Part shown: piece by piece, positions 1 through 64,000 of the stretch
How positions within the stretch are numbered: the stretch's first letter is position 1
Layout: the number at the start of each line of letters is the position of its first letter
Assembly: GCA_964566575.1 (NCBI GenBank)
Contig: CAZMKD010000147.1
Location: 13,001-77,000, forward strand
DNA: 64,000 bases
Origin: an uncultured Verrucomicrobiota bacterium
Lineage (GTDB): Bacteria > Verrucomicrobiota > Verrucomicrobiia > Palsa-1439
Direction: 5' to 3'
Translations under genes and position numbers: made by a program
Notes under the pieces: model-generated
Database searches by the model: none
Told to the model about the DNA's origin: nothing
What the model saw: the letters and a program-made list of their open reading frames with translations, nothing else

Positions 1-728
1 TGACTCGGCTCGACCACGAGCGTGCCGGAGTAGCCGTCGAGAATGCCCGGCTGCCCGTCGTGCAGGTGCTGACTGGCGTCCCGCAATCCAACCACTGCCG
101 GTAGGTTCATCGAGCGCGCCATAATTGCCGTGTGCGAAGTGTGGCTGCCCACGTCGGTCACGAAGCCGACAACGTTCTTACGGTCGATCGACGAAGTGTC
201 CGATGGTGACAAGTCGTGCGCGACGACGATGGTGCCGGGAGGGAGATTGGCGAGGCCGCGATGTTCGCGCCCCATCAGGTTGCGCATGATCCGGTGGGAC
301 ACATCGCGCACGTCCGCGGCCCGTTCTCGCAAGTATTCATCCGGCATCTCGGCCAGCGTCTTGGTGTAAGCGGTGGCAACGCTATGAAAAATGAACTCGA
401 CGTTTTTCTTCTCCTGCTCGAGGCGGCGCATGACCCGCTCAATCAACACCGGGTCTTCCGTGATCGAGACGTGGACATCGAGAATGCTGGAGGGCGCGTC
501 CGATCCCATGCCGGTGGCGATGCGCTGCTGGAGTTCGTGGAGTTGTTCGCGGGTGGCGATCAAGGCGTGCTCGAAGCGCGCCGTCTCCTTCGTGACGTCC
601 TCGGGCGAGATGTCGTACTCCGACACCGCCTCCTCAGCCATCTTGTAGACAAAGATCTTGCCGCGGGCGACGCCGGGGGAGACGCCGATGCCTTGGTACA
701 GTTTTTCGTTTGCCGGTTTGTTCGCCAT
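1..728 (-). CDS. ptsI: phosphoenolpyruvate-protein phosphotransferase (PTS Enzyme I), N-terminal part; the gene continues beyond the window start
   Basis: Translated by hand from the minus strand; it is absent from the ORF track because it runs off the edge. MANKPANEKLYQGIGVSPGVARGKIFVY...VTDVGSHTSHTAIMARSMNLPAVVG has the phospho-histidine signature of EI. The ATG is near 728, directly downstream of ptsH on the same strand. Confidence 0.8.
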   Translation of the reverse strand, partial: MANKPANEKLYQGIGVSPGVARGKIFVYKMAEEAVSEYDISPEDVTKETARFEHALIATREQLHELQQRIATGMGSDAPSSILDVHVSITEDPVLIERVMRRLEQEKKNVEFIFHSVATAYTKTLAEMPDEYLRERAADVRDVSHRIMRNLMGREHRGLANLPPGTIVVAHDLSPSDTSSIDRKNVVGFVTDVGSHTSHTAIMARSMNLPAVVGLRDASQHLHDGQPGILDGYSGTLVVEPS

Positions 729-761
729 CGCAATTCAGGATGAGCGGCCGGCGGCTGCGAG

Positions 762-1037
762 TCAGTCTTCGTTGAACTTCAGGAGAAACAGCTCTTCGAG
801 CGCCTTCAACGCCGCCTCAGCGTCGCGTCCCTGGGCCGTGATCGTGAGCTTCGAACCTTGCGCTGCCGCCAACATCATCAACCCCATAATACTCTTGCCG
901 TTAATGATTTCACCATCTTTTTCGACTTCGATGTGGCTCTCGAATTTGCCGGCCACCTTGACGAACAACGCCGCGGGTCGAGCGTGAACGCCGAGCTTGT
1001 TGATGACGGTCATGTGTTTGCTGAGTTTGGCGGCCAT
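762..1037 (-). CDS. ptsH: phosphocarrier protein HPr
   Basis: 91 aa. The His15 region GVHARPA and the Ser46 region GKSIMGLM are both present. Confidence 0.9.
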   Translation of the reverse strand: MAAKLSKHMTVINKLGVHARPAALFVKVAGKFESHIEVEKDGEIINGKSIMGLMMLAAAQGSKLTITAQGRDAEAALKALEELFLLKFNED

Positions 1038-1040
1038 GGA

Positions 1041-1994
1041 TCAATCGCCGGGCGGGCGCATCCGTTCGATGAGACGCTGGTTGAATTCTTGAGCGGGATT
1101 GTATCCTGAGTCTTTGAGTTTTTGATCGAGAGCGGCGACTTGGATGAGCCGGGCGATGTCGCGCCCCGGTCGGACCGGTATGGTGACATGCGGCAACTGG
1201 ATGCCGAGGATCGTGTAGGTCTGTTGCTCGAGGCCGATGCGGTCAACTTCCTCCATCTTGTTCCAGTCCATCAACGTCACAATTAGGTCGACGCGTTTCT
1301 CGGGCCGGACGGCCGCGACGCCGAACACGGCCGGCACGTTGATGATGCCGATGCCGCGAATTTCCATGTGATACCGGGTGGTCTCCGACGAAGTGCCCAT
1401 GAGTTGCTGGCCTTCGAGAAGTTTGATCCGCGTGATGTCGTCGCTGACCAACGAGTAACCGCGCTCCAACAACGCGAGGACGCTCTCGCTCTTGCCAATG
1501 CCGCTCTCGCCGCGAATCAACACGCCGATGCCGAGAATGTCCACCATCGAGCCGTGCTCGGTGGCCGTCGGCGCAAACTCGAGTTCGAGCGCGATGGTCG
1601 CGGCGTTGATGAACCTCATCGTGATCATCTTGGTCTTGAACAGCGGCACCTGACACTTGTCGCACAGATCGATGACGTGCTTCGGTGGGTTGACGTTGCG
1701 GGCGTACACGAGGCAGGGAATCTTTTGCTGGAGCAGGTCGGCCACGCGGCGCTGCGCATCGGCGGGGCGGAGTGATTTCAGATACTGCCATTCCGCGCCG
1801 CCGAACACCTGCACGCGTTTGAACGCGAAATACCGGTAGAAGCCGGCGAGTGCGAGGCCGGGCCGGTTCACCGATCCTTCCAGAATCTTGTGCGACAATC
1901 CGGCCCCGCCGGCGACGAGCTTGAGATGCAACTTCTCCGCCTGGTTCAGGTAGAAGCGCTCGACGGAGACGGTTGGGAGCGAGGGGTTCTCCAT
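1041..1994 (-). CDS. hprK: HPr kinase/phosphorylase
   Basis: 317 aa. Contains the Walker A loop GESGIGKSE and is of typical HprK length; it is coupled to ptsH. Confidence 0.9.
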   Translation of the reverse strand: MENPSLPTVSVERFYLNQAEKLHLKLVAGGAGLSHKILEGSVNRPGLALAGFYRYFAFKRVQVFGGAEWQYLKSLRPADAQRRVADLLQQKIPCLVYARNVNPPKHVIDLCDKCQVPLFKTKMITMRFINAATIALELEFAPTATEHGSMVDILGIGVLIRGESGIGKSESVLALLERGYSLVSDDITRIKLLEGQQLMGTSSETTRYHMEIRGIGIINVPAVFGVAAVRPEKRVDLIVTLMDWNKMEEVDRIGLEQQTYTILGIQLPHVTIPVRPGRDIARLIQVAALDQKLKDSGYNPAQEFNQRLIERMRPPGD

Positions 1995-1995
1995 G

Positions 1996-2544
1996 TCAGG
2001 CCAACTGGGGCTGGATCAGGCCGAAGTCACCGCTCTTGCGACGGTAGAGCACGTTGACCTGCTCGGTGTCGGCGTTGAGAAAGACAAGAAATTCGCGCTT
2101 GTCCGAAACCTCGAGCTGCAGCACCGCCTCGTCCACAAACATCGGCTTGCAGGGGTAGGGCTCGGTGCGGATGTGATGGGTCTGGCCGTGTTCCTCGTGC
2201 AGATCGTGGGTGAGAATCTGCTCGTCGAAGTGCCGGGCCTGCGCGTGACGCGGCCGGTGATTCTGAATGCGCGTCTTGTATTTGCGCATCTGGCGCTCGG
2301 CCTTGTCCACCGCCCTGTCGATGGCGGCGTACAAATCCTCATGGACGTCGCTGGCTTCGATGTGAATGTGATTGCCGCAATGCAGCACCAGCTCCGCCCG
2401 TTGCCGGAATTTGTCCACTTCGACGATAAAATGCGCATCGAGGATGCGCGGAAAATGGATGTGAATGTTATCGATCTTCTTGCGCGCATACTCTTCGATT
2501 GCCGGCGTCACGGTTACGTGTCGCCCGGTCACAGTGATATCCAT
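1996..2544 (-). CDS. hpf: ribosome hibernation promoting factor (long form, RaiA/HPF family)
   Basis: 182 aa. MDITVTGRHVTVTPAIEEYARKKI... is a typical HPF N-terminal domain with the C-terminal extension. Its stop is 1 nt from the hprK start. Confidence 0.9.
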   Translation of the reverse strand: MDITVTGRHVTVTPAIEEYARKKIDNIHIHFPRILDAHFIVEVDKFRQRAELVLHCGNHIHIEASDVHEDLYAAIDRAVDKAERQMRKYKTRIQNHRPRHAQARHFDEQILTHDLHEEHGQTHHIRTEPYPCKPMFVDEAVLQLEVSDKREFLVFLNADTEQVNVLYRRKSGDFGLIQPQLA

Positions 2545-2555
2545 GATGTCCCTCC

Positions 2556-3299
2556 TTACATGCTGAACCGCGGTCCCAGATACAGCTCGCGGCTCTTCGG
2601 ATCGTTGATCAGAAACTCACTCGTGCCTTCCACCTCAACCTTGCCGGCACAGATTAAATACGCGCGATCCACGATCGACAACGTCTCACGCACATTGTGG
2701 TCGGTCACCAGAATGCCCAGCCCCTTGTGTTTCAACTCGGCGATGATCTGCTGCACCTCATACACCGCAATCGGGTCGACACCGCTGAACGGCTCGTCCA
2801 GCAGCATCAACTTTGGCGCTGTCACCAGTGCCCGCGTGATCTCCAGCCTCCGGCGCTCGCCACCGCTGAGCGTGAACGCCTTATTCTTCCTTAGCGGCGC
2901 AATATCCAACTCCTCCAACAAATAATCCAGCCGAAATCTCCGCTCCTCCGGCGTTAACGGCAACGTCTCCAAAATCGCGAGGATGTTTTCCTCCACCGTC
3001 AACTTCCGAAACACACTCGGCTCCTGCGCGAGATAACCAATTCCCAACCGTGCGCGCTTATGCATCGGCACGCGCGTTACCTCGCCGCCGTCGAAGAACA
3101 CTTTCCCGCCATCCGGTTTCACCAACCCGACGGTCATGTAAAACGTCGTAGTCTTACCGGCCCCATTCGGCCCGAGCAAGCCGACGACTTCGCCGCGCTT
3201 CACATTGATATCCACGCCATTAACGACCCGTCGCCCGCCATAGATTTTGACGAGCTGCTCCGTGTGCAGCAGAAAGCCGTTGTTCGCCCCCTCGGTCAT
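2556..3299 (-). CDS. lptB: LPS export ABC transporter ATP-binding protein LptB
   Basis: ABC ATPase carrying GPNGAGKTTTFYM, LSGGERRR and LLDEP. The ORF extends to 3512, but the start was chosen at MTEGANN... because it gives the E. coli-like spacing before the LVKIYGGRRVV motif. Confidence 0.85.
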   Translation of the reverse strand: MTEGANNGFLLHTEQLVKIYGGRRVVNGVDINVKRGEVVGLLGPNGAGKTTTFYMTVGLVKPDGGKVFFDGGEVTRVPMHKRARLGIGYLAQEPSVFRKLTVEENILAILETLPLTPEERRFRLDYLLEELDIAPLRKNKAFTLSGGERRRLEITRALVTAPKLMLLDEPFSGVDPIAVYEVQQIIAELKHKGLGILVTDHNVRETLSIVDRAYLICAGKVEVEGTSEFLINDPKSRELYLGPRFSM

Positions 3300-3377
3300 C
3301 GCGCGCAGTGTAGCAGAAACGTCAGTGGTGACAAGCGCGGGGGATTTACACATCGATGAGAACCGAGTATCCTTCCC

Positions 3378-4445
3378 GTGATGTCGGCGATGATTCCGAA
3401 ATTGGTCAAGATTGCAGAGTTGACCCCAATCACAATTATCCTCGCTTTTCTCGTACTCCTCGCCAGTTCGAGGATGGGACTGGGCGACAGTAGAATTTTT
3501 CCTCAAAGCCAAGATATCGTCGTTCTGCTTGATCAGATTCAGGATCAGGACTTGGACGTGCGGAAGGCTGCGTCGAGGCAGTTAATTAGGAGACTCTCTG
3601 ATCTTGAGTCATTTGACGCAAAAGCCGTTCCGATTTTAGCTAGAGCGCTGAGTGATTCTGATGAAAGTTTGAGGGGCAGAGCAGCAGCTATTCTTGCTGC
3701 TATCAGCATTCGCAAGTATTTAACTACTACAATGAAGCCCGCTGAGGATGCGTTGTTAGCCTCGTTGAGCGACGAGGATGTCGACGTTAGGCTGAATTCA
3801 TTAATCGCATTGGGAAGCCTGCGGCCGCCTTCTAAACGGGCGATTTCAGCTTTTCTGAAACTGACTACTGATCCCGATTGGAGAGTGCGAACGCAAGCAT
3901 TTACCGCTCTACAGTCTGCCACGTCTGAGGACAAGGAAGTTCAGGATCACCTCTTCAGCTATTTAACTGCTGCGAACCCGACCAACAGGATGCTTGCCCT
4001 AAGGGCTTTCGCCGGAATGCAAACTATCTCGACTGACGTGATAGAGGAATCGGCAAAACTCTTACGGGATCAGGACAACAACGTGCGATTCGTAGCAATC
4101 GATACTCTTGACCGACACGTCAATACGGCGCTCGCATCTACTGCGGCTGTTTCGGGGTTGCGAGGTGTTCTGCAAAATCCTGATGAGACTATTGACTTGA
4201 GAGTACGTGTGACATCGCCATTGGCGAAAATGCTCGCTCAAAAGCCCGAGATCACCGATGATTTTATCAAGTTGCTTGCTGATAAGTCCGTAGCCGCTAG
4301 ACTGCGAATCGCCGCAGCGAACTCACTCGCCTACAGCACAGAGTCTAAAGAGAAAGCGATTACTGCACTTAGGGCTGCTGTACACGATGAGGATGCAACA
4401 GTTAGGCAACAGGCTGAGTTCGCTTTGCAGCATTTTTCGCCATAG
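3378..4445 (+). CDS. membrane-anchored HEAT-repeat (PBS-lyase-like) protein
   Basis: An N-terminal TM helix (ITIILAFLVLLASS) is followed by repeated 'xxDxDxxVRxxAxxAL' HEAT units. GC is about 48% against about 62% for the flanking DNA. The gene is oriented opposite to the lpt genes. Confidence 0.6.
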   Translation: MMSAMIPKLVKIAELTPITIILAFLVLLASSRMGLGDSRIFPQSQDIVVLLDQIQDQDLDVRKAASRQLIRRLSDLESFDAKAVPILARALSDSDESLRGRAAAILAAISIRKYLTTTMKPAEDALLASLSDEDVDVRLNSLIALGSLRPPSKRAISAFLKLTTDPDWRVRTQAFTALQSATSEDKEVQDHLFSYLTAANPTNRMLALRAFAGMQTISTDVIEESAKLLRDQDNNVRFVAIDTLDRHVNTALASTAAVSGLRGVLQNPDETIDLRVRVTSPLAKMLAQKPEITDDFIKLLADKSVAARLRIAAANSLAYSTESKEKAITALRAAVHDEDATVRQQAEFALQHFSP

Positions 4446-4527
4446 CAAGCACTCGCCTGTTCGCTACTAGGAGAAACGTGCGCAACTATCCGGGAAACGA
4501 GCCGGCTCTTCGCAGTCTACGCGCCGC

Positions 4528-5088
4528 CTACTCCTTCTTCTTCTGATCCTCAGGGTAGATGATCAGCCGTGTCCGGTTGGTCTCGGTGGAATCGGATTCG
4601 ACGTCCATTTTGCTTTCGTTGCGCCGGAACGTGATTTTCTTGCCGGTCACAGTGCCATCCGGACTTTGGACGCGGGGATTGCCGGTGAGCACGACTTTGC
4701 CGTCCACCGCAGTGTACACGGCGTGGTCGCTGTGCGCAATCTTCTCGTCGGGTGTCGTGATGACGACGCTGCCTTCAGCAATGATTCTCTGCGCCGAGCG
4801 CATGACGTTGGTGAGACCGCTGATGACGTTCGTTGAATTGCCGAACCAAACCGTCATTTTATCAGCCCGCATCACAATCCGAGAATCGAGGACCCGGACA
4901 TCGCCTTCGAACGTCCCGATGTTGTGGAGATAGTCAGCCTGAAAGCGCTGGCTATCCACGACCGTTGGCTCGTTCGTCGACGCCGGTTTCGGTTGCGCCG
5001 GCGCAGCGGCTTCTTCGACGCTGAACGCGACGACGGCTAGCGCAGCCAGGAGTGCGACCGCAACAAGTGACGGAATCAACTTCTTCAT
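4528..5088 (-). CDS. lptA: LPS transport periplasmic protein LptA (OstA-like N domain)
   Basis: 186 aa with a signal peptide and an OstA-like beta-jellyroll. It lies between the KdsC-LptC ORF and lptB, as in the E. coli yrb/lpt locus. Confidence 0.75.
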   Translation of the reverse strand: MKKLIPSLVAVALLAALAVVAFSVEEAAAPAQPKPASTNEPTVVDSQRFQADYLHNIGTFEGDVRVLDSRIVMRADKMTVWFGNSTNVISGLTNVMRSAQRIIAEGSVVITTPDEKIAHSDHAVYTAVDGKVVLTGNPRVQSPDGTVTGKKITFRRNESKMDVESDSTETNRTRLIIYPEDQKKKE

Positions 5089-6026
5089 GGTTGGCTTTCC
5101 TGTACCGAAGGAGCTTCGGCATTCTTAATGATCACCTGTACGTTACTGCGAATCGTCAGCGAAGAATGATTGCTGTCCCAGTCCCCGCCGATGCCGGTCA
5201 TGATCATATTCGCTCGTTCGATGCGCACTGGCGCGTCGGTGGCGGCGCGATTGTTCACGCGGTCGAGTAAGCAGACCGGCGAGGTGAACACCAAGTCGAC
5301 TTGGTTGCTCGTGTAGAATTCGGCGCGCGCATTGTAGACGTTCATCAGTCCGTCCGGCCGGATAGTCGCCCGGTCCCCGCTGAGCTTCCACTTGAGGTTG
5401 CCGTCTTCGTCGCGTTGTGGCACTTCGAACTTCTCGATGTAGCCGGTGGGAGCGTTCGTGTTGCCGGAGTCGGCCAATACCCCGGTGATCATCGAGAGTC
5501 CGGCAACCGTGAGCACCATATACTTCGCGACGACGCTCTTCCATGAGCCTTGCGCCTTCAAAATCATCTCGATGACTTCCCGCACCGCCCCATCACCACC
5601 GCGACGCTTCGTCGTGTAATGCGCGATCGCCTTCACTTCATCCACCGCATTCGGCACGGCAATCGCCAATCCAACGCGTCGCAGCACCGGCAAGTCCACC
5701 AATTCGTCGCCGATAAATGCGATTTCCTCGTCGCGCAGATTGTGTTCGCGTTTGATTTCCTCGACCATGTCCATCTTGTTAACGGTCGCTTGCTTCACAA
5801 TGTTCACTCCAAGATCGGCCGCCCGCTTCTCGGTCGCCTTCGATGGGCGGCCGGAGACGAGACCGAGGAGCAGCCCCGCGCGATTGGCCATCGAGATGCC
5901 GTGGCCGTCTTGCACGTCGAAGGTCTTGAACTCCTGTCCGTCGCTGGTGAAATGCAGTTTGCCGTCGGTGAGCACGCCGTCCACGTCCATCAGCAGGCAA
6001 CGGATATTCTTCAGTCGTTCTTTCAT
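5085..6026 (-). CDS. KdsC (Kdo-8-phosphate phosphatase, HAD family) fused to LptC-like domain
   Basis: Residues 1-170 carry the HAD motifs DVDGVLTDG and GDELVD. A TM helix (YMVLTVAGLSMITGVLA) follows, then about 130 aa of LptC-like beta-jellyroll. It is one uninterrupted ORF of 313 aa. Confidence 0.75.
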   Translation of the reverse strand: MKERLKNIRCLLMDVDGVLTDGKLHFTSDGQEFKTFDVQDGHGISMANRAGLLLGLVSGRPSKATEKRAADLGVNIVKQATVNKMDMVEEIKREHNLRDEEIAFIGDELVDLPVLRRVGLAIAVPNAVDEVKAIAHYTTKRRGGDGAVREVIEMILKAQGSWKSVVAKYMVLTVAGLSMITGVLADSGNTNAPTGYIEKFEVPQRDEDGNLKWKLSGDRATIRPDGLMNVYNARAEFYTSNQVDLVFTSPVCLLDRVNNRAATDAPVRIERANMIMTGIGGDWDSNHSSLTIRSNVQVIIKNAEAPSVQESQP

Positions 6027-8404
6027 CCGAGAACGGTCAACGTCCCGCTGGTCACGCCGAGCTGACGGACCGCGTTCAGATGTTTGACGTTTTCAGTCTT
6101 GCCGGCAAGCAAATCCCGGTAGGCTCCCAGAATCTGCAGCGTCCGCGTCGCATCTTCTTCCAGAAGTTCGACGCGAAAGGTCCGTGCCCCGGCATCGAGG
6201 AATTGCCGGAGAAACTCCGCGCCAGTTTGTGCTTTCGCATGGAAGACGGTGTTCCGGCAACCAACATCCGCTTTGACCGGATGCTGGATGCCGACGCGGT
6301 CGCGCAACTTCAGGTCGTGCGTGTCGCAGGGACGACCGCAGTTCGTGCTGTCGGTGCCCGTGGAGAGGAACGCCGCGAATAGGCAGTGCTCCATGTGAAA
6401 CATCGGCATGTGCTGATGAATCACCAGTTCAAACCAACTCGCCGGCGCCGCGTGGAACAAATCGAGTACTTGCTGCGCATTGCAGTCGTACGAAACTGTG
6501 AGACGCTCCAGGCCTTCATGCATCAGCAGGTCGGCGCTCAACGGGTTAGCGACGTTCAATGAGAAGTCGCCGACTTTGCGCAGTTTGCTCGCGCGAAAGT
6601 AATCGAGCGCCCCGAGATTGCGGATAAGCACGCCGTCGGGCTGCGCATTGTCGATGAGCTTGAAGAAGCCCTGCTCACCGGCCTTCTGAATGCGCGGTGT
6701 GCCGAGATAAATCCGGCCGTGTCCGCGCACCAGCGCGACCGCTTCCGGATACCGGCGCAAGTCCTCGAAGTCCACGTAGATGGTTTGAAGACCGGCTTCG
6801 AGCGTCGCACGAACCTGGTCCAGCGTCCGACACAGAGCGATCAGTTGCGGTTTCATCTTTTGGGCAGTGGCTTTGGTAATTTGCGTGAGAAGCTGGGGCA
6901 GGATAGGGGACAGGGACGTGCGTTGCTCGACTTCCACCGGCGCATCCAGTTTGGAAACGAGCTCTCGGCGCAAGCGATTCAACTCGCTGACCGGCAGGAT
7001 GACCTGGCCGGCGAGCTTGTTGCGCACTTCACCGAGTTCGAAATCGGTTTCGCCGAGCCGCCCAAGCTGATCGCGTAGAACCGGCGTCGACATCGGTCGC
7101 TTGTATGCTGTTTGTAGGGGCATCGAGGAATGCACGCGTGTGCCGTTGGTTTCAATGGTGAGCAGCTTGCCAGCGGAACCGGTCACAACTAAATCGAGCC
7201 TGCGTTTCGGCCGGGGGATTTCGCCGGTGAAAGACTTGCGCAACTCACGTTCAAGCTGCGGGTCGCTCGTCTTCCAGACACGGTCGCCGGGCTTGAGCTT
7301 CGTGAAATCAATATGGCCGCGTTCAAAAAATAGTTGGCTCCCGCGAACCTGCCAGACGCGACCGCCTTGCTCGTTATCGGGATCGCCGCCGGTATCGAAG
7401 ACGACACCGTCACCGGCCTTGAGTGGCGTTTGCGGTTCGACTTCGACGTGGTCGTACTCGACATTCGTGACGAGACCGACGAACGGCCCGCGCTTCTTGC
7501 CGAAACGTGCGTGAACGAGTTGCTGGTGGTTCACACCGTGCATCCAGCCTGTATACAAACCGCGAGAAAATGTCATCTCGAGTTTGTACTGATCCTCCGG
7601 TGTCAACGCGGCGGCATCGATGGCTTTCCGGTACACCTGGCACGTCGCGGCGACATACTCTGGCGATTTGAGACGGCCCTCGATCTTGAAGCCCGTCACG
7701 CCGAGGCGAATCAACTCCGGTATCTCACGCACGGCGGCGAGGTCTTGCGGCGAGAGCAGATACCGGCGGTCGCCCAAATCCTTGAGCACACCGTCCACGA
7801 TAAGGTCGTAGGGCAGACGGCAGGCTTGCGCGCACTCGCCGCGGTTGGCGCTGCGTTGGCCGAGCGCTTCGCTGGTCAGGCACTGGCCGGAGTACGCCAC
7901 GCAGAGCGCACCATGGACAAATGTTTCGAGCGAGACGCCGTTTGTTTCGAACTTCGCCAATTCGCGTAGTGATGTCTCGCGGGCGATGACAACGCGTTTG
8001 ATGCCGAGCCGGGAGGCGAACGCGACGCCTTCGGGCGAGGTGATCGTCATTTGCGTCGAGGCATGAAGGTCCATGCGGACGCCGAGTTCCTTGGCGAGCC
8101 GCGCAATCCCGAGGTCCTGCACGATGACGACATCCACGCCCGCTTGGTCGAGGGCGATGAGTTCGCGCTCGGCGGCCGGCAACTCGTCGGTGAAAATCAG
8201 GGTGTTGAGGGTGCAAAACGCGCGGACGTTGTGGTCGTGGACGAAGCGAACCAGTTCCGGCAAAGAGTCCTCGGTAAAATTGTCGGCGCGCATCCGCGCA
8301 TTGAACTTCTGAAGTCCGAAGTAGATCGCATTCGCGCCATTGGCGACAGCGGCGCGGGCGCACTCGAAGTTGCCGGCGGGCGCGATCAGTTCGGGTTTCA
8401 TCGG
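6023..8404 (-). CDS. peptidase U32 family protein (tandem U32/collagenase-like domains)
   Basis: Contains the U32 signature ExxxGxxxxxxxSGxCxxS-like region (VAYSGQCLTSEALGQRSANRGECAQAC) and a second U32-like half. The start is assigned at MKPELIAPAGNFE. Confidence 0.8.
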   Translation of the reverse strand, partial: PMKPELIAPAGNFECARAAVANGANAIYFGLQKFNARMRADNFTEDSLPELVRFVHDHNVRAFCTLNTLIFTDELPAAERELIALDQAGVDVVIVQDLGIARLAKELGVRMDLHASTQMTITSPEGVAFASRLGIKRVVIARETSLRELAKFETNGVSLETFVHGALCVAYSGQCLTSEALGQRSANRGECAQACRLPYDLIVDGVLKDLGDRRYLLSPQDLAAVREIPELIRLGVTGFKIEGRLKSPEYVAATCQVYRKAIDAAALTPEDQYKLEMTFSRGLYTGWMHGVNHQQLVHARFGKKRGPFVGLVTNVEYDHVEVEPQTPLKAGDGVVFDTGGDPDNEQGGRVWQVRGSQLFFERGHIDFTKLKPGDRVWKTSDPQLERELRKSFTGEIPRPKRRLDLVVTGSAGKLLTIETNGTRVHSSMPLQTAYKRPMSTPVLRDQLGRLGETDFELGEVRNKLAGQVILPVSELNRLRRELVSKLDAPVEVEQRTSLSPILPQLLTQITKATAQKMKPQLIALCRTLDQVRATLEAGLQTIYVDFEDLRRYPEAVALVRGHGRIYLGTPRIQKAGEQGFFKLIDNAQPDGVLIRNLGALDYFRASKLRKVGDFSLNVANPLSADLLMHEGLERLTVSYDCNAQQVLDLFHAAPASWFELVIHQHMPMFHMEHCLFAAFLSTGTDSTNCGRPCDTHDLKLRDRVGIQHPVKADVGCRNTVFHAKAQTGAEFLRQFLDAGARTFRVELLEEDATRTLQILGAYRDLLAGKTENVKHLNAVRQLGVTSGTLTVLG

Positions 8405-8471
8405 CGGCGAGGATAGCATGCGTTGAACAAGTTGGCTCGACAATTCGTCGGCGTGGTGAAAGATTATTTGC

Positions 8472-9350
8472 ATGAATGCGAAATGGATTCTCGTCGGGCT
8501 GTTGACGGTGACGACGGCGTTCGCGGACATGAGCAAGGAGGAACGCGAGGCCTATCAGGCGTGGTACGACGCGAACGCGGCGCAAGACTGGCCGAAGGCG
8601 ATCGAGGCCGGCAAGATTTACCGCGACAGTTTCCCGCAGGGCGAATACGCTGAGTACCTCAAGAAGTGGGAACACAGTCAGCGCGTGCAGCTTTTTGCGG
8701 ACGCGGTCAGGGCGAAGGCCAGCGACGAGATGATCAAACGCGGCACAGACCTGCTCGCCGAAGACGCCAACAACCTCGACATCATTTACACCATCGCCAC
8801 TGCGTTGCGGGTGAATGAACTGTGGGCGAAGCCGCCCGTGTTCACGCACGCGGGCGAAGCCGCCGCGTTCATGCTCAAAGCCGCGCAGCTCATCGAAGCC
8901 GGCAAAGAACCCGCCAGAGCGGACAAAACGAAATGGAACAAGCAGAATGTGCTCGGCACGCTTTACCAGACTCTCGCGCTGATCGAGAAAGCGAACAAGA
9001 ACACCGACAAAGCGATCGAGTATTACACCAAGGCGGCGACGGCCGACCCGTCCAGCCCCAGCCACGCGCTCTCCGCCGGCATCCTCAGCTACACAAAGTA
9101 TCAGGAGGCCGCGCGCAAGTACCGGGAATTGATGAAGGACGCGACGAATAGGGACAAGCCCGAGACGACGACCGCCAAGCAAGAAGCCGACAAACATGCC
9201 GAGGCCGCCATCGCCAGCTACGCGAAATTTCTGAAGGCCACGGACGGCAATGCCAGTTACGCCGAACAGCGCGTGAAAGTGGAGAAGGGACTCGCGGACG
9301 CCAAAAGGTTTCTGCACCCCGAGCCGACGCCGGAAACCAAATCTCCCTAG
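8472..9350 (+). CDS. secreted hypothetical protein (helical/TPR-like)
   Basis: Signal peptide MNAKWILVGLLTVTTAFA followed by Ala/Lys-rich helical repeats. Confidence 0.6.
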   Translation: MNAKWILVGLLTVTTAFADMSKEEREAYQAWYDANAAQDWPKAIEAGKIYRDSFPQGEYAEYLKKWEHSQRVQLFADAVRAKASDEMIKRGTDLLAEDANNLDIIYTIATALRVNELWAKPPVFTHAGEAAAFMLKAAQLIEAGKEPARADKTKWNKQNVLGTLYQTLALIEKANKNTDKAIEYYTKAATADPSSPSHALSAGILSYTKYQEAARKYRELMKDATNRDKPETTTAKQEADKHAEAAIASYAKFLKATDGNASYAEQRVKVEKGLADAKRFLHPEPTPETKSP

Positions 9351-9365
9351 CGCGCATCCAATGGC

Positions 9366-9953
9366 GTGATGCAACTACGGAAACTTCTTATACTGGGAGC
9401 GCTGACGGCCATGGGAATCAACACGCATGCGGGTGACACACACTGCGCCACGTTTGGCGGAGGCTGTTTCTGGTGCCTAGAAGCGGTCTTCGAACGTGTC
9501 GAAGGCGTAAAATCGGTCGCCTCCGGCTACGCCGGCGGCCTCATGCCGAACCCGACGTACAAAGACGTCTGCAACGAAGACACCGGCCACGCCGAGGTCA
9601 TCCAAATCGAATTCGATCCCGGCAAGCTCACCTACGATCAACTCCTCGAAGTCTTCTGGGCCGCGCACGACCCGACGACCTTGAACCGGCAAGGCGCGGA
9701 CGCCGGGACGCAATACCGGTCGATTATCCTTTATCAAAACGACGCCCAGAAGGCCGCCGCCGAGAAGTCGAAGGCCGCGGCGCAAAAGGAATTTGGCGGG
9801 AAAGTTGTGACCGACATTAGACCGCTCACGAAGTTCTACCCCGCCGAGGGCTATCATCAAGATTACTACCGGAACAACACGCACGCCCCGTACTGCATGA
9901 TGGTCATCACGCCCAAGCTCAAGAAACTCGAAGCCAAAGGTGTGATCAAGTAA
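9366..9953 (+). CDS. msrA: peptide methionine sulfoxide reductase MsrA (secreted)
   Basis: GGGCFWCLEAVF active-site motif, with a signal peptide. Confidence 0.9.
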   Translation: MMQLRKLLILGALTAMGINTHAGDTHCATFGGGCFWCLEAVFERVEGVKSVASGYAGGLMPNPTYKDVCNEDTGHAEVIQIEFDPGKLTYDQLLEVFWAAHDPTTLNRQGADAGTQYRSIILYQNDAQKAAAEKSKAAAQKEFGGKVVTDIRPLTKFYPAEGYHQDYYRNNTHAPYCMMVITPKLKKLEAKGVIK

Positions 9954-10761
9954 CAATCGTGTGCAGGTCGCGCAAGGTCTTCAGCAGACTCTTCACTTGC
10001 GAAAGCGGTAACTGATTCGCCGCGTCGCTTTTTGCTCTGGCAGGATTCGGATGCGCTTCAAGGAAGATGCCATCGCAGCCGGCCGCCACCGCGGCGCGGG
10101 CAAGTACCGGCGCCATGCGCCGGTCACCGCTGGTGTAACCGCCCGCGCCCGGCATCTGGACGCTGTGTGTGGCGTCGAACACGACCGGGTAGCCGAGTCC
10201 GCGCATGATAGCCAAGCCGCGCATGTCCACGACGAGATTGTTGTAGCCGAATGACGAGCCGCGCTCGGTGAGCATAATGTTGCGGTTGCCGGTGTCGGTG
10301 ATCTTGGCGACGGCGTGCTGCGCTTCGGTCGGCGCAAGGAACTGGCCCTTCTTCACATTGATGCAACGCTTCGTGCGCGCGGCGGCTTGAATGAGATCGG
10401 TCTGTCGGCACAGAAACGCTGGTATTTGCAACACGTCGCATATTTCGGCCGCCGGTTTGCAGTGAGCGATCTCATGAACGTCAGTCAGAATCGGCACGCC
10501 AAACTTTCGTTTCACTTTCTCAAGGACAGCGAGCCCGCGCTTCAGACCCGGTCCGCGAAAGCTGTCTCCTGCAGTCCGGTTAGCTTTGTCGAAGCTGCAT
10601 TTGAAAATGAAGGGCAACCGCAAGTCGTCGCAAATGCCGGCGAGCGCCTCGACCGTGCGCATCACCATCGTTTCGTTTTCGATGACGCACGCCCCGGCGA
10701 TGACGAACAGCGGGGCACGCTCGCCGCCGAGAGTGAGTTTGCCTGCGTGGATGGTTTTCAT
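9946..10761 (-). CDS. kdsA: 3-deoxy-8-phosphooctulonate synthase
   Basis: 271 aa. The KdsA/DAHP-synthase fold motifs [15 protein letters not shown] and [13 protein letters not shown] are present. Confidence 0.9.
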
Positions 10762-12335
10762 GTCTTGAGCGCGGCTTCGATGAAACCGCGAAAGAGAGGG
10801 TGCGCCTTGTCGGGTTTCGAGAGGAACTCAGGATGAAACTGACAGGCGATGAACCAAGGATGATCACGCAATTCGATCAGTTCGACGAGATCGTGTTTCG
10901 CATACAGCCCGGCCACCGTCAGGCCTGCTTTCATCAGTTGATCCCGGTACGTGTTGTTGAATTCGTATCGGTGGCGATGACGCTCGCGGATTTCGTCCGC
11001 GCCGTAAAGCTCCCGCGTCTTGGTGCCGGCGACGAGTTTGCACGGCTGCGCGCCGAGCCGCATCGTGCCGCCTTTAGCCTCGACGCCTTTCTGTTCTTCG
11101 AGCAGGCAGATGATGGGGTGGGGTGATTGCGGGTCGAACTCCGTGGAGTTCGCGCCGTCCAGACCGCAGACGTTGCGTGCGAACTCGATGACGGCGATCT
11201 GCATGCCGAGGCAAATGCCGAAGTACGGAATCTTCTTCTCGCGCGAGTACTGCGCCGCGAGAATCTTGCCTTCGATGCCCCGGCCCCCGAAACCGCCGGG
11301 CACGAGGATGCCAGCGAGGCCGGCGAAGTCGCCGATGTTCTCCGCGTCCACGCGCACGATTTCCACGGCGGCGTCGTTCGCGGCGCCGGCATGTTTAATC
11401 GCTTCGTACAAACTCTTGTACGCGTCCTGCAACTGGATGTACTTACCGACGACACCAATCGTGACCTTTCGCTTCGGCTCGATCATGCGCTTGAGCATTT
11501 GCTCCCAGTCGGTCATCGGCTTCGGCGGAGCGTCGAGAGCAAGATGCCGGCAGACGAGCTCGTCGAGTTTCTCGGCCCGCAAGTCGACCGGGACTTCGTA
11601 GACGGAATGTGCGACATCGAGTTCCTCAATGACGCATTCGGGATACACGTTGCAGAACATCGAAATCTTCTGGCGCACCTCCGCGCTGAGCACCTTCTCG
11701 CTCCGGCAAATCAGGATGTGCGGTTGGATGCCGATCTCGCGGAGCTTGGCGACGCTCTGCTGCGTCGGCTTGGTCTTGATCTCGCCGGCGACGCGAATGA
11801 ACGGCACGAGCGTCACGTGGATGAACAGCGAGTTCTGCGCGCCCGCTTCGAGTGCGAATTGCCGGATGGCTTCGAGGAACGGCAGCCCTTCAATGTCGCC
11901 AATCGTGCCGCCGATTTCGATGATGACGACGTCCGCGCCACTCTTCACGGCGATTTCGCGGATGCGCGTCTTGATTTCGTCGGTGACATGCGGGATGACT
12001 TGCACGGTCTTGCCGAGGTAATCACCGCGACGTTCTTTCTCGATGATCCGGGCGTACACCTGACCGGATGTGAGATTGTTGAGCCGCGTCAGCGTCGCGT
12101 GTGTAAACCGCTCATAATGGCCGAGGTCGAGGTCGGTCTCCGCGCCGTCGTCGGTCACGTAGACTTCGCCGTGCTGGAACGGGCTCATCGTGCCGGGGTC
12201 GACGTTGAGATACGGATCGAATTTCGCAAGCGTGACTTTCAGCCCGCGATTCTCCAGCAACGTGCCGAGCGAGGCGGCGGTCAGCCCCTTGCCAAGCGAA
12301 CTGATCACGCCGCCGGTGACGAAGATGTATTTCAT
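10758..12335 (-). CDS. pyrG: CTP synthase
   Basis: 525 aa. [17 protein letters not shown] at the N-terminus and the glutamine-amidotransferase region GICLGMQ. Confidence 0.95.
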
Positions 12336-13066
12336 TGCGCCCGCAATATCTCCTCGACCAACTGGGCGTCTTCCGGACGGTCCACACCGATGGAATCGTG
12401 CGGCGTGATCCAGACCTTGACGCCGAACCCATTATCGAGCGCGCGCAATTGTTCGAGCTTTTCTGTCTTCTCCAACTCCGAGGGCGGGAGCTGGACGAAT
12501 TTCATCAGGAAATCGCGCCGGTACGCGTAAATGCCCAGATGTTTGTAAAAGGTCGTGGCGTCACCGGGGTCGCGCACGAACGGAATCTGGCTGCGCGAAA
12601 AATACAGCGCGTTGCCGGTCTTGCCGATGACTACTTTGACGATGTTGGGATTCGTGAGTTGATCCGGGGCGTTGATCTTGCGGGCCAACGTTCCCATCAC
12701 GCAGCCAGGATCGCTCTGCATGCCTTCGATGAGCTGATCGATCATCTCCGGCCGCATCAACGGCTCGTCGCCCTGAATGTTGAGCACTAGTTCGCAGTCG
12801 AACGCCCGCGCGACTTCGGCGACCCGATCGGTGCCCGTCGCGCACTCGGGCGAGGTGAGCATTGCGTCGCCACCGTAGCTCTCGACGGCTTCAAGGATGC
12901 GCGTGTCTTCCGTCGCGACGACGACCTTGTCGACGCGTGTGGCCTTGGCGGCTTGCTCGTAAACACGCTGAACGAGCGTCTTACCGGCGATCAACGCTAG
13001 CGGCTTGCCGGGAAACCGTTGCGCGCCGTACCGGGCGGGAATCACGCCGAGCGTTCGCACTTTCAT
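12332..13066 (-). CDS. kdsB: 3-deoxy-manno-octulosonate cytidylyltransferase
   Basis: [16 protein letters not shown] followed by NIQGDEP. The start is assigned at [12 protein letters not shown]. Confidence 0.9.
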
Positions 13067-13122
13067 GGTGTTGAGTGTAACAGAATGAGCGCAGCTGACA
13101 AGCATCGGCGCGCTGCGGTAGA

Positions 13123-13437
13123 ATGACTGGAGTGAAGAACGATTCGTTCAAGGACTTCGTAGCCGAGCAACTGGCCGGCGTTCCCGATTTGAGCTGTCGG
13201 GCGATGTTTGGCGGCTATGGGCTGTACTCGGGCGAGAAATTCTTCGGCATCATCCACCGCGACACCCTCTACTTCAAAACCGATCGACAAACTGTCGGCG
13301 ACTTCATCGAGGCCGGAATGAAGCCGTTTCGTCCAAACAGGAAGCAGACATTGAAGAGCTACTACGAAGTCCCCGCCGACGTGCTCGAAGACCGGACCGT
13401 GCTCGTGGAATGGGCCGGAAAGGCGACTGCTGCCTGA
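13123..13437 (+). CDS. TfoX N-terminal domain protein
   Basis: 104 aa. Carries RAMFGGYGLYSGEKFFGII, the TfoX_N signature. Confidence 0.7.
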   Translation: MTGVKNDSFKDFVAEQLAGVPDLSCRAMFGGYGLYSGEKFFGIIHRDTLYFKTDRQTVGDFIEAGMKPFRPNRKQTLKSYYEVPADVLEDRTVLVEWAGKATAA

Positions 13438-13510
13438 ACCGCGCTTTTGTCCTCGACATTTCAAGCGTTTTCAGGCAGAAAACACGGTCAAAGGAGGTGG
13501 ATTCTCCACC

Positions 13511-14443
13511 ATGCAGAAGAAGGCTTTGGGCAGGGGACTGGACTCTCTTATCAGCGGCGGTTTTGTCGCAACTGTTGCTGTCGAACCACCACACGCGCCG
13601 GTCGCGGTGCGCCCGCTCGGCTCGCCGGTCGCGCCGGACAACGGCGACGGTGTCAGGCATTTGGACGTCGCCGACATTGACCGCAGCCGGTTTCAGCCGC
13701 GCACGGAGTTTGATCCCGGACAACTCCGCGAGTTAGCGGACTCGATCAAACAACGCGGAGTGATGCAGCCGTTGCTGGTCCGGCCTCTCAACGGAACCAG
13801 CCGCTTCGAGTTGATTGCCGGCGAACGTCGCTGGCGCGCGGCCCGCGAAGCCGGACTGACGAAGATACCGGCGTTGGTGCGCGAAGCCAGCGATCAGGAA
13901 GCACTTGAGATCGCGCTCATTGAAAACCTCCAGCGTGAGGACCTCAACCCGATCGAAGAAGCGCGCGCGTACGAGCAGTTGGCGACGCAGTTCAAGCTGA
14001 CACAGGAGCAGATCGCTGAGAAGGTCGGACGCAACCGGGCGACGGTCGCCAATGCGATGCGATTGCTGGGGTTACCGGTCGATGTGTTGTCGTGGGTCGC
14101 AGATAATCGGCTGACTGTCGGCCACGCCAAGGCGATTCTGGGGTTGACGATTGCGGAAGAGCAGAGGCTCGTCGCCGAGCGTGTGCTGAAGCGTAATCTC
14201 ACCGTCCGCGAGACGGAACAGCTCGTCGAGCAACTCAAGGGCGATACGAAGGTCCGGTCGCGGGCGTTGGGCGGGCCGGCAAAATCACCGCACATTCTGG
14301 TCATCGAAGAGAAGCTCCGGCAGAAGCTCGGCACGCATGTGAACGTGCAGCACGGCAAAAAGAAGGGCCGCATCGAGATCGAATACTACGGCAACGACGA
14401 CTTGGCACGCTTGCTCGGTATCTTTGGAGTTGAAAATCTCTGA
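13511..14443 (+). CDS. parB: ParB/Spo0J-family partition protein
   Basis: GRGLDSLI at the N-terminus and LIAGERRWRAAREAGL (the ParB box). A strong SD sequence AAAGGAGG lies upstream. Confidence 0.85.
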   Translation: MQKKALGRGLDSLISGGFVATVAVEPPHAPVAVRPLGSPVAPDNGDGVRHLDVADIDRSRFQPRTEFDPGQLRELADSIKQRGVMQPLLVRPLNGTSRFELIAGERRWRAAREAGLTKIPALVREASDQEALEIALIENLQREDLNPIEEARAYEQLATQFKLTQEQIAEKVGRNRATVANAMRLLGLPVDVLSWVADNRLTVGHAKAILGLTIAEEQRLVAERVLKRNLTVRETEQLVEQLKGDTKVRSRALGGPAKSPHILVIEEKLRQKLGTHVNVQHGKKKGRIEIEYYGNDDLARLLGIFGVENL

Positions 14444-14465
14444 GCGGTCTGAAACCGTCTGACGT

Positions 14466-15581
14466 GTGAACACGCCAGACCGCCAGCACCGCGCCAAGCG
14501 CTACGAGGCGATTCACAACGGCCTCTTTGTTGTGGAGGCGGGTTACTCCGCTACTTTGCTGGTGACGTTCCTGCTGACTGGTGCGTCGGATTTTCTCGCG
14601 GACTCGTCTCGCACCGTTTCGTCGAACCCATGGCTCGCAACGGCGGTGTATGCCGGCGTCGTGTCCGTGGCGGCGAAACTGTTGTTTCTTCCGCTGAACT
14701 TCTGCGGCGATTTTTATCTCGAACATCGGTTCGGACTCTCCAACGAATCGCTGGGCCGGTGGGCCGTGGATGAAGTAAAATCGCTCGCCTTGAACATCGT
14801 GCTCGGTGTGGTCGTGCTCGATGTCGTGTACTTCCTGTTGCGTCGGGCCGGGGACTGGTGGTGGGTCGGCGCCGGTATCTTTTCCCTGCTGTTTAGCGTC
14901 GTCCTCTCGACGATCTTTCCGGTGCTGATCCTGCCGTTGTTCTACAAACTGCAACCGCTGGAAAACGAATCGCTCAAGCAAAAGCTCGTGACGCTCGCGC
15001 AACGAGTCGGGGCGAGAGTGCTCGGTGTGTACCGGATGGGCATGAGCGAGAAGACGAAGAAGGCCAACGCCGCCTTTGCCGGCCTCGGTGCGACTAAACG
15101 CATCATTCTTGGCGACACGTTGCTCGATAGTTTTGCCGAAGACGAAATCGAAGTGGTCATGGCGCACGAGATGGCGCACTACAAACACGGCGACATCACC
15201 AAGCTGCTCGTGTGGAGCACGGCGACGACGTTTGTCGGTCTCTGGCTCGCGGACAAGGGGCTGCGGGCCGGCCTGCAGCATTTCGGCTTCACCGAGATCA
15301 GCGATCTCGGCGCGTTTCCGTTGCTGGCGTTGTGTTTGTTTGTGTTCGGTCTCGTGGCGATGCCGGTCAACAATGCATTCTCGCGCTGGCGGGAGCGGCT
15401 GGCGGACCACGAAGCGTTGGCGCTCACAGAAAATCCGGACGGTTTTGTCCGCGCGATGCGCAAGCTCGCGGATCAGAATCTCGCGGATCTCTCACCGCAT
15501 CCGGCCGTGGAATTCCTGCTGCACGATCATCCTTCGCTGGCGCGGCGCATTTCCTGGGCGGAGCAATGGCAACGAAGCTGA
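14466..15581 (+). CDS. M48 family metallopeptidase (Ste24/HtpX-like)
   Basis: Multi-TM N-terminus plus the HEMAHYKHGD zinc motif. Probable GTG start. Confidence 0.85.
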   Translation: MNTPDRQHRAKRYEAIHNGLFVVEAGYSATLLVTFLLTGASDFLADSSRTVSSNPWLATAVYAGVVSVAAKLLFLPLNFCGDFYLEHRFGLSNESLGRWAVDEVKSLALNIVLGVVVLDVVYFLLRRAGDWWWVGAGIFSLLFSVVLSTIFPVLILPLFYKLQPLENESLKQKLVTLAQRVGARVLGVYRMGMSEKTKKANAAFAGLGATKRIILGDTLLDSFAEDEIEVVMAHEMAHYKHGDITKLLVWSTATTFVGLWLADKGLRAGLQHFGFTEISDLGAFPLLALCLFVFGLVAMPVNNAFSRWRERLADHEALALTENPDGFVRAMRKLADQNLADLSPHPAVEFLLHDHPSLARRISWAEQWQRS

Positions 15582-16486
15582 GCCCGGCATTGCTCCTGAC
15601 AATCCTGCTGGCCGGCTGTGGTCGAAACCCGGCGCCGGAGATTCAGTGGCGCATGTTCAGCGGCGAGCGCGCCTATTCACAGGCCCAGAAGATCGTCGAC
15701 TTCGGCCCGCGACCCAGCGGCAGCCCGGCGCTGGCGCGGTTGACGGTCTCGCTGACCACGCAATTGCAGGAGTACGGATTGGCAGCCGACGAGCAGACGT
15801 TCATCGCGCCCACGCCGCGCGGCCCAGTGCAGTTTCGCAATCTCGTCGCCCGGACCCGCGGCGCACGCGGGGGCCCCGGCCAGGTTATCCTCATCGGCGC
15901 GCACTACGACACGAAGTGGATGACCAATACAACGTTCGTCGGCGCCAACGATGGCGCGTCGGGGGCGGCGGTGTTGCTGGAGATGGCGCGCGTGGCGTCG
16001 ACGCAGCCGAATTTGTGGTTCGTGTTCTTCGATGGCGAAGAGGCGACGCGCGAGTATGCCGAGGAGGACGGTCTGCACGGCAGCCGGTTCTTCGTCGAGG
16101 AACTAAAAGCCTCCGGCAGAATCAATTGGGTGAAGGCCATGGTCCTGCTCGACATGGTGGGTGACGCGCGCCTCAACATCAGCATGCCGGTCAACAGCGA
16201 CCCGAAGCTGGTCGAGCAAGTGTTCGAGGCGGCGCGCGATGCGGGCCACCGGGACTATTTTAGTTATGGCAAGAGCGAGATAGTGGACGATCACCTCCCC
16301 TTCCTGCGTGCCGGCATCCCGGCCGTGAACTTGATCGATTTTGAGTACGGAAGCGCACCGGGATTGAACGACTACTGGCACACCGGCCGGGATACGATGG
16401 ATAAAATCGTCCCGCGCAGCCTTGAGATTACTGGCCAGACGGCCTTACGACTGATTTCCCGCCTGAAAACCGTCGCCCCGCATTGA
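15566..16486 (+). CDS. M28 family peptidase lipoprotein
   Basis: Lipobox LLAGC, then ILIGAHYDTK...GANDGASGAAVLLEMAR and FVFFDGEE (M28 metal ligands). It overlaps the M48 gene end by about 16 nt. Confidence 0.8.
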   Translation: MATKLSPALLLTILLAGCGRNPAPEIQWRMFSGERAYSQAQKIVDFGPRPSGSPALARLTVSLTTQLQEYGLAADEQTFIAPTPRGPVQFRNLVARTRGARGGPGQVILIGAHYDTKWMTNTTFVGANDGASGAAVLLEMARVASTQPNLWFVFFDGEEATREYAEEDGLHGSRFFVEELKASGRINWVKAMVLLDMVGDARLNISMPVNSDPKLVEQVFEAARDAGHRDYFSYGKSEIVDDHLPFLRAGIPAVNLIDFEYGSAPGLNDYWHTGRDTMDKIVPRSLEITGQTALRLISRLKTVAPH

Positions 16487-16553
16487 ACCGGCCTGCCGTC
16501 TGCTCTACTCTGTGAATGGGCACCCGACGGGGGCGACCCACGGACGGAACATC

Positions 16554-18524
16554 ATGGACAAGCTGCAAGTGCTGACGAACGTCCCGCTGCTGGCCGGTCT
16601 CGGGGAAGAGTTGATGAAAGGGATGGCCGAGCGGGCGGGATTCGTCACGATTAAGAAGGGCGAACTGGTCTTTCGCGAGAACGATCCAGGGGATGCCCTC
16701 TATGCCGTCGTTACCGGCCGTCTGCAAGCCTACACCCGGCTCAGCAGCGGCCGCGAGCGTGTCTTCGCCACGTACTGCAATGGCGATTGTTTCGGTGAGA
16801 TGCCGCTGTTGTCCGGCGAAACACAATGGGCCAGCGTCCGCGCCCTCAACGACTCCGTCCTGTTGCGAATTCCCCGGGAAGACTTCGACGCCGTCGTCAA
16901 CCGCGATCCGCGCGTAGCCGTCGGCTTCACGCGTCGGCTCGCGCATCGTGTCAAGGAACTCCGTGCGGAAAAGAATCGCGCCAAGACCAGCAACATCATC
17001 GCGCTCTACAGCGCGGTGCCTGGTGCCGGCAAGACGCTACTGGCGACCAACCTTGTCGCCAGCCTCGCGCACGAAACGGCTGAGCCGGTCCTGTTGCTGG
17101 ATTTCAGCGGCCAGCAACGAGGCGAACCGTTGGCGGCCTGTGAGCGGATCGTCAGTCAGCCGAGCGCGCCATTGGACGGACTGGTGGTGCACACGCCGCT
17201 CGGCTACGACCGGCTCAATCTGACGATGCGGGGCGACGAACGCGAAGCTCCGTTGATCGCGCCACTGTTCGGCCGGTTGGTCAAACACTACGACTACGTG
17301 CTGGTCGATCTGCCGAACGAAGCGTCCGCGTCGACGATGGAATGTCTGCTGCAGGCCGATCAGGTTTACATCATTGCCCGGAGCGAAGAGGAACACCTGC
17401 ACCGGACCCGGTTGCTGTTGGACGACCTGCGTTCCCGCCGTCTTGGTGTCACGCCGAAGGCGCGCGTGATCCTCACTGCCGTCAGTGAAACCTGCGCGCC
17501 AACCGTCGAGGAATCGGAACGCAAGGTCGGTCAAGACATCAGTCATCTGCTGCGTTGGATACCGGAGACCGACATCATCGAGTCTGTGGACGGCGTGCCG
17601 TTCGTGTTGCGCCGTCCGATGGAAGCATACAGCCTCGTGGTGCGCCGCATGGCGCGCGAGCTGGGCAACGCGCTTGTCGGCCTCGCGCTCGGCACCGGCG
17701 CGGCACGCGGCTTGGGACACATCGGCGTCATCCGCGTTCTGGAGCGCGAGGGCTTGGCGGTGGACGTCGTGGCCGGCAGTTCGATGGGCGCGCTGGTCGG
17801 CGCAGCGTGGGCCGTCGGCAAATCGGCCGACGAGATGGAGCAGCTGGCGCTGCAGGTCAAGGGGCGACGAGCGTTCCTGCGATTGCTCGACCCGGTGTTC
17901 CCGGGATCGGGCTTCATCCGCGGCCTGAAAGTGCAGGAATTTCTGCACGGGATCGTGGACGAACTGACGTTTGCCGACACGCTCATCCCGCTCAAGATTA
18001 TCGCCAGCGATCTGAACACGATGGAAGAAATCGTCTTCGAGCACGGTCGGCTGCTCGATGCGATCCGCGCGAGCATTTCGATCCCCGGCGTCTTCCGTCC
18101 CGTCGCCAACAACGGCCACGTTCTCATCGACGGCGGCATCACCGACCCCGTGCCAGTCGACGTGCTGGTTCGTTCGGGGGTCACCAAGATCATCGCGGTC
18201 AACACCATCCCCAATGTGGACGAGATGAAACATCGGGCCTTGGTGCGCAGCGAGATGAAATCTGCGAAACGCGGCGAACCGGTTCGCGAAATCGGCCCGG
18301 TCGTCGAGACACCCACCAGCATCATCAACGTGTATATGCGCTCGATGCATGTAATGCAATCGCGCATGGCCGAGGAAGCCTGCACGCGCGCCGACGTGGT
18401 CCTGCGCCCGATTGTGGTTGGAGGCGTGTGGTACGATTTCTATCATCCCGAGAAGTATATTCGGGCGGGCGAACAAGCGGCCGAGGAAGCATTGCCGAAG
18501 TTGAAGGAGTTGATGCGCGCATGA
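16554..18524 (+). CDS. cyclic-nucleotide-binding domain / degenerate ParA-MinD-like domain / patatin-like phospholipase fusion protein
   Basis: A cNMP domain (GDCFGEMPLL), then IIALYSAVPGAGKTLLATNLV...YVLVDLP (a deviant P-loop), then patatin motifs GTGAARGLGHIGV, GSSMGA and DGG. The ORF opens at 16512 (GTG), but the start is placed at MDKLQ. Confidence 0.8.
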   Translation: MDKLQVLTNVPLLAGLGEELMKGMAERAGFVTIKKGELVFRENDPGDALYAVVTGRLQAYTRLSSGRERVFATYCNGDCFGEMPLLSGETQWASVRALNDSVLLRIPREDFDAVVNRDPRVAVGFTRRLAHRVKELRAEKNRAKTSNIIALYSAVPGAGKTLLATNLVASLAHETAEPVLLLDFSGQQRGEPLAACERIVSQPSAPLDGLVVHTPLGYDRLNLTMRGDEREAPLIAPLFGRLVKHYDYVLVDLPNEASASTMECLLQADQVYIIARSEEEHLHRTRLLLDDLRSRRLGVTPKARVILTAVSETCAPTVEESERKVGQDISHLLRWIPETDIIESVDGVPFVLRRPMEAYSLVVRRMARELGNALVGLALGTGAARGLGHIGVIRVLEREGLAVDVVAGSSMGALVGAAWAVGKSADEMEQLALQVKGRRAFLRLLDPVFPGSGFIRGLKVQEFLHGIVDELTFADTLIPLKIIASDLNTMEEIVFEHGRLLDAIRASISIPGVFRPVANNGHVLIDGGITDPVPVDVLVRSGVTKIIAVNTIPNVDEMKHRALVRSEMKSAKRGEPVREIGPVVETPTSIINVYMRSMHVMQSRMAEEACTRADVVLRPIVVGGVWYDFYHPEKYIRAGEQAAEEALPKLKELMRA

Positions 18525-18552
18525 AACTTAATTCTATTGTGGGAGCGTCGCG

Positions 18553-19986
18553 ATGAAATGGGATGAGATACCGGCGACCGAACAGCGCCGGCTACAAAAC
18601 GAGAAGCTGCACCGGTATCTCACCGAGGTCGTCGCGCCGTTCAGTCCGTACTACCGGAAGTTTGATCTCGGTAGGATCAAGACCGTCGAAGACCTCCGGC
18701 ATCTGCCGTTCACCACCAAAACCGATCTGCTGCCGACCTCTGAGCAGCCGGAAAAATTCCGCGAGTTCATCATCACGCCGGACATCACCGTACTCAAACA
18801 CCGGCCGCGCGTCATGGCCGAAGCCATGTTTCGCGGCCGGCGCGCCGTCGAGCGCCGGTTCGAGCGCGAGTACCGGCCGATCTTTCTCACCGCGACCACC
18901 GGTCGGAGTTCGTCCCCGGTCGCTTTCGCGTACACCGAGCATGACATGCACAATCTCCGCGAAACCGGCGCGCGACTGATCCAGACTTTTGGCTGCACCA
19001 CCAAGATGCGCGGGGTGAACATGTTTCCGTACGCGCCACATCTGGCTTTCTGGCAGGTCGTGTTTGCCGGGCTGGAGTTCGGGATGCTCATTCTCAGTAC
19101 CGGCGGCGGCAAAGTCATGGGCACGGACGGCAACATCCACGCGATCGAAAAGATCAAACCCGAAGCGCTCGCCGGCATCCCGACGTTCGTCTATCACGTC
19201 ATCCGTCAGGCCCACGAAGAAGGCCGGCGTTGGCCGCAAGTCAGCAAAATCATTCTCGGCGGCGAAAAATCTCCGCAAGGCATCCGGCGCAAGATTGTTA
19301 GTCTGTTGCAGGAAATGGGTGCCGGTGATGTCCGCGTCTGCAGCACGTATGGATTCACGGAGTCGCGCACCGCGTGGGGCGAATGCCCGCCGCCGCCCGG
19401 CGAATGGAGCGGCTATCATCTGTTCCCGGACCTCGGTATCTTCGAAGTCATTGACCCGATCACGAGCGAAGTGAAAGGGGAGGGAGAGCCGGGCGAGTTG
19501 GTTTACACGCCACTCGATGCGCGCGGCACCGTCGTGCTGCGTTACCGGACGGGCGACTATGTGGACGGCGGTCTCACGTGGGAACCGTGCCCGCATTGCG
19601 GCCGAACCGTGCCTCGCATCGTGGGCGGCATCGGTCGCGCGAGCAACACGAAAGAACTGCAGTTCGGGAAACTCAAGGGCACACTCGTCAACTTCGACAC
19701 CCTCCAACACATCCTCGACGACTCGTCCGATGTCAGCGAATGGCAACTCGAAATCCGCAAAGCCCATGACGATCCGCACGACGTGGACGAGCTTGTGCTA
19801 CACATCGCGCCCGACAACGGCGCAAACGTTGACCGCCTGAAGGACAAGATCCGGCAGCGCTTCCAGACAGAAGTCGAGGTCACGCCCAACCGCATCGAAG
19901 TTCATTCGCTCGATGATATGCTGCGCCGCATCAAGCTGGAAACCAGCCTCAAAGAAGTCCGTATTCTCGACGCCCGGCCGAAGTAA
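18553..19986 (+). CDS. phenylacetate-CoA ligase family (PaaK-like) adenylate-forming enzyme
   Basis: 477 aa. PaaK-like architecture with ...TTGRSSSPV..., YGFTES and GEPGELVYT. Confidence 0.8.
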   Translation: MKWDEIPATEQRRLQNEKLHRYLTEVVAPFSPYYRKFDLGRIKTVEDLRHLPFTTKTDLLPTSEQPEKFREFIITPDITVLKHRPRVMAEAMFRGRRAVERRFEREYRPIFLTATTGRSSSPVAFAYTEHDMHNLRETGARLIQTFGCTTKMRGVNMFPYAPHLAFWQVVFAGLEFGMLILSTGGGKVMGTDGNIHAIEKIKPEALAGIPTFVYHVIRQAHEEGRRWPQVSKIILGGEKSPQGIRRKIVSLLQEMGAGDVRVCSTYGFTESRTAWGECPPPPGEWSGYHLFPDLGIFEVIDPITSEVKGEGEPGELVYTPLDARGTVVLRYRTGDYVDGGLTWEPCPHCGRTVPRIVGGIGRASNTKELQFGKLKGTLVNFDTLQHILDDSSDVSEWQLEIRKAHDDPHDVDELVLHIAPDNGANVDRLKDKIRQRFQTEVEVTPNRIEVHSLDDMLRRIKLETSLKEVRILDARPK

Positions 19987-19992
19987 TTCGAT

Positions 19993-20053
19993 TGTGGGAG
20001 CGCCCTTCCGGGCGCGATTCCCCACCGGTCGCGCCCGGAAGGGCGCTCCTACA
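19993..20053. repeat. REPIN (inverted REP doublet) copy A
   Basis: TGTGGGAGCGCCCTTCCGGGCGCGA, a 12-nt spacer, then TCGCGCCCGGAAGGGCGCTCCTACA. Each arm contains the internal palindrome GCGCCC-TTCC-GGGCGC. Confidence 0.85.
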
Positions 20054-20075
20054 GAATCTCAACGGTATCTCTAGA

Positions 20076-20260
20076 TCAGCCGCGTTTATAGATTTCGCGG
20101 CGGTTGCCAACGTAGTGAAGGTAGAGGCGTCCTTGACTCACGTCGAATTCGTAGAGGATTCGATAATCTCCCACGCGCAGCTTGCATTCCGCACGACCAG
20201 TCAGGCGTTTGTGTGGATACCCCCAACGTAGCAAATGACCGGTGAGTTGCAACGTCTGTC
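20076..20260 (-). pseudogene. RelE/ParE-family toxin, N-terminally truncated remnant
   Basis: Hand translation gives LTGHLLRWGYPHKRLTGRAECKLRVGDYRILYEFDVSQGRLYLHYVGNRREIYKRG*, the conserved RelE/ParE C-terminal core. There is no start codon, about 30 aa are missing from the N-terminus, and no antitoxin gene is present. Confidence 0.6.
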
Positions 20261-20263
20261 TTT

Positions 20264-20323
20264 ATCAAGCTGGAGACGTCTCTGAAGGAAGTCCGCATCC
20301 TCGACGCCCGACCGAAGGCGTAG
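20264..20323 (+). pseudogene. displaced second copy of the last 19 codons of the PaaK-like gene
   Basis: Encodes IKLETSLKEVRILDARPKA*. This is the same peptide as 19930..19986, differing by 8 synonymous codon changes and no non-synonymous ones. Confidence 0.6.
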
Positions 20324-20382
20324 CGAGTCGGGCCAATACCAGTGGCCCTCAAGAACTGAAGCAAATGTCGGATGATATTAAA

Positions 20383-22950
20383 TCACGGGCCTAGCGGTTT
20401 GTTGTCCGGGCTGCCCTGGCCACTGCCCGGTGCGTCGTTTCCCTTCGGACTGCCCGGCGGCGCCGTGGCGATGACGTTGCGCGCCCCGTTAGAGCGTTTG
20501 CCGCAGTGCGATCTCGCCGCCTGGCTGACAATCTCGCCCTTCTGTTCCTCTGTAATCAGCCCGGCTGCCAGGAATTGGTTTGCGGCCTTGGCCACCCTCG
20601 ACACGTACTGACCGTGGTTTCTCCACGTCCCGCCAGCACGCGGTCCCGAGCACGGCACGAGTTGGTCAATGCTGCAGCCGTGGGTGTCAACGACCGCTCC
20701 CGCCACGGTGTTCGGGCATGAATCAAGGTCGTCACGCACTCCATCTCCGTCGCTGTCCGGGTTCTGGACTTCAAACGCGCCGATGTCGCTGCCGTCGCCG
20801 CCTGCGGCGTTGGCAATGGCGAGGAAGTTAACCGGCCGGGGGAAACCGCGCTGGTCGGTGGCCGCGCCGCTGAAGTTCTTGCCCTGATCAATAGCCGGGC
20901 TGCCGGGGAACAGCGCGTGTGTAAAGGTCGGGCCGCCGTTGTCCGCCAGCGGGCCGAGCAGTGGAGGAGTGTTGGTCTGGTCGCCGGTGTTGGTTAAGAA
21001 GCCGCCACCGTCATCGCTGCTCAGGTTGTAGCCGAGCGAGGTGACCGTGCCGTTTTGATTGCTGATGGTGCTGCCCGAAGCGCCAGCGTTTAGGATGGTG
21101 CTGCCGATTTCCAACGTCGCGCTGGTGCCGCCAAAATCTTCGTTGAAGATGCCGCCACATCCAACCTCGGCCGAGTTGCCGCTCACTGTGCTGTTGGCAA
21201 TCGTCAGCGTCCCGCCGGCGTTGTAGATGCCGCCGCCTTCACCTTGGCCTTCACCCTGGGCCGAGTTGCCGCTGAGGGTGCTGTTGGCGATCTGCACGGT
21301 CGCGCTGCTTTGAAAAGCTTCATTCAAGATGCCGCCGCCGAAGGTGGCCGAGTTGCCGCTGAGGGTGCTGTTGGCAATCGTCAGCGTCGCGCTGCCACCA
21401 TTGAAAGCTGCGTTGTAGATGCCGCCGCCTTCATACTGGGACGAGTTGCCGCTGAGGGTGCTGTTGCTAACCGTCAGCGTCGCGCTGCCATTGTTTCCGT
21501 CGTTCCAAATGCCGCCGCCGGAGACAGCCCTGTTGAGGCTCAGCGTGCTGTCGACAACCGTCAGGCTCGCGCTCCCGGTTCTACCGTCGTTGTAAATGCC
21601 GCCGCCGCCGTAGCCGGCCGAGTTGCCGCTCAGGGTGCTGTTGGCAATCGTCAGCATCCCGAAGTTGTCGATGCCGCCGCCGCTACCGGTGGCCGAGTTG
21701 CCAATGAGAGTGCAGTCGCTGACAGTCAGCGTCGCGTGGTCGTTGTAGATGCCGCCGCCCGCGTCGTCTGGGAAATTGAGGCCGGCAGTGTGACCGTTGG
21801 TAATCGTCAGGCTGGAGATGGTGACGGTTACGGCGTTCGTAATGTGAAACACGCGGCTGGCGGCGTTGCCGTCCACCGCCAGATTGCCGGGGCCGGGGCC
21901 GATGATGGTCACGCTTTTCGTGACGAGCAGTTCGCCGCTGGTCAGCAGAATGGTGCCGGAGACGCCGGTAGCATCAATGATGTCGCCGTCCGACGCACAC
22001 GCCAGTGCCGCGCGCAACGAGCCGGGGCCGCTGTCAGCGGTGGTCGTGACAAGGGGTGGAGAGCACGGAAACCAAAGAATCGCGTCGTTTTGGCCCGTGG
22101 AACTATTATACGCGTATCCAACGATGTTGCTATTGGCATCAACACCTTGCGCAAAGGAACTCGTGTAGTTCGACGAGAGGAAGCTGTGTAGGTCCACCGC
22201 GCTGGCTGCGGTGCCGGACCACAACAGTGCGTGGGGGTTGCCGCCCGCCATGGTTCCGTCGCCGACCTGCTGGCTACCGGAAAGGCCGAGGGCTTCCGAC
22301 ACAATGAATCCACTGGGGTTGAGGTCCACGGCGCTGACGGCCGTGCCGGACCATAACAGAGCGTGGACGTTGCCGCCCGTGCTGGGGCCGTATCCGTGGC
22401 CGACCTGCTGGCTACCGGAAATGCCGTTGGCGATCGAGTCAGTGAACCCGCTGGGGTGTAGGTCCACGGCGCTGGCCGCCGTGCCAGACCACAACAGCGC
22501 GTGATTGTTGAAGCCCGCCATGGTTCCGTTGCCGACCTGCTGGCTACCGGAAACGCCGAGGGCGTACGACCAACTGAACCCGCTGGGGTGTAGGTCCACG
22601 GCGCTGGCCGCTGTGCCAGACCACAACAGCGCATGGCTGTTGCCGCCCGTGCCGGGGCCGTATCCGTTGCCGACCTGCTGGCTGCCGGAAATGCCGCCGG
22701 CACCCGACTCAGTGAATCCGCTGGGGTTGAGGTCCACGGCGCTGGCCGCTGTGCCAGACCACAACAGCGCATGGCTGTTGCCGCCTGTGAGGCCGGAGCC
22801 GACCTGCTGGCTACCGGAAATGCCGAGGGCGGCCGAATCAATGAACCCGCTGGGGTTGAGGTCAATGAATGTGTACTGCGCTTCGACCGCCACGGGCACG
22901 GCCACAATCGCCAGCGCGAGCATCCAAATGGTTTGTTTTCTCGATTTCAT
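20383..22950 (-). CDS. secreted beta-propeller-like/right-handed beta-helix adhesin-like protein with thrombospondin-type-3 (calcium-binding) repeat
   Basis: 855 aa. Signal peptide, then about six units of 'HALLWSGTAASAVDLNPSGF..GISGSQQVGNG', then GGGIYN/ANSTLSGNSA parallel beta-helix repeats, then a DSDGDGVRDDLD calcium-binding repeat. Confidence 0.8.
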   Translation of the reverse strand: MKSRKQTIWMLALAIVAVPVAVEAQYTFIDLNPSGFIDSAALGISGSQQVGSGLTGGNSHALLWSGTAASAVDLNPSGFTESGAGGISGSQQVGNGYGPGTGGNSHALLWSGTAASAVDLHPSGFSWSYALGVSGSQQVGNGTMAGFNNHALLWSGTAASAVDLHPSGFTDSIANGISGSQQVGHGYGPSTGGNVHALLWSGTAVSAVDLNPSGFIVSEALGLSGSQQVGDGTMAGGNPHALLWSGTAASAVDLHSFLSSNYTSSFAQGVDANSNIVGYAYNSSTGQNDAILWFPCSPPLVTTTADSGPGSLRAALACASDGDIIDATGVSGTILLTSGELLVTKSVTIIGPGPGNLAVDGNAASRVFHITNAVTVTISSLTITNGHTAGLNFPDDAGGGIYNDHATLTVSDCTLIGNSATGSGGGIDNFGMLTIANSTLSGNSAGYGGGGIYNDGRTGSASLTVVDSTLSLNRAVSGGGIWNDGNNGSATLTVSNSTLSGNSSQYEGGGIYNAAFNGGSATLTIANSTLSGNSATFGGGILNEAFQSSATVQIANSTLSGNSAQGEGQGEGGGIYNAGGTLTIANSTVSGNSAEVGCGGIFNEDFGGTSATLEIGSTILNAGASGSTISNQNGTVTSLGYNLSSDDGGGFLTNTGDQTNTPPLLGPLADNGGPTFTHALFPGSPAIDQGKNFSGAATDQRGFPRPVNFLAIANAAGGDGSDIGAFEVQNPDSDGDGVRDDLDSCPNTVAGAVVDTHGCSIDQLVPCSGPRAGGTWRNHGQYVSRVAKAANQFLAAGLITEEQKGEIVSQAARSHCGKRSNGARNVIATAPPGSPKGNDAPGSGQGSPDNKPLGP
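22198..22870. repeat. about 126-144-bp tandem DNA repeats (5 units) inside the adhesin gene
   Basis: Near-identical units each begin GTCCACGGCGCTGGCCGC(T/C)GTGCCAGACCACAACAGCGC. They start at about 22198, 22325, 22463, 22589 and 22733. Confidence 0.7.
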
Positions 22951-23558
22951 ATTTGGCTCCCTACTTTCTTTCGGTCGTTGTTTACCGGATACTCGTCATG
23001 GCTGTGCTCCTGATCAGTTTCGTCTCATGGCACGATCCGAATGCGGCAGAACGTTGCCGGTTGCGTCGCGTGATCGTTCAAGGCACAACAGCGGCAGTGA
23101 TGGTGATGGCGATGAACGTTTCATGAGTTGACTCCTTGCAGGTGTGTGCGGAACCCGGTAAACCGGGGTCTGCGGGTTGATCCGAATCGGTCGAGCGAGG
23201 ACGCCGTGACGAGGAACTGTTCGCTCTCGCTGGTGAAGTCGTCTGCCGACGACAATGCACCCGCAAACGATCCGCCGGCACCGAGATGCGGTTGGAGGCG
23301 GGTCGATTGGGCTAAGCCCGAGTACGGTCCGTATGCCCAAGAGTTCATCTTTCCCTCGCCAGCCGACCAGAAAGCAGAAACGAGGTTTGACTTGCAAGCA
23401 AATAATTTGCTGGCGCGGGGGCAGGACCCGGTTCGTTACTACACGCTGAACTGGCGCTGAACCTGCGGTTGGCCACGGAGTAAAAGGATTTGCGTTGAAT
23501 CGCTCTCTCGCGTTGAGAGCGTCATGCGGTCGTGTTAGCCTGCCGTCGCGTGGAGCGG

Positions 23559-23771
23559 TTACCCGGCGACCGGGGCGGCATTCTTCAGTGCGGCTTCGAG
23601 CGCGTTGAGCAAGCGCTCCTTTTGACGAACCACAGATTGTTGCGCGTCGAGCTTCTTTTCCAACGTCAGCCCCGACTCGGCTTCGGTGAGCCGTAGGAGC
23701 CGGTCGCCGCCGACTAGCTTGATCAGGTCGATCTGGATTTTGCTGCGATCCATCATGACTCTATTCTCCAT
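23559..23771 (-). CDS. hypothetical small protein (about 70 aa), overlapping the upstream gene by 11 nt
   Basis: MENRVMMDRSKIQIDLIKLVGGDRLL.... Its ATG lies inside the stop region of the upstream gene, which suggests translational coupling. Confidence 0.4.
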   Translation of the reverse strand: MENRVMMDRSKIQIDLIKLVGGDRLLRLTEAESGLTLEKKLDAQQSVVRQKERLLNALEAALKNAAPVAG

Positions 23772-24153
23772 GAAAACCGTGGAATTGCAACAGTCGGTTG
23801 AGATTCTCCGGCGACGCATCGCCCCAGCGCGCTTGGGCGACCTTGGCGGCCCGTTCAAAATCGCCCTCGTTGAACTCCATCAGGCTGGAGGGCGGCAGCC
23901 AACTCGCCACGGTTGCGGCTTCCAGAATCTCGTGATACAGCGTCACGGATAATTCTTCTTCGCTCAGCCCGTGGCGGATCAGCAGGTGAAATTCGCGTCC
24001 CGTGAGCCGCGTCTGGGCGAGCGATTCGCGTCCCAAGGCATCCACGATTGGCTCGCGTGTGAACTCGACGGTTGCGACCACAAAGCCACCATGTAGCCGG
24101 AGGTTATTGAACGCGGCGTGGTCAATCATGGCGGGCTGCTTCTTACCCCGCCA
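23761..24153 (-). CDS. hypothetical protein (about 130 aa), first gene of an overlapping pair
   Basis: MIDHAAFNNLRLHGGFVVATVEF...LYHEILEAATVASW.... GC3 is high, so it looks coding. I do not recognise any family. The longer track ORF (to 24762) overlaps the convincing methyltransferase gene on the other strand and is rejected. Confidence 0.5.
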   Translation of the reverse strand, partial: WRGKKQPAMIDHAAFNNLRLHGGFVVATVEFTREPIVDALGRESLAQTRLTGREFHLLIRHGLSEEELSVTLYHEILEAATVASWLPPSSLMEFNEGDFERAAKVAQARWGDASPENLNRLLQFHGFHGE

Positions 24154-24234
24154 TGCGGACGAGGCCAAGCCTTTTCGGGTGGCGTCCCCACAATCCTTTT
24201 GCCGGTGGAGGTGGCCGCGTGTTAGCCTCCCGCC

Positions 24235-24984
24235 ATGCGCGAACTCAAGAGCTGGTATCAGGACGACAATTTCTGGAAAGTCGTCGAGCCGATCCTGTTC
24301 GGCGAGAAGCGCGTTGCCAACGCTGCGGCCGAAGTCGATCAACTCACCAACCTCCTCAAGCTGCAAACGCCGGCCAAAGTGCTCGACCTCTGTTGCGGCC
24401 TCGGCCGGCACAGCCTCGAATTCGCGCGGCGTGGTTTCGCCGTGACTGGTGTGGATCGCACCGGCGTTTACCTGCGCCGCGCCCAGAAGCAAGCCGACGC
24501 CGAAGGATTGAAAATCGAATTCGTGCAAGAGGACATGCGCCAGTTCTGCCGGCCCAACGCCTTCGACCTCACGCTGAACTTGTTCACCTCGTTCGGCTAC
24601 TTCGAAAGCCCGGCCGAGGACCGACGCGTCCTCGTCAACGTCCACAAATCCCTCAAGCCCGGGGGCCGGCTCGTCATGGACCTGATAGGCAAGGAAATCA
24701 TCGCCCGTATTTTCCGCGAACGCGACTGGCACGAAGAAGACGGCGTCATCTGGCTCGAACAACGCAGCATCAGCCAGGACTGGTCATGGATCGACAACCG
24801 CTGGATTCTATTGCGTGGCGACAGGCGCGACGAGTTCCGCGTCTCCCACCGCATCTACTCCGCCGCCGAACTGACCGGCCTGCTCAAGGATTGCGGCTTC
24901 AAGAAAGTTCAAACCCACGGTAGCTTTGCCGGCACGCCGTACGATCACGTCGCGGAACGGTTGGTAGTTGTAGCGCACAAGTAG
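24235..24984 (+). CDS. class I SAM-dependent methyltransferase
   Basis: VLDLCCGLGRHSLEFARRGFAVTGVD (motif I) followed by LKPGGRLVMD. Confidence 0.85.
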   Translation: MRELKSWYQDDNFWKVVEPILFGEKRVANAAAEVDQLTNLLKLQTPAKVLDLCCGLGRHSLEFARRGFAVTGVDRTGVYLRRAQKQADAEGLKIEFVQEDMRQFCRPNAFDLTLNLFTSFGYFESPAEDRRVLVNVHKSLKPGGRLVMDLIGKEIIARIFRERDWHEEDGVIWLEQRSISQDWSWIDNRWILLRGDRRDEFRVSHRIYSAAELTGLLKDCGFKKVQTHGSFAGTPYDHVAERLVVVAHK

Positions 24985-24992
24985 TACCGGAT

Positions 24993-25075
24993 TGTAGGAG
25001 CGCCCTTCCGGGCGCGACCGGGTGGAGTGCTGATTCCATCCCCACAGCCCTCGCGCCCGGAAGGGCGCTCCCACA
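24993..25075. repeat. REPIN copy B
   Basis: TGTAGGAGCGCCCTTCCGGGCGCGA, a 33-nt spacer, then TCGCGCCCGGAAGGGCGCTCCCACA. It starts 9 nt after the methyltransferase stop. Confidence 0.85.
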
Positions 25076-25135
25076 ACCAGAGCCGGCACAGACGCCGCAT
25101 TGCAGGGATGCCGGCCGCATGTTACTCTGGCTCGC

Positions 25136-26374
25136 ATGACGCGACTGGCCATCATCGACGGGGTGCGGACGCCGTTCTGCAAAGCCGGAACGGACCTCAA
25201 AGCATTGCCGGCGCAAGACCTCGGCCGCATCGTCGTCAGCGAAGTGCTGGAACGCACGAGCTTCAAGCCCGGTAAGGTCTCGCAAGTCATCTTCGGCTGC
25301 GTCGCGCAACCGGCGGAAGCCGCCAACATCGCACGCGTCATCGCCCTCAACGCCGGCATCCCGCACGAAGTTCCCGCGTACACCGTGCATCGCAATTGCG
25401 CGAGCGGCTTCGAGGCGATCACCAGCGCGTATGAGAAAATGGTGGCCGGGCAGGGTGATGTGTTTGTCGTCGGCGGCACCGAAAGCATGTCGAACATCCC
25501 GCTGCTGTATTCGACCGCCGCTGCCGAGAAGTTCGCCGCGCTCGCAAAGGCGAAGAGCTTGCCGGACAAGGTCCGCGCCGCTCTCGGTTTTCGGCCATCG
25601 GACTTCCGTCCTCGCATCGGCATCATGCTCGGTCTCACCGATCCAACTTGCGGCCTCAACATGGGGCAAACGGCAGAGGTTCTTTACCGGGATTTCGGCA
25701 TCAGCCGGGAAGACCAGGACCGGTTCGCGCTCGATTCGCACTTGAAAGCAGCAAAAGCGCGGGCGAAGTTGCACGAAGAGATTACCACTGTTTATTTGCC
25801 GCGCGGGAAGTTCACGCAAGACGACAACGGCGTTCGCGAGAATCAGACGATGGAGGCGCTGGCGAAGCTAAAGCCAGTCTTCGCGAAGCACAACGGCACC
25901 GTAACAGCCGGCAATTCCTCGCAACTCACCGACGGCGCCGTCGCGTTGCTGGTGATGAGCGAAGACAAAGCACGCGAGTTGAAGTTGGATCCGCTCGGTT
26001 ATCTTCGCAGCTACGCGTATGCCGGTTGTGAGCCGCAGCGTATGGGGCTTGGCCCGGCCTACGCGATTCCGGAGGCACTCGAAGCGGCGCGCGTCCGGTG
26101 GGACGAGATCCAACTGATCGAAATCAACGAAGCGTTCGCCGTGCAAGTGCTCGCCGTCGAAACGTTCCTGCGCAAGCAATCCGGTTTGACCATCAACCGC
26201 GACCTGCTCAACGTCAACGGCGGCGCGATCGCGCTCGGTCACCCGGTCGGTGCGAGCGGTGCACGGCTCGTATTGACTCTGCTGAAGGAAATGAAGCGCC
26301 GAAACCTGAAGACCGGTCTGGCCTCGGCTTGTGTCGGCGGCGGGCAGGGGGCGGCGTTGGTTGTGGAGAGATGA
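25136..26374 (+). CDS. fadA: acetyl-CoA C-acyltransferase (thiolase, FadA-like)
   Basis: NRNCASGFEAI (the active-site Cys region) and the C-terminal GGAIALGHPVGASGARL and CVGGGQG. Confidence 0.9.
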   Translation: MTRLAIIDGVRTPFCKAGTDLKALPAQDLGRIVVSEVLERTSFKPGKVSQVIFGCVAQPAEAANIARVIALNAGIPHEVPAYTVHRNCASGFEAITSAYEKMVAGQGDVFVVGGTESMSNIPLLYSTAAAEKFAALAKAKSLPDKVRAALGFRPSDFRPRIGIMLGLTDPTCGLNMGQTAEVLYRDFGISREDQDRFALDSHLKAAKARAKLHEEITTVYLPRGKFTQDDNGVRENQTMEALAKLKPVFAKHNGTVTAGNSSQLTDGAVALLVMSEDKARELKLDPLGYLRSYAYAGCEPQRMGLGPAYAIPEALEAARVRWDEIQLIEINEAFAVQVLAVETFLRKQSGLTINRDLLNVNGGAIALGHPVGASGARLVLTLLKEMKRRNLKTGLASACVGGGQGAALVVER

Positions 26375-26394
26375 ACGAGGCAAGGAACAGCAAT

Positions 26395-26469
26395 TGTGGG
26401 AGCACCCTTCCGGGCGCGATTCCGGCCGCATCGCCACAAACCGGTCGCGCCCGGAAGGGCGCTCCCACA
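26395..26469. repeat. REPIN copy C
   Basis: TGTGGGAGCACCCTTCCGGGCGCGA, a spacer, then TCGCGCCCGGAAGGGCGCTCCCACA. Confidence 0.85.
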
Positions 26470-26721
26470 ACAACATCGAAGCCGCAACTGCCGCATTCTT
26501 CCGCCCTGCGCAAAGGCCGCTGGTCATGGCCGAATCATTGTTACTTCGTCACGACCAATGCAGCGGATATGAAGCCGATGTTCGCACACAAAGAGGCAGC
26601 CCATGTCGTCATCGAGTCACTGGTCTGGCTTCAGCAGGAGGGGCGAATCAGGCTAATGGGATTTGTCGTCATGCCGGATCATGTGCATCTGGCGTTTGTG
26701 TTGTGCGATGCGCGCGACCGG

Positions 26722-26793
26722 TCGCGCGCAGAAGCGCGCTCCCACAATCAGAAGGACAAGGCTGCCATTGTGGGAGCGCCCTTCCGGGCGCGA
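26722..26793. repeat. REP arms (one variant arm plus one canonical arm) inserted in frame inside the RAYT coding sequence
   Basis: TCGCGCGCAGAAGCGCGCTCCCACA ... TGTGGGAGCGCCCTTCCGGGCGCGA. It translates as ...CDARDRSRAEARSHNQKDKAAIVGAPFRARSG... between the HVHL motif and the SFKGYTGKKIN segment. Confidence 0.8.
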
Positions 26794-27064
26794 TCTGGAT
26801 TGTCGGTGGTGATGAATTCATTCAAAGGCTACACCGGCAAGAAGATCAACGAGTTGCTCGGCCGGCATGGGGACGTGTGGCAACCGGCCTACTACGAGCA
26901 TCTGGTCCGAGACGAAAAGGACTTTCGCGCACGGCTCGATTACATGCACGCCAATCCGATTCGCAAAGGGCTGGCGCAATTCGAGGTGGACTGCGAATTC
27001 TCGAGCGCGAATCCGAAGTGTGCGCATTTGGTCGATTGGAACTGGCTATTTGGCGTTGAGCCGG

Positions 27065-27089
27065 TCGCGCCCGGAAGGGCGCTCCCACA
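27065..27089. repeat. single REP arm abutting the fadB start codon
   Basis: TCGCGCCCGGAAGGGCGCTCCCACA is followed immediately by the ATG at 27090. Confidence 0.8.
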
Positions 27090-29039
27090 ATGAAGGGCAA
27101 GTCGATCAATCTCGAACGGGATGCTGACGGCATCGCGTGGGTGGTGTTCGATGACCCGAACGCCAAGGTCAACGTTTTCAACTCCGGCAACGTCGCGTTG
27201 CTGGACCGGATTCTCGACGAACTGGCGCAGCAGAAACCGAAGCGTGTCGTCTTCATCAGCGGCAAGCCGGACACCTTCATTGCCGGGGCGGACATTAAAG
27301 AGTTGGAGAAAATTCGCGACGACGCGCACGGCGAGGAACTATCGAGGGCTGGTCACAAGATTTTCGCCAAGATCGAGAACCTCGGCGTCTCGACGGTGGC
27401 GGCGATAGATGGCGCGTGCCTCGGCGGCGGCTGCGAGTTAGCGCTGGCGTGCAGCGCCCGGGTGGCGACTGACAATCCGAAGACACAGATTGGGCTGCCG
27501 GAAACGCAACTTGGCATAATTCCCGGCTGGGGCGGCACACAGCGGTTGCCGGGATTGATCGGATTGCGTGCGGCGCTGGAGATCATCGTGCCCGGCAAGA
27601 CGCTGGATGCTGCGCGCGCCTTGAAGGTCGGACTTGTGGACGCCGTCGTGCCCAAAGTTGCGTTGCGAGAGGCTGCGGTGAAAACAATTTGTAGGAGCGC
27701 CCTTCCGGGCGCGACCGGCCGGAGTCGCGCGCAGAAGCGCGCTCCCACATTGCCGGACTTTATCGTGCGTGCGATTGCTCGCAAGCAAACCCTGGCGAAA
27801 ACCCACGGTCATTATCCGGCGCCGTTGAAGGCGATCGAAATTGCCGGGCGCGGGTTCGAGGCGGAGGCGCGGGCGTTCGGCGAAGTGTCGGCAACATCGC
27901 AGTGCAAGAACCTGATTCGGGTTTTCTTTCTACGCGAGAAATACTCGAAGCTGCGGTTGCCGGGCGGCGAGAGAGCGAAGAAGATTGAGAAGGTCGGCGT
28001 GCTTGGCGCCGGCACGATGGGCGCCGGCATCGCGATGTGGTGCAGCGCGCGCGGCTTGACGGTGCGGTTGAAGGACATCAAGCCGGAGTTTGTTGCGGTC
28101 GGCATGAAACGCATCGAGGACGCTTACCGGGATGGGGTAAAGCGGCGCAAAATTACCGAGTTGCAGATGCAGCAAGGCATGGCGCGCGTGCATCCGACTA
28201 CCGAGTACACGGGCTTCGGTGATTGCAACATCGTCATCGAGGCGGTGCTGGAGAAGATCGAGATCAAGCGGCCGGTCTTCAGCGAACTCACGCCACTGCT
28301 CCGGCCAGACTGTGTTATCGCGTCGAACACCTCGGCGATTCCGATCGATGATCTGGCGGCAGCGACGGGACGGCCGGAGAAGTTTGTCGGGATTCACTTT
28401 TTCAATCCCGTTCACAAGATGCCACTGGTGGAAGTGGTGCGCGGCACAAAGACGTCGCCGGAAGTCGTCGCCGCAGCCGTTGAGTTTGCGAAGCAGCTCA
28501 AGAAGATACCGGTGGTCGTCAAAGGCGCGCCGGGGTTCTTGGTGAACCGGTTGTTGATGCCGTACCTGAACGAAGCCGGCGTCATATTGGGCGAAGGCGT
28601 GGGCGTGGAAGCGTTGGACAAGGCAATGGTGGATTTTGGCTGGCCGATGGGGCCGGCACGGTTGATTGACGAAATCGGCATTGACGTGACGCTGGATGTG
28701 GCACGCGAGTTGGCCGAGGCGTTTCGTGGCCGGATGATTGTCGCGCCAATTCTCCGGCAAGTGCACGAGCAGGGCTTGAAAGGGCGCAAGGGTGGGGCAG
28801 GGTTTTACATCGGGGACCGGCCGAACCCGGCCGTCAAACTTCCCGGCGGCAAGAGCCTGAGCGCCGACGAGATTCAGAAGCGGTTGATGAACGCGATGGT
28901 GGCGGAAGCCAAGTTATGCTTGAAGGAGGGGATTGTCGCGGCGGAGGACGACATTGATGTGGCGCTGATTTTCGGTACCGGCTTCCCGCCGTTTCGTGGT
29001 GGGCTGGTGAAATGGGCGCGCGATACGGAGGTGTGGTGA
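27090..29039 (+). CDS. fadB: fatty-acid oxidation complex alpha subunit-like (enoyl-CoA hydratase + 3-hydroxyacyl-CoA dehydrogenase), FadB/FadJ-like
   Basis: Crotonase fold (AAIDGACLGGGCELAL) and an NAD-binding domain (VGVLGAGTMGAGIA), 649 aa in total. Confidence 0.9.
   Translation: MKGKSINLERDADGIAWVVFDDPNAKVNVFNSGNVALLDRILDELAQQKPKRVVFISGKPDTFIAGADIKELEKIRDDAHGEELSRAGHKIFAKIENLGVSTVAAIDGACLGGGCELALACSARVATDNPKTQIGLPETQLGIIPGWGGTQRLPGLIGLRAALEIIVPGKTLDAARALKVGLVDAVVPKVALREAAVKTICRSALPGATGRSRAQKRAPTLPDFIVRAIARKQTLAKTHGHYPAPLKAIEIAGRGFEAEARAFGEVSATSQCKNLIRVFFLREKYSKLRLPGGERAKKIEKVGVLGAGTMGAGIAMWCSARGLTVRLKDIKPEFVAVGMKRIEDAYRDGVKRRKITELQMQQGMARVHPTTEYTGFGDCNIVIEAVLEKIEIKRPVFSELTPLLRPDCVIASNTSAIPIDDLAAATGRPEKFVGIHFFNPVHKMPLVEVVRGTKTSPEVVAAAVEFAKQLKKIPVVVKGAPGFLVNRLLMPYLNEAGVILGEGVGVEALDKAMVDFGWPMGPARLIDEIGIDVTLDVARELAEAFRGRMIVAPILRQVHEQGLKGRKGGAGFYIGDRPNPAVKLPGGKSLSADEIQKRLMNAMVAEAKLCLKEGIVAAEDDIDVALIFGTGFPPFRGGLVKWARDTEVW
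27690..27749. repeat. REPIN copy inserted in frame inside the fadB-like CDS
   Basis: TGTAGGAGCGCCCTTCCGGGCGCGA, then CCGGCCGGAG, then TCGCGCGCAGAAGCGCGCTCCCACA. It translates as ...TICRSALPGATGRSRAQKRAPTL... in the linker between the hydratase and dehydrogenase domains. Confidence 0.8.
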
Positions 29040-29584
29040 TGGGGTTTGAATTCCAAGAGGGCGATTCGCTGACCGGGCAGGTGCTCGCGGCAGCGCCGGA
29101 TCTGCTCGACCCGAATTTTCACAAGACGGTCGTCTACATCGTCGAGCATGCCGCAACCGGTGCGCTGGGGTTCGTGATGAATCGGCCGCTGGGCAAGAAA
29201 CTGAGCGAGATCACGAAGGAGCTGGACTTGCCGGTGGCGTTGAAAAACCTGCCCGTGTTCGAAGGCGGGCCGGTGAAGCCGAACAGCCTGTTGTTTGCGT
29301 GCTTCAAGCGCGGAGGCAACGACGAGGAAGTCGTGTGTGAAATTGTGGCCGATCCCACGGAGATGAAAACCGGCGGATGCGTTCGGGCGTTCGCCGGCTA
29401 TACAGGCTGGGCAGAAGGGCAGTTGGAGCGTGAGTTGACGGAGCAAACGTGGAAGATCTGTCCCCCGCACGTGGCCCTGCTCGAAGAGCCGGTCCCGCCG
29501 GCGTTGTGGCCGGCATTCGTCAGCGATGACCAGCGGTGGCGGAAGCTGCAGTCGTTGTTGCCGAAAGATACGGGGCAGAACTGA
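29039..29584 (+). CDS. YqgE/AlgH family protein (UPF0301)
   Basis: ...DPNFHKTVVYIVEH...GALGFVMNRP..., the DUF179 signature. It has an ATGA overlap with the fadB stop. Confidence 0.75.
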   Translation: MGFEFQEGDSLTGQVLAAAPDLLDPNFHKTVVYIVEHAATGALGFVMNRPLGKKLSEITKELDLPVALKNLPVFEGGPVKPNSLLFACFKRGGNDEEVVCEIVADPTEMKTGGCVRAFAGYTGWAEGQLERELTEQTWKICPPHVALLEEPVPPALWPAFVSDDQRWRKLQSLLPKDTGQN

Positions 29585-29616
29585 ATTGTGGTCGCGCCCG
29601 GAAGGGCGCTCCTACA
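29585..29616. repeat. degenerate REPIN (left arm reduced to ATTGTGG, intact right arm)
   Basis: ATTGTGG + TCGCGCCCGGAAGGGCGCTCCTACA. The TAG stop codon of tadA (29612..29614, minus strand) lies within the right arm. Confidence 0.75.
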
Positions 29617-30079
29617 GGCGTCTGACGCGGAAGAAATCCTGCAGAAGTTGCCGCGCTTCGGCTTCTTTCACACCGGCGTTGACGGTGACCGTGTGGTTGA
29701 GTCCGCCCTGCCCGGTAATGTCGAAGATTGAACCGGCCCCGCCGCTCTTCGGATCGGCCACGCCGTAGACGAGTCGCTGCACCCGCGCCAGCACAGTCGC
29801 GCCGGCGCACATCGGGCACGGCTCTTTGGTAACGAAGAGCGTCGAGCCGTCAAGCCGCCAATCGCCGACGGCCTGCGCCGCTTGGGTGATGGCGAGAACT
29901 TCGGCGTGGGCCGTGGCGTCTTTCAGCAGTTCGACCTGATTGAACGCGCGCGCGATGATTTTGCCGTCGCGGGCAATGACTGCGCCGACCGGGACTTCTT
30001 CGGCGTCGAACGCCATCCGCGCTTGTCGGAGCGCTTCGCCCATAAAGTAATCGTCACTGGTGAGCTCGATTTCGGACAT
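29612..30079 (-). CDS. tadA: tRNA-specific adenosine deaminase
   Basis: HAEVLAI and PCPMCAGA, the CDA zinc motifs. The start is assigned at MSEIELTSDDYFMGEAL. Confidence 0.85.
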   Translation of the reverse strand: MSEIELTSDDYFMGEALRQARMAFDAEEVPVGAVIARDGKIIARAFNQVELLKDATAHAEVLAITQAAQAVGDWRLDGSTLFVTKEPCPMCAGATVLARVQRLVYGVADPKSGGAGSIFDITGQGGLNHTVTVNAGVKEAEARQLLQDFFRVRRL

Positions 30080-30115
30080 TTGCCGGATGCTAGCCGGTCG
30101 GCTAGGATTCGACAA

Positions 30116-30901
30116 GTGAGCAAGATCGCGGACATTTCGACGGGACGTACACGGCTGCGGGTGACCGGTGCCGACCGAGCGGAGTTCCTGCACGGGCAGT
30201 GCACGAACAGCATCAAGAAGCTCCGGCCGGGCCAGAGTTGCTACGCGGCGTTTCTCAACGCGAAGGGAAAGATGCGGGGTGATGCGCACGTCGTTTGTCG
30301 GCCAGAGGAGTTCTTGTTGGAGGCGAGCGTCGGGCTGCAAGCATCACTGGAGAAGTTTGTCATTACGGAGGACGTGGTGATCGAAGACGTCAGCGCGTCG
30401 CTGGGCGCGTGGCTGGTGATCGATGAATCGCCGGGCGGCATTACATTCGAGCATCCGCTTGGGACGGGCGTGTTGAGCGCCGAGCCGCTGCCGGTCAAGG
30501 TGGATGCCGGAGCGCTGGAGGTGTTGCGAGTGGAGGCCGGTGTTCCCGCTTGGGGCGTGGATATGGATGAGGAAACCATTCCCGTCGAGGCCGGTTTGGC
30601 GGCACGGGCGATTTCGTACGACAAAGGCTGTTACATCGGCCAAGAGACGATCGCGCGGATCAAGACGTACGGCCATGTGAACCGACATCTGGTGCAGTTG
30701 GTCGGGGAAAGCGAGACCGGGCCGGGCGCGAGCCTGTCGGTCGGCGAGCGGGAGGCGGGGCGGTTGACCAGCGTGGTGCGCTCGAACCGGCTTGGCAAAT
30801 TCATCGCGCTGGGATACGTTCGGCGTGAGTGCGCCAAAGCGGGAACGGTCCTGCAGGCGGGCGAACAATCATGGGAGATCATCAAGTTATGTGGCGAATG
30901 A
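30116..30901 (+). CDS. folate-binding YgfZ/GcvT-family protein
   Basis: Aminomethyltransferase-like fold (...GCYIGQETIARIKTYGHVNR...). A probable GTG start was chosen so that the gene does not overlap tadA. Confidence 0.7.
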   Translation: MSKIADISTGRTRLRVTGADRAEFLHGQCTNSIKKLRPGQSCYAAFLNAKGKMRGDAHVVCRPEEFLLEASVGLQASLEKFVITEDVVIEDVSASLGAWLVIDESPGGITFEHPLGTGVLSAEPLPVKVDAGALEVLRVEAGVPAWGVDMDEETIPVEAGLAARAISYDKGCYIGQETIARIKTYGHVNRHLVQLVGESETGPGASLSVGEREAGRLTSVVRSNRLGKFIALGYVRRECAKAGTVLQAGEQSWEIIKLCGE

Positions 30902-31488
30902 AAGTCGCAGTGGTACTGGCAACAGCAACGTTCATCCTAAAAGGTACAACAATCATGGCGGCGGACTCGAACAAGGTGGCGGTGGTGGAGACGAAATTCG
31001 GCAAGATGGTGATCGAATTTTACGAGAAGGATGCGCCGAAGACGGTGGAGAATTTCCAGACGCTGGCGGGGAAGGGGTTCTATGACGGCACGACCTTTCA
31101 CCGAATTGTGAAGGGTTTCATGATTCAGGGCGGTGATCCGCTCAGCAAGGACCCAAACAACACTCGCGCCGGTACCGGCGATCCGGGCTATAAGATCAAA
31201 GCGGAGTTCAACAAGAATTTGCACCAACTCGGCGTGGTCTCAATGGCGCGTTCGGCTGATCCGGATTCGGCGGGCTGTCAGTTCTTCATTTGTCTTGGCG
31301 ACGCGTCGTTTCTCGACGGCAAGTACACCGCGTTCGGCAAACTGATTGCCGGCGAGGACGTACTGAAGAAGATCGGCGACCTGCCGACGAAGGCGGGACC
31401 GATGGGAGGGGAGAAAAGCACTCCGGAAGAGCGCGTCGTGATCGAGCATGTCAAACTCATGACCCAAGCCGAGGCGCTCAAGAAGTAA
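30889..31488 (+). CDS. peptidyl-prolyl cis-trans isomerase, cyclophilin type (secreted)
   Basis: Signal peptide, then FHRIVKGFMIQGGDP and SMARSADPDSAGCQFFI. Confidence 0.85.
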   Translation: MWRMKVAVVLATATFILKGTTIMAADSNKVAVVETKFGKMVIEFYEKDAPKTVENFQTLAGKGFYDGTTFHRIVKGFMIQGGDPLSKDPNNTRAGTGDPGYKIKAEFNKNLHQLGVVSMARSADPDSAGCQFFICLGDASFLDGKYTAFGKLIAGEDVLKKIGDLPTKAGPMGGEKSTPEERVVIEHVKLMTQAEALKK

Positions 31489-31676
31489 TGACGATTAGCG
31501 AGTTGGCGGAGGCGCTGCGGAAGCTCGGTTGTCCAGCCGACCAGTCCGAAGCGATGGCTGCGCAGCTCGACCGGAAGGCGCGGATGGACGCGGAGCGGCG
31601 GAACATCAGCTACGATGTGGCGCGCGATCACTTGCTGCAGTTGATGGCGCAAGGCTGGGCGAGCCGCCGTCCGTGA
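31489..31676 (+). CDS. hypothetical small protein (62 aa)
   Basis: MTISELAEALRKLGCPADQSEAMAAQLDRKARMD.... It is translationally coupled at both ends (TAATGA upstream, GTGA downstream). Confidence 0.4.
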
Positions 31677-33256
31677 AGCGCACACTGACACTCCTGCTGG
31701 CGCTGGCCGTTCTGTCGGTGAGTGGGCACGCCCGGGAAGTTCACATCGCGCTACTTCACACGTGCGACCTCCACGGCAACGTCCTACCGACCGAAAGCTA
31801 CGAAGGCCGAACCAATCTCGGCGGGATCGCCCGATGCGCAACCGTGATCCGGCAAGTCCGCGCCGAACAGCCCAACACCCTTTTGCTCGATGCTGGCGAT
31901 ACTATCCAAGGCGCGGCCATCAGCTACCTCACCGGCGGGCAGGCGATGGTCAAAGTGCTGAACTTGCTGCGCTACGACGCGTGGTGCTGGGGCAACCATG
32001 AGTTCGACTGGGGACTGGAGAAACTCGCCGCCTGCGCCAAGACGGCCGAAATGCCGATCCTCAATGCCAACCTCCACGGTTCGGCGGCCATCTTGAAACG
32101 CGTTACTCCGTTTGTGATTCGAGAAGTGGACGGCGTGAAAATCGGCATCATCGGGCTGAACACACCCGGGATTCCGAACTGGAGCCGGCCGCGACTGATC
32201 CCCGGATTAGATTTCGCCGACTCAATCGAGACGTTGAAGCCCATTGTGCCGGCGCTTCAGCGGGCCGGAGCGAGAGTCCTGGTGCTCGTCTGTCATCAGG
32301 GTTACCGGGAGGGCGGAGACGATCATGCCAATCAAGTGAACGCCATTGCGCGCACCTTTCCGGAACTGGATGTGATCATCGGCGGGCATACACACCGGAA
32401 TTTCCCGGAGTACAAGATCGGCAATGTCCTGTACTGCCAGGCCGGCTACCATGGCATTCACCTCGGCCGGGTGGATCTTATGTTCGACACAAATGCCGGC
32501 CGGGTCACGCGCCGCGAGTCGAACACGCTCCTGATGGATGGGCGCATTCCTCTGGACCAATCCGTCCTGGACGCGTGCGCTGAAGACATTGATCGCGTAC
32601 AGAAGATGAAAGCGATTGTCATTGGCAGGGCGACGGAGGAGTTCGTGACGCGAGGAGCTCCCAAGCATGAGACGGCGATTCATAATCTACTCTTTGAATC
32701 CATCTCCGGTGCATTCCGAAAACAGGGAGTAACAGTGGACGCCGTTGTTCATGGAATTTTTGAAGAACGTGGCGCGCTTCAGCGTGGCGCGATTACAATC
32801 GGGGACGTGTGGAAAATCGTCCCGTACGAGAACACAATCGGCGTGCTACGACTCACTCCCGGGGAGTTGAAGGAAGTACTCGATGAAAACGCGGCGGCCT
32901 ATGAACGACGAGAGTTCCGAGGGATTGGAGGCGTGTGCTGGACATTCGATCCCACCGGTGGCGAGAGCAACCGGGTCATTGCCGTTACCCGGCGGGATGG
33001 CTCGTGGCTGCCAGAGGACAGGCGATTGGCAGTCGCTTTCAATAGCTACGAACTCGCCAGCGGCGGTTTACGCTGGAAAAGGCTGCGAGAATTAGCTGAC
33101 AAACCAGAGACTGAACTCGTCGAGTACGATGTTCAAATCCGTCAGGCGGTCATTGACTATATCCAGCAACGCGGCGAAATCTCACCGACGATCCGCGGTT
33201 GGTGGAAGGCGCAACCGCGCCTGCCAACCGTCACTCGGCCGGGGCCGGCTCGCTAA
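31673..33256 (+). CDS. bifunctional metallophosphatase/5'-nucleotidase (UshA-like), secreted
   Basis: GTG start. Signal peptide, calcineurin-like motifs DLHGN, GDTIQG and GNHEFD, then a 5'-nucleotidase C-terminal domain. Confidence 0.8.
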   Translation: MKRTLTLLLALAVLSVSGHAREVHIALLHTCDLHGNVLPTESYEGRTNLGGIARCATVIRQVRAEQPNTLLLDAGDTIQGAAISYLTGGQAMVKVLNLLRYDAWCWGNHEFDWGLEKLAACAKTAEMPILNANLHGSAAILKRVTPFVIREVDGVKIGIIGLNTPGIPNWSRPRLIPGLDFADSIETLKPIVPALQRAGARVLVLVCHQGYREGGDDHANQVNAIARTFPELDVIIGGHTHRNFPEYKIGNVLYCQAGYHGIHLGRVDLMFDTNAGRVTRRESNTLLMDGRIPLDQSVLDACAEDIDRVQKMKAIVIGRATEEFVTRGAPKHETAIHNLLFESISGAFRKQGVTVDAVVHGIFEERGALQRGAITIGDVWKIVPYENTIGVLRLTPGELKEVLDENAAAYERREFRGIGGVCWTFDPTGGESNRVIAVTRRDGSWLPEDRRLAVAFNSYELASGGLRWKRLRELADKPETELVEYDVQIRQAVIDYIQQRGEISPTIRGWWKAQPRLPTVTRPGPAR

Positions 33257-34025
33257 CAAATGTGAAGTCCGCAGCGTTGCGCAGCTTGATCTGCAGAGTC
33301 CCACGGTACTCAGTGACTTGCGCTTTCACACGCACGACGTTGCCGACGTTGAGTTGCTGTTTAATCGGCTCTTGGACGGCACTCCAAAAGACGAGTGGAA
33401 TTCGTGCGTTGTCTTGAACCAGTGTAACGGTGTACGGCGCCTTTTCGGAGCGCGGCTCGCGAATCTCGGTGATATTCGCCTGTACCGTCACGTCCCGGTT
33501 CATCAGTGCCGTTGTGATGCTCGCCACGGGGGTCAAGGCTCCCGCTTCAGGAGCCGGTGGGGCGGAGGGGGGCGTCAGAGTCTTCTCGGCAGGGGGAGCA
33601 GCCGTTTCCGTTTTCCCGATCACTTTGATATCAGTGGCCGCCTGTATTTTCAGTTGGAGATGCTCTCTATATTTCGCGACCTTCGCATTCACGTGAACAA
33701 CGGTGCCGAGTTCCAGTTGTGATTTTGTGTTAATGACTTCGAACACGTCCGGCCAGACAACCAGCGTCATTGTGCCGGTGAGATCGGAAAGCTCAACTCG
33801 AACTGGACCCTTGGCGTCATCGCGTGGTGGAGTAACAGATTTGACAGTCGCCTCAACCTCCACAGCGGAATCAACCAAGCCTTCGTTGATCGAGCCAAGG
33901 TCAGTATTGGTTATCGGAGTCGTTGTGACAGCGGCCTCGGCGCGATGCGTAACGGACGACATCAGCAAACTCAAGCCGATGACCAGAACAAAAATGTGCG
34001 TCCGAGAATGGAACAGAGTTATCAT
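33231..34025 (-). CDS. secreted protein with two tandem OB-fold (tRNA_anti-like/BOF) domains
   Basis: Signal peptide plus two repeats of '...V.V.A.V..YR..LQ.K...' OB-fold units. Confidence 0.6.
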   Translation of the reverse strand: MITLFHSRTHIFVLVIGLSLLMSSVTHRAEAAVTTTPITNTDLGSINEGLVDSAVEVEATVKSVTPPRDDAKGPVRVELSDLTGTMTLVVWPDVFEVINTKSQLELGTVVHVNAKVAKYREHLQLKIQAATDIKVIGKTETAAPPAEKTLTPPSAPPAPEAGALTPVASITTALMNRDVTVQANITEIREPRSEKAPYTVTLVQDNARIPLVFWSAVQEPIKQQLNVGNVVRVKAQVTEYRGTLQIKLRNAADFTFVSEPAPAE

Positions 34026-34134
34026 TGCGAATCTCCCCTCCGGATTTCTATCCACTTAGTTAAGAGCATTTTCGCGCTGAAGAGTCAGCACAGCAAGAGA
34101 AATTGGAGGCGGGCTCTCTCAAGACTGAGGCATT

Positions 34135-34150
34135 GAGGCACGGCTATTGC
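34135..34150 (+). promoter_or_regulatory. sigma-54-type promoter candidate upstream of pilC
   Basis: AGGCACGGCTATTGCT matches the TGGCACG-N4-TTGCW consensus with one mismatch. It lies about 55 nt upstream of the pilC ATG. Confidence 0.5.
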
Positions 34151-34205
34151 TAAAAATGAGAATCAACCGGATGCGAGTTTAAGAGAGGAAGCCCTTTTTT
34201 CCATT

Positions 34206-35414
34206 ATGTTGGCCTTTCATTACCAGGCGCGAGACAACGCAGGACAAGTAATCAGCGGACAAATCGAAGCGGCAGATCAGCAGGGCGCAGCGACGATCCT
34301 GTCCAACCGCAACCTCATGATTGTCTCTCTCCGTCCGAGCGGTTCGCGGAGAGCTTCCACCAAACGCATGCAGGGCAAAGTCAAAGCCCAGGATCTTGTC
34401 GTGTTCTCCCGGCAACTGGCGACGATGATGGATGCCGGACTCCCGTTGTTGCAGTCGCTCACGGCCTTGGAGGAACAGACCGACAGTAAGGTGTTCAAGG
34501 GCATCATTCGATCTATCATGCAAAAGGTCGAAGCCGGCGACGCCCTTTCCTTAGCCCTCGCTGCGTATCCAAAGGTGTTCAACAAACTATACGTGAGCAT
34601 GGTCGAGGCGGGAGAGACCGGCGGTTTGCTGGCCGAGATTCTCGATCGCGTCGCCACCTACCTCGAGGCATCGTCGCGGTTGAAGAAGAAGGTCAAGTCC
34701 GCCATGTCCTATCCGGTGATTGTGTGCGCGATCGCGATGTGCATCTCGCTGTTCCTGCTCATGAAGGTCATCCCGATCTTTGGCGACATTTATAAAGACT
34801 TCGGCGCCAAGCTGCCGACGCCCACCCAGATATTGATCAATTTCAGCGATTTTCTGCGGGCGCATTTCTTAATGTTCATCGGCGCTCTGGGAGGAATGAT
34901 CTTCGCCTTCGTCAAACTCAAGCGCACGAGCCGCGGGACGCGGATTTGGGATCGGGTCAAACTTAAATTCCCGATCTTCGGAAAGCTTGCTCACAAGATT
35001 TGCATCACGCGATTTGCGCGCACGTTCGCCGCGCTCCTCCGTAGCGGTGTTCCAATTCTGGAGACGCTGCGGATCGTCGGTCAGTCGTCCGGCAACACCC
35101 AGGTTGAAATCGCGGTGGAGAAGACCGCGGCCAGCATCGAACGGGGCGACGGCCTGGCCTTGGCGCTCGGCCAACACGCCATCTTTCCGCCCATGCTGGT
35201 TCGCATGGTGGCGGCCGGCGAGCAGACCGGCAAAGTCGACGTCATGCTCGAGAAGATCTCAGATTTTTTTGATGAAGAGATTGAGGCGACATTGTCAGCT
35301 CTGACTTCGCTGATCGAGCCCCTGCTGATTGTGTTCTTGGGCGTTGTGGTCGGCACAATCGTCGTCTGCATGTTCCTGCCGATCTTCAAACTCAACCAGA
35401 TCGTGCAGTTCTAG
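34206..35414 (+). CDS. pilC: type IV pilus / type II secretion platform protein (GspF/PilC family)
   Basis: 402 aa with two GspF repeats (...KVEAGDALSLAL... and ...ASIERGDGLALAL...). Confidence 0.85.
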   Translation: MLAFHYQARDNAGQVISGQIEAADQQGAATILSNRNLMIVSLRPSGSRRASTKRMQGKVKAQDLVVFSRQLATMMDAGLPLLQSLTALEEQTDSKVFKGIIRSIMQKVEAGDALSLALAAYPKVFNKLYVSMVEAGETGGLLAEILDRVATYLEASSRLKKKVKSAMSYPVIVCAIAMCISLFLLMKVIPIFGDIYKDFGAKLPTPTQILINFSDFLRAHFLMFIGALGGMIFAFVKLKRTSRGTRIWDRVKLKFPIFGKLAHKICITRFARTFAALLRSGVPILETLRIVGQSSGNTQVEIAVEKTAASIERGDGLALALGQHAIFPPMLVRMVAAGEQTGKVDVMLEKISDFFDEEIEATLSALTSLIEPLLIVFLGVVVGTIVVCMFLPIFKLNQIVQF

Positions 35415-35464
35415 CCGGGAAGGCGACACGGGGGTGTCGCCGCGAGACAGGAGGAGATGCAAAT

Positions 35465-36907
35465 ATGTATAAAATTCTAGTCGCGGAAGATGATCCGAAC
35501 ATGGTTTCGGTGCTGTCGGAAGTGCTGCGGGATGGCCAGCGGCAGGTGATCTCCGCCAACACCACGGAGCGCGCTCTGGATCTGATCAAACAAGACCCGC
35601 CGGACCTCGTCCTCGCCGATATTGAGATGCCGGAAGGCAAGCCGCGCGGGCTGGAACTCCTTCGCCAAGTCAAAGACTTCAAGAGCGACATCGCGGTCGT
35701 GATGATTACAGGCAACGGAACGAAAGAGCGGGTGGTCGAGGCGCTGCGTCTCGGGGCGCAGGACTTTATTGAGAAGCCGTTTCGCGTCGATGAACTGATC
35801 CGACGTGTCGACAACGCGTTGCTCCAGAAACAGGGGGTACACGCGATCCGGGAGAACGCGGTTTTGAAGAACCAACTCCGCGAGAAATTCCGGTTTGAAA
35901 ACATTGTCGGCAGCCATCTGCGGATGGAGACCGTCTATCGGATGATCGAACGTGTGGCGGATACCGATTCGACGGTGCTCGTGCTCGGCGAGAGCGGCAC
36001 CGGTAAGGAACTCGTCGCGCGTGCGCTGCATTTCAACAGCCGCCGCGCCAACCACCCCTTTGTGGCGGTGAACTGCGCGGCCCTACCGGAGCACCTTCTC
36101 GAGTCGGAATTGTTTGGTCACCGGAAGGGCGCGTTTACCGGCGCCGCGTTCGACAAAGTCGGTCTGTTTCAACATGCGGACGAAGGCACGATCTTTCTCG
36201 ACGAAATCGGTTCGATGGCGCTTGGGTTGCAGACCAAGCTGTTGCGCTTTCTGCAAGACAAAGAACTTCGCCGCGTCGGCGATACTGGCATGATCCACGT
36301 CGATGTGCGAGTCGTCGCCGCCACCAATGAAGTGTTGCAGCAGAAGCTCAAGGAAAAATCGTTCCGCGAGGACTTGTATTACCGGATCAGCGTCATCCCC
36401 ATTGAACTGCCGCCCCTGCGGGACCGCGTCGAGGACATCCCGTTACTCGTCCAGCATTTTGTCCAGAAGTCCGCCGAACGCCAGGGTGTGCCGGCCACCC
36501 GTGTGCCCGATGACGTCTTGGAAGTTCTGATGAGCTACTCCTGGCCGGGCAATGTCCGTGAATTACAGAATGCCCTGGAGCGCGCCGGTGCCTTGTGCGA
36601 TGGCGGGGTGATCGCGCTGAAAGATCTTCCCGAGCGCATCCTCGAAAAGGTGGGATGTATTGCACAGTCGGGTCTGAACCCGGCCGTGGTCCAGAAGGCG
36701 GCTGGAGCAATTCAAACGGCGCGTGGCGACTCACCGATTCCACTGAAGGATTTTCTGCACCAACAGGAAGTGGGCTACATCGAACAAACCATCCAGGGCT
36801 TCGCCGGAGACAAAGACAAGGCGGCGGCGTTACTGGGCATCAGCATGGCGACTTTGTACCGCAAGCTCGCGCCGACGGAAGACGAAGAAGAGGCAGAGCA
36901 AGGCTAG
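35465..36907 (+). CDS. pilR: sigma-54-dependent response regulator (NtrC/PilR family)
   Basis: Receiver domain (DD...D), an AAA+ sigma-54 activation domain (GESGTGKE, GAFTGA, the ESELFGH box) and a C-terminal HTH. It is adjacent to pilC and the pilins. Confidence 0.8.
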   Translation: MYKILVAEDDPNMVSVLSEVLRDGQRQVISANTTERALDLIKQDPPDLVLADIEMPEGKPRGLELLRQVKDFKSDIAVVMITGNGTKERVVEALRLGAQDFIEKPFRVDELIRRVDNALLQKQGVHAIRENAVLKNQLREKFRFENIVGSHLRMETVYRMIERVADTDSTVLVLGESGTGKELVARALHFNSRRANHPFVAVNCAALPEHLLESELFGHRKGAFTGAAFDKVGLFQHADEGTIFLDEIGSMALGLQTKLLRFLQDKELRRVGDTGMIHVDVRVVAATNEVLQQKLKEKSFREDLYYRISVIPIELPPLRDRVEDIPLLVQHFVQKSAERQGVPATRVPDDVLEVLMSYSWPGNVRELQNALERAGALCDGGVIALKDLPERILEKVGCIAQSGLNPAVVQKAAGAIQTARGDSPIPLKDFLHQQEVGYIEQTIQGFAGDKDKAAALLGISMATLYRKLAPTEDEEEAEQG

Positions 36908-36948
36908 CGCGGCTGGCTGCTGCTGCCGACTGAGCAAGCCGGTCCAAA

Positions 36949-38499
36949 CTAGCCGCCCGGACCTGCCAGTCGCGACCAGTGGTTCTTGGCCGCCATCGCA
37001 TTCCTCTCGTCACCCAGGGCGGCGAAGCCCTCGTACAGTCCGCGCCAAACATCGGCATCCTCCACGCCGTGGTTGACGGCGACGAGCAGCACCTCCACAG
37101 CCTCGCGCGGGCGGTCGGCATTGAGGAGCGCGAATGCCAGATTCTTGCGCCCCGGGAGACCTTGCGGCGCAATTTCGACCGCGCGCCGGCCATGCGCGAT
37201 GGCGTCGTCGTAGCGCTTGAGCCGATTGTACCAAAAAGTGAGATTCACGTGCGCTGGCAAGCAGTCTGGGTTCTCGCGCAGGACGTGCAGGAAGAGCGTC
37301 TCGGTGTCGGCCCAGACACCGGTTTGCCGCACGCTCAGCGCCGTCAGTCCCGCCAGTGCCAAGCCGGCGATGACAAACACGAGGACGCGGAGACGGATTT
37401 GCGCTTGTGCCACGGTGACCACGCCCGCGCTCACGATGAATGCGAGGCCGATCAACGGAAGATATGAAAAGCGATCGGCCACGACGTGAATGCCGACCGG
37501 CACGAGTCCAATCGTGGGCGACAACGTGATGAGATAGAGCAGCCACGCCGGCAACAATGCCGGGGCGCGGTGTCGCAACGCAAATACGACAGCGTTAACG
37601 ATAGCGAATGCGGCAAGCCAACTGACGACGTGCAGGGACGTCCAACCCATCTCGTCGAAGGCGGGGTAGATGGCGGAAAGATGAAACGGCCAGAAACACT
37701 TGCCGACGTAAAAAAACGAACAGAACCCCACCAAACCTAGCCGCGACCAAACCGGTATGATCTGGGCATTCGCAACTGTGTCACCTTTGCCGGCCGCTTG
37801 TGCGAAGAAAGTGGCCAGGGTGATGATCACGCTGACGGCGAAGAACGGAATCTTTTCTGCCAGCGCAATGCGGCGACGCCAGAAGGTGTCGAGCAACAAC
37901 AGGGTGAATGGAAATGTAACGGCCGTCGATTTCGAAAGTGCGGACGCCACGAAGAGGCCGAACGTGCACCAGTAGGCGGTGCGTTTGCGCGTGGTTACCC
38001 ACGAGAGATACGCGAGCAATCCCAGTAAATAGAATAATGCAAAGAGCAAGTCTTTGCGTTCGGTGGCCCACGCGATGGATTCAACGTGTAACGGATGGAC
38101 GCCAAAGAGCGCCGCAGTCAACACGGCCACCGTCATGCCGCGGGTGGAACGATCGCGAAGCAATTTGGAAACCAGTGCGAACACAAGCAGGGTGTTGGCG
38201 ACGTGCAGCAGGAGATTTGTGAGATGGTAGCCGAGTGGGTTACGTCCCCAGATTTGGTAGTCCACGGCGAATGACAGCCAAGTAAGCGGGGCGTATAGCT
38301 TCGCAGCCGGTACGGTGAACATCGTCCACACGTGAGTGGGTGAGAGCGAGCGAATGGCCGGATTCTGTGTGATGTGTGTGTTGTCATCCCATTCGACGAA
38401 CTCGCCAGAAAGTCCGCGCATGTGTGCGGCGATCGTCAGTAGTGAGATGAACAACACGATGCGGCTTGTCAATCGGATCATGGTAATGCGAATGGCCAA
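36949..38499 (-). CDS. TMTC-like membrane glycosyltransferase (GT-C fold, DUF1736-type) with C-terminal TPR repeats
   Basis: A multi-TM N-terminus with FVEWDDNTHITQNPAI (the DUF1736-like motif), and TPR units at the C-terminus. Confidence 0.7.
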   Translation of the reverse strand: MAIRITMIRLTSRIVLFISLLTIAAHMRGLSGEFVEWDDNTHITQNPAIRSLSPTHVWTMFTVPAAKLYAPLTWLSFAVDYQIWGRNPLGYHLTNLLLHVANTLLVFALVSKLLRDRSTRGMTVAVLTAALFGVHPLHVESIAWATERKDLLFALFYLLGLLAYLSWVTTRKRTAYWCTFGLFVASALSKSTAVTFPFTLLLLDTFWRRRIALAEKIPFFAVSVIITLATFFAQAAGKGDTVANAQIIPVWSRLGLVGFCSFFYVGKCFWPFHLSAIYPAFDEMGWTSLHVVSWLAAFAIVNAVVFALRHRAPALLPAWLLYLITLSPTIGLVPVGIHVVADRFSYLPLIGLAFIVSAGVVTVAQAQIRLRVLVFVIAGLALAGLTALSVRQTGVWADTETLFLHVLRENPDCLPAHVNLTFWYNRLKRYDDAIAHGRRAVEIAPQGLPGRKNLAFALLNADRPREAVEVLLVAVNHGVEDADVWRGLYEGFAALGDERNAMAAKNHWSRLAGPGG

Positions 38500-38652
38500 G
38501 ATTCTAACATTCTGAAGGCAGTTGGCCAGTCTCTGTGTTGCTCATATTTGTGCGTGTTGAGCCGCCTTTTTTGTTGATGAATCCGCCAACTTGGAACGGC
38601 GGATTCTCATTTTATGCGACTTGGTATCGATGATCGAGGAGCATTCAGCTAC

Positions 38653-38668
38653 TGGCATCAATGGTGCT
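38653..38668 (+). promoter_or_regulatory. sigma-54-type promoter candidate upstream of the first pilin gene
   Basis: TGGCATCAATGGTGCT, with GG-N10-GC spacing. It lies about 50 nt upstream of the pilin start. Confidence 0.5.
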
Positions 38669-38715
38669 CTATTTGTCGACTTGAACAAACACACACGAAA
38701 GGCAGGTGGAACAGA

Positions 38716-39096
38716 ATGAATAGCAAGATTCGCAATAGTAAAGCGGCGTTCACCTTGGTTGAAATCATGATTGTGGTTGCCATTATCGGGTTGCTCGCTG
38801 CCTTGGCGATTCCGGGCTTCGTCAAAGCCCGTAAACAGTCCCAAGGTCGCCGCATTATCAACGACGCGCGTCAGATGGACGCGGCCGTTGATCAATGGGC
38901 GCTCGAGAACGGCAAGAAGGACGGCGACACGGTGGATACCACCGCCGCGGCGTCTTACTTGAAGACCGCCTGGAATGCCAACGACCTGTTGAACAATGCG
39001 TACACGGTCAACACGGTCGGCGCCACTCAGGTCGTGATCTCCGCGACCACGAAGTCTGCTCTGCAGGGCGTGGGTATTGACTGGGGTCCGTTCTAA
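38716..39096 (+). CDS. pilA: type IV pilin (prepilin-type N-terminal methylation domain)
   Basis: MNSKIRNSKAAFTLVEIMIVVAIIGLLAALAIPGF, the class III signal and hydrophobic helix. Confidence 0.8.
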   Translation: MNSKIRNSKAAFTLVEIMIVVAIIGLLAALAIPGFVKARKQSQGRRIINDARQMDAAVDQWALENGKKDGDTVDTTAAASYLKTAWNANDLLNNAYTVNTVGATQVVISATTKSALQGVGIDWGPF

Positions 39097-39141
39097 ACCC
39101 TGAACAGTAACGCGAGCGCTTTACGCTCACGACACGCAGAG

Positions 39142-39168
39142 GCAGGAGGTAACCCCTCCTGCCTTTGG
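39142..39168 (+). terminator. intergenic hairpin (GCAGGAGG-TAACC-CCTCCTGC, then CTTTGG) between the two pilin genes
   Basis: A perfect 8-bp GC-rich stem with a weak U-tract. It could act as an attenuator or partial terminator. Confidence 0.35.
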
Positions 39169-39187
39169 CGCATACAGAAATGACACA

Positions 39188-39601
39188 ATGATGAGGGGAG
39201 GCGAGTACGACTTGAAAATCGAACGGTTGCGGAGACATCGCCGCGGAGGGTTCACCCTATTGGAAATCATGGTTATCGTAGCCTTAATCGGGTTACTCGC
39301 CGTTTTGGCGATGCCGGCCTTCATCAAAAGCCGCAAATTGGCGCAAGGCAAACGTGTCGTCAACGACGCGCGGATTATTGACCAAGCCGTGGATGCATGG
39401 GCGATGGAGACTTACAAGACCGATGGCGCGCCTGTGAACCTCGTTGAAGCAGCGTCATACACAAAGTTGGGTTTCATCCCGGACCCCGACTTATTGGGGA
39501 ACCCATACGGCATCGGTCCTGTCGGCACCAATCAGGTGCGAATCGCTGATACTACCAAAGGTGCATTGTCAGGCGTCTCCATCGACTGGGGCGCATACTG
39601 A
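39188..39601 (+). CDS. type IV pilin paralogue
   Basis: ...RRGGFTLLEIMVIVALIGLLAVLAMPAF.... Its C-terminal region matches the first pilin (D.ARIIDQAVD.WA...). Confidence 0.8.
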   Translation: MMRGGEYDLKIERLRRHRRGGFTLLEIMVIVALIGLLAVLAMPAFIKSRKLAQGKRVVNDARIIDQAVDAWAMETYKTDGAPVNLVEAASYTKLGFIPDPDLLGNPYGIGPVGTNQVRIADTTKGALSGVSIDWGAY

Positions 39602-39664
39602 GCCGCCCGCCAAGCAATTCCCGTCCAAATCAGCGATAGGCAGCCCGATGGGATGGGGGTTGTT

Positions 39665-39680
39665 GGCATATCGCGTGCTC
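39665..39680 (+). promoter_or_regulatory. sigma-54-type promoter candidate upstream of pilM
   Basis: TGGCATATCGCGTGCT has the same GGCAT-N5-GTGCT form as the promoter upstream of pilA. It lies about 20 nt before the pilM ATG. Confidence 0.45.
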
Positions 39681-39699
39681 AAGGTTAGTGGGAGGAAAC

Positions 39700-40758
39700 A
39701 TGATTTTCAGGAAAAACAAGCAAGGCAAGCGAGGCTCGATCATCGGGCTGGACTTGGGCTCGCACCAGATTAAAGCGGTGGTCCTCGAGCGCGAAGACGC
39801 CGCTCTCAAACTTGCTCGCTACGTCGTGTTCCCCTCATCTGCGGGAGCGAGCAAGGCCGGGTCGGCGGAAAAACTCGCCACCGAATTGCAGGAAGTGATG
39901 ACTCAACTTGGAGGTGGTGACGGCGGCGTCCATGTGTCGGTCAGCTGCCCGTCTGCGACCGTCTGCGAAGCAGAATTTCCGCGTATGCCGCTCGATGAAG
40001 TCCGCAGCGCACTCCGGATGCCGGTCAATGCCAACCGGTACCTGCGACGGGACCTGACGGGATATTATGTGGATGCTATCGAATTGAGCGAGGTGGAAAG
40101 TGACAGCAAGAACAAGAAGTCGCAAACCATGCGGCTGCTTGTCGCTGCGGCGGACAAAGAAGAGGTGCGCTGGTACTGCGGAGCACTCGAGGCCGCCAAG
40201 ATTCCTCCCCAGGCGATCGGGTTGTCCGCGCTCACGGTTGTCAACGCCTTCCACATCGGCAATGCGGAACTCTGTGAGAAGGAAGTTGTGCTCTTGCTCG
40301 ACATTGGCGCGCACTCCACCAGCATCAGTGTCCTGCGCAAAGGACAACCGTCGATGACACGGATCATGCACTTTGGTGGATATCAAATCAGTGAGTTTAT
40401 CGGCTCGATTCTGACTCTGGAACCGAACGCGGCCGAGGAAGAGAAGATCAAGATGACCGATGTGGTCCAACCGCTGGTCCGGCAGGCGCTATCGCCACTT
40501 GCGCGGGAAGTCCGGTCCTCCATCGACTTCTTCGAGCGGCAACAGGAATGCCACGTCAGCCGCGCGTACGCGTGTGGCGGCAGCGCCTGTTCCGCCAGTG
40601 TGTTGGATTTCCTTAGCGAGGAAGTCGGGTTTCACATCGAAAGCTGGAACCCGATCCAGGCTCTTTCGACAGTCCATTTCAACGGTGAAGCCCCCAAACT
40701 GGCGAGTCTTGCCCCCACGCTGGCAGCGGCGATCGGAACCGCCGTGCCGCACCTCTGA
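39700..40758 (+). CDS. pilM: type IV pilus assembly protein PilM (actin-like ATPase fold)
   Basis: IIGLDLGSHQIKAVVLE at the N-terminus, about 350 aa. The ORF opens at 39688 (GTG). Confidence 0.85.
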   Translation: MIFRKNKQGKRGSIIGLDLGSHQIKAVVLEREDAALKLARYVVFPSSAGASKAGSAEKLATELQEVMTQLGGGDGGVHVSVSCPSATVCEAEFPRMPLDEVRSALRMPVNANRYLRRDLTGYYVDAIELSEVESDSKNKKSQTMRLLVAAADKEEVRWYCGALEAAKIPPQAIGLSALTVVNAFHIGNAELCEKEVVLLLDIGAHSTSISVLRKGQPSMTRIMHFGGYQISEFIGSILTLEPNAAEEEKIKMTDVVQPLVRQALSPLAREVRSSIDFFERQQECHVSRAYACGGSACSASVLDFLSEEVGFHIESWNPIQALSTVHFNGEAPKLASLAPTLAAAIGTAVPHL

Positions 40759-40776
40759 GCTCGTAAGCACGTCATC

Positions 40777-41463
40777 ATGACTGCAATTACTCTCAACTTA
40801 CTGGCGGAGGAGCAATTCGCCCAACGCGCCGAGTCGCGCAATCCATTCAAAGTGGCTCTCGCAATCGGGATCGGCGTGTTCACGCTCACAGTGTTGGCCG
40901 GTATGATCGTCGCCCACGTGGCTGGGAAGCGGGGACGGGAAGCCGACGCACTGCAAAGTAAGTTGGATACTCTGGAGGCGTCAGAATCAGTTGCAACCGG
41001 CGGAGACACGAAGACGCTCAAATCGATAGCCGATGACATCGTGGCGATCAATCGAGACCGGCAACTGTACGCGAAGCAACTTGCCCTGATCAAGGACCTT
41101 GTGCCGAACACGATCGAGTTGACGCGTATCAACTTTAGCCTCAGCGTCAACACGCAGGATACTGCGCCGGCAGAGTCAGCGGCACCGACCCGGGGTGAGA
41201 AAGACAAAGGCACCCGCCTTGCTCGGCCGAAAGTTACCGAGCGTTTGACGTTGCAACTCGAAGGCCGGGCAATTTGCAGTCGCCCCGAAATTGAAGTCGA
41301 TCAGTACATTCAGACATTGCAAAGCGACGCTACGTTTGGGAGCTACGTCAAGGATATCAAACTGCGCTCCATCGCCCGCGGGGCCATTGGTGGAAGTTCC
41401 GCGACGCCGGGTGCGGCCAGCGTGAACTTTGTCATCGAGTGCCAATATCAGGAGCGCAAATGA
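40777..41463 (+). CDS. pilN: PilN-like pilus assembly protein
   Basis: ITLNLL at the N-terminus, one TM helix, and a coiled-coil periplasmic domain. Confidence 0.7.
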   Translation: MTAITLNLLAEEQFAQRAESRNPFKVALAIGIGVFTLTVLAGMIVAHVAGKRGREADALQSKLDTLEASESVATGGDTKTLKSIADDIVAINRDRQLYAKQLALIKDLVPNTIELTRINFSLSVNTQDTAPAESAAPTRGEKDKGTRLARPKVTERLTLQLEGRAICSRPEIEVDQYIQTLQSDATFGSYVKDIKLRSIARGAIGGSSATPGAASVNFVIECQYQERK

Positions 41464-42074
41464 ACTTTCTGAAATCCATGCCGAAGAAAAAGCTTCAGAA
41501 GGTCATTTTGGTGGCGATCCTCAGCTTGATTGGAATCGGTGCGGTTGGCAATTTTTACGTCGGGATAGGGTTGACCAAGCTTTCAACGGAGCGCGCCCGT
41601 CTGGTGAAGCTACGCACTCAACTGGACTCGGCGCAGTCCAACGCCAAGCAGGAGGCACAGAACGACCAACTTCGGGAACAGATCCGGGCATTCGTCGATG
41701 GCCATCGTCAGAAGATGATCTCCGGTGACCCGTTTAGCTGGATTGTGCGCGAAATCAGCCTGTTGGCGGAAGGGCATGTTGTACGCGTGGCCGCGCTGCG
41801 ACCCGGGACGAAGTATGCCAACATCGTCAAACCCAAGTACGAAATGTTCACGACCCGCATCGAGTTGGAAGGTGCTTACGACCAGATCGGGAAGTTCATC
41901 AAGGAACTGGAGAATACCTTCGTTACGGGTCAGATCCGGTCGCTCGAAGTAACATCATCCGACCCGACACGCGGACAATGTCGCGCGACCCTTGACTTAG
42001 CGTTACTGACGCGCCCCGACGAAGCTGCAACACCAGCGCATAAGTTATCGGAAGGAGCAAACAAGAGCCTATGA
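41460..42074 (+). CDS. pilO: PilO-like pilus assembly protein
   Basis: ATGA overlap with pilN. A single TM helix followed by a coiled coil. Confidence 0.65.
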   Translation: MNFLKSMPKKKLQKVILVAILSLIGIGAVGNFYVGIGLTKLSTERARLVKLRTQLDSAQSNAKQEAQNDQLREQIRAFVDGHRQKMISGDPFSWIVREISLLAEGHVVRVAALRPGTKYANIVKPKYEMFTTRIELEGAYDQIGKFIKELENTFVTGQIRSLEVTSSDPTRGQCRATLDLALLTRPDEAATPAHKLSEGANKSL

Positions 42075-42640
42075 GACCGGTTTCACAGACGATTGACCTG
42101 ACGAACTCACACATCGGTCACCCGGGCGCTACATCGACGTTCGCTTTGGACGTGACGATGCGTCCATTGGAGCGCACCTTGAGCCGGCATTCACGCACAG
42201 ACGCCCTGCGTCTGGTCGGATTGATGGCGTTCGGTCAATCACTGCTGTTTCTGGCGATTTGGCTGCTGATTTGTGCCAGCACGGGTGCGGCGGGTGTGAA
42301 CAAAGTGGATTTCAATCCGGATCTACAACTCTCCGACTATCGGCCCGCGAAAGTGCGCAATCCCTTCGGCGGGATGGCAGCAGCCGACGCCAATGTGGCA
42401 TCGATGCCCATTGGGGCACTGGACTTTCAGTTACAAGGCATCTTGTATCAATCGAAGAATCCATCAGCAATTGTGAACAACCAACTGTTGACCCTCAACA
42501 AAACTGTAACTCTCGAGACCGGGATTGGCACAGTTGAAGTGCGAGCCGTCGCAATCACCCGCAACAACGTCGTCCTGGAGTCCAAGGGGCAGAAGGTCAT
42601 GCTACACCTTAACTCCTCCAATTCCCAACATCAGCCATAG
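42071..42640 (+). CDS. PilP-like protein (hypothetical)
   Basis: Assigned by its position between pilO and the secretin, with a TM or signal segment LMAFGQSLLFLAIWLLICAS. Family membership is not established. Confidence 0.45.
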   Translation: MRPVSQTIDLTNSHIGHPGATSTFALDVTMRPLERTLSRHSRTDALRLVGLMAFGQSLLFLAIWLLICASTGAAGVNKVDFNPDLQLSDYRPAKVRNPFGGMAAADANVASMPIGALDFQLQGILYQSKNPSAIVNNQLLTLNKTVTLETGIGTVEVRAVAITRNNVVLESKGQKVMLHLNSSNSQHQP

Positions 42641-42685
42641 CGCCAAACAGTAGATGGCGTGATTGCTGCTAAACATAAACCCACT

Positions 42686-44338
42686 ATGAAAACTGCGTTG
42701 TTATTCGGAGGAACGACCATGAGCAATCGGCTTCTCACAGCAGGTGCTTTCGCTGTTTGTCTGACTCTCTTACCGGACGCGACCCGGGCAGACGAAAATA
42801 CCGAAAAGCCTACAGTCAGTACTCCCGCTGTCACCGTTGCTCCGGTGAGCACCCCCGCTGTCAACGTCGAACCCCCCGCCAAATCCGAGACCCCGGCTGG
42901 TGTGTCCGCGTCCGACAAGGGCGACGCAACGGCGAAAGCCGACAGCAAGCCGAGCGATGCGGCCGAACCGGTAATGATTGATTACAACGAAGCGGATATC
43001 CAGAGCGCCTTGCGCACGTTGGCCACAAGAGCTGGAATCAATCTGATCATGGGCGATGAGGTGACCGGCAAGGTCACCGTCCATCTCGAGGGTGTGAGTT
43101 ATGAGGACGCGATACAGCTCATTGTCGAGTCCAAAGGGTACGCTTACGTCAAAGACAAAAACGTGGCGCGGATCAAATCCAAAGAATCATTGGAGAGTGA
43201 GCCGCTCGAAGTGCGGGTGCAAACATTGAACTATGCAAAGGCTGATGACATCCGCAAGACGCTTGAGCCCGTGCTGACGAAGCGCGGCAAGATTCAAGTG
43301 GATGCGCGCAGCAATACACTAATCTTCTCCGACACGCCCTCGAATCTTGCCAAAGTCATCCCGCTGTTGGAGACACTCGACCTGCAGACTCCGCAGGTCA
43401 TGATCGAAGCAAAATTCGTTGAAACAACAAAGAATCCGAAGAAAGATCTTGGCATCAACTGGTCGGGCACCTTGCTGAACCACGAAGTAAGCGTGCGCCG
43501 GCCGACACCAGACAAACCTGTTGACTCTGTGGGTAACCCCTCGCCATTGGAATTCGGAAATAACTTGGCCAATGGACAGTGGACCTATCCCACGGCGATA
43601 CTGGATGTGGGCTCCTTCAATGTGGTGTTGTCCTATCTGAACTCGGACTCCGACACGGAATTGCTGGCTAACCCCCGGGTTGTGACCGCGGACAATAGTA
43701 AGGCAAAAATTGCCATCGCCACCCAGTATCCGATCCCGACGTTTACGTACAGCGAAACAAAGGGTGCGTTCACAATTTCCGGATTCGAATTCAAAGACAT
43801 CGGGATCGTTCTGAACGTGACGCCGCGGATTAACAAGAATGAGTTTGTCACGCTCGACGTCGCGCCCGAGGCGGGTAGTCAATCCGGTGTGGCCAACTTC
43901 CAGGGAGTCAGCATCCCGATCGTCGACAACCGCTCGGCAAGCACGACGGTGCTCATCAAGAGTGGGAATACGCTGGCAATTGGCGGGCTTATGCGCCAGG
44001 ACACCACTGATCAGTATACGAAGGTGCCGGTTCTGGGAGATCTGCCTGGCCTTGGCGCTCTCTTTCGCAGCAAGAGCCTCACCAAGACCAAGCGCGATCT
44101 GTTGATTTTCGTCACACCTACCATCGTCAATCCAGAATCTCAAACAGGCTATGAACAATACATCGGTGGCCTGCCAGCGGAAGAACTCTTCACCCGCGAC
44201 AAGTGGTTGCCCAAAGACAACGCCAAACCGAATTCTGCCAGCCTGAAAGAGCTCCTTCCGCAACGTCCGAATTCTGCCAGTCGGAAAGAGGTCGTTCCGT
44301 CACGTAAATCACCGAGCCAGAACTTCGTCCCCAAATAA
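42686..44338 (+). CDS. pilQ: type IV pilus secretin PilQ (GspD family)
   Basis: N0/secretin domains (...ARSNTLIFSDTPSNL..., ...VPVLGDLPGLGALFRSKSLTKTKRDLLIFVTPTIV...). The start is uncertain (42659, 42686 or 42719). Confidence 0.85.
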   Translation: MKTALLFGGTTMSNRLLTAGAFAVCLTLLPDATRADENTEKPTVSTPAVTVAPVSTPAVNVEPPAKSETPAGVSASDKGDATAKADSKPSDAAEPVMIDYNEADIQSALRTLATRAGINLIMGDEVTGKVTVHLEGVSYEDAIQLIVESKGYAYVKDKNVARIKSKESLESEPLEVRVQTLNYAKADDIRKTLEPVLTKRGKIQVDARSNTLIFSDTPSNLAKVIPLLETLDLQTPQVMIEAKFVETTKNPKKDLGINWSGTLLNHEVSVRRPTPDKPVDSVGNPSPLEFGNNLANGQWTYPTAILDVGSFNVVLSYLNSDSDTELLANPRVVTADNSKAKIAIATQYPIPTFTYSETKGAFTISGFEFKDIGIVLNVTPRINKNEFVTLDVAPEAGSQSGVANFQGVSIPIVDNRSASTTVLIKSGNTLAIGGLMRQDTTDQYTKVPVLGDLPGLGALFRSKSLTKTKRDLLIFVTPTIVNPESQTGYEQYIGGLPAEELFTRDKWLPKDNAKPNSASLKELLPQRPNSASRKEVVPSRKSPSQNFVPK

Positions 44339-44390
44339 TTCAAGGACACGACAAAGTTAGTGAGAGAGCTGAGGGTGGGGACGTTAGGTT

Positions 44391-44417
44391 GGGGGATGCC
44401 GGCAGCCGGCATCCCCC
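44391..44417 (+). terminator. strong hairpin downstream of pilQ (GGGGGATGCCGG-CAGC-CGGCATCCCCC)
   Basis: A perfect 12-bp stem about 50 nt after the pilQ stop. It has no clear U-tract. Confidence 0.4.
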
Positions 44418-44511
44418 AATGCCGTTAGCGGTTCGCAGTTTCGAGTTGGCTTTGTCGCAGGGATGCGAACGAACCTCCCCCCAGGACACTTACGAGCGTG
44501 ACTTTCAGTGA

Positions 44512-44527
44512 CGGCACATCTGGTGCT
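44512..44527 (+). promoter_or_regulatory. sigma-54-type promoter candidate upstream of the minor-pilin operon
   Basis: CGGCACATCTGGTGCT, about 40 nt upstream of the minor-pilin ATG. Confidence 0.45.
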
Positions 44528-44567
44528 CCCTTGGATCTAAACTCCGAACAGGTAACCGGAACTACTC

Positions 44568-44996
44568 ATGCGGGCTCAAGGGAAACGCGGTCAAACCGGC
44601 TTCACGATGGTGGAAGCCACTGTCGCCAGCGTGATTCTGGTCCTGGCGTTGGTCTCCGTGCTGGCGTTAGGGGCGAGAGCGTTCCGGTACTTGAACGACA
44701 TGCGACGCTGGGCGCGCTCCTCCCAAGTGCTGCAGCAGAAGATGGAAGACATCCGCTTGGTCACGGTGTGGACCAACGTCTGGGCATTGAACAACGCCAC
44801 GTTTACGGACTCTAGCTTGAGCGGCATGGTTTACAAAGGCAGCATCGACATCAGTTCCTACAACCCCCCGTATCCAACCGACTTTGTTGCCCGAGTCACC
44901 CTGACGGTCACTTGGACCAATAGCACCTACAAAGTTGTCACGAATCGTCTGTGTTCGTTGGTCTGTAAGAATGGCCTCAACAAATACATTTTTTAA
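44568..44996 (+). CDS. prepilin-type minor pilin/pseudopilin
   Basis: QTGFTMVEATVASVILVLALVSV. Confidence 0.7.
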   Translation: MRAQGKRGQTGFTMVEATVASVILVLALVSVLALGARAFRYLNDMRRWARSSQVLQQKMEDIRLVTVWTNVWALNNATFTDSSLSGMVYKGSIDISSYNPPYPTDFVARVTLTVTWTNSTYKVVTNRLCSLVCKNGLNKYIF

Positions 44997-45537
44997 GCGC
45001 GTGACCCCGAGTCGATCATGCGGCGGCTTTACGCTCGTCGAAGCGTCGATGGGCGCAGCCATCGGCGCCATCATCATGGGCGGTGTGCTTAGCACGTACA
45101 TCATGACCGCCCGGCAGTTCGCCGCCATCTCGAATTACTGGGAGATCCACATGGACGGTCGCACGGCTATCGACCGATTCGCCGTCGACATGCGCGCCGT
45201 CTACGCCATCAAGAGTTTTGCCGCGAATGGTCCCTTGGTCGTGAAGACGCCGTTCTATTCGAGCGGCGGTTCGATTACAAACACCGCCACGATCACCTAT
45301 ACCTACACGTCCGGTATGCTCAAGCGAACCGACGCCCTCACCGGGTCGACTTCCGTACTGGCGACTAACGTCTACAACCTGAAGTTCTCATTGTTCGACC
45401 GCGTCGGCAGCAACACCACGGTCATCGCCGCCGCCAAGGGAGTCTCGATCGAACTCTTTCTCCGCAAATCTACTGCTGGAAAAAACCAAACCGAGGATTA
45501 CCTGTCGGCGCGCATGAATATGCGCAACAAGCCCTGA
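44971..45537 (+). CDS. prepilin-type minor pilin/pseudopilin
   Basis: CGGFTLVEASMGAAIGAIIMGGVL. The start is assigned at MASTN. Confidence 0.65.
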   Translation: MASTNTFFKRVTPSRSCGGFTLVEASMGAAIGAIIMGGVLSTYIMTARQFAAISNYWEIHMDGRTAIDRFAVDMRAVYAIKSFAANGPLVVKTPFYSSGGSITNTATITYTYTSGMLKRTDALTGSTSVLATNVYNLKFSLFDRVGSNTTVIAAAKGVSIELFLRKSTAGKNQTEDYLSARMNMRNKP

Positions 45538-45545
45538 GGTGGACC

Positions 45546-46937
45546 ATGAATCAACTCACTCTTCGACGTACCGATGACCGAGGCTCAGTCCTGATTTCAG
45601 CGGCAGTGGCCGCGGCGGTGATCGCCATCCTCGTCGGCGGGATGCTCACCTTCATCAGCAACGAGTACCGGCAGAACCTTCGCAGCCACCGCTGGACGCA
45701 AGCGCTCTATTTGGCGGAAGCCGGCGTGGATATCGGGTTCGCCGAGGTCAATAACTACTACCTCTTCGGCTCCAATGCCTTTTCCAGCTCGCGCGGCTGG
45801 GTCAGTCAAGGGGGCGGCAACTACATCAAGATTGTCGCGGCGTTTACGAATGCCGCAGGCGAAGTCGTCGGCAGTCTCAGCAATCGCGTCCAGGGCGCCA
45901 TCGGGAACAATCCGCCCATCGTCAAAGCATTTGCCAGTTGCACCACCACGCCCAACGGTCCGAAAATCTATCGCGGCATCAAGTCCATCCTCGTCGATAG
46001 CGCCGCCTTCCCCGCCGGCCTGGTTTCCAAGGGTGGCATTGACATGAAGGGCAACAACATCACCACCGACAGCTACGATTCCTATGACGTCAGCAAATCC
46101 ACCAACGGCCGATACGATTCAACCAAGAAACAGGCCAACGGCGACATCGCCACCAACGGCGCGCTCACCAACTCCAACATCAGCGCCGGCAATGCCAACA
46201 TCTCCGGCTATGCGCTCACCGCTCCCGGCGGCACCGTCACTCTAGGTGCCTCTGGCACAATCGGCCCCACGTTCATCAGTCCGGCCACCACGGTGGCGGA
46301 GGCTCAGGCGAATGGCTGGGTGCGCGACGACTTCGCTGTGGATATCCCGGACGTCACCTTGCCCAGCGGCACCTCGTCCTGGCTCTCACTAGGCAGCATC
46401 AATAACAATACGACGCTCGCCACCGGTAACTATCAGGCGACCGACGTCACCCTCACCGGCTGGAATAGCCTCGTCATCGACGGCGACGTGAAGCTCTACG
46501 TCACCGACGCCAGCCAAGGGATCAGTATCCTCGCCAACGCCCAAATCACCATCAACTCGGGCGGCACCTTAACCATCTACAGCAACGGTTCGATGGACAT
46601 TGGCGGCAACGGGGTCGTCAACTACAACACCAGCGGCAGTAGCGACTCGGCGGCGATGCACGCCCAGTTCTACGGCATGAACACCGCCACCTCCGTCAAC
46701 ATCCATGGCAACGGTGAGTGGGTCGGCATGATCTACGCGCCCTACGCGGATCTCTCGCTGGGCGGCGGCGGCGAAATGAGCGGCTCGGTCGTCGCCAAAT
46801 CCATCAACATGAACGGGCACGTCAGCTTCCACTACGACGAAGCCCTTCGCACCCAGGGGCCCGGGGCCACCTTTGACATCCACTCTTGGGAAACCTACCG
46901 TTCCACCGACGGCGTCAATTGGACCAAAGATTTCTGA
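45546..46937 (+). CDS. PilX-N-like pilus-associated protein with beta-helix-like C-terminal region
   Basis: A PilX-like hydrophobic N-terminus (RGSVLISAAVAAAVIAILVGGMLTF) followed by a Gly/Asn/Thr-rich repetitive region. Confidence 0.6.
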   Translation: MNQLTLRRTDDRGSVLISAAVAAAVIAILVGGMLTFISNEYRQNLRSHRWTQALYLAEAGVDIGFAEVNNYYLFGSNAFSSSRGWVSQGGGNYIKIVAAFTNAAGEVVGSLSNRVQGAIGNNPPIVKAFASCTTTPNGPKIYRGIKSILVDSAAFPAGLVSKGGIDMKGNNITTDSYDSYDVSKSTNGRYDSTKKQANGDIATNGALTNSNISAGNANISGYALTAPGGTVTLGASGTIGPTFISPATTVAEAQANGWVRDDFAVDIPDVTLPSGTSSWLSLGSINNNTTLATGNYQATDVTLTGWNSLVIDGDVKLYVTDASQGISILANAQITINSGGTLTIYSNGSMDIGGNGVVNYNTSGSSDSAAMHAQFYGMNTATSVNIHGNGEWVGMIYAPYADLSLGGGGEMSGSVVAKSINMNGHVSFHYDEALRTQGPGATFDIHSWETYRSTDGVNWTKDF

Positions 46938-46943
46938 CCACGC

Positions 46944-48344
46944 CTACCGGACATCCAGTCGGCGCAAGATCCCAAACTTCTCGATCCGCTTGCGCAATGT
47001 CGCCCGCGTGATGCCCAACAGCTTCGCCGCCTGCACCTGGTTGCCCCCCGTCTGCTCCAGCGCCCGCACGATCAGCTCCCGCTCCATCAACGGGATCAAC
47101 TCCAGCGCCGAATCCTTGCGCGCCAACTCAAACAACGCCCGCGCCGCCGCCTCCAACCCGGCCGTCACGTCCTCGGCCGGCGCCACGGTGGGCGCGCCCA
47201 CCTCAGCCGGCAAATCCTCGGCCATCAACGTCTCGCGCCGTGCCATTACGACGGCCCGCTCGATCACGTTCTCCAACTCCCGCACGTTGCCGGGCCACAG
47301 GTGTTTCTGGAGCGAGGCCAGCGCCGCCGGCGCGATGCCTTTGACCTTGCCGGTACGCCGCAGAAAGTACTCCACCAACACCGGGATGTCGTCCACCCGG
47401 TCCCGCAACGGCGGCAAGTGGATGCGCACCACGTTGAGCCGGTAGTACAAGTCCTCGCGGAACTTCTTCTCCGCCACGAGTCGTTCCGGCTCCTTGTTGG
47501 TCGCGGCGATCACGCGCACATCGGCGCGCAGCGTCTCGTTGCCGCCGACGCGCTGGAACTCGCCGTTCTGGAGCACGCGCAGGATTTTCGTTTGCGTCGT
47601 CAACGGCATGTCGCCGATCTCGTCGAGAAACAGCGTGCCTTGGTCGCACTGCTCGAACTTGCCGATGCGCCGCTCCGCCGCGCCGGTAAACGAGCCTTTC
47701 TCGTGGCCGAACAACTCGCTCTCCAGCAGATTCTCCGGGATGGCCGCGCAGTTGATCGCCATAAACGGCTGACCCGCGCGCGCGCTGTGGTGGTAGAGAG
47801 CCCGCGCGACCAATTCCTTTCCAGTCCCGCTTTCGCCGGTCACCAGCACCGTCGCGTCGGAGTGCGACACCTGACCGATCATCTTGAACACCTGCTGCAT
47901 CGCCTCGCTCTTGCCGACGATGCCCTCGGCGTACTCTTCCTTCGCGAGCAACGGCTGGTAGCTGACGACGGCGCGCATGTCGCGCGCGACTTTCAGCGCG
48001 GCGGCGATCAGGGTCTTGAGTTTCGGCACGTCCAGCGGTTTCAGGATGTAATCGTACGCGCCGAGCTTCATCGCCTCGATCGCTGTCTGCGTCGTGCCGT
48101 AGGCGGTCATGATGATGACCAACAGCTTCGGGTTCAACTCCCGCAGTTTGCGCAACGTGTCCAGCCCGCTGGTACCGGCCATGCGAATGTCCATGACGAC
48201 GAGGTCCGGTTGCTCCGCCGCGACTTGCCGGATGGCGTCGTGTCCGTCCCCGGCTTCGACGATGTGCACCGTGTCGGTTTCGAGGTTGCGTCGAAACGCC
48301 CGGCGAATGTCCGCCTCGTCATCGACGACCAAAATCTTTTCCAT
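46944..48344 (-). CDS. sigma-54-dependent response regulator (NtrC family), orphan
   Basis: Receiver domain, AAA+ domain (GESGTGKE, GSFTGA) and HTH. There is no adjacent histidine kinase. Confidence 0.9.
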   Translation of the reverse strand: MEKILVVDDEADIRRAFRRNLETDTVHIVEAGDGHDAIRQVAAEQPDLVVMDIRMAGTSGLDTLRKLRELNPKLLVIIMTAYGTTQTAIEAMKLGAYDYILKPLDVPKLKTLIAAALKVARDMRAVVSYQPLLAKEEYAEGIVGKSEAMQQVFKMIGQVSHSDATVLVTGESGTGKELVARALYHHSARAGQPFMAINCAAIPENLLESELFGHEKGSFTGAAERRIGKFEQCDQGTLFLDEIGDMPLTTQTKILRVLQNGEFQRVGGNETLRADVRVIAATNKEPERLVAEKKFREDLYYRLNVVRIHLPPLRDRVDDIPVLVEYFLRRTGKVKGIAPAALASLQKHLWPGNVRELENVIERAVVMARRETLMAEDLPAEVGAPTVAPAEDVTAGLEAAARALFELARKDSALELIPLMERELIVRALEQTGGNQVQAAKLLGITRATLRKRIEKFGILRRLDVR

Positions 48345-48412
48345 GGGCGCGGCATCTTACGCGGCTGCTGCCTGTATTGCAACGGCGACGAGGACGTGCT
48401 ACCGATAAAGCC

Positions 48413-49600
48413 ATGCGTTGGTCATTGCCCATCGGTCGCTTGTTCGGCATCTCGTTGCGGCTGCACGTGACGTTTCTGCTGCTGCTCGGCTGGGTCGCCT
48501 ACGAGGCGTTCAACGTCGGCGGCCCGGTCGCCGCGAAATGGGAACTGCTGCGTGTCTGTCTTATTTTTGTGTGCATCGGGTTGCACGAACTCGGCCACAG
48601 CGTTGTGGCTCAACAACTTGGTGTGCAGGTCAAGAGCATCACGCTGTTGCCCATCGGCGGGGTCGCGGCGCTGCGCCGCATCCCGGAGAATCCGTGGCAC
48701 GAAATCGCCATCACACTCGCCGGGCCGATGGTTAACGCGGTGATCGCGGCCGTGTTGTTGCCCATTGCCGGTTTGCCCTCGTTGCTGGACCTCGCGCGCA
48801 TCCCGCATGACGTGGGCAGCTTGGTGCGCGCGCTGACGGGGACGAACATCGCGCTGTTCGTGTTCAACTTCATCCCGGCCTTCCCGATGGACGGCGGCCG
48901 ATTGTTGCGGGCGGTGTTGGCCTTGGCTATTTCCTACCGGCGGGCGACGACGATTGCGGCGGTTGTCGGGCAAGGGTTGGCGATCGTGTTCATTCTGGCC
49001 GGGTTGAAACTGTCGGCGTGGCTGCTGATGATCATTGGTGTGTTCATCTTCCTCGGGGCGGAAGGCGAGGAGAGGATGGTGCAGATGCGCGGCCTGCTGC
49101 GGGATCTTGATGTCGAGGACGTGATGAGCCGGGAGTTTGTCGTGCTTGCGCCCACCGATGACATCGCGCGGGGACTGGAAATGGTTTATCAAACCGGGCA
49201 GGACGATTTCCCGGTGATCCAGGACAAGCAACTGCTGGGCATCGTGTCCCGCCAAGCGATGCTCGAGGCGGTGAACCGTGGCGGGGCGCACAGTCAGATT
49301 GCGGGCGTGATGGAGACGGACATGCCGGCGGTCTCGCCGGAGACGAAAATATTGCGAGTGCAGGATGAGTTGTTCAACGAAGGTTGGACCAGTGTGCCGG
49401 TGATGCAGGAGAGCCGGATCGTTGGCCTGCTCAGTCCCGAGAACATCAGTCGCTATCTGCTGGTGCAGTCCAGCATCAAGCCAGCTCGCCGACCCGCTGC
49501 CGCGCGAACGCCAGTGCCTCCTCCCGTGATCGCAGCCGTTCCTCCAGTTGTGCCTCCTCCGCCTCGCGTAGAATCTGTCCCACCAACGGGCCCGGTGTAA
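48413..49600 (+). CDS. M50 (site-2 protease) family metallopeptidase with CBS pair
   Basis: HELGHSVVAQQLG (HExxH in a TM helix), a FIPAFPMDGGR LDG-like motif, and a CBS pair. The Pro-rich tail overlaps the convergent cca gene. Confidence 0.8.
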   Translation: MRWSLPIGRLFGISLRLHVTFLLLLGWVAYEAFNVGGPVAAKWELLRVCLIFVCIGLHELGHSVVAQQLGVQVKSITLLPIGGVAALRRIPENPWHEIAITLAGPMVNAVIAAVLLPIAGLPSLLDLARIPHDVGSLVRALTGTNIALFVFNFIPAFPMDGGRLLRAVLALAISYRRATTIAAVVGQGLAIVFILAGLKLSAWLLMIIGVFIFLGAEGEERMVQMRGLLRDLDVEDVMSREFVVLAPTDDIARGLEMVYQTGQDDFPVIQDKQLLGIVSRQAMLEAVNRGGAHSQIAGVMETDMPAVSPETKILRVQDELFNEGWTSVPVMQESRIVGLLSPENISRYLLVQSSIKPARRPAAARTPVPPPVIAAVPPVVPPPPRVESVPPTGPV

Positions 49601-50786
49601 GCCCGAGCGCGAGCAGGTCGTGGCCGGTCAACAACGGGGCTGGTTTCAAGACTTCGGGCGGCAGCTCAGCGGCCTTGGTCTTGAGAAACTCGTAATTCTC
49701 CAGATTCCGGTGACTCGAGGCGCAGTCGATGCAGTGCAATTCGAGTTCGTCCGGGAACGTCTCGCGGGCAAGGATGCGTTTCAGCTTGGCCGGCCGCATT
49801 TCTTTCACGAATTGAAATCGCATGTGCTCGGCCACGCACAGTACGACCTTCGCAATCGTGTCGTTCGGAAACCGCAGCCGCTCCAAGATCTGCGCGGTCA
49901 TCTCCGCCCCGATGCGGTCGTGGTCGTTGAAGCGAATGCGGTCGGGCGCGCGCTCAAACGTCGGCGGCTTTCCCACGTCGTGCAGCAGAACGGCCAACGC
50001 CAGCACAGGACTGGGGTTCGCCGGCAACGCATCGAGCATCAGTCCGGTATGCGTGAACACGTCGCCCTCGGGATGAAACTCGGCCGGTTGCTCGACGCCT
50101 TTCATCGCTGCGATCTCCGGTAGGATTTCGGGCAACAACCCGGTCGCGTCGAGCAACTCCAGTCCGCGCCCCGCGTTTGGTCGCGTCAGAATCTTGATCA
50201 ACTCGTCCCGGATGCGCTCCGCGCTGACGACATTGATCTGCCCGGCCAGTTCGCGCGCTGCGGCGAAAGTCGCCGGCTCGATGTCATACCCGAGGTTGCT
50301 GGCAAATCGCACACACCTCAGCAGCCGCAGCTTGTCCTCCGTGAAGCGTTGCTGGGCATCGCCGATGCACCGAACAATCTTGCGCTCGATGTCGGCTCGA
50401 CCGCCGACGAAATCTATGATGTCTCCAGTCAGCGGATCGTAGAAGAGTCCGTTCACCGTGAAGTCGCGGCGCTGGGCGTCCTGTTCGGGTGAGCTGAACT
50501 TCACGCCGGTCGGCCTGCGACCGTCCAAATACACCTCGTCGCTGCGGAAGGTCGCGACCTCGAACTGGTGTCCGTCTTCTAGGACGAGCACGACGCCGAA
50601 CTGTGCGCCTACCGGCACCGTCTTCGCGAACAACCGTTGCACGTCGTCCGGGGTGGCGCTCGTGGCAATATCGAAATCGCGCGGTTCGACGCCGCGCACC
50701 ATGTCGCGGACGCACCCGCCGGCGAAGTAGGCGGTGTGCCCCGCCTCGCGCAGCCGGCGGACGATGCTGGTAGCCTCGTCCCGCAT
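49476..50786 (-). CDS. cca: CCA tRNA nucleotidyltransferase / poly(A) polymerase family with HD domain
   Basis: GGCVRDMVRGVEPRDFDIAT (the nucleotidyltransferase head) and an HD domain (LLHDVGKP). Confidence 0.85.
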   Translation of the reverse strand: MRDEATSIVRRLREAGHTAYFAGGCVRDMVRGVEPRDFDIATSATPDDVQRLFAKTVPVGAQFGVVLVLEDGHQFEVATFRSDEVYLDGRRPTGVKFSSPEQDAQRRDFTVNGLFYDPLTGDIIDFVGGRADIERKIVRCIGDAQQRFTEDKLRLLRCVRFASNLGYDIEPATFAAARELAGQINVVSAERIRDELIKILTRPNAGRGLELLDATGLLPEILPEIAAMKGVEQPAEFHPEGDVFTHTGLMLDALPANPSPVLALAVLLHDVGKPPTFERAPDRIRFNDHDRIGAEMTAQILERLRFPNDTIAKVVLCVAEHMRFQFVKEMRPAKLKRILARETFPDELELHCIDCASSHRNLENYEFLKTKAAELPPEVLKPAPLLTGHDLLALGLTPGPLVGQILREAEEAQLEERLRSREEALAFARQRVGELA

Positions 50787-50791
50787 GCCGG

Positions 50792-51868
50792 TCAGTTCGC
50801 CTCGTCGGCTTCGTGTTCGATGGCGGTGACTTCCTTGCGGTGGGTGAGATAGAAGATTGCCCCCACGAGACTCCAGACCAAGTTGGCCAGATACCCCAGC
50901 AGCGACAGGGCGACGGCGAGCGAGGCGGCCATGCCCACTTCACTGAACATCTGGGCGTACATCAACTCCCGGACGCCAAAGCCGGAGATGCTGATGGGAA
51001 TAGCGGTCACGCTGTTGATGATCGGCAGATACAGCAGGTAATCAATGAGACCGTTGGTCGTGACGACGCCGAGCCCCCGGCCAACGCACCAGATGGAGAG
51101 CATCGATGCCAGATGGATGAAGAAGGACTGCACCAACGTGCTCACGAGCACGGTCGGGTGGGAGGCATATTGCCGGTAGGCGTCGACCATGCGCTTCAGG
51201 GTGTCGTAGCGCGGCATCTTCTGCAATGTGGCGCGCAACCGTGGCAGTTTATCGGCAAACCCGCGCCAAAAACCCACGATCGTGCCGGTCACACACGCCA
51301 GCACGAATGTCAGCGTGATGACGGCAAAGCTGCGCAACCGGACATCATCAAACACCCGGTGGTGATAGATCGTCATCATGATCAGCGCCAACACGAACAG
51401 CGCGAGCAGGCCAATGAGGCGGTCGACGACAACGGTCGCGACAGCCTCGGCCTTTTTATGGTGCGTTTCATGGGCGACATACCACGCTTTGATCACGTCG
51501 CCACCGGTTGAGCCGAGCAGAAAGGCGTTAAAAAACATCCCCACGAAGACGATGGAAGCGGCGCGCGGAAATTTGAGTTCCAAGCCCTGCACGCGCAGGA
51601 TCATCTGCCACCGAATGATGCCAAGCACGCACACGATTCCCACCGACAGCGTCCCCGCCGCGAACCACAAAAGGTTGACTCTCTGAAACACCTCCCACAA
51701 CACCTGCGGGCCTTTGGTCCAAACGATGTGCTCGCGCTCCGTCCACGTCATCGTGTCGAGATTGGAAACGAGTTTCTTCGCCTCGGCGTGGAAAATGCCG
51801 TTGAACAGATAGGCGAGGATACCGACGCTGACCAGAATGCGCAGGAGGGCGAGCAATCTTTGTTTCAT
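50792..51868 (-). CDS. flippase-like/UPF0104 (lysylphosphatidylglycerol-synthase TM-region) family membrane protein
   Basis: About 8 TM helices, the typical UPF0104 topology. Confidence 0.7.
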   Translation of the reverse strand: MKQRLLALLRILVSVGILAYLFNGIFHAEAKKLVSNLDTMTWTEREHIVWTKGPQVLWEVFQRVNLLWFAAGTLSVGIVCVLGIIRWQMILRVQGLELKFPRAASIVFVGMFFNAFLLGSTGGDVIKAWYVAHETHHKKAEAVATVVVDRLIGLLALFVLALIMMTIYHHRVFDDVRLRSFAVITLTFVLACVTGTIVGFWRGFADKLPRLRATLQKMPRYDTLKRMVDAYRQYASHPTVLVSTLVQSFFIHLASMLSIWCVGRGLGVVTTNGLIDYLLYLPIINSVTAIPISISGFGVRELMYAQMFSEVGMAASLAVALSLLGYLANLVWSLVGAIFYLTHRKEVTAIEHEADEAN

Positions 51869-52788
51869 TTGTGGACGGGACTCCGCAAAATTCCCTCAGC
51901 ACGACGGCAGGCTGCGGCGACTTGCTCGCCGCTCCAGTTGTGGTGAAGCTCCCACGTCAGGATCATGTCCTCGGTCAGATACCGGGTCAGCCGCGAGAAA
52001 TCAAACGTCCCGAGCCCGGGCGGCTGGTGGTCGAATGCCGGTGGGGTAAAATCCTGAAGATGCATACCGGCGGTCCGTCCACGATACCGTTCGAGAATGG
52101 ATTCATGGCTGGTGATCCCGAAGTTCTCCTTCACCTGTGCATGTCCAACATCGTGCCAATAACTGACCGCGTCGGCACCATAGCGGTTGATGAGTTCGGT
52201 CACTTCATACTCGCTGGGGATCTCTTCGAGACAGAACCGCGTCTCCAGCCCCAATCGCACACCGGCCCGCCGCGCGCGCGGCACAATTTCGTCGAGCGAG
52301 CGCAACACCTGGGCAAAATACTTCGGTCGGTTGTTGGCGCGGGCCGTCACCGCCTTCACGCGCACGCGCTCGAACTTCGGCGTCTTCGCCTTGCCGTTGG
52401 CGAACAGCTTCATGAGTTTGTCGGTGTAATCGCGCATCTCAATTTCGCCGAGATGGAGCACAACCATCTTGGCGCCGAGGCTCGCGGCAAACTCGATCGT
52501 GCGCAACGTGTGCCGCACGGCCAACTGGCGTTCGGCCTCGCGCAGTGAACTCGGCCGATACCGGTCCGGCGACGGTCCCGTCACGCCGACCGGTAACGGG
52601 CAAAAATTGTGCAAGGAGCTGATCTTGATTTCGCCGGCCGCCACCGCCGCCCGGATGCCGTCGACCATCGACAGCGGCGTGCCGTGTCCGAGCTCGGCGT
52701 ACTCGAAGCCCAGCGCCCGCACTTCGGCCAGCAACGCCCGGCCGTCGGTATGCCGCCCCGTGTTCCAGCAGGTCGAGAATGCAAACAT
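51865..52788 (-). CDS. sugar phosphate isomerase/epimerase (xylose-isomerase-like TIM barrel)
   Basis: ...GFEYAELGH..., ...VVLHLGE..., ...GLETRF.... The start is assigned at MFAFSTCW. Confidence 0.7.
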   Translation of the reverse strand: MFAFSTCWNTGRHTDGRALLAEVRALGFEYAELGHGTPLSMVDGIRAAVAAGEIKISSLHNFCPLPVGVTGPSPDRYRPSSLREAERQLAVRHTLRTIEFAASLGAKMVVLHLGEIEMRDYTDKLMKLFANGKAKTPKFERVRVKAVTARANNRPKYFAQVLRSLDEIVPRARRAGVRLGLETRFCLEEIPSEYEVTELINRYGADAVSYWHDVGHAQVKENFGITSHESILERYRGRTAGMHLQDFTPPAFDHQPPGLGTFDFSRLTRYLTEDMILTWELHHNWSGEQVAAACRRAEGILRSPVHK

Positions 52789-52855
52789 AACAGTTGAGGC
52801 CAACGTGCCCATACGAGCGTCGCGTTGGCCTCGGCGCGAATCAATTGCCGGTGTA

Positions 52856-53032
52856 TTAGAACCCGACGAAGTTGCGCGGTCCTTTCGCTTTGCGCCGACG
52901 CTTTTCGCTCGGCTTTTCGTAGTGGCGATGGGCCCGGGCCTCCCGCAACGTGCCTTCGCGGTCGAGCTTCTTCTTCAAGCGCCGCAGCGCCTTTTCCACG
53001 GGCTCGCCTTTCTTCAGTTTAACTTCTGACAA
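52856..53032 (-). CDS. rpsU: 30S ribosomal protein S21 (TTG start)
   Basis: Translated by hand: (L/M)[57 protein letters not shown]. The ORF track missed it because it has no ATG. It is preceded by the RBS GAGAGGAG and a sigma-70-type promoter. Confidence 0.7.
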
Positions 53033-53069
53033 ATGTTCTCACGCTCCTCTCAGTTCAGAATGAGTTGAC

Positions 53070-53098
53070 ATGATACGGGTGGAGTCGCAGCCTGTCAA
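53070..53098 (-). promoter_or_regulatory. sigma-70-type promoter of rpsU (TTGACA-N17-TATCAT)
   Basis: Read on the minus strand. It has a perfect -35 element, a 17-nt spacer and a near-consensus -10 element, about 35 nt upstream of the TTG start. Confidence 0.5.
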
Positions 53099-53101
53099 AA
53101 C

Positions 53102-53839
53102 CTATCGCGCCACCGCGTTCGTGCCGCCCGGTAACAGTGCTGCCAGTGGCACGAGCGGCGCGTAATCCTTTGCCGGCATCTCGGCCATGCGCCGTTGCAG
53201 AGTTGCCGGCTCGTCCAGCGCCATCCCGCTCAAGCGGATCGGCTGCCACATCAACCCGTCGAAATGCCGGTCCACCGTGCCTTTCACGAACACGTAAAAC
53301 ACCTCGGCGAATGCCGCCACAATTCGGTTGTCGATCTTCACAAACATCGAGCCGGTGTACTCGATCGCGTCCGGCGCGCATTGCTTGTAGCGCACAACCG
53401 CCACGCCACGCCCTCCCACGTCGAACACGCCGCGCTGCATCCCTTCGACATAGAAGATCCGTTGCCCGTCGGAGCGATAGACTTGTTGGATGTAACCCTG
53501 CGCGCCAATCCGATCATCCGCGAACGTGCGCCCCGGTTCTTCTTCCACCGCCCGATACACGATTAACCCCAGCGACTGCGCCAACAACGAGCACGCCGCG
53601 ATATGATCCATCAAAAACTGGAAATGATCTGTCCGTCCCCGGAACAGTCGCGGCGGATACTGGCGGCGCAGCGTGTAACGCTCCAAGACCGGCCGCACCA
53701 ACGCGCGATTGCTCTCCGTCATCGCCGCCAGCGGCACGAGGGCGGCCGGTGCGTTGGTCCTCGCCGCACGCGCTCCCACGCTCGACAAGAGCAGCGACAA
53801 CACGACGATTCCTGCAATGCTTTGACGGACACGTGCCAT
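53102..53839 (-). CDS. secreted hypothetical protein
   Basis: Signal peptide MARVRQSIAGIVVLSLLLSSVGARA. No family recognised. Confidence 0.5.
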   Translation of the reverse strand: MARVRQSIAGIVVLSLLLSSVGARAARTNAPAALVPLAAMTESNRALVRPVLERYTLRRQYPPRLFRGRTDHFQFLMDHIAACSLLAQSLGLIVYRAVEEEPGRTFADDRIGAQGYIQQVYRSDGQRIFYVEGMQRGVFDVGGRGVAVVRYKQCAPDAIEYTGSMFVKIDNRIVAAFAEVFYVFVKGTVDRHFDGLMWQPIRLSGMALDEPATLQRRMAEMPAKDYAPLVPLAALLPGGTNAVAR

Positions 53840-54002
53840 GACGTGACTGTGTCCACGTTCTGTTCTCTGGCTCAAGTGCAAAAGAAGCAACCCAATTGAC
53901 ATTAGCGCACCCAGTCCGCGCGACTACCTTCGCACCGAAAGGGGCGGATGGCTATGAAAGCATCAGAACGAAGCCGCCGCTGCGTCTGCGGGAGTCGTGG
54001 TG

Positions 54003-55439
54003 TCAAGCTAAGCCGCCGGCCAGAAACTCCTTCAACTGCGACGCCATCTTAGGCCCGATACCGGGCACGGCGGCGATGTCTTCGACGCTGGCCGAACGCA
54101 GCCGCTGAATCGAGCCGAAATGTTTCAACAACGCCAGTTTCCGCTTCCCGCCAAACCCCGGCAACTCGTCCAGCACCGACTCCTGAATCCGGCGCTTGCG
54201 CAACTTCTGATGGTACGCATTTGCGAACCTGTGCGCTTCATCGCGCAGGCGCTGAATTAGGTGCAGGGCGGGGGAATTGCGCGACAACCGGAGTGTCTGA
54301 CCGGGCGTATAGATTTCCTCCATCTGTTTCGCCAGTCCAATCACCGGCAACTGCACGCCAAGCTTAGCCAACGCTCCCATCGCCGCGCTCAACTGCCCGG
54401 CGCCGCCGTCCACCATTACCAGATCCGGCAACGCCCCGCCTTCCTCGCGCAGCCGGGCATACCGGCGGCCGACGACCTCCGCCATCGACGCAAAATCATC
54501 GCTGCCCTCGACCGTCCGGATCTGGTAATGCCGGTAATGTTCCTTGTGGGGTTTGCCGTCACGAAAGCAAACCGTTGAAGCGACCGCGAGCGTGCCGGAG
54601 ATATTGGAAATATCGAAGCCTTCAATGTGCGCCGCCGCCGGTAATCCCAAGACTTGCCGCAACTCCGCCATCTCCGCCTGCCGGTCGATCTTCGGCGATA
54701 AGTCCCGGGCAAACTTCCGCTCGCGCGACGCTCGCGCAATCTCCCGCAAACTATTGATCACATCGCGGAACTCGCCCGCCTTCTCGAACTGCATCAACTG
54801 CGCCGCCTCGCGCATCTGGATGTCGAGTTCCGCGAGCGCCTCGCGGTTGTGGCCTTCGAGAAAGCCGCACGCCAACGCGATCCGCCGCCGGTATTCCTCG
54901 CGCGGCATGTCTTTCAACGGCACCGGCACGAGATACGTCGAGTACTTCAAGTCTTTGGCCGTCGGTGCGCCCATACCCTGGACGAGCACGCCATACTTCT
55001 TGCGCATCCACTGCATCACTGCACGAACCGCCCCGGCATGCGCGAACGGCCCGAAATACAGCGCCCCATCGTCCTTCTTCAACCGCGCGAACTTGAAGCG
55101 CGGGTACTGGTCGGTGAGACTAACCTTCACGAGCAGGAAGCGTTTGTCGTCCTTGAACGTCACGTTGTAATGCGGCCGGTATTCCTTGATGAGCTTGCCT
55201 TCGAGCAACAAGGCTTCCGGCTCGCTGTTCACGACGAACGTCTCGAAGTCCGCGATGGAATCGATCAACGCCCGCGTCTTCGGGTCATACCGGAGCCGTC
55301 GCGACGGAGTGAAGTATTGCGACACGCGTTTGCGCAACGACCGCGCCTTGCCGACGTAGATCACGCGCCCCAGCCGGTCGCGCATCAGGTAGACGCCGGG
55401 CTTATTCGGGAGTTCCCGGACTTTGGCCTTGAGGTTCAC
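54003..55439 (-). CDS. uvrC: excinuclease ABC subunit C
   Basis: GIY-YIG (PGVYLMRDRLGRVIYVGKA), the UvrC homology region and a C-terminal HhH. Confidence 0.9.
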   Translation of the reverse strand: MNLKAKVRELPNKPGVYLMRDRLGRVIYVGKARSLRKRVSQYFTPSRRLRYDPKTRALIDSIADFETFVVNSEPEALLLEGKLIKEYRPHYNVTFKDDKRFLLVKVSLTDQYPRFKFARLKKDDGALYFGPFAHAGAVRAVMQWMRKKYGVLVQGMGAPTAKDLKYSTYLVPVPLKDMPREEYRRRIALACGFLEGHNREALAELDIQMREAAQLMQFEKAGEFRDVINSLREIARASRERKFARDLSPKIDRQAEMAELRQVLGLPAAAHIEGFDISNISGTLAVASTVCFRDGKPHKEHYRHYQIRTVEGSDDFASMAEVVGRRYARLREEGGALPDLVMVDGGAGQLSAAMGALAKLGVQLPVIGLAKQMEEIYTPGQTLRLSRNSPALHLIQRLRDEAHRFANAYHQKLRKRRIQESVLDELPGFGGKRKLALLKHFGSIQRLRSASVEDIAAVPGIGPKMASQLKEFLAGGLA

Positions 55440-55623
55440 GACGCGCGCTTTGCCGAATACCGGCCGTGCCGCTCGGCGACCTTGCTGGGCGATGGTAACC
55501 GGGTCGAGGCGTGGGAATGTAAACCGGCCTCGTAACCGGCGCGCGCCAGCCGCCGGGCGAGATCGCGCAGTTCACTGATTCGCCGCACGGTTTGTTCGGC
55601 GGCAGTGGGCGTGTTCGAACGTT

Positions 55624-56082
55624 TCATCGTCGCTGGCGGAGAAATTCGATGTCGGCCTTGTCGCTGGCCGAACCGCGGAGTCGTTTCATCGCAACCAGAT
55701 CACGGGCATTCACGACCGGCAGTGAAATCTTGCCGAACGGCACCCGGACCACCCGCTTCAATACGTTCTTCATCCGGGTCGAAGCGGGGACGAGCACATC
55801 CACGATCATCACATCTTCAGCCTTGGGCAGCCCCTTGAAAAACCGCTGGAGCGTCAACCCGGCGCGGGCAAATTCCTGCGTCACGGGATTCGCGCGATAC
55901 CGCAACCGCCGCAACGTCGCCGTCGTCGCCGGCAAGTCGTCCGGGTGGACGAGGAAGTCCATATCTTGCGTCGCCCGGACGTACCCATGCAGGCCGACCG
56001 CGAAGCCGCCCGTGACGGCATAGCGCACGTTCGCCCGCGCCAACGAGCGGACAATCCGATCGAATTCAAGATAGAGCGACAT
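55624..56082 (-). CDS. minimal nucleotidyltransferase-fold protein
   Basis: YAVTGGFAVGLHGYVRATQDMDFLV fits the hG[GS]x9-13Dh[DE] pattern, and a third acidic residue follows in IVDVLV. 152 aa. Confidence 0.65.
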   Translation of the reverse strand: MSLYLEFDRIVRSLARANVRYAVTGGFAVGLHGYVRATQDMDFLVHPDDLPATTATLRRLRYRANPVTQEFARAGLTLQRFFKGLPKAEDVMIVDVLVPASTRMKNVLKRVVRVPFGKISLPVVNARDLVAMKRLRGSASDKADIEFLRQRR

Positions 56083-56210
56083 AGCTGAACGCCGGTGAGC
56101 GTAAAGTCAAACCGCGTGCGATGCAATCCGCCAATCGACACGACGCATGATACCCGAATTACCGGCCGATTTGGAGTGCCACCGCTTGGTCGTGGGATTG
56201 TCGGACGCTC

Positions 56211-56597
56211 TCAACTCTTGTCCGAGTCCTCAAACGGACCAAGACGCTTCTGTAAAGTGCGCCAATTTCTAATTGCGTAAATCCAGAATGTCCCAATCCA
56301 CGAAAGAAAAACAACCAGAAACCAGAGATACCGGAGATTGCTTGTCGAAGGTCGTGGACCGGTGAACAGCAGTGCTATGCAGCCAAAGAATGGAATGAAA
56401 ATAAACACCGCGAGTCCACAAAGGAATACGAAAAACCGCCCCCATTCGTTTCTCGTACGACTGATGAGCAGCGAGTAGTAATGAACAAGGATGCAGGTAT
56501 AGAGCCCCAACCCAATTCCGGCAAATAATCGAATTACATATCTCATGCCGTCAGCGGCTAACATTAGTAATGCGACAGAACCTGCGGTGAAAGCCAA
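56211..56597 (-). CDS. hypothetical 4-TM membrane protein (low GC)
   Basis: 128 aa with four hydrophobic helices. GC is about 47%. The gene ends 5 nt from the displaced murJ fragment. Confidence 0.5.
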   Translation of the reverse strand: MAFTAGSVALLMLAADGMRYVIRLFAGIGLGLYTCILVHYYSLLISRTRNEWGRFFVFLCGLAVFIFIPFFGCIALLFTGPRPSTSNLRYLWFLVVFLSWIGTFWIYAIRNWRTLQKRLGPFEDSDKS

Positions 56598-56601
56598 ATC
56601 G

Positions 56602-56805
56602 TCAATTGCCGGGCAGCTTCGCGCCGAACTTCAAGACGCCGAGAAGCTCACCGAACTCCGCCACGCGCAGCAAGGCGCAACATACGCCGAAGACGACCAA
56701 CCCCACGACCATCGAGCCGGCCACATCGAGATACCGGTGCCTGCGAGCACGTGGTGCACGCCCAATATGGCGGCGCTCATCACGGCGGAGGCGAGGCACG
56801 AACGC
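56602..56805 (-). pseudogene. displaced, frameshifted copy of the murJ 3' end (last roughly 65 codons)
   Basis: About 85-90% nt identity to 57505..57710. It encodes ...RYLDVAGSMVVGL(V/I)VFG(V/A)CCALLRVAEFGEL(L/M)GVLKF.AK.P.., with a 1-nt frameshift relative to MurJ. Confidence 0.7.
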
Positions 56806-56859
56806 AGATGGTGACGCGATGATTTACATACCATCGCAGACTGTGATATGTTTGCCGCA

Positions 56860-57090
56860 ATGGAAACAGCCACCGTTACTCTTGAAGGCGACCATCTGAC
56901 GGTTCGATTGCCGAAAGGCGTTCACTTGCCTACGCCCACGGTGTCAGTCCGACACGAAGGCGAGTCCGTCATCTTGGAACCGGTCAAGCCGACCGCGTGG
57001 CCGGAACAATTCTTCGAGTCCATCCGGATTGACGACTTGGCTTTTGTCCGTCTGGCACAAGGATTACCGCCAACGGTCAGAGGTTGGTAG
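56860..57090 (+). CDS. vapB: AbrB/SpoVT-type antitoxin VapB
   Basis: METATVTLEGDHLTVRLPKGVHLPTPTVSVRHEGESVILEPV, a swapped-hairpin AbrB fold. Confidence 0.75.
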   Translation: METATVTLEGDHLTVRLPKGVHLPTPTVSVRHEGESVILEPVKPTAWPEQFFESIRIDDLAFVRLAQGLPPTVRGW

Positions 57091-57099
57091 CCAGCCGGC

Positions 57100-57495
57100 A
57101 TGACCCACCTGCTCGACACCGACACTTGCATCGGGATTCTGCGTCAGCAATCAGGTTTCGTGGAGCGCTTGAGCCGGTTATCGCCCGTCGATGTGGCGGT
57201 GTCCATGGTGACGGTTTATGAGTTGTTCAGCGGCATTGAGAAAACTCGCGAGCCAGCGACCGAACGCCTGAAGGTGGCCCGCTTCCTTGCCGTGGTGAAT
57301 GAACTACCGTTTGACCGGGCCTCCGCCGAAATCGCCGCGCGGATTCGCATGGAGTTGGAGCGCGCTGGCCGCCCCATTGGCCCGTACGACCTACTGATTG
57401 CCGGACAAGCATTGTCTCACGGTCTCATTCTTGTGACCAACAATGTCACTGAATTCCAGCGGGTCGCGGGGCTGACACTCGAATCTTGGTCATAG
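57100..57495 (+). CDS. vapC: PIN-domain toxin VapC
   Basis: MTHLLDTDTCIGIL..., with conserved acidic residues and the GPYDLLIAGQAL... segment. Confidence 0.85.
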   Translation: MTHLLDTDTCIGILRQQSGFVERLSRLSPVDVAVSMVTVYELFSGIEKTREPATERLKVARFLAVVNELPFDRASAEIAARIRMELERAGRPIGPYDLLIAGQALSHGLILVTNNVTEFQRVAGLTLESWS

Positions 57496-57504
57496 TAGCC
57501 CCGG

Positions 57505-59085
57505 TCAGTCGCTCGGCTGTTTTGCGCTGAACTTCAACACGCCCATAAGTTCTCCGAACTCCGCCACGCGCAGCAGCGCGCAGCACGCGCCGAAGACGAT
57601 CAACCCCACGACCATCGAGCCGGCCACGTCGAGATACCGGTGCGCTTGGAGCACGTGGTGCACGCCCAAGATGGCGGCGGTCATCACGGCTGAGGCGAGG
57701 CCGATCTTTACCAGCGATTTCAACAGCGCGCCGGCCTCGACGCGTTCGATGCGGCGGCGCATCAGGGCGAGCAGCAGGAAGAAATTCGTCAGCGCCACGC
57801 ACGAGGTGGACAACGCCAGCCCAGCCGTGCCCATGCCCAAGCGCATCGCGAACAACCAGTCGAGTCCGGCGTTGATGACGATGGAGAACAATGCGACGTA
57901 CATCGGCGTGCGCGCGTCGCCAAAGGCGTAGAACGTGGGCGCGATGACCTTGATGGCGGCGTAGCCGGCCAGGCCGACGGCGAACGCTTGGACGCACAAC
58001 GCGGTCTGCGCGGTTGACGCGGCGTCGAACCGGCCGTGTTGGTAGATGGCGGCAATGATGGGCTGCGCGAGTGCCGCCAGTCCGCACGCGGCCGGCACGC
58101 ACAGAAAGAACGCCAGCCGGATTGACCGGCCGAGGGTTTTCCGAAACTCGACGATCTCGCCGCGCGCGATGTGAGCGCTAGCAGTCGGCAGCGTCGCGAC
58201 CCCGATGGCGACGCCAAACAGACCAATCGGAAACTGTATGAGCCGGAACGCGCAGTTCAGAAACGTGACCGCGCCGTCGCCGAAGTAGGACGCAAACCAG
58301 TTGTCGATGAAGACGTTGATCTGCACCGCCGACGCGCCGAGCACGGCCGGGCCGACGAGTTTGACGACCCGTTGAAATCCCGGGTCGTGCCAGTCGAGAA
58401 TCGGTTCGTACCGGTAGCCGATGCTGCGCAGGCTCGGCACTTGGATGAACCATTGCGCCGCGCCGCCGATGAGCGTGCCGAACGCGATGCCCTTGATGGC
58501 TGCCGGGCCAAAGTTCGGGTCGAACCAATACGCCAGCCCGACGCCACCGATAATCGAGCCGACATTGAACATCATAGAAGCGCTGGCCGGTACGCCAAAC
58601 CGATGTTTGGCGTTGAGCATGCCCATTGCGAGCGCAGCGACGGCGACCATCGGCAGAAACGGAAACATGATCCGCGTGAGCGTCACGGTCAGCTCCGTCT
58701 TGCCGGGAATGTTGGCGAAGCCGGGCGCGATCGCCCGCACCAGCCACGGCGAAGCAATGATGCCGACCACCGTGATCACGCTGAGCAGAATCAGGAGCGC
58801 GTTCAGCACGAGATTGGCGAGCCGCCACGCGCCCTTATCGCCTTCGGCGGTGAGCTTCTGTGAAAACGTGGTGACGAACGCGGCCGAGAGCGCGCCCTCC
58901 GCGAAGAGGTCACGCAGCAGGTTCGGGATGCGAAACGCGGTGACGAACGCATCAAACTCCCGGCTTGCGCCGAACAATGTTGCGAGCACTTGTTCGCGGA
59001 CGAGACCGAGCACGCGGCTGCCGAGAACGGCCAGACTGACGGTGCGCGCGGCGCGGACGACGGTGGGGCGTGGTTGGTCGCTCAT
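57505..59085 (-). CDS. murJ: lipid II flippase MurJ (MviN)
   Basis: 14-TM MATE-like fold with a MurJ N-terminus (...AVLGSRVLGLVREQVLATLFGAS...). The start is assigned at MSDQPRP. Confidence 0.9.
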   Translation of the reverse strand: MSDQPRPTVVRAARTVSLAVLGSRVLGLVREQVLATLFGASREFDAFVTAFRIPNLLRDLFAEGALSAAFVTTFSQKLTAEGDKGAWRLANLVLNALLILLSVITVVGIIASPWLVRAIAPGFANIPGKTELTVTLTRIMFPFLPMVAVAALAMGMLNAKHRFGVPASASMMFNVGSIIGGVGLAYWFDPNFGPAAIKGIAFGTLIGGAAQWFIQVPSLRSIGYRYEPILDWHDPGFQRVVKLVGPAVLGASAVQINVFIDNWFASYFGDGAVTFLNCAFRLIQFPIGLFGVAIGVATLPTASAHIARGEIVEFRKTLGRSIRLAFFLCVPAACGLAALAQPIIAAIYQHGRFDAASTAQTALCVQAFAVGLAGYAAIKVIAPTFYAFGDARTPMYVALFSIVINAGLDWLFAMRLGMGTAGLALSTSCVALTNFFLLLALMRRRIERVEAGALLKSLVKIGLASAVMTAAILGVHHVLQAHRYLDVAGSMVVGLIVFGACCALLRVAEFGELMGVLKFSAKQPSD

Positions 59086-59209
59086 CTCGGTAGGGACGGA
59101 TTGCCGCACAGACGGCGGTGCGGCGTCTCGGCGCAGCGCCTCGGCTGTCCGGGCCGTCCGTCTTGTGTAGTTCGCGGCGCGCCCGGCGGTCGCGCCCTAC
59201 CGGGATTGC

Positions 59210-60310
59210 TCATGTGTGACCGTGCGTCGTTTCGGTTTGCTGCCACAGTTTCAGCACGGCTTCGGTGACTTGCTCAACAGTAATGTTGTTCATGCAGCGG
59301 AAATCAATCGGGCATTTTCGGAGAAAACACGGTGTGCATTCCACAGCGGCGCTCACGACGGCCGCTCGCGGGTCAAGCGGTCCGGTCAGCTCGGCGGACG
59401 TTGAACCGAAGACCGCGACGACCGGCGTGCCGACGGCGGTCGCCAGGTGCATCGGGCCGGTATCGTTCGTGAGGAGTAGTTTACAGAAACCGATAAGTTC
59501 GCAGAGTTCGAGCAGCGTGGTCTTGCCGGCAACATTGACAACCGCGCGGTCGTCGCCAAGGCTCGCGCGCAATTCCGCCTCGATCTTGCCGGCGATTTCC
59601 ACATCGCCGGGGCCGCCGAGTAGTAGCCACCGGCAGGCGACTTCGGCGGAGACGCGCTGGGCGACTTCGGCGAAGCGCTCGGGCATCCACCGTTTGGCCG
59701 GACCGTATTCGGCGCCGGCGTTGAGGGCAAAGACCGGACGCGAGCCTTCGTGGATGAATTTGGTCAGCGACGGCAACTCGCCCGGCGCGAGCCAGATCTT
59801 CGGCCGGGTAATTTCGCGATTGCCGCCTAGGAACCAGATGAGGTCGAGATACCGGTGGGACTGGTGGCGGATCGTGGGGAATGATTTCACCTTGAAGGTT
59901 TTACCAGCGACCGTGATGTCCTTGTACACGGGCCGCTCGGTATGCGGTTCTTCGACGACATGCGTGAGCAGCATGCGCCGCCAATGGCCGGCGAACCCGA
60001 CCCGGGTCGGGATGCCGGCGCGCCAGCACTCCCACGCGGAGCGAAAGGAATTGGGGAAGATGATGGCGACGTCGTAGTTGTGAGCGCGGAGTTGGCCAAC
60101 ATCGATGACCTCGTTGATGTAGGGGTTGTGTCGCCACAGGTCGTGGAGTTTGGCGGGGCAGAGTAGGGTGATGTGGGCGTCGCGCTCCCGTTCTCGCAGG
60201 CGTTGCACCGCCGGCATGGTCATCACGGCGTCGCCGATCCAGTTGGTGGCGCGCACGAGGATGCGAGCGTGGGGCGTGTTAACGATGGCAGATGGTTCGG
60301 ACGGCGTCAT
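59210..60310 (-). CDS. ADP-heptose:LPS heptosyltransferase (glycosyltransferase family 9)
   Basis: ...LLTNDTGPMHLATAVGTPVVAVFGSTS..., the GT9 signature. The start is assigned at MTPSEPS. Confidence 0.8.
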   Translation of the reverse strand: MTPSEPSAIVNTPHARILVRATNWIGDAVMTMPAVQRLRERERDAHITLLCPAKLHDLWRHNPYINEVIDVGQLRAHNYDVAIIFPNSFRSAWECWRAGIPTRVGFAGHWRRMLLTHVVEEPHTERPVYKDITVAGKTFKVKSFPTIRHQSHRYLDLIWFLGGNREITRPKIWLAPGELPSLTKFIHEGSRPVFALNAGAEYGPAKRWMPERFAEVAQRVSAEVACRWLLLGGPGDVEIAGKIEAELRASLGDDRAVVNVAGKTTLLELCELIGFCKLLLTNDTGPMHLATAVGTPVVAVFGSTSAELTGPLDPRAAVVSAAVECTPCFLRKCPIDFRCMNNITVEQVTEAVLKLWQQTETTHGHT

Positions 60311-61439
60311 CAAAGTCTTTCGCTCCCGCGATGATTCGGATTTCCACTCGTAAGAAGTAAACGGGGATGTCTCGTCGGTCGATCTTTGGAAAGCGGACAG
60401 CGTCTTTTTCCGTGGTGAGGATTGCTTTGGCGCCACGCTTGAGGCTGCGGTTGATCATGTTGATGATTTCTTGTTGCGTGTAGCGGTGGTGGTCGGCGTA
60501 CGCTTTGCGGTAGACGACCTTTGCCCCCAATCCTCGCAGACCGTCCTCGAAGCTTTCGGGTGCAGCGATCCCGGAGAGGGCGGCCACATCGAGGTCGACA
60601 AGACGTTTGAGGTCGTGGCGCTCGCCGGTGAAAACATCTTGGAGGTAGAGCGGATGATGGGCGCACTCGATGATTTCGGCGGTCTCGTTGAATTGCCGGA
60701 TGGCTTTGCGGAGTTTGTCCGCGCCGAACTTGCTGGATTTGGTGATGAAGATGTAGCTGGCACGTTTAAGGTTGGTGATCGGCTCGCGGAGCGTGCCGCG
60801 GGGGAGGAGGTAGTGATTGCCGAACGGATTGTTGCGGTCGACAAGACAAATGTCCAACCGGCTCTTGAGCGCGAGGTATTGAAACCCATCGTCGAGCAAC
60901 AACGTGTCGCAGCCGAACCGTTGGATCGCATAGCGGCCGGACTTGACGCGGTCTTTGTCCACAAGCACCACGACATCCTTGAGGTTGGACGCTAGCATGT
61001 ACGGCTCGTCGCCAGCTTGTTCGCTGTCGAGTAGCAACGACTGACCATCGGAAACGACTTTGGGAGGGATCTTGTCTTCTTGAAGCGTCATCTTGGCGAC
61101 GATGCGTTGCCAGAGTGGGCGGGGCGTGCTCTTGTAGCCGCGCGAAAGGATGGCAACGCGCCGGCCAGCATGTTGCAGGGCCCGCGCGAAGACTTCGACG
61201 ACCGGGGTCTTGCCGGTGCCGCCGACGGTGAGGTTGCCGATGCTGACGACTTGGCAGCCAAGTGTGTGGTCGCGAAAGATGCGATGACGCCAGAGGAAGA
61301 GGCGCGCTTGGATGGCGCCAGCGTAGATGCGCGACAAACCCAGCAGCAGTCCGCTGGTCAGGCGCGCGCCGAAGTCGTGTCGGCGTTTGAAAATGACGTC
61401 GAGGACGTATTGCTCGACGGATTCAGTCCATTGCCACAT
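60279..61439 (-). CDS. lpxK: tetraacyldisaccharide 4'-kinase
   Basis: [16 protein letters not shown] (the P-loop) followed by ...ILSRGYKS.... Confidence 0.85.
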
Positions 61440-61476
61440 GCGCGGCCATACTGCCGGAGCGCGCGGGAAATATCAA

Positions 61477-61668
61477 TCACGACCACGGACGCAGCAGGCT
61501 CTTGGCGAGGCAATGCTCGTAGTAGGCTTTGCGCTTGTTACGGCTGTGTCGGAAGGTTGGATCCGAAAGCCAGAGCCAGAAAAACTCCAGCCACTGCTTC
61601 ACATTAGAAGGAGGTATCTTACCGTTAGCCATCATGTTGTTTTTACTACAAACGCACTGCCGCGTCAA
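61477..61668 (-). CDS. hypothetical small protein (51-63 aa), low GC
   Basis: MMANGKIPPSNVKQWLEFFWLWLSDPTFRHSRNKRKAYYEHCLAKSLLRPWS. It is AT-rich compared with its neighbours and has no recognisable family. Confidence 0.3.
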   Translation of the reverse strand: MTRQCVCSKNNMMANGKIPPSNVKQWLEFFWLWLSDPTFRHSRNKRKAYYEHCLAKSLLRPWS

Positions 61669-61683
61669 ACGGTAACGCCAAGT

Positions 61684-63609
61684 TTACCGCTGGCTGGCCA
61701 TCTCGGCTTCGATCCCCTTGAGGTACTGGTCTGCGATCGGCTCGATGTTGTTGAGTTGCTGGGAGCGGCGGAGCGCCTCGATCGCACCGGCGATATCGCC
61801 TTGACGATGCCCAAACATCCCGAGCCGCAGCCAGCTGAAAGCGTTGTTTGGGTCTACTGCCAGCGCATGACCATAGGTCCGTGCCGCACTGGCGATGTCG
61901 CCGGCCAACTCGTAGGCCGCCGCCAGCCGCAGCATGACCTCCGACTGGTACGGATTCAATCTCAGCGACTCCCGGTAAGAGTTTACTGCCAGGTCGGCGA
62001 ACCGGCGCTGCTCGCGACTGTCTTCAGGGGCGTCGGCCAACGAGCTTTGCATCCGGTACGAATCGCCAATTTCCGCGAGCGGCTCGGGGTTGCCGGGATC
62101 GTGACGCCGTGCGCGCTCATAGAACGTCTGCGCCCGAGCCCATTCGAATTCCTGACTGGAGTTGTAACCAACTGCCGTGTCGCGTGCGCTCAGACTGAAT
62201 CGCGCACCGAACCAACCCAGTCCGGCCGCCACCACGATCACCCCGAAGGCGAGAGCGAATCGGTTCGGTGTGTGGAACTCACGGTGCCGGCTCTCAGTCG
62301 GGTTTGAGCTGGGCGCGACCGTGAGGGCCATGAGGGTCACCAGCCACATCGCGTTCGCCGGTATGTGGAGATTGAAATCGACGAAAGAATGCACAAGGAT
62401 GGCGGTGACGGCGGCACTGCTGCCCAGCGCGAAGGCGCGCAACTCCACGGATTCATCTTGCCGCGCAAGCCGCCACGCGTGCCGGTAGAAGCAAGCCAGC
62501 ATTATCACGACAAGCGCCGCCCCGATCAATCCATAGTCGGACGCAAGCTGAAGCACGTCGTTGTGGGCGTACTGCGGGCGAATCTGCAAACGCGGATCGC
62601 GATACTTCAGATGCATCCATTCCCACGTCGCAGGCCCCGTACCCAGCCAGACGTGATCCCGGATCATGCGGACGGTCGCGTGCCAGATTGGATATCGGCC
62701 GGAAAGACCCGCCACGATTTGAATTGGCGAATCACCGGGGACGTAGTCCAGCCGCACGCGCACATCTTGTTCGATCCGGTCGCGCACGCGCGGAATGTTC
62801 CACGCTGCGACGCCGATCAGTAGGATGGTGACAAAGACAGAGATGACCAACCGCGACGACAACACCCGCGCCTTTTCCGCCCATACCAACAGAGCCAGAA
62901 GCGCTACTGCGGTGGCGATCCACCCGCCGCGCGATAGCGTCGCAAACAGTCCCAGCGCGACAAAGACGGCGGCGGCCACTTCATAGAGTTTGATGAGGAG
63001 CGTCGATTGGAGGTCGCCGAGCGGGTTGCGGTGGACGAGAAGGCGCGCGATGAGGATCGCCAACGTCATCTCGAACATCCCGGCGAGGTGATTGGGGCAG
63101 AAGTACGTGCCACTCCCGCGACCATGATAGTTCGTGCCGCGGTCCAGCCACAACACCGCATCGGCATGTGTGCGGAATTGCCACAGAGCGTAGGCCGCCT
63201 CGCCGATTGCCAGGATCAGCAGTGCGCCGACAATCACCAGCCGGTCACGTGTCCGATGCAGGTTGCTGGCGACGAGGAAGTAGATGAACGTGTACATGCC
63301 GACCTGATAGAGTTCGAATCGGGATTCGTACTCGATCGGCGAAACCGCATATCGGTACGCCGCGTAACCGGCGAACAGTAGCACCGGCACATGCATGGGC
63401 GACCACACCACTGGGACGCGTCGACATAACAACAACTTGGCGGCCCAAAACGTTGCCAGCAGCGTCACCAACACCACCAAGGGCAACGCGTACTCCGGTA
63501 GCACCCCGCCAAAAGCGATGGTCGCTGTGCCAAGACACAACACCACCGTGACGAGCAAGACAATGTCCAGCGCGGATTTCAGCATCGACTCAGACTGGTA
63601 CGCCGGCAC
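61684..63609 (-). CDS. O-antigen ligase (Wzy_C) family membrane protein with C-terminal TPR repeats
   Basis: A multi-TM region containing the Wzy_C-like loop (...LSRGGWIATAVALL... H...), and C-terminal TPR units (AEIGDSYRMQ..., LRLAAAYELAGD...). Confidence 0.8.
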   Translation of the reverse strand: MPAYQSESMLKSALDIVLLVTVVLCLGTATIAFGGVLPEYALPLVVLVTLLATFWAAKLLLCRRVPVVWSPMHVPVLLFAGYAAYRYAVSPIEYESRFELYQVGMYTFIYFLVASNLHRTRDRLVIVGALLILAIGEAAYALWQFRTHADAVLWLDRGTNYHGRGSGTYFCPNHLAGMFEMTLAILIARLLVHRNPLGDLQSTLLIKLYEVAAAVFVALGLFATLSRGGWIATAVALLALLVWAEKARVLSSRLVISVFVTILLIGVAAWNIPRVRDRIEQDVRVRLDYVPGDSPIQIVAGLSGRYPIWHATVRMIRDHVWLGTGPATWEWMHLKYRDPRLQIRPQYAHNDVLQLASDYGLIGAALVVIMLACFYRHAWRLARQDESVELRAFALGSSAAVTAILVHSFVDFNLHIPANAMWLVTLMALTVAPSSNPTESRHREFHTPNRFALAFGVIVVAAGLGWFGARFSLSARDTAVGYNSSQEFEWARAQTFYERARRHDPGNPEPLAEIGDSYRMQSSLADAPEDSREQRRFADLAVNSYRESLRLNPYQSEVMLRLAAAYELAGDIASAARTYGHALAVDPNNAFSWLRLGMFGHRQGDIAGAIEALRRSQQLNNIEPIADQYLKGIEAEMASQR

Positions 63610-63634
63610 TCGGCAGGCTGCTCGGAACCGAGGA

Positions 63635-64000
63635 TCAGCGGCTAGCCGAGGTCGGCGGAATGCCGGTGACTATCGGCCCAGCACCGTCGAGACAGTAGCC
63701 GTCTTTATCATCAGTATGACTTTGCAAGTGCCACTGTCTGGCGTGGTTGGAAACGATGATCGTGCGACCGTTGTGGCAGAGCAAATTCTTGCCCGGGCAA
63801 AGCCCGAGAATTTGCCCGTGTGCCAGATGGTCCTCCACACCATTAGCATCCACGACGATGGTGTGCACACGCAAGTTGCACATGAACATCTGGCCCGGGC
63901 ACGGCCCGTCGGAGTCGCCGTGTCCAGTGTGAGTGTCCAAAGCACTCTCGTCGATAATAAGTGTCTTGCCGTTATGGCAGACGACCGTTTTTCCCTGGCA
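63635..64000 (-). CDS. partial Cys/His-rich repeat protein; C-terminal part only, the gene runs off the window end
   Basis: Repeated 'C(H/Q)NG(K/R)T(I/L)I(V/I)' and 'HG..(L/I)G.CPG' units. The function is unknown. Confidence 0.35.
   Translation of the reverse strand, partial: CQGKTVVCHNGKTLIIDESALDTHTGHGDSDGPCPGQMFMCNLRVHTIVVDANGVEDHLAHGQILGLCPGKNLLCHNGRTIIVSNHARQWHLQSHTDDKDGYCLDGAGPIVTGIPPTSASR

Follow-up and report, generated by a model that had tools for sequence, protein, structure and literature searches.

A GTAG/GTGG-tagged REP doublet (REPIN) is present at 27690-27749 inside the coding sequence of a verrucomicrobial fadJ-like gene, in the window analysed here (the whole 64-kb stretch of DNA). 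The doublet is in frame, it encodes a predicted disordered loop, and it is linked to a gene for a REP-associated tyrosine transposase (RAYT). The same site, frame and orientation are shared by orthologues. It is probable that an ancient REP inserted in frame and has since been inherited as a tolerated coding passenger, with its upkeep provided by REP/RAYT dynamics. From these observations we infer that the insertion was ancient and occurred once, that it is neutral for FadJ, and that its upkeep depends on the RAYT.

The in-frame doublet and the encoded loop

The inverted repeat is located exactly where the initial annotation had placed it. Two arms of 26 nt each (27690-27715 and 27724-27749), 85% complementary to each other, are separated by a spacer of 8 nt (27716-27723, CGGCCGGA). 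The left arm, on the plus strand, is a type A REP (tGTAG-GAGCGCCC-TTCC-GGGCGCGA-c) and encodes C201-T209 (CRSALPGAT); its 21-nt core is an exact match to eight other copies in the window. The right arm, on the minus strand, is a type B REP, with the stem variant GCGCGC-TTCT-GCGCGC and a GTGG tag, and is read on the plus strand as (S)RAQKRAPT. The GTRG tags are on the outside of the doublet, which makes it a head-to-head dimer.

The 60-nt segment is predicted to fold stably (-38.6 kcal/mol, z = -4.4), and none of 200 shuffles is as stable. The reading of the hairpin as an intrinsic terminator was rejected, because no terminator-like site or tail is found at 27690-27749, and no Rfam family was matched anywhere in the 64-kb window. 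The mRNA hairpin may influence translation of the downstream domain, as the initial annotation proposed; the analysis neither backs this nor speaks against it, and a terminator-like signal is absent.

The doublet corresponds to codons 201-220 (CRSALPGATGRSRAQKRAPT; C201-T220) of a stop-free ORF of 649 aa (27090-29039, plus strand). Stop codons close just one of the six frames of the 60-mer, and therefore its survival in frame is not improbable. This copy is coding and not extragenic, the latter being the typical position of a REPIN. The intragenic place counts against the designation "typical REPIN" and not against membership in the REP family, because intragenic REPs are a documented exception.

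The 649-aa ORF encodes a predicted FadJ/FadB-like alpha subunit of the trifunctional enzyme (TFE), with enoyl-CoA hydratase and 3-hydroxyacyl-CoA dehydrogenase parts. Pfam recognizes ECH_1 at 13-200, 3HCDH_N at 301-478, and also 3HCDH. Sequence and model together show the N-terminal crotonase domain, the C-terminal dehydrogenase domains and the adjoining thiolase gene by which a TFE alpha subunit is recognized. The thiolase (25136-26374, plus strand; Pfam Thiolase_N and Thiolase_C) is FadA/FadI-like and corresponds to the TFE partner subunit. The identification is supported by a PDB sequence match to the E. coli anaerobic TFE alpha subunit with the e-value 5e-139 and by a Foldseek match to 6YSV with a TM score of 0.92. 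The description of fadJ as an essential gene finds no support in the analysis.

The doublet is positioned at the start of the linker that leads from the hydratase to the dehydrogenase, so its placement between the two domains with the frame unbroken, as the initial annotation had it, agrees with the Pfam boundaries. The possibility that the two domains are separate genes with a REPIN between them was rejected, since the 649 codons are stop-free and the linkers of REP-free orthologues are continuous. The structure model has a mean pLDDT of 91, with values below 50 only at 206-216. Its sole disordered stretch is a coil at 203-222, between the helices 189-202 and 223-238. According to the model, the REP-encoded residues form a disordered surface loop rich in Gly, Ala, Pro and Arg, and a tolerated linker or loop segment, the expansion proposed initially, is the best reading of them. 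The proposed gain of about 20 residues is correct for what the element encodes, but not for the length of the linker: between the VP and F[IL]V anchors there are 35 aa, versus 24 aa in the closest REP-free orthologue, a net gain of only 11 aa although the element encodes 20 residues.

The RAYT gene and the local REP population

Between the thiolase gene and fadJ is lodged a RAYT gene of 240 aa (26371-27093, plus strand), which was identified by NCBIfam NF047646 (107.5 bits, above the curated cut-off of 80), by the TnpA_REP structure PDB 4ER8 (e-value 6.7e-10), and by its homologues. H71 and H73 of the HUH motif (HVH), Y158, N162 and P163 show little or no variation among 27 homologues, and the Tyr lies in the C-terminal Y-x-x-x-NP helix characteristic of the family. 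Y158 is presumably the catalytic tyrosine, a putative assignment consistent with the 4ER8 alignment. The ATG of the RAYT gene overlaps the thiolase stop codon, and its TGA overlaps the ATG of fadJ, in both cases as ATGA; the upstream overlap is also present in two related loci (L085 and L168). Through these overlaps, the RAYT gene is predicted to be translationally coupled into a thiolase-RAYT-fadJ operon.

With up to three mismatches allowed, the window contains 12 copies of the 21-nt REP core GGAGCGCCCTTCCGGGCGCGA, versus no occurrence in 100 dinucleotide-preserving shuffles. All 12 copies are confined to 19.9-29.7 kb of the window, about 7 kb or less from the RAYT gene. Each copy consists of a GC-rich stem of 6 bp and a loop of 4 nt, and the end tag is tGTAG in four copies and tGTGG in eight. 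Five units are in the RAYT ORF and two in fadJ (seven in predicted coding sequence), while the other five are extragenic. Exact copies of the REP are also present in five related loci.

The extragenic units are two doublets of the same family and one single REP. The first doublet (19993-20053) begins 7 nt past the stop codon of an AMP-dependent ligase gene (18553-19986), and the second (24993-25075) lies between a methyltransferase-like ORF (stop at 24984) and the thiolase gene. The single REP (29591-29616, minus strand) is 3' of an algH-like gene. Its GTAG tag provides, at 29612-29614, the TAG stop codon of a convergent deaminase (tadA-like) ORF (29612-30340, minus strand).

The RAYT ORF reads through its five REP units. 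The first two form a doublet (A+/A-; 26395-26469) just 3' of the thiolase stop codon, in the predicted RAYT N-terminus (CGSTLPGA...GRARKGAPT), which is likewise called in the homologues P0121-P0124. The RAYT start is predicted at 26371, with 26569 as the alternative candidate. A tail-to-tail REP(-)/REP(+) pair (26721-26794) is in frame right after the HUH motif (PDHVHLAFVL) and encodes RSRAEARSHN...VGAPFRARS. The fifth, a single REP (27064-27089, minus strand), encodes the RAYT C-terminus (VAPGRALPQ followed by the stop codon) and abuts the start codon of fadJ. The RAYT is thus flanked by REPs of the same family, at 26395-26469 and 27064-27089. The RAYT-internal insertion is a pair, a single unit or absent among close homologues, and this variation demonstrates REP turnover. 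A literature search for REPs within a RAYT ORF found none in the library searched, which is not proof of novelty.

Shared site and conserved hairpin in orthologues

Orthologue DNA was collected for 11 loci, a small sample, through 10 exact-protein look-ups; L084 belongs to assembly GCA_041488115.1 and L168 to GCA_964533295.1. The same kind of look-up with the window protein itself gave no record. Profile scans with the FadJ alignment on genome contigs and with a clade-specific sub-alignment on metagenome contigs were swamped by generic NAD-binding motifs, and both gave only relatives at ≤47% identity, save two higher short partial matches.

At least nine orthologues, with FadJ identity down to 66%, carry REP-derived sequence (TGRARKGAPT) at this linker site, and its orientation and frame are the same in all of them. 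The recent, lineage-specific insertion that the initial annotation implied is not supported by this distribution. The minus-strand arm is seen as DNA in the window and in six loci (L081, L083, L084, L085, L086 and L168); L167 and L169 retain relics of it, and P0052 and P0054 show it at the peptide level. It is always read as (T)GR.RK.APT, just 5' of the conserved W-P-x-x-F / QNxWPxRP motif. Judged from these alignments, the right arm of the window doublet appears to be the old arm, common to orthologues. The left arm is present in only four of the 11 loci, and the left junctions vary, the REP beginning 1, 6 or 8 residues past the conserved L-R-E/Q; several gains or losses are therefore needed. 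The left arm in the window is a perfect copy of the genome consensus, which suggests a recent event for this arm. The spacers in orthologues are 8, 11 and 2 nt long, all equal to 2 modulo 3, and thus the reading frame is kept. Outside the linker, the ORF is 66-85% identical to its orthologues, and the site is common to genomes with about 50% third-codon identity. More distant FadJ homologues (P0096-P0120) have unrelated sequence at the linker position.

Five loci (L083-L086 and L168) combine an adjoining RAYT gene of the same REP layout with a well-formed linker REP. The fetched flanks of L167, L169, L170 and L082 yielded no RAYT, and there the linker REP is decayed or unrecognizable. REPs that remain REP-like with a RAYT nearby and are decayed elsewhere suggest upkeep by the REP/RAYT system, and not a need of the enzyme. 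Two loci are counter-evidence to an ancient inherited insertion with RAYT-linked upkeep: L081 has a very good doublet but its fetched flanks show no RAYT, and the linker of the closest relative, L082, is REP-free. A 199-aa gene upstream in L081 was considered as a RAYT and rejected, as it encodes a low-complexity Thr/Gly-rich protein without a family match. The doublets of L083 and L084 match arm for arm, with 1 nt difference in each arm, and are 2-7 nt away from the other REPs in their own loci.

In the hairpin of the minus-strand arm, 94% of cells are paired and three of the six pairs are changed on both sides. None of 500 shuffles reaches the covariation score and slid controls are far lower, in a test that may be inflated by relatedness and by the derivation of the structure from the same sequences. 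The encoded peptide varies while the hairpin is kept (RARKGAPT, RAQKRAPT, RDKNVAPT and RGRNVAPT). The orthologous doublets fold with z = -5 to -10.5, versus z = -1.5 for the REP-free linker of L082, and a stem variant designated type C (GCGRCA...TGYCGC) is seen in fadJ copies only, among 170 loci. The compensatory stem changes and the fadJ-only type C may reflect selection on the hairpin, in which case the element would not be neutral. The mean pairwise identity of the arm is 0.74 (0.77 among good copies) versus 0.71 gene-wide, with only a few pairs at nominal p < 0.05 among 36 tests, and the expectation that the raw sequence of the in-gene arm would be better conserved than that of the gene was dropped on these values. 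Only the frame, position, outer bases and pairing are conserved in the arm.

Origin of the insertion and comparison with known systems

The doublet belongs to the REP population around the RAYT gene embedded between thiolase and fadJ. Before the divergence of these genomes, whose FadJ identity goes down to 66%, a REP would have entered a hypervariable loop where the FadJ linker begins. Its orientation and frame would have been stop-free, and it would have been inherited as coding sequence since. The REP-encoded loop would partly replace the native loop rather than merely add to it. Where a RAYT is nearby, the copy would stay REP-like, with a GTRG tag, an intact 6-bp hairpin and sometimes a second arm; elsewhere it would erode into ordinary linker sequence. 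The upkeep could proceed through re-insertion or conversion at the existing REP, or the hairpin could be under selection because the RAYT uses it as a substrate.

Alternatively, the linker, about 600 bp from the RAYT gene, could be an insertion hot spot that is hit repeatedly and independently by REPs or REPINs, perhaps attracted by a REP relic already in place or by the local sequence, and the window doublet would then be recent and lineage-specific. The differing junctions, the occurrence of both single and double states, the proximity of 12 of 12 window copies to the RAYT and the turnover of the RAYT-internal insertion fit this explanation, as do the left arm, equal to the local consensus, and the right arm, identical to a RAYT-internal type B copy. 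Repeated independent hits are nevertheless unlikely, given that orientation, frame and distance to the W-P motif are uniform in every copy although five of six frames are open, that relics remain in L167 and L169, whose fetched flanks showed neither a RAYT nor another REP, and that the L083 and L084 doublets match each other and not their own local REPs. A still smaller probability is assigned to selection on the coding-sequence hairpin itself, which could act as a RAYT binding or cleavage site, as an mRNA structure pausing ribosomes between domains, or as an mRNA-decay barrier in the operon. Two-sided compensatory changes under a changing peptide, the strong folds of orthologous doublets relative to the REP-free linker, the restriction of type C to fadJ and the coupling of the RAYT by ATGA overlaps on both sides in the window would be expected of such an element. 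On the other hand, its arm identity is not above the gene average, it is decayed or absent in L167, L169, L170 and L082 with the enzyme apparently intact, and it has no terminator-like tail or Rfam family; covariation, besides being inflatable as described, is also expected if the copy was replaced by other REP variants, since every REP is built as a hairpin. An extension of this idea, in which the coding-sequence hairpins (two in fadJ and five in RAYT) are dual-use elements under nucleic-acid-level selection and the coupled RAYT binds or processes the REP structures of its own operon as DNA or mRNA, is comparably doubtful. If true, it would represent a domesticated transposase/REP system tied to the expression of a beta-oxidation operon, with stems that evolved by compensatory changes in situ, inside protein-coding sequence, in the course of a long divergence.

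Assemblers can be misled by repeats, and long ORFs arise by accident in GC-rich DNA, many of them in the window. An assembly artefact, named initially as a possible refutation, or a dead gene with an accidental open frame is very unlikely all the same, because the ORF has its full length and a complete set of Pfam domains and, linker aside, is 66-85% identical to its orthologues; the structure model is of high confidence and superimposes on solved TFE alpha subunits; and a REP, single or doubled, is present at this site in assemblies made independently from other samples. Sharing of the linker sequence by orthologues, which the initial annotation regarded as a sign that the REP derives from the gene, was indeed found, but the derivation does not follow. 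The same REP occurs outside genes, in several contexts and genomes, and around the RAYT; thus the gene acquired the REP long ago. The canonical build of the unit (GTRG tag and hairpin) and the unrelated sequence in distant FadJ homologues likewise make the fadJ linker a highly improbable source of the family.

The 60 bases should be annotated as genuine predicted coding sequence, and not as a frameshift, gene split or assembly error. Under the preferred reading of an ancient, inherited insertion, the fadJ loci offer a dated series of one in-gene insertion, intact near a RAYT and eroding where none was found nearby, which bears on the maintenance of REP populations and on the role of RAYTs. The operon-coupled RAYT with five REP units is a compact system in which to ask whether a RAYT acts on REPs in cis. 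For protein evolution, the locus would illustrate cleanly how a mobile palindrome can provide an inter-domain loop and renew it.

E. coli FadJ (PDB 6YSV and 8BNU) resembles the window protein in its full-length fold (TM 0.92, 39% identity), domain order and adjoining thiolase gene. It differs at the position of the REP-encoded residues, where it has an unrelated, non-repeat loop of similar length.

The Rickettsia palindromic elements (RPE) are tolerated as extra peptide segments in functional genes and are common to orthologues of related species; RPE-1 is longer, roughly 100-150 bp, and resides in reduced intracellular genomes. RPE are not known to have a RAYT. The window element is compared with them by functional analogy only; its size of 60 nt and its RAYT linkage speak against membership, and a sequence relationship is not expected. 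As PMC3733652 cites from Ogata et al. 2000, RPE are palindromes that inserted in frame into genes coding for proteins.

REPINs of REPIN-RAYT systems were defined and analysed in extragenic space (Bertels & Rainey 2011, PMC3116915). The inverted doublet with a long hairpin, the RAYT flanked by REPs of its own population and the vertical inheritance of the RAYT at a fixed genomic position are shared with these systems (PMC3116915; "Ancient Darwinian replicators", bioRxiv 10.1101/2021.07.10.451892). Unlike them, seven of the 12 REP units here are in predicted coding sequence, and the RAYT is part of an operon with ATGA overlaps on both sides.

The initial annotation regarded an in-frame REP doublet as unusual, but such dimers are already documented in Verrucomicrobia. 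In-frame GTAG REP dimers are most abundant in the verrucomicrobium Opitutus terrae, in which about 70 in-frame GTAG REPs are in real enzymes and dimers encode 20-30 aa (Di Nocera et al. 2013, BMC Genomics 14:522, PMC3733652). According to the same study, GTAG REPs are associated with RAYTs; GTGG variants were described for O. terrae. Intragenic REPs were defined in that study as wholly within an ORF of known function > 120 aa and in frame, with dimers of 20-30 aa; the fadJ doublet lies within a 649-aa TFE alpha subunit and encodes 20 residues. GTAG-17/18/19 of O. terrae, a member of the same phylum, are likewise short GTAG/GTRG-tagged hairpins, present as singles and head-to-head dimers inside ORFs of ordinary enzymes. 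Their in-frame dimers also encode 20-30 residues rich in Gly, Ala, Pro and Arg, and their GTAG tags also give TAG stops to neighbouring ORFs, as at 29612-29614 here. The encoded peptides differ (VAGVADPG, VGPALAAG and GTGVPPV versus VGAPFRAR, CGSALPGA and RARKGAPT here), and the window REP is, as judged from these peptides, a sequence family other than GTAG-17/18/19. The O. terrae table includes neither fadB/fadJ or transposase hosts nor the window peptides. An intragenic REP at the same site was reported there only for recB of two Xanthomonas species, and the site shared across genomes, the compensatory hairpin changes and the decay that tracks the absence of a nearby RAYT set the window locus apart from that collection. 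The fadJ REP doublet is probably an old tolerated passenger of an already known type, and not a fresh oddity.

The REPIN inside the fadJ coding sequence

An inverted repeat composed of two 26-nt arms (27690-27715 and 27724-27749; 8-nt gap, 85% complementary) was recognized inside the 649-aa open reading frame (ORF) at 27090-29039 (+), designated fadJ. The hairpin unit of each arm is tGT(A/G)G-GA-GCGCCC-TTCC-GGGCGC-GA, and the 60-mer folds at -38.6 kcal/mol (z = -4.4). The 21-nt REP core has 12 copies in the window at ≤3 mismatches, against no match in 100 dinucleotide-preserving shuffles. The element corresponds to codons 201-220 in frame and encodes CRSALPGATGRSRAQKRAPT, between the hydratase (residues 13-200) and dehydrogenase NAD-binding (residues 301-478) domains assigned by Pfam. 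Thus, the element is real, far beyond chance, and located where the initial annotation had placed it. It is a head-to-head REP doublet, i.e., a REPIN.

The fadJ product is a FadJ/FadB-type trifunctional-enzyme (TFE) alpha subunit. Among solved structures, its closest relative is the anaerobic TFE alpha subunit of E. coli (E-value 5e-139; Foldseek against 6YSV, TM 0.92), and the partner thiolase gene, recognized with Pfam, lies upstream (25136-26374). In the AlphaFold2 model built from the orthologue alignment (mean pLDDT 91, pTM 0.87), a coil at residues 203-222 separates helices 189-202 and 223-238, and pLDDT falls below 50 solely at residues 206-216. The REP-encoded residues are therefore a disordered loop on the surface, located where the helical inter-domain linker begins, consistent with the tolerated linker segment proposed initially. 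The linker is 35 residues long, compared with 24 in the closest REP-free orthologue; the net gain is therefore 11 residues, not the approximately 20 first supposed, though the element encodes 20. In the orthologous locus L081, the doublet takes the place of almost all of the native loop (27 residues), and the loop of E. coli FadJ at the REP-encoded position is of similar length but unrelated. Thus, the REP became the loop rather than an addition to it.

The linker site in orthologues

A translated REP is present at the same place in several other orthologues in an alignment of 26, and more were found in a survey of 120 homologues. The DNA of ten orthologous loci from other genomes (L081-L086 and L167-L170) was obtained by exact protein look-up. 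The linker contains a full doublet in L081, L083, and L084, and a well-formed right arm, designated the (-) arm, without the second arm in L085, L086, and L168. Relic (-) arms remain in L167, where the GTGG tag has been lost but the hairpin is intact, and in L169, where the arm has decayed; hardly anything REP-like is recognizable in L170, and no REP was found in the L082 linker. The orientation and the frame of the (-) arm are constant in every case, read as (T)GR-x-RK-x-APT immediately before the same conserved W-P motif, with spacing differing by small indels only. Outside the linker, the orthologues share 66-85% of residues with the window protein, and third-codon positions are only 47-57% identical; therefore, the shared insertion is old. 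The expectation of a recent, lineage-specific insertion is not upheld.

One of two main rival readings is that the linker is a hot spot of recurrent REP insertion. The left junctions differ between genomes and the left arm in the window is perfect, both of which favor recurrence. Since five of the six reading frames through the 60-mer are open, the constant frame and orientation are not expected from independent hits, and a single origin is the preferred reading.

The other main rival is that the fadJ hairpin itself is functional. Among nine aligned orthologous (-) arms, 94% of cells in the 6-bp stem are paired, and three of the six pairs show two-sided changes (CCC/GGG, CGC/GCG, ACA/TGT). The covariation score was reached by none of 500 shuffles and slid-partner versions scored far lower, with the caveat, raised by the tool itself, of relatedness among the sequences. 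The encoded peptide varies (RARKGAPT, RAQKRAPT, RDKNVAPT, RGRNVAPT), and between orthologues the arm is no more alike in raw nucleotide identity (0.74; 0.77 for good copies) than the gene as a whole (0.71). In these alignments, position, frame, outer bases, and pairing are conserved, and the inner stem sequence is not. Compared arm for arm, the L083 and L084 doublets are 1 nt apart each, and are 2-7 nt from other REPs in their own loci; their common stem variant is confined to fadJ copies among 170 loci. Either in-situ selection on the hairpin or substitution of the copy by another REP variant, any of which is a hairpin by construction, could account for the covariation. The fadJ hairpin lacks an accompanying terminator-like signal and matches no Rfam family.

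The RAYT gene and its REP population

The 240-aa ORF at 26371-27093 (+), between thiolase and fadJ, scores 107.5 bits against NCBIfam NF047646 (cut-off 80) and matches E. coli TnpA_REP (PDB 4ER8). Among 27 homologues, the tyrosine of the Y-x-x-x-NP motif and the histidines of HUH are invariant or nearly so. Its sequence marks the product as a true REP-associated tyrosine transposase (RAYT). The ORF reads through five REP units, all of its own family: a doublet (26395-26469) encoding the N-terminal CGSTLPGA...GRARKGAPT, a tail-to-tail pair (26721-26794) immediately 3' of the HUH motif encoding RSRAEARSHN...VGAPFRARS, and a single REP (27064-27089) encoding the C-terminal VAPGRALPQ*. The internal insertion is a pair, the (-) unit alone, the (+) unit alone, or none in close homologues, and is missing from more distant RAYTs and from E. 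coli TnpA_REP.

RAYT is joined to both neighbors by 4-nt ATGA stop/start overlaps, with the thiolase stop at 26371-26374 and with the fadJ start at 27090-27093; the upstream overlap is kept in L085 (9296-9299) and L168 (7207-7210). These overlaps embed RAYT in the thiolase-fadJ operon and suggest that a transposase-derived gene is translationally coupled with beta-oxidation genes. The full arrangement of thiolase, RAYT with an internal REP pair, single REP, and fadJ with a linker REP is found in L168, the most divergent locus, and also in L085 and L086; the contig of L083 ends within RAYT. In L084 (GCA_041488115.1), RAYT (8107-8763), whose internal and 3' REPs are the same, is upstream of thiolase. 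Thiolase directly abuts fadJ in L081, L082 (whose contig includes just the final 51 codons of the upstream gene), L167, L169, and L170. The syntenic block comprises ParB, M48, M28, patatin, and AMP-ligase, followed by thiolase-fadJ-algH-tadA. Gene order is otherwise kept across the block, so the differing position of RAYT, or its absence between thiolase and fadJ, means that it has relocated or been lost.

The 12 REP units found in the window are confined to 19.9-29.7 kb round RAYT, none farther than about 7 kb from it: five in the RAYT ORF, two in fadJ, and five extragenic, just 3' of stop codons. This distribution and the repeat build indicate a canonical GTAG-type REP. The remaining ~54 kb (1-19900 and 29700-64000) contain no unit at ≤3 mismatches and three matches at 5 mismatches, all without the GTRG tag. 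On the window data, the family may be small and clustered round its RAYT rather than dispersed. The REP at 29591-29616 supplies, through its GTAG tag, the TAG stop (29612-29614, - strand) of a convergent cytidine/adenosine-deaminase-like ORF (29612-30340, -), the same arrangement as for GTAG REPs in PMC3733652. An 855-aa ORF (20383-22950, -), in which about five HALLWSGTAASAVDLNPSGF-type repeats at the N terminus precede many beta-helix-like NSTLSGNSA repeats, is flanked by two REP doublets, and is absent at this position from the related loci examined. Related genomes contain further stem variants on the same scaffold, such as GGGGCA-TTCT-TGCCCC and GCGGCG-TCCC-CGCCGC (L083 6879-6899, L085 11969-12014, L086 4448-4493; the L083 copy is inside a called ORF at a contig end). 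They also contain extragenic doublets with a GCGCCC-TTCC-GGGCGC left arm and a GCGCGC-TTCT-GCGCGC right arm.

Origin and comparison with known REPs

A member of the REP population belonging to the adjacent RAYT likely entered this hypervariable loop before these lineages split, happened to lie on a stop-free frame, and was thereafter inherited as coding sequence, probably neutral for the enzyme. With RAYT close by, the linker copy retains its tag and hairpin and may have a second arm; without RAYT in the flanks fetched, it erodes to ordinary basic linker sequence. L081, with a good doublet and no RAYT within the flanks fetched, is an exception. We infer that upkeep of the linker REP reflects REP/RAYT dynamics, not a need of the enzyme.

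The closest homologues are named as Verrucomicrobiota, which places the organism in that phylum. REPs wholly inside ORFs were catalogued by Di Nocera et al. 2013 (PMC3733652). GTAG-type cases were most numerous in the verrucomicrobium Opitutus terrae; the hosts are ordinary enzymes, dimers or groups that encode 20-30 residues make up more than half, and stop codons are often supplied by GTAG tags. Rickettsia RPEs, as cited there, are the classical analogy for in-frame palindromes. The fadJ REPIN belongs to this known kind, the in-frame intragenic GTAG REP, and is neither the unusual case initially supposed nor the first of its kind. The approximately 70 O. terrae entries in that table include no fadB/fadJ, no transposase, and none of the peptides of the window REP family, and the one same-site in-ORF REP reported there is that in recB of two Xanthomonas species. 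Three features appear to extend beyond the literature searched: how deeply the insertion is shared among orthologues, the series of decay states, and a RAYT ORF reading through its own REPs, of which no report was found. In REPIN-RAYT studies (PMC3116915; bioRxiv 10.1101/2021.07.10.451892), REPINs are treated as extragenic, and RAYTs as single-copy, vertically inherited, and fixed in position. The window locus fits this vertical inheritance and fixed position of RAYTs.

Follow-up and report, generated by a model that had tools for sequence, protein, structure and literature searches.

Putative sigma-54 promoters upstream of type IV pilus operons in an uncultured Verrucomicrobiota bacterium

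Sigma-54 and surface appendages in other bacteria

Polar flagella are governed by two tiers of sigma-54 activators, FlrA then FlrC in Vibrio and FleQ then FleR in Pseudomonas. The minor pilins of Pseudomonas aeruginosa depend on FimS-AlgR, and no sigma-54 control of pilMNOPQ is known in that species. More generally, it is textbook knowledge that sigma-54 controls pili and other structures of the cell surface (PMC3162934). PilS-PilR/RpoN systems controlling pilA occur in P. aeruginosa and also in Myxococcus xanthus, Dichelobacter and Kingella (in part PMC7170775). In Xanthomonas oryzae pv. oryzae, RpoN2 and PilRX exert sigma-54 control over multiple type IV pilus operons: GG-N10-GC lies before most pilus units, RpoN2 binds directly to the promoters of pilR, pilA and pilC, and pilM and fimT expression is lowered in rpoN2 and pilR mutants; for the promoters of pilM and the minor pilins, RpoN2 binding was not confirmed (PMC7170775). 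The pilA gene of Geobacter sulfurreducens has a PilR-dependent RpoN promoter, with the published consensus TTGGCACGGTTTTTGCT (PMC2725144), and commensal Neisseria control pilE through Npa/Nps and RpoN, the site being a non-functional relic in pathogenic species (PMC6528607).

How free-living Verrucomicrobiota of soil and peat regulate their genes is almost unknown, and a full-text literature search found no paper tying sigma-54 to Verrucomicrobiota pili. Here, we describe a 64,000-nt stretch of DNA (the window) from an uncultured Verrucomicrobiia bacterium, in which a type IVa-like pilus gene cluster is encoded. We propose, with a probability of about 80%, that four sites in this cluster are sigma-54 promoters that would switch on the whole of it.

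The pilus cluster and its candidate promoters

Pfam searches identified the PilC platform, PilM, the PilQ secretin and prepilin-type pilins of a type IVa pilus (Table 1). PilC also matched NCBIfam PilC/GspF models, below their cut-offs; the PilO match was weak and sub-threshold (E 0.013), and PilN and PilP are named by position alone, with size and order that fit. Pilin 1 is probably the major pilin. The pilQ start is an ATG with a Shine-Dalgarno sequence at 42719, with another in-frame ATG at 42686; the secretin ORF as searched with Pfam runs over 42659/42719-44338. Pfam scans of 47 of the 51 ORFs in the window detected no PilB/PilT ATPase or PilD prepilin peptidase, and a Walker-A pattern search did not find them either; these proteins are presumably encoded elsewhere in the genome.

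Table 1. Features of the pilus cluster, numbered from the first nucleotide of the window; scores are those of the sigma-54 matrix.
Feature	Position	Strand	Details
Palindrome TCTCAAGACTGAGG	34117..34130	.	TCKCA-N4-TGMGA class, 1 mismatch; abuts pilC -24 element
Putative pilC-bEBP1 sigma-54-type promoter AGGCACGGCTATTGCT	34136..34151	+	Score 15.8, top of window; predicted start ~34162, leader ~44 nt
pilC (inner-membrane platform protein)	34206..35414	+	Pfam T2SSF (PilC/GspF), 1e-62
bEBP1	35465..36907	+	REC + Sigma54_activat + HTH_8; GAFTGA, Walker A
Polytopic membrane protein, C-terminal TPR repeats	36949..38481	-	Divergent from pilins
Inverted repeat GAATCCGCC-N10-GGCGGATTC	38579..38606	.	Candidate enhancer or insulator
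Putative pilin sigma-54-type promoter TGGCATCAATGGTGCT	38653..38668	+	Score 12.6; unit pilin1(-pilin2), predicted start ~38679, leader ~37 nt
Pilin 1	38716..39096	+	Pfam N_methyl; 61-76% identical to pilins of relatives
13-bp-stem hairpin after pilin 1	39137..39167	+	dG -26.5 kcal/mol, z -6.4
Pilin 2	39188..39601	+	Pfam N_methyl
Putative pilMNOP sigma-54-type promoter TGGCATATCGCGTGCT	39664..39679	+	Score 14.6; predicted start ~39690, leader only ~10 nt, from Shine-Dalgarno GGGAGG onward
pilM	39700..40758	+	Pfam PilM_2, 1.8e-27
Genes in pilN, pilO, pilP positions	40777-41463, 41439-42074, 42071-42640	+	Conserved synteny
Candidate fifth sigma-54-type site TGGCGTGATTGCTGCT	42655..42670	+	pilP-pilQ intergenic gap; score 10.1; predicted start ~42681
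pilQ secretin	42719..44338	+	Pfam Secretin/Secretin_N, 2e-47; 539 aa
Perfect 15-bp-stem hairpin after pilQ	44389..44419	+	dG -33.9 kcal/mol, z -5.2
Two adjacent palindromic sites TTCGCAGTTTCGAGT, TCGCAGGGATGCGA	44431..44470	.	Candidate enhancer
Putative minor-pilin operon sigma-54-type promoter CGGCACATCTGGTGCT	44512..44527	+	Score 11.9; predicted start ~44538, leader ~30 nt
Minor-pilin operon	44568..46937	+	44568-44996, 44935-45537 (N_methyl), 45546-46937 (DUF7305 / adhesive domain)
bEBP2	46944..48344	-	REC - AAA+ - HTH_8; GSFTGA; convergent with minor-pilin operon

An earlier sequence-only reading had placed sigma-54-type motifs before pilC, pilA, pilM and the minor pilins, and all four were found there on the + strand, the coding strand of each operon. 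Each 16-mer occurs once in the window, and 36-70 nt separate its first base from the start codon of pilC, the first pilin, pilM or the first minor pilin. As that reading described, the GG-N10-GC spacing holds at four of four sites and the GGCA(T/C)-N5-GTGCT form at three. Moreover, all four read YGGCAY-N5-NTGCT (the extended consensus being TGGCAC-N5-TTGCW), with GG and GC exactly 10 nt apart and the sigma-54 core consensus, GGCA...TGCT, matched at every core position; position -15 is G or C at most sites, where the consensus has T.

The possibility that the four motifs arose by chance in a GC-rich genome is, in our view, practically negligible. GGCAY-N5-KTGCT, a pattern defined post hoc from the sites themselves, matches five times on the two strands of the 64 kb, always on the + strand and inside the cluster; 0.6 matches were expected, and none of 100 shuffles reached five. 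A generic sigma-54 matrix, our own approximation of the published consensus and independent of that pattern, scored only seven of the 127,970 positions in the window at or above the weakest of the four sites (about 11.9). Applied to the upstream regions of all 51 genes in the window, it gave at least 11.9 for the four pilus operon heads alone; the best of the other 47 genes reached 9.4, so that, within the window, the four motifs outscore every other upstream region. All four also fall within the ~4% of positions that lie no more than 100 nt 5' of a same-strand start codon, in each case at a pilus operon head, a placement whose probability by chance we estimate at ~1e-8, and their positions are conserved in relatives. 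What speaks for chance is that the motif is short and degenerate and that two unconserved coding-region matches in the cluster, at 41208+ (inside pilN) and 40538- (antisense in pilM), equal two of the four sites in score, so that the matrix cannot decide the matter by itself.

Other matches were set aside. The pilN-internal match, which is the fifth match of the pattern (41209), and the antisense match in pilM are not conserved in relatives, and we attribute both to chance; a match at 36216, inside bEBP1, recurs in relatives only as conserved AAA+ coding sequence. The TPR-repeat membrane protein has no preceding sigma-54 motif in the window and a sigma-70-like match at 38528-38501(-); its orthologues in three related loci (L004, L013 and L011) have a sigma-54-like motif. 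The four intergenic regions contain no + strand match to the sigma-70 consensus, scans for sigma-70 and terminator consensus sequences gave the same counts as in shuffles, and an Rfam scan of the whole window matched no family.

We suggest that the cluster comprises five units, each with its own sigma-54 start: pilC-bEBP1, the pilins, pilMNOP, probably pilQ, and the minor pilins. bEBP1 begins 50 nt 3' of pilC, and the gap holds no promoter or terminator (best upstream sigma-54 score of bEBP1, 3.4), so bEBP1 is probably co-transcribed from the pilC promoter. Pilin 2 likewise has no sigma-54 site of its own (best upstream score, 2.2). The pilQ unit would be driven by a fifth, weaker conserved site, which retains TGGC and TGCT and lacks the consensus A at -22. 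Two strong hairpins would delimit units: that after pilin 1, with counterparts 3' of the pilins in L001 and L004, is a probable partial terminator or mRNA stabiliser, and that after pilQ, with analogues in L004, L007, L009 and L010, is the probable terminator of the assembly operon.

Conservation among relatives and the search for rpoN

For comparison we used 11 related Verrucomicrobiia loci representing ~8 independent lineages, with PilM 45-75% identical. Three duplicates were left out: L002, close to L003; L015, identical to L005; and L008, which is the window. L009/L010 (92% nucleotide identity) and L001/L014 (a mosaic, up to 97%) do not count as independent. In the related loci, the GG-N10-GC element is found again at all four positions, and the intergenic DNA around it has diverged. 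At pilC, the site is present in 10 of 10 loci covering the region, always scoring at least 14.6. At pilA, it is present in 11 of 11, and in a five-locus alignment TTGGCAT...TGCT and the Shine-Dalgarno/ATG are the only invariant sequences. Nine of 11 loci have a TGGCATATGAAGTGCT-type site at pilM, and nine of the 10 loci with a minor-pilin operon have a site there, scoring 10.9-14.6. At pilQ, 11 of 12 loci retain a site of the form TGGC(C/T/G/A)(T/C)-N5-(T/C/G)(T/C)GCT, which is non-coding and scores up to 13.8; that of L007 carries TCGCT. By contrast with these operon heads, internal genes (bEBP1, pilin 2/3, pilN) score no higher than 7.9 across loci. Given that the motifs are present and kept in place by related soil bacteria, they are very probably sigma-54 promoters.

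It is unlikely, although conceivable, that only some of the sites, such as those of pilC and pilA, work, with the pilM, pilQ and minor-pilin sites weak or accessory and their genes reached mainly by read-through. The pilM leader is only ~10 nt long, and L004 and L005 lack the pilM site; of the five sites, that of pilQ scores lowest (10.1), and the minor-pilin site, the weakest of the original four, is missing in L013. In addition, the pilin 1 hairpin lacks a clear U-tract, making read-through into pilin 2 and pilM plausible. Nonetheless, conservation is strongest at the pilM site, whose 16-mer is identical in L001, L003 and L011, and the strength of the hairpin between pilQ and the minor pilins implies that the latter need a promoter of their own.

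Turning to the sigma factor itself, an RpoN-box pattern search found no rpoN in the 64-kb window; lptB and hpf lie 11 bp apart there, so the classical lptB-rpoN-hpf linkage is seen here without rpoN. Because rpoN is absent from both the window and this junction, its presence in the genome is an assumption; surveyed Verrucomicrobia genomes carry rpoN (PMC3372290). The empty seat could be taken to mean that the sites are dead sigma-54 promoters, as at pilE of pathogenic Neisseria, with the real transcription coming from unrecognised housekeeping promoters; verrucomicrobial housekeeping promoters are poorly defined, such that our negative sigma-70 scan is weak evidence. We regard such relics as improbable. 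Relics would decay, but the core bases are invariant in ~8 independent lineages in which the flanks are randomised (~2 bits of information at GGCA and TGCT, ~0.1 bit in flanks). Moreover, both activators are syntenic in relatives at 65-75% identity, and their intact GAFTGA loops and Walker A motifs would be pointless without sigma-54.

We find it highly improbable that the conserved 16-mers are read by another DNA-binding regulator or act as an RNA-level element in read-through transcripts. Part of the spacer is conserved inside each promoter class (ATGAA at pilM, GATTG at pilQ), which exceeds what sigma-54 needs, and the pilQ site departs from consensus at -22. Yet the bases common to all promoter classes are solely those that sigma-54 contacts, at an exact 10-nt spacing and with no dyad symmetry. 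Nor does an RNA element fit: in addition to the negative Rfam scan, a consensus RNA fold of the pilP-pilQ gap gave no structure (-1.3 kcal/mol, no covariation). We therefore retain the reading of the sites as sigma-54 promoters. Indeed, the RpoN-dependent regulon of structural, assembly and minor-pilin operons proposed by the sequence-only reading is supported by consensus match, placement, the activator gene and conservation across ~8 lineages.

Activators, candidate operators and comparison with known systems

Both activators of the cluster, bEBP1 and bEBP2, are NtrC-family response regulators with the receiver aspartate and the Walker A sequence GESGTGK; bEBP2 is 41% identical to bEBP1 and is kept at the same position in L001, L004, L007, L009-L014 and L016. 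The sequence-only reading named one activator, bEBP1, and missed bEBP2. Its description of bEBP1 as PilR-like stands for a REC-AAA+-HTH_8 protein encoded between pilC and the pilins, and not beyond: Pfam scans covering 47 of the 51 ORFs in the window detected no HisKA/HATPase domain, and hence no adjacent PilS kinase, and no kinase was seen beside either activator in eight annotated related loci. In NCBIfam the activators matched best to models for AtoC, NtrC and PEP-CTERM regulators, none of which reached its cut-off, and matched no PilR model; the closest PDB relatives are LuxO, NtrC1, FleQ and NtrX. "PilR-like" therefore refers to architecture and position, not to an established orthology.

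In the mechanism that we propose, sigma-54 RNA polymerase would bind the GG (-24) and GC (-12) elements as a closed complex, and DNA opening would await an NtrC-family AAA+ activator whose GAFTGA loop touches sigma-54 as ATP is hydrolysed. bEBP1 and bEBP2 would be the cluster's own activators, with their kinase encoded elsewhere. Since bEBP1 lies behind a sigma-54-type promoter, either feedback or bEBP2 would be expected to govern its level. We infer sigma-54 binding, the start sites, the pairing of activators with promoters and the feedback from sequence.

A candidate operator is TCKCA-N4-TGMGA, which was spotted by inspection and then compared with other spacer lengths. In the 10.2 kb that surround the promoters of pilC, pilA and the minor pilins there are eight exact copies, versus three in 284 kb elsewhere, two of those three being at the L013 pilQ/minor-pilin junction; the count is specific to N4, with 0-1 matches for spacers of 1-3 and 5-8. 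The motif lies 57-166 nt 5' of the first base of the 16-mer at minor-pilin promoters, and abuts the core at pilC. In the window, the pilC palindrome, which spans roughly -45 to -32 relative to the predicted start, is a candidate regulator site, with TCTCAGAACTGAGA at the orthologous position in L009/L010 and TCGCAGCTTTGAGA in L012; the palindromic pair ~70-105 nt 5' of the predicted minor-pilin start includes an exact copy at 44455-44468. We suggest TCKCA-N4-TGMGA as the strongest candidate for a site bound by an activator or repressor. A matrix refined iteratively from the palindrome is circular, having been trained on promoter regions, and we use it descriptively only. An unbiased search for 6-8-mers enriched 5' of the promoters gave a best P of 2.6e-5 (GATTCTCA), which did not survive correction for multiple testing. 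In the window, neither pilA nor pilM has a clear enhancer; the inverted repeat 47-74 nt 5' of the pilA -24 element (RNA fold -17.3 kcal/mol, z -4.9) is, as such, not conserved in relatives.

As a tentative extension, the entire pilus machine (platform, filament, alignment complex, secretin and tip/minor pilins) may be off by default and switched on from five sigma-54 promoters by two orphan activators that form a cascade or a feedback loop, with bEBP2 standing outside it and bEBP1 having a sigma-54 promoter of its own; TCKCA-N4-TGMGA might then be a new operator, serving as an enhancer at the minor pilins and as an autoregulatory site that overlaps the pilC-bEBP1 promoter. Should the sigma-54 prediction hold, it would provide five defined promoters, two regulators and a candidate operator, usable for following pilus expression in metatranscriptomes or as reporters.

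The general picture is unchanged: sigma-54/activator control of pili has long been known, and a multi-operon case has already been described in X. oryzae (PMC7170775). There, as here, the activator gene itself is under sigma-54 control or, for bEBP1, behind a sigma-54-type promoter; X. oryzae, however, is a gammaproteobacterium with a PilS partner and genes spread over 13 units, whereas the present locus has two activators and a different candidate palindrome, and the evidence is comparative. The G. sulfurreducens locus also has an activator gene immediately 5' of a pilin gene with an RpoN promoter, and the core bases of its consensus are those found here, but only pilA is documented and its -12 region is TTGCT rather than mostly G/C-TGCT. 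In commensal Neisseria, sigma-54 and a response-regulator activator likewise drive a pilin gene, which is the one target. Polar flagella share the arrangement of two NtrC-family activators per appendage regulon, one behind a sigma-54 promoter, but are a different organelle, and the bEBP2-bEBP1 hierarchy is our hypothesis. Lastly, the PilS-PilR/RpoN systems resemble this locus in having a sigma-54 promoter directly 5' of the major pilin gene and a REC-AAA+-HTH activator encoded within the pilus cluster; they differ in that here no PilS-type kinase lies beside either activator, and sigma-54-type sites precede, in addition, the units for the platform, alignment complex, secretin and minor pilins. 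If our reading is correct, the link between sigma-54 and the pilus would span the whole machine, beyond the pilin gene, in a phylum far from Proteobacteria.

Predicted sigma-54 promoters of the pilus cluster

Four sigma-54-type 16-mers, ahead of pilC, the first pilin gene (pilA), pilM and the first minor-pilin gene, together with a PilR-like activator, had led the sequence-only reading to propose an RpoN-dependent pilus regulon. We found each 16-mer exactly once in the window, all on the forward strand and, from our reading of the sequence, all in non-coding DNA. The pilus gene names used in that reading are backed by Pfam matches; pilN, pilO and pilP are names by position only, with a sub-threshold PilO hit as their single family match. 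Predicted transcription starts lie near 34162, 38679, 39690 and 44538, and near 42681 for the fifth site described below; the predicted leader from the pilM site is only ~10 nt long and opens with the Shine-Dalgarno sequence.

A search of both strands of the 64 kb with the pattern GGCAY-N5-KTGCT gave five matches, all on the forward strand and all within the cluster; 0.6 would be expected, and no shuffle gave as many. Because this pattern was drawn up after the sites had been seen, we added a scan with a generic sigma-54 matrix, our own approximation of the published consensus TGGCACG-N4-TTGCW, which is in accord with the Geobacter consensus TTGGCACGGTTTTTGCT (PMC2725144). Each of 51 genes was scored by its best match within 200 nt upstream on its own strand: the pilC, pilin, pilM and minor-pilin heads scored 15.8, 12.6, 14.6 and 11.9, as opposed to at most 9.4 for the remaining 47 genes in the window, which bears out the four motifs as sigma-54-type. 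Just seven of 127,970 positions equal or exceed the weakest of the four scores (~11.9), the non-promoter ones all being coding (41208+ in pilN, 40538- in pilM and 17338+ in the patatin gene); a further coding-region match, 36216+ in activator 1, scored 12.2 in a separate matrix scan. Because coding-region matches score alike, the matrix by itself is not decisive; score and position together are. Our rough estimate of the chance that four of eight matches would lie 100 nt or less ahead of pilus operon heads is ~1e-8.

Two other genes of the window have no bearing on the pilus finding: 16512-18524 encodes a cyclic-nucleotide-binding patatin-like phospholipase, and 20383-22950 a protein of 855 residues that carries a Chlamydia PMP repeat and may be an adhesin or autotransporter.

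Features of the pilus cluster. The last two columns give the number of loci with a site and how high the best sigma-54 match ahead of the orthologous gene scores
Feature	Position	Strand	Basis or detail	Loci with site	Scores
pilC site	34136-34151	+	first base 70 nt before ATG 34206	10/10	14.6-17.4
Pilin (pilA) site	38653-38668	+	first base 63 nt before ATG 38716	11/11 (first functional pilin unit)	12.0-16.3
pilM site	39664-39679	+	first base 36 nt before ATG 39700	9/11 (not L004, L005)	14.6-15.7
Fifth site	42655-42670		GG-N10-GC; scores only 10.1 in window	11/12	up to 13.8
Minor-pilin site	44512-44527	+	first base 56 nt before ATG 44568	9/10 (not L013)	10.9-14.6 (10.9 from L007, separate scan)
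Internal genes (activator 1, second and third pilins, pilN)				none	<=7.9
pilC	34206-35414	+	Pfam T2SSF/PilC
Activator 1	35465-36907	+	Pfam REC, Sigma54_activat, AAA_lid, HTH_8
Pilins 1 and 2, prepilin-type	38716-39096, 39188-39601	+	Pfam
pilM	39700-40758	+	Pfam PilM
Secretin gene (pilQ)	end at 44338	+	Pfam
Minor-pilin operon	44568-46937	+	Pfam; pilin-like proteins and DUF7305/adhesive-domain protein
Activator 2	46944-48344	-	NtrC-family; GSFTGA loop
Palindrome	34117-34130		abuts -24 element of pilC promoter
Palindrome	44455-44468		TCKCA-N4-TGMGA; weaker neighbouring copy 44431-44447

Conservation in related loci

PilM relatives place the window among uncultured Verrucomicrobiia of peat and soil. 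Sixteen pilus loci (L001-L016, the window being L008) were gathered, and dropping duplicates left 11 informative loci from ~8 independent lineages, with PilM 45-75% identical to that of the window. The genes keep one order, from pilC and activator 1 through (a membrane/TPR protein), the pilins, pilMNOPQ and the minor pilins to activator 2, which is encoded on the opposite strand, and then an M50 protease and a CCA enzyme. As the table shows, sites recur at the operon heads and at none of the internal genes. Upstream of the pilins, the only invariant blocks in an alignment of five loci are TTGGCAT, TGCT and the Shine-Dalgarno/ATG. Across 43 sites, the GGCA and TGCT positions carry ~2 bits of information and the flanks ~0.1 bit, the core value being partly raised by site selection, which leaves the contrast with control genes unaffected. 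Positional conservation in relatives is the strongest evidence that the predicted sites function, and it supports the proposed RpoN-dependent regulon; we put the probability that they are working sigma-54 promoters at roughly 0.8.

The fifth element, TGGCGTGATTGCTGCT, which had previously been missed, sits in non-coding DNA, with the pilP-position gene on one side and pilQ on the other; the probable start of pilQ is the Shine-Dalgarno-preceded ATG at 42719 and not the GTG at 42659. The element scores low in the window because position -22 is not A; across the 11 of 12 loci that have it, it is mostly TGGCCTGATTGTTGCT. We found no RNA structure that accounts for it. An in-frame ATG at 42686, 11 codons upstream of the pilQ start, is retained in most related loci, and the 11-residue peptide is not conserved; were this ATG the true start, the leader of the fifth-site transcript would be only ~5 nt.

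Several loci show peculiarities of their own. In L009 (9177-9515) and L010 (9182-9515) the reading frame behind the pilin site is a degenerate pilin-like one, with an altered N-terminal helix and no Pfam match; the intact pilin is next in line, without its own site. In L011 the place of the minor-pilin operon is taken by TadE/Tad-like pseudopilin genes that run the other way (15066-17575, -), with a sigma-54-like motif upstream (17575-, TGGCTTATTTTTTGCT, score 13.5) beside activator 2. Between L001 and L014, DNA identity is 96-97% over pilC-activator 1 and 82-87% over the pilins and pilO-pilQ, with no blastn match across pilM-pilN, which suggests that the pilus cluster is mosaic or recombined, or that the MAG contig is chimeric. 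Gly before the prepilin cleavage site is near-universal, and pilin 2 follows this rule (GG/FTLLEIM, 39188-39270, cleavage at the slash); pilin 1 has Ala (KAA/FTLVEIM, 38716-38790), as in L001.

The gene between activator 1 and the pilins (36949-38481, -) encodes ~390 residues of transmembrane helices followed by TPR repeats, with an FVEWDD motif near the N-terminus; its product resembles GT-C/TMTC-type glycosyltransferases and might modify pilin. Its orthologues in L004 (9124-), L013 (8664-) and L011 (328+) each come with a sigma-54-like motif; the window copy has none. A second membrane protein with TPR repeats (61684-63609, -) carries an O-antigen ligase (Wzy_C) domain and has no detectable similarity to the pilus-cluster protein; Wzy_C enzymes include pilin O-glycosyltransferases.

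Activators, transcription units and a candidate operator

Activator 2, also missed previously, is 41% identical to activator 1 and conserved beside the minor-pilin operon. Each of the two proteins combines a phospho-acceptor aspartate in its receiver domain with a Walker A motif and a loop of the GAFTGA type; no histidine kinase gene adjoins either one, whether in the window or among eight annotated relatives. In the best-supported reading, sigma-54 holoenzyme would occupy the sites and require ATP-driven remodelling by one or both activators. Activator 1 begins 50 nt after pilC, and since we found no promoter-like or terminator-like site in between, its expression is probably driven by the sigma-54 promoter at 34136; this would imply feedback, or a hierarchy with activator 2.

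A strong hairpin after pilin 1 (-26.5 kcal/mol, z -6.4) and another after pilQ (-33.9 kcal/mol, z -5.2) fit separate transcription units. An inverted repeat upstream of the pilin promoter (38572-38615) can also form a hairpin that resembles a terminator (-17.3 kcal/mol), with UCAUUUUAU next on the forward strand; no forward-strand gene ends nearby.

The palindrome TCKCA-N4-TGMGA has eight exact matches within 10.2 kb surrounding the pilC, pilA and minor-pilin promoters versus three in the other 284 kb, two of these three being at the L013 pilQ/minor-pilin junction; with the spacer set to 1-3 or 5-8 nt instead, its half-sites yield 0-1 matches. We propose it as a candidate operator. At the minor pilins the pair at 44431-44468 lies ~70-105 nt upstream of the predicted start, a typical enhancer distance; at pilC the copy abuts the -24 element. 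L009 and L010 have a second copy across the predicted start for pilC, a layout more suggestive of autoregulation or repression than of activation. Which activator belongs to the palindrome, and which to each promoter, we can only infer.

rpoN and comparison with known systems

The 64-kb window contains no rpoN. The lptB-hpf junction is the classical position of this gene, and in the minus-strand operon at 3-3512 (lptB 2556-3512, hpf 1996-2544, hprK 1041-1994, ptsH 762-1037, ptsI 3-734) the lptB-hpf gap is just 11 bp and lacks it, which bears on whether the genome encodes sigma-54 at all. A published survey reports rpoN in every Verrucomicrobia genome that it covered (PMC3372290). The two conserved activators would be of no use without it.

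Control of the pilin promoter by sigma-54 and a PilR-type activator is classical in Pseudomonas and Myxococcus. It is also described in Geobacter (PMC2725144) and commensal Neisseria (PMC6528607), and a general link of sigma-54 to pili or flagella is well established (PMC3162934); our literature searches found no paper tying sigma-54 to pili in Verrucomicrobia. To the sequence-only reading our analysis adds the second activator, the fifth site, predicted terminators and the candidate operator. The PilR-like label of that reading stands for architecture and location, in which the activator resembles PilR of PilS-PilR; unlike in that system, no PilS is adjacent in the window, and family models do not set the protein apart from NtrC/AtoC. 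The locus would work like known sigma-54/pilus systems, with membership of the PilS-PilR family not established. The closest precedent is Xanthomonas oryzae: most of its pilus transcription units have a GG-N10-GC element ahead of them, RpoN2 binds at the promoters of pilR, pilA and pilC, and rpoN2 and pilR mutants express less pilM and fimT (PMC7170775). Comparative genomics gives good support to our proposal that this is a known kind of regulatory system, here in a poorly studied phylum.

Follow-up and report, generated by a model that had tools for sequence, protein, structure and literature searches.

How the toxin-antitoxin (TA) modules of bacterial chromosomes move between genomes and between sites is an open question, which current models answer by having them hitch-hike on larger mobile elements that are then streamlined (PMC13617665). 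The question is raised by a 64,000-nt stretch of DNA from an uncultured Verrucomicrobiota bacterium (GCA_964566575.1, CAZMKD010000147.1:13001-77000; hereafter the window), in which a vapBC module lies between two copies of the 3' end of murJ. An earlier note on this DNA had described the locus as the second of two scars left by integrative elements.

Duplication of the 3' end of murJ

The window contains an intact murJ gene (57505..59109 on the minus strand), encoding a lipid II flippase (Pfam MurJ, E = 5e-114), of which the body (57702..59109) is native and the last 65 codons with the stop codon (57505..57701; copy B) constitute the current 3' end. Self-BLAST of the 64 kb identified a second copy of this end ~904 bp away (86.9% identity over 198 nt, E = 1.3e-62, 56601-56797 versus 57504-57701), the sole dispersed duplicate of such quality. 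The second copy (copy A, 56602..56797, minus strand) is a displaced murJ end, continuous with the native spacer, and a pseudogene, its reading frame having been broken by a 1-nt deletion near 56740/56741. Similarity of the two copies begins at the murJ stop codon and stops sharply at 56797/57701. The alignment thus upholds, at the nucleotide level, the duplication and the frameshift that had been reported for this locus; the coordinates first given (56600..56805 and 57505..57710) were accurate except at their inner ends, which were ~5-9 nt too generous. A stretch of 22 nt (CCGAACTCCGCCACGCGCAGCA on the plus strand) is the same in both copies (57554..57575 in copy B, 56651..56672 in copy A) and is the putative crossover core.

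The vapBC cassette

Only vapB and vapC, and no recombinase gene, were found between the murJ repeats. The vapC gene (57100..57495, plus strand, convergent with murJ) encodes a PIN-domain toxin of the tRNA(fMet)-endonuclease VapC family, which scores above the cut-off of Pfam PIN (E = 6.5e-16, 59.5 bits versus 23.6) and matches the NCBIfam tRNA(fMet)-endonuclease VapC models with E = 3e-36, under their equivalog cut-offs. Acidic residues D6, E41, D97 and E118 are present and, we assume, correspond to those of Shigella VapC. The vapB gene (56848..57090, plus strand) ends 9 nt upstream of vapC and encodes an antitoxin of 80 amino acids, or 76 from the likelier start at 56860 (METATV...), which matches NCBIfam VapB models (E = 3e-7 and 2e-6, both under the curated cut-offs) and, over its full length (residues 2-74), the solved VapB chain of Rickettsia felis (PDB 3zvk_E, E = 1e-4), the fold of which is presumably AbrB-type; a Pfam search with VapB returned no match. 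By these family matches and their order, the two genes appear to make up a type II TA module, VapBC, with a PIN toxin and a VapB-family antitoxin directly upstream of it, and the open reading frames agree with the earlier description of an intact vapBC between the murJ ends.

A sigma-70-like promoter is predicted just ahead of vapB (56823..56852, plus strand, TTTACA-N18-TATGTT with TG), the sole promoter-like site in 55300-57900. On the left, the cassette sequence that is common to other loci extends as far as this promoter, a border that is kept in three of these (L083, L088 and L089). Between copy A and the cassette there is a linker of ~25 nt (56798..56822) that resembles neither murJ nor other cassette copies; at the opposite end, the stop codons of vapC and murJ are 9 nt apart, with ~8 nt left over. 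Searches of the locus for tRNA genes and Rfam families gave no result, and there are no terminal inverted repeats at the cassette borders.

Empty sites and native flanks in relatives

Two close relatives, L086 and L087, have the gene order lpxK-hepT-murJ-uvrC in common with the window at ~90% nucleotide identity, and in both the spacer between murJ and uvrC is only 392 nt and contains no vapBC, i.e. the site is empty. In most relatives uvrC (54003..55439 in the window, minus strand; synteny by tblastn) directly follows murJ, and in 12 of 20 family-level relatives it lies within 180 nt of murJ. The murJ body is collinear with L086 at ~90% identity from window position 64000 down to 57521, and copy B can be aligned with the relatives on its 5' side only. 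On the far side of the cassette, the window from 56797 to 56540 is 83% identical to L086 9385-9646 (the murJ end and 65 nt of spacer), and a remnant of the native murJ-uvrC spacer (56540..56601) lies directly beyond copy A. Thus the native flanks are on opposite sides of the two copies, and the proposal that the native 3' end has been displaced beyond the cargo agrees with both the synteny and the ancestry of the sequences: copy A runs into native spacer, and the present tail of murJ appears to be of other than native ancestry. The structure is known from one NCBI metagenome-assembled (MAG) contig only.

Two genes between copy A and uvrC had been suggested as older cargo of the same element, which is not borne out, because blocks of conserved native sequence divide both from vapBC and from each other. 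A low-GC open reading frame (56211..56597, minus strand, GC 0.47 versus ~0.62) with three to four hydrophobic helices by hydropathy, of which no homologue was found in L086 or any other fetched locus, belongs to a lineage-specific replacement or insertion (~56181-56539) separate from the vapBC unit. It is followed by a conserved 42-nt block (56139..56180, 97.6% identical to L086 9929-9970) that in relatives immediately precedes uvrC. Between this block and uvrC, a ~700-nt insertion (55438-56138) contains a small nucleotidyltransferase-like open reading frame (55624..56082, minus strand; Pfam NTP_transf_5 and DUF6036, both sub-threshold) that is absent from L086, L087 and all other fetched loci. 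Membership of either gene in the vapBC element was therefore rejected, and both are best regarded as separate insertions. Since only the inserts described here interrupt the collinearity of window 48000-64000 with L086, there is no integrase gene nearby.

Mosaic ancestry of the two copies

The two copies are set apart by 25 differences, and the changes are sorted along the repeat. When changes were polarised with the two usable outgroups (L086 and L081), the ~21 sites available in this short repeat gave derived changes in the order BABAAAAAAAAABBABBBBBB (permutation P = 0.008): copy A is the divergent one over the first 140 nt, and copy B over the last 57 nt. Compared with L086, the head has 7 differences in 140 nt in copy B and 13 in 139 nt in copy A, whereas the 57-nt tail has 15 in copy B and 10 in copy A (8 of 57 for copy A compared with L081). 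Copy B is identical to L086 at 133 of 140 positions of the head but at only 9 of its last 18 nt (P = 3e-6); these 18 nt match the distant lineages L168 and L169 at 16 positions, and the last five codons (AAA CAG CCG AGC GAC) match L168 at 14 of 15 nt, synonymous positions included. The 22-nt identical core lies between the last change derived in copy A (repeat column 125) and the run of changes derived in copy B (from column 148). Copy B thus reads as a native first ~140 nt joined to a foreign last ~20-57 nt, and copy A as a foreign first ~125-147 nt joined to a native tail. A note of caution attaches to the tail of copy B. The tail type of copy A is KLPGN or KSPxx; the ending of copy B, KQPSD, is the widespread ancestral type and the MurJ tail is fast-evolving in all lineages, so the tail of copy B may have been retained instead of imported.

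Both copies bear a signature of purifying selection. Seven of the ten private substitutions of copy A are synonymous and three are non-synonymous (neutral expectation 25-30% synonymous, P = 0.003-0.01), as are six of the ten private substitutions of copy B synonymous (P = 0.02-0.04). Because these private changes are mostly synonymous, the copies probably diverged as functional alleles in different lineages; decay of copy A after its displacement amounts to no more than ~2% (at most three non-synonymous changes and one indel). A wholly native copy A in neutral decay was rejected on the grounds that its private changes are mainly synonymous and confined to the head, and insertion by homology-facilitated illegitimate recombination or template switching was dropped along with it. 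Instead, both copies appear to be reciprocal hybrids of a resident and an incoming allele, as insertion-duplication of the Campbell type requires. The architecture originally proposed (gene body, current 3' end, TA cargo, displaced end) therefore stands, with the refinement that both copies would be chimeric from one crossover.

Recurrence at a second gene and at other vapBC loci

The same anatomy occurs in the window at a gene for a 477-amino-acid AMP-binding ligase, the first of the two scars. Its current 3' end (19930..19986, plus strand, ending ...ARPK-stop) is followed by a truncated toxin of the ParE/RelE family (20076..20252, minus strand), which consists of the C-terminal 58 amino acids (Pfam ParE_toxin, E = 1e-3, profile positions 54-89 of 89), and then by a displaced ligase end (20264..20322, plus strand, ...ARPKA-stop), of which 54 nt are 81% identical to 19930-19983. 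The antitoxin gene has been deleted. The C-termini of 30 homologues have the form ...RPK[X]-stop, and the family-typical ending sits on the displaced copies. A sister genome, L171, contains an intact 87-amino-acid homologue of the toxin within a tandem array, in which three copies of the gene end separate two small cassettes: the ligase's own end, cassette 1, copy c2 (94 nt, 96%; orthologous to the current ligase end of the window), the parE cassette, and copy c3. Together with the single unit at murJ, the two units at the ligase gene make three independent ones, all of 0.6-0.9 kb, with repeats of 54 and 94 nt at the one ligase gene and 197 nt at murJ.

The vapBC cassette is itself mobile, as copies 83-87% identical at the nucleotide level are found in four unrelated contexts (L083/L084, L085, L088 and L089). 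Direct repeats bracket 8 of 63 vapBC loci versus 8 of 599 random positions, a ~10-fold enrichment (P = 3e-5). In L113 and L167 what is repeated is the end of a Uma2 or TPR gene that is itself intact; in L108 and L118 it is not a gene end but a structured intergenic element. Four thiC-associated vapBC loci (L092, L094, L098 and L115) were rejected as clean examples and counted in the repeat statistics only: the thiC stop region overlaps the -35 box of the vapB promoter, frameshifts interrupt the fragments, and in L098 an internal ThiC motif occurs beyond the 3' end of vapC. The sharp borders that the cassette copies have in common were set aside as limits of a mobile unit, because neutral flanks cannot be aligned at 13-16% cassette divergence; they could reflect selection on the promoter and genes instead of mobile-unit ends. 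No murJ fragment was found beside vapC in 83 other vapC loci, and no displaced murJ end downstream of murJ in 77 other murJ loci. The suggestion that such events recur as a family at gene 3' ends is nevertheless borne out by the ligase scar, the L171 array and the enrichment of bracketing repeats at vapBC loci.

Origin of the murJ structure

On balance we favor, with some reservation, an origin in which a single reciprocal crossover brought a vapBC unit of ~904 bp with its own murJ end into the resident murJ. The unit would have consisted of a murJ 3'-end fragment (197 nt, to the stop codon), vapC, vapB and the vapB promoter, and would have entered this Verrucomicrobiia lineage after its split from the closest sampled relatives. 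As a circular molecule in a Campbell-type integration, it may have recombined through its murJ fragment with the resident murJ 3' end, at the 22-nt stretch identical in both copies. One product would be an intact murJ of which the last ~16 codons, in copy B, are of incoming origin; the second would be the 5'-truncated copy A, with ~140 nt of incoming DNA followed by the native tail and downstream spacer, non-functional from integration on and frameshifted later. Since the unit has no recombinase, the exchange would be due to host homologous recombination, for which 197 nt at ~90% identity should be workable, or to an integrase acting in trans. Recombination between the repeats would delete vapBC, and the stable VapC, a PIN nuclease of an initiator-tRNA endonuclease family, would be expected to kill or arrest segregants lacking vapBC, so that the structure is kept. 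The model leaves unexplained how a piece of a new host gene is first captured by a cassette.

That the locus is instead the remnant of a larger integrative element (island, ICE/IME or prophage), with an integrase and an attP that included the murJ 3' end, since deleted down to vapBC and its att repeats, in line with the decay that the earlier note had supposed, is rather unlikely. The att-like repeats, the regenerated target, the foreign tail of the copy nearer the gene and the tandem accretion in L171 are hallmarks of site-specific elements and of CIMEs (PMC5704250), and a published model has acquired elements streamlined to TA-only islets (PMC13617665). But no integrase, pseudogene or other remnant is present, only the ~8 nt and ~25 nt at the ends of the cassette are unaccounted for, and the slight decay of copy A allows scant time for multi-step whittling, during which no selection would have retained the displaced repeat. 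The three independent sub-kilobase units, with repeats of two lengths at one gene, likewise argue against the decay of large elements.

Three further explanations are less probable still. Import in the opposite sense, with copy B native and vapBC already downstream, and with copy A, the spacer and perhaps the low-GC region arriving later from a relative similar to L086, through homology-facilitated illegitimate recombination with its anchor in uvrC, would suit a copy B tail of the family-wide ancestral type and the mere 83% identity of copy A and spacer to L086. It is quite improbable, as it needs a derived tail in L086, L087 and L081 but not in the window lineage nested among them, leaves unexplained why the head of copy A diverged and its tail did not, and must contend with the native-type ending on the displaced copy at the ligase gene. 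A duplication in situ, in which illegitimate recombination or template switching copied 197 nt of the resident murJ, after which copy A decayed neutrally and copy B was selected, would account for five derived states that both copies have in common relative to L086 and L081, and for a possible TCG microhomology at the inner junction; it is highly improbable given the synonymous bias of copy A, the spatial sorting of changes, which it leaves unexplained, and a tail of copy B more changed than the whole length of copy A and matching distant lineages at synonymous positions. The restriction of the structure to one contig might even suggest an assembly artefact, in which strain variants had been fused at the murJ end into one chimeric contig, which we find barely credible: there is no repeated k-mer at the inner junction (56797/56798) by which contigs could be mis-joined, a unique 0.7-kb cassette divides two copies that differ by 13%, and two independent assemblies have the same anatomy at the ligase gene.

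Implications

The murJ locus, its ligase twin and the enrichment of bracketing repeats among metagenomic loci point to a testable unit of movement: a two-gene cassette with a private host-gene end. Such insertions would give the products of essential genes new C-termini, as with MurJ here, which apparently ends in codons of foreign ancestry, and the displaced gene ends would be usable as datable markers of each integration. A broader reading, which we regard as possible but doubtful, is that the sub-kilobase TA cassettes of these soil bacteria act as integrative elements, self-contained and free of any recombinase, that use a host-gene 3'-end fragment as a homology address, loop out between repeats, re-enter related genomes by RecA-mediated single-crossover or ends-in recombination, regenerate their target, accumulate in tandem and are protected from loss by their own toxin. 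If so, a minimal class of selfish DNA would be added, and hybrid ends in murJ and other essential genes would come as a by-product; if an integrase acts in trans, CIME-type accretion would extend to Verrucomicrobiota and to sub-kilobase cargo.

Comparison with known systems

VapBC modules of the Shigella, Salmonella, Leptospira and Rickettsia type consist of a tRNA(fMet)-cleaving PIN toxin and an AbrB-type VapB. The module described here has the same gene order, 9-nt gap and PIN acidic residues, but it scores under the NCBIfam equivalog cut-offs. The locus does not have the features of an integron gene cassette. In such a cassette the open reading frame is followed by attC, an imperfect inverted repeat whose cores read RYYYAAC and GTTRRRY; here only ~8 nt follow vapC, the repeats are murJ coding sequence, and a search of the bracketing repeats at other loci yielded no attC cores. 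Nor does it look like a transposon, IS or MITE, in which terminal inverted repeats and a short target-site duplication would be expected: there are no inverted repeats at the borders, and the duplication spans 197 nt that have diverged under selection.

Chromosomal TA islets are tiny TA-only islands in variable spots (Belot et al. 2026, PMC13617665), to which the ligase scar is similar in eroding via toxin truncation, and a ParE/ParD module of Microcystis lies downstream of a host gene between two identical 152-bp direct repeats (PMC7935541). Neither report describes repeats copied from the coding end of an adjacent gene, regenerated genes that are chimeric, or such units arrayed in tandem.

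The closest known kind is the CIME, the att-flanked remnant of an integrative element. CIMEs are cis-mobilizable, att-flanked and without recombination genes, and accrete in tandem at gene 3' ends (Pavlovic 2004; Bellanger 2011; reviewed in PMC5704250). At murJ, as in CIMEs, attL/attR-like repeats of the target-gene 3' end flank cargo devoid of integration and transfer genes and the target is regenerated, and L171 has a comparable tandem build-up with further gene-end copies between elements. CIMEs, however, are kilobases long and recognisable as deletion derivatives of an ICE or IME, the integrase of which acts on defined att cores, whereas the units here are of 0.6-0.9 kb and contain only a gene-end copy and a two-gene cassette, their repeats vary in length at a single gene, and neither a cognate integrase-bearing parent (ICE or IME) nor its remnant was found in the window, the 83 vapC loci or the 77 murJ loci.

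Some genomic islands, ICEs and prophages integrate into the 3' ends of tRNA or protein genes and carry a replacement end in attP. Like these, the murJ insertion has direct repeats of the target-gene 3' end, an intact target, a gene end that appears to be element-derived beyond the crossover, a native end displaced past the cargo, and close relatives with empty sites; unlike these, it is sub-kilobase and has no tyrosine or serine recombinase, transfer or replication genes. In insertion-duplication of the Campbell type, circular DNA integrates through one region of homology, as do suicide plasmids and ectopically integrating DNA in transformable bacteria. This is a laboratory or occasional event and not a described life style of natural TA cassettes, but it has in common with the history proposed for the murJ locus one reciprocal crossover that leaves two hybrid copies flanking the insert, which fits the head/tail mosaic, and one copy would be left intact because the homologous fragment includes the gene's stop codon.

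Duplication of the murJ 3' end around vapBC

Self-comparison of the window aligned nucleotides 56601-56797 with 57504-57701 (86.9% identity over 198 nt, E = 1.3e-62), the sole dispersed repeat of such quality within the 64 kb. The right-hand repeat (copy B) lies on the minus strand, as does murJ (57505..59109, Pfam MurJ E = 5e-114), and comprises the final 65 murJ codons and the stop codon; the left-hand repeat (copy A) lacks one base near 56740/56741 and is out of frame. Similarity runs from the stop codon to a sharp break at 56797/57701. The two genes enclosed by the repeats, vapB (56848 or 56860..57090) and vapC (57100..57495), are intact and lie on the plus strand, convergent with murJ; the vapC stop codon is about 8 nt from that of murJ. 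An earlier note on this DNA had claimed a murJ end duplicated at roughly 85-90% identity, a 1-nt frameshift in the second copy and an intact vapBC pair between the two, all of which are confirmed. VapC contains a PIN domain (Pfam E = 6.5e-16) with the acidic residues present, and is near the NCBIfam models of tRNA(fMet)-endonuclease VapC (E = 3e-36, below the equivalog cut-off); VapB has weak matches to VapB models and a full-length match to the solved chain 3zvk_E, also a VapB. The only promoter-like site of the region (TTTACA-N18-TATGTT, 56823-56852) is about 25 nt from copy A.

Empty sites in relatives and neighbouring insertions

By its MurJ homologues, the window belongs to a MAG lineage of the Verrucomicrobiia. 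The gene order lpxK, heptosyltransferase, murJ, uvrC is common to 20 family-level relatives, in 12 of which uvrC starts less than 180 nt from murJ; unrelated cargo (PadR-like genes, small membrane proteins) is found at the murJ-uvrC junction in other relatives, which makes this a variable spot. Much nearer to the window are L086, which is from an NCBI assembly, and L087; both are collinear with window positions 48000-64000 at about 90% nucleotide identity. In the synteny check that the earlier note proposed, their murJ-uvrC gap is only 392 nt and holds no vapBC, and they serve as empty sites. Aligned with L086, copy B continues the murJ body until the alignment breaks off about 16 nt short of the stop codon, and the alignment of copy A extends past its stop into about 60 nt of native spacer (window 56797 to 56540 versus L086 9385-9646). 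Because of these alignments, the ancestral 3' context is assigned to copy A and the ancestral 5' context to copy B, as would be expected for insertion between direct repeats.

The DNA 3' of murJ is highly variable in further loci of the family (L002, L003, L005, L007, L011, L013, L015, L020, L081, L168-L170), none of which contains a displaced murJ end. Genes downstream of murJ in the family include convergent aroA, alanine dehydrogenase or DUF2721 genes, PadR-like regulators, fatty-acid desaturase and formyltransferase.

A low-GC ORF (56211..56597) and a small nucleotidyltransferase-like ORF (55624..56082) are absent from L086, L087 and all other loci. The earlier suggestion that this 4-TM protein gene and the nucleotidyltransferase gene are older cargo does not hold: native blocks, namely copy A with 60 nt of spacer between vapBC and the low-GC ORF, and a 42-nt element (56139-56180, abutting uvrC in relatives) between the two ORFs, separate them, and they are therefore independent insertions at a busy spot. 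The nucleotidyltransferase-like ORF is within an insertion of roughly 700 nt (55438-56138), between the 42-nt element and uvrC, that has no homologue in L086, L087 or any other fetched locus.

Elsewhere, the window encodes a predicted beta-helix-like repeat protein in an 855-aa minus-strand ORF (20383-22950) rich in tandemly repeated units of about 90, 135 and 270 nt, tandem paralogues of 160 and 137 aa (38614-39601, 53% identical) and an inverted paralogous gene pair (35465-36907 and 46944-48344, 41% identical over about 470 aa).

Mosaic ancestry of the two copies

All differences between copies A and B were polarised with two outgroups, L086 and L081. There are 11 private changes in copy A, counting the deletion, and 10 in copy B; along the repeat they run in the order BABAAAAAAAAABBABBBBBB (permutation P = 0.008). 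Differences from L086 number 7 in B and 13 in A over the first 140 nt, and 15 in B and 10 in A over the final 57 nt. The identity of B to L086 is 133/140 in the head and 9/18 in the final 18 nt (P = 3e-6). Those final nucleotides agree at 16/18 with L168 and L169, both distant lineages, third codon positions included. Seven of the ten private substitutions of A are synonymous, versus 25-30% expected without selection (P = 0.003-0.01), as are 6/10 of those of B. Local duplication as the source of the copies is strongly disfavoured by the sorted private changes and the synonymous excess; from this excess and the mosaic it follows, on the basis of one 197-nt repeat and few outgroups, that A and B evolved apart as functional murJ ends in separate lineages. 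Copy A probably turned pseudogene only recently: the changes that could postdate displacement are at most three non-synonymous substitutions and one indel (about 2%); for comparison, the window and L086 are 21% diverged at four-fold sites. All other loci searched (83 vapC and 77 murJ loci) lacked a murJ fragment beside vapBC, and the donor was not found.

The exact mosaic observed would be produced by a single reciprocal crossover within a 22-nt stretch identical in A and B (57554-57575 and 56651-56672), if the foreign allele consisted of the head of A and the tail of B, and the native allele of the head of B and the tail of A. The incoming molecule would have to be circular, or ends-in in behaviour, and would span about 904 bp, made up of the 197-nt murJ end, vapC, vapB and the promoter. 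On the single-crossover reading, MurJ would now close with roughly 16 codons of foreign ancestry (...ELMGVLKFSAKQPSD), rather than with the ...ELLGVLKFGAK[SL]P.. of copy A and the nearest relatives. The murJ/vapBC structure is known from a single MAG contig, and the parallel ligase locus from two independent assemblies.

Size and mobility of the inserted unit

The earlier note took the cassette for the surviving part of a decayed integrative element, but the sequence argues against its being the leftover of something bigger. The murJ repeats enclose vapBC and nothing else; no integrase gene is nearby, the flanks being collinear with L086; and searches for tRNA genes, Rfam families, terminal inverted repeats and attC-like cores were all negative. 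Because copy A has decayed little, there would have been little time to whittle down a large element. The vapBC cassette is itself mobile: copies 83-87% identical in nucleotide sequence and with the same limits (promoter to stop codon) occur in four unrelated contexts: adjoining nadC and a ParE module (L083/L084), adjoining an AhpC-family gene (L085), between a collagen-repeat gene and nuoJKL (L088), and in a fourth setting (L089). The shared limits alone do not define the mobile unit, because neutral flanks would be unrecognisable at this identity.

A tandem array at a ligase gene end

The matching architecture that the earlier note saw at its scar 1 is present: a 477-aa AMP-binding ligase gene has its final 19 codons duplicated (19930-19986 and 20264-20322; 54 nt, 81%), and the duplicates enclose a palindromic repeat and a ParE-family toxin truncated to its C-terminal 58 aa, with deletion of the antitoxin region (about 317 nt of L171). 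In L171, the ligase locus of the sister genome on the contig of L086, there is a tandem array (4338-5830) of the ligase with its own end (...RPKA*), a two-ORF cassette, copy c2 (94 nt, 96%, ...RPK*), the palindromic repeat with intact parE and a small upstream ORF, and copy c3 (...RPKL*), so that three ligase 3'-end copies separate the two-ORF cassette from the parE cassette. The current ligase end of the window is the orthologue of c2 and the displaced end that of c3. Since 30 homologues end in ...RPK[X]*, it is the displaced copies that have the ending typical of the family. Small cassettes (about 0.6-0.8 kb) have thus integrated repeatedly at this gene end, each bringing its own gene-end copy, with differing repeat lengths (54 and 94 nt).

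The newest cassette (L171 4506-5076) encodes an unannotated pair of 122 aa (...ASVENLNRMLQFHGFRG.) and 65 aa (MADQDKIE...FEAALARA...), also found near a vapBC cassette in L107 (about 4792-5405). The pair has no Pfam match and may be an undescribed toxin-antitoxin-like pair. The palindromic repeat directly 3' of the current ligase end, found also after c2 in L171, belongs to a REP-like family of 30-90 nt (19991-20053, 24991-25077, 26393-26471, 26717-26794, 27061-27101, 27689-27749, 29590-29617).

Bracketing repeats at other vapBC loci

Direct repeats (E<=1e-6, <=400 nt from the cassette, on both sides) bracket 8 of 63 testable metagenome loci of this vapBC family, versus 8 of 599 positions chosen at random in similar DNA, which gives an odds ratio of 10.7 (P = 3e-5). 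In L113 (Uma2 gene) and L167 (TPR gene) the repeat includes the final codons and the stop of an intact gene, and the cassette can have either orientation relative to the host gene. Together with the ligase array, these repeats support the idea of a family of events at gene 3' ends. In L108 (2859-2971 / 3715-3829) and L118 (546-608 / 1358-1421 / 2073-2109) the repeat is a structured intergenic element of about 60-115 nt, with a 14-bp stem (RNA-parameter MFE about -55 to -58 kcal/mol with flanks) and no integron attC core motifs, that separates neighbouring toxin-antitoxin cassettes (vapBC and a ParE/Phd-like pair).

The thiC-associated vapBC loci are too tangled to serve as examples. Fragments of the ThiC C-terminus (PDB 4s25 residues 516-545, E = 9e-4) lie about 50 nt 5' of vapB in four loci (L092 87-212; L094 223-324 / 1088-1112 / 1810-1925; L098 385-509; L115 1932-1994), the -35 box of the vapB promoter overlapping the last thiC codons (…ATT TAC GCG AAG GCG TGA), and L098 has an additional internal ThiC motif 3' of vapC.

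Comparison with known systems

In anatomy, the murJ locus resembles integrative elements that insert at the 3' ends of genes and rebuild those ends. The closest anatomical likeness of the murJ and ligase units is to CIMEs, which are att-flanked, lack recombination genes and accrete in tandem (PMC5704250). Unlike CIMEs, the murJ and ligase units are sub-kilobase, have neither a parent element nor an integrase in evidence, and share a minimal design with at least three separate origins. No ICE or IME parent was found in the 83 vapC loci, the 77 murJ loci or the window; the units are therefore treated as a CIME-like variant rather than as strict CIMEs, and they also fit the recent picture of toxin-antitoxin-only islets with toxin erosion (PMC13617665).
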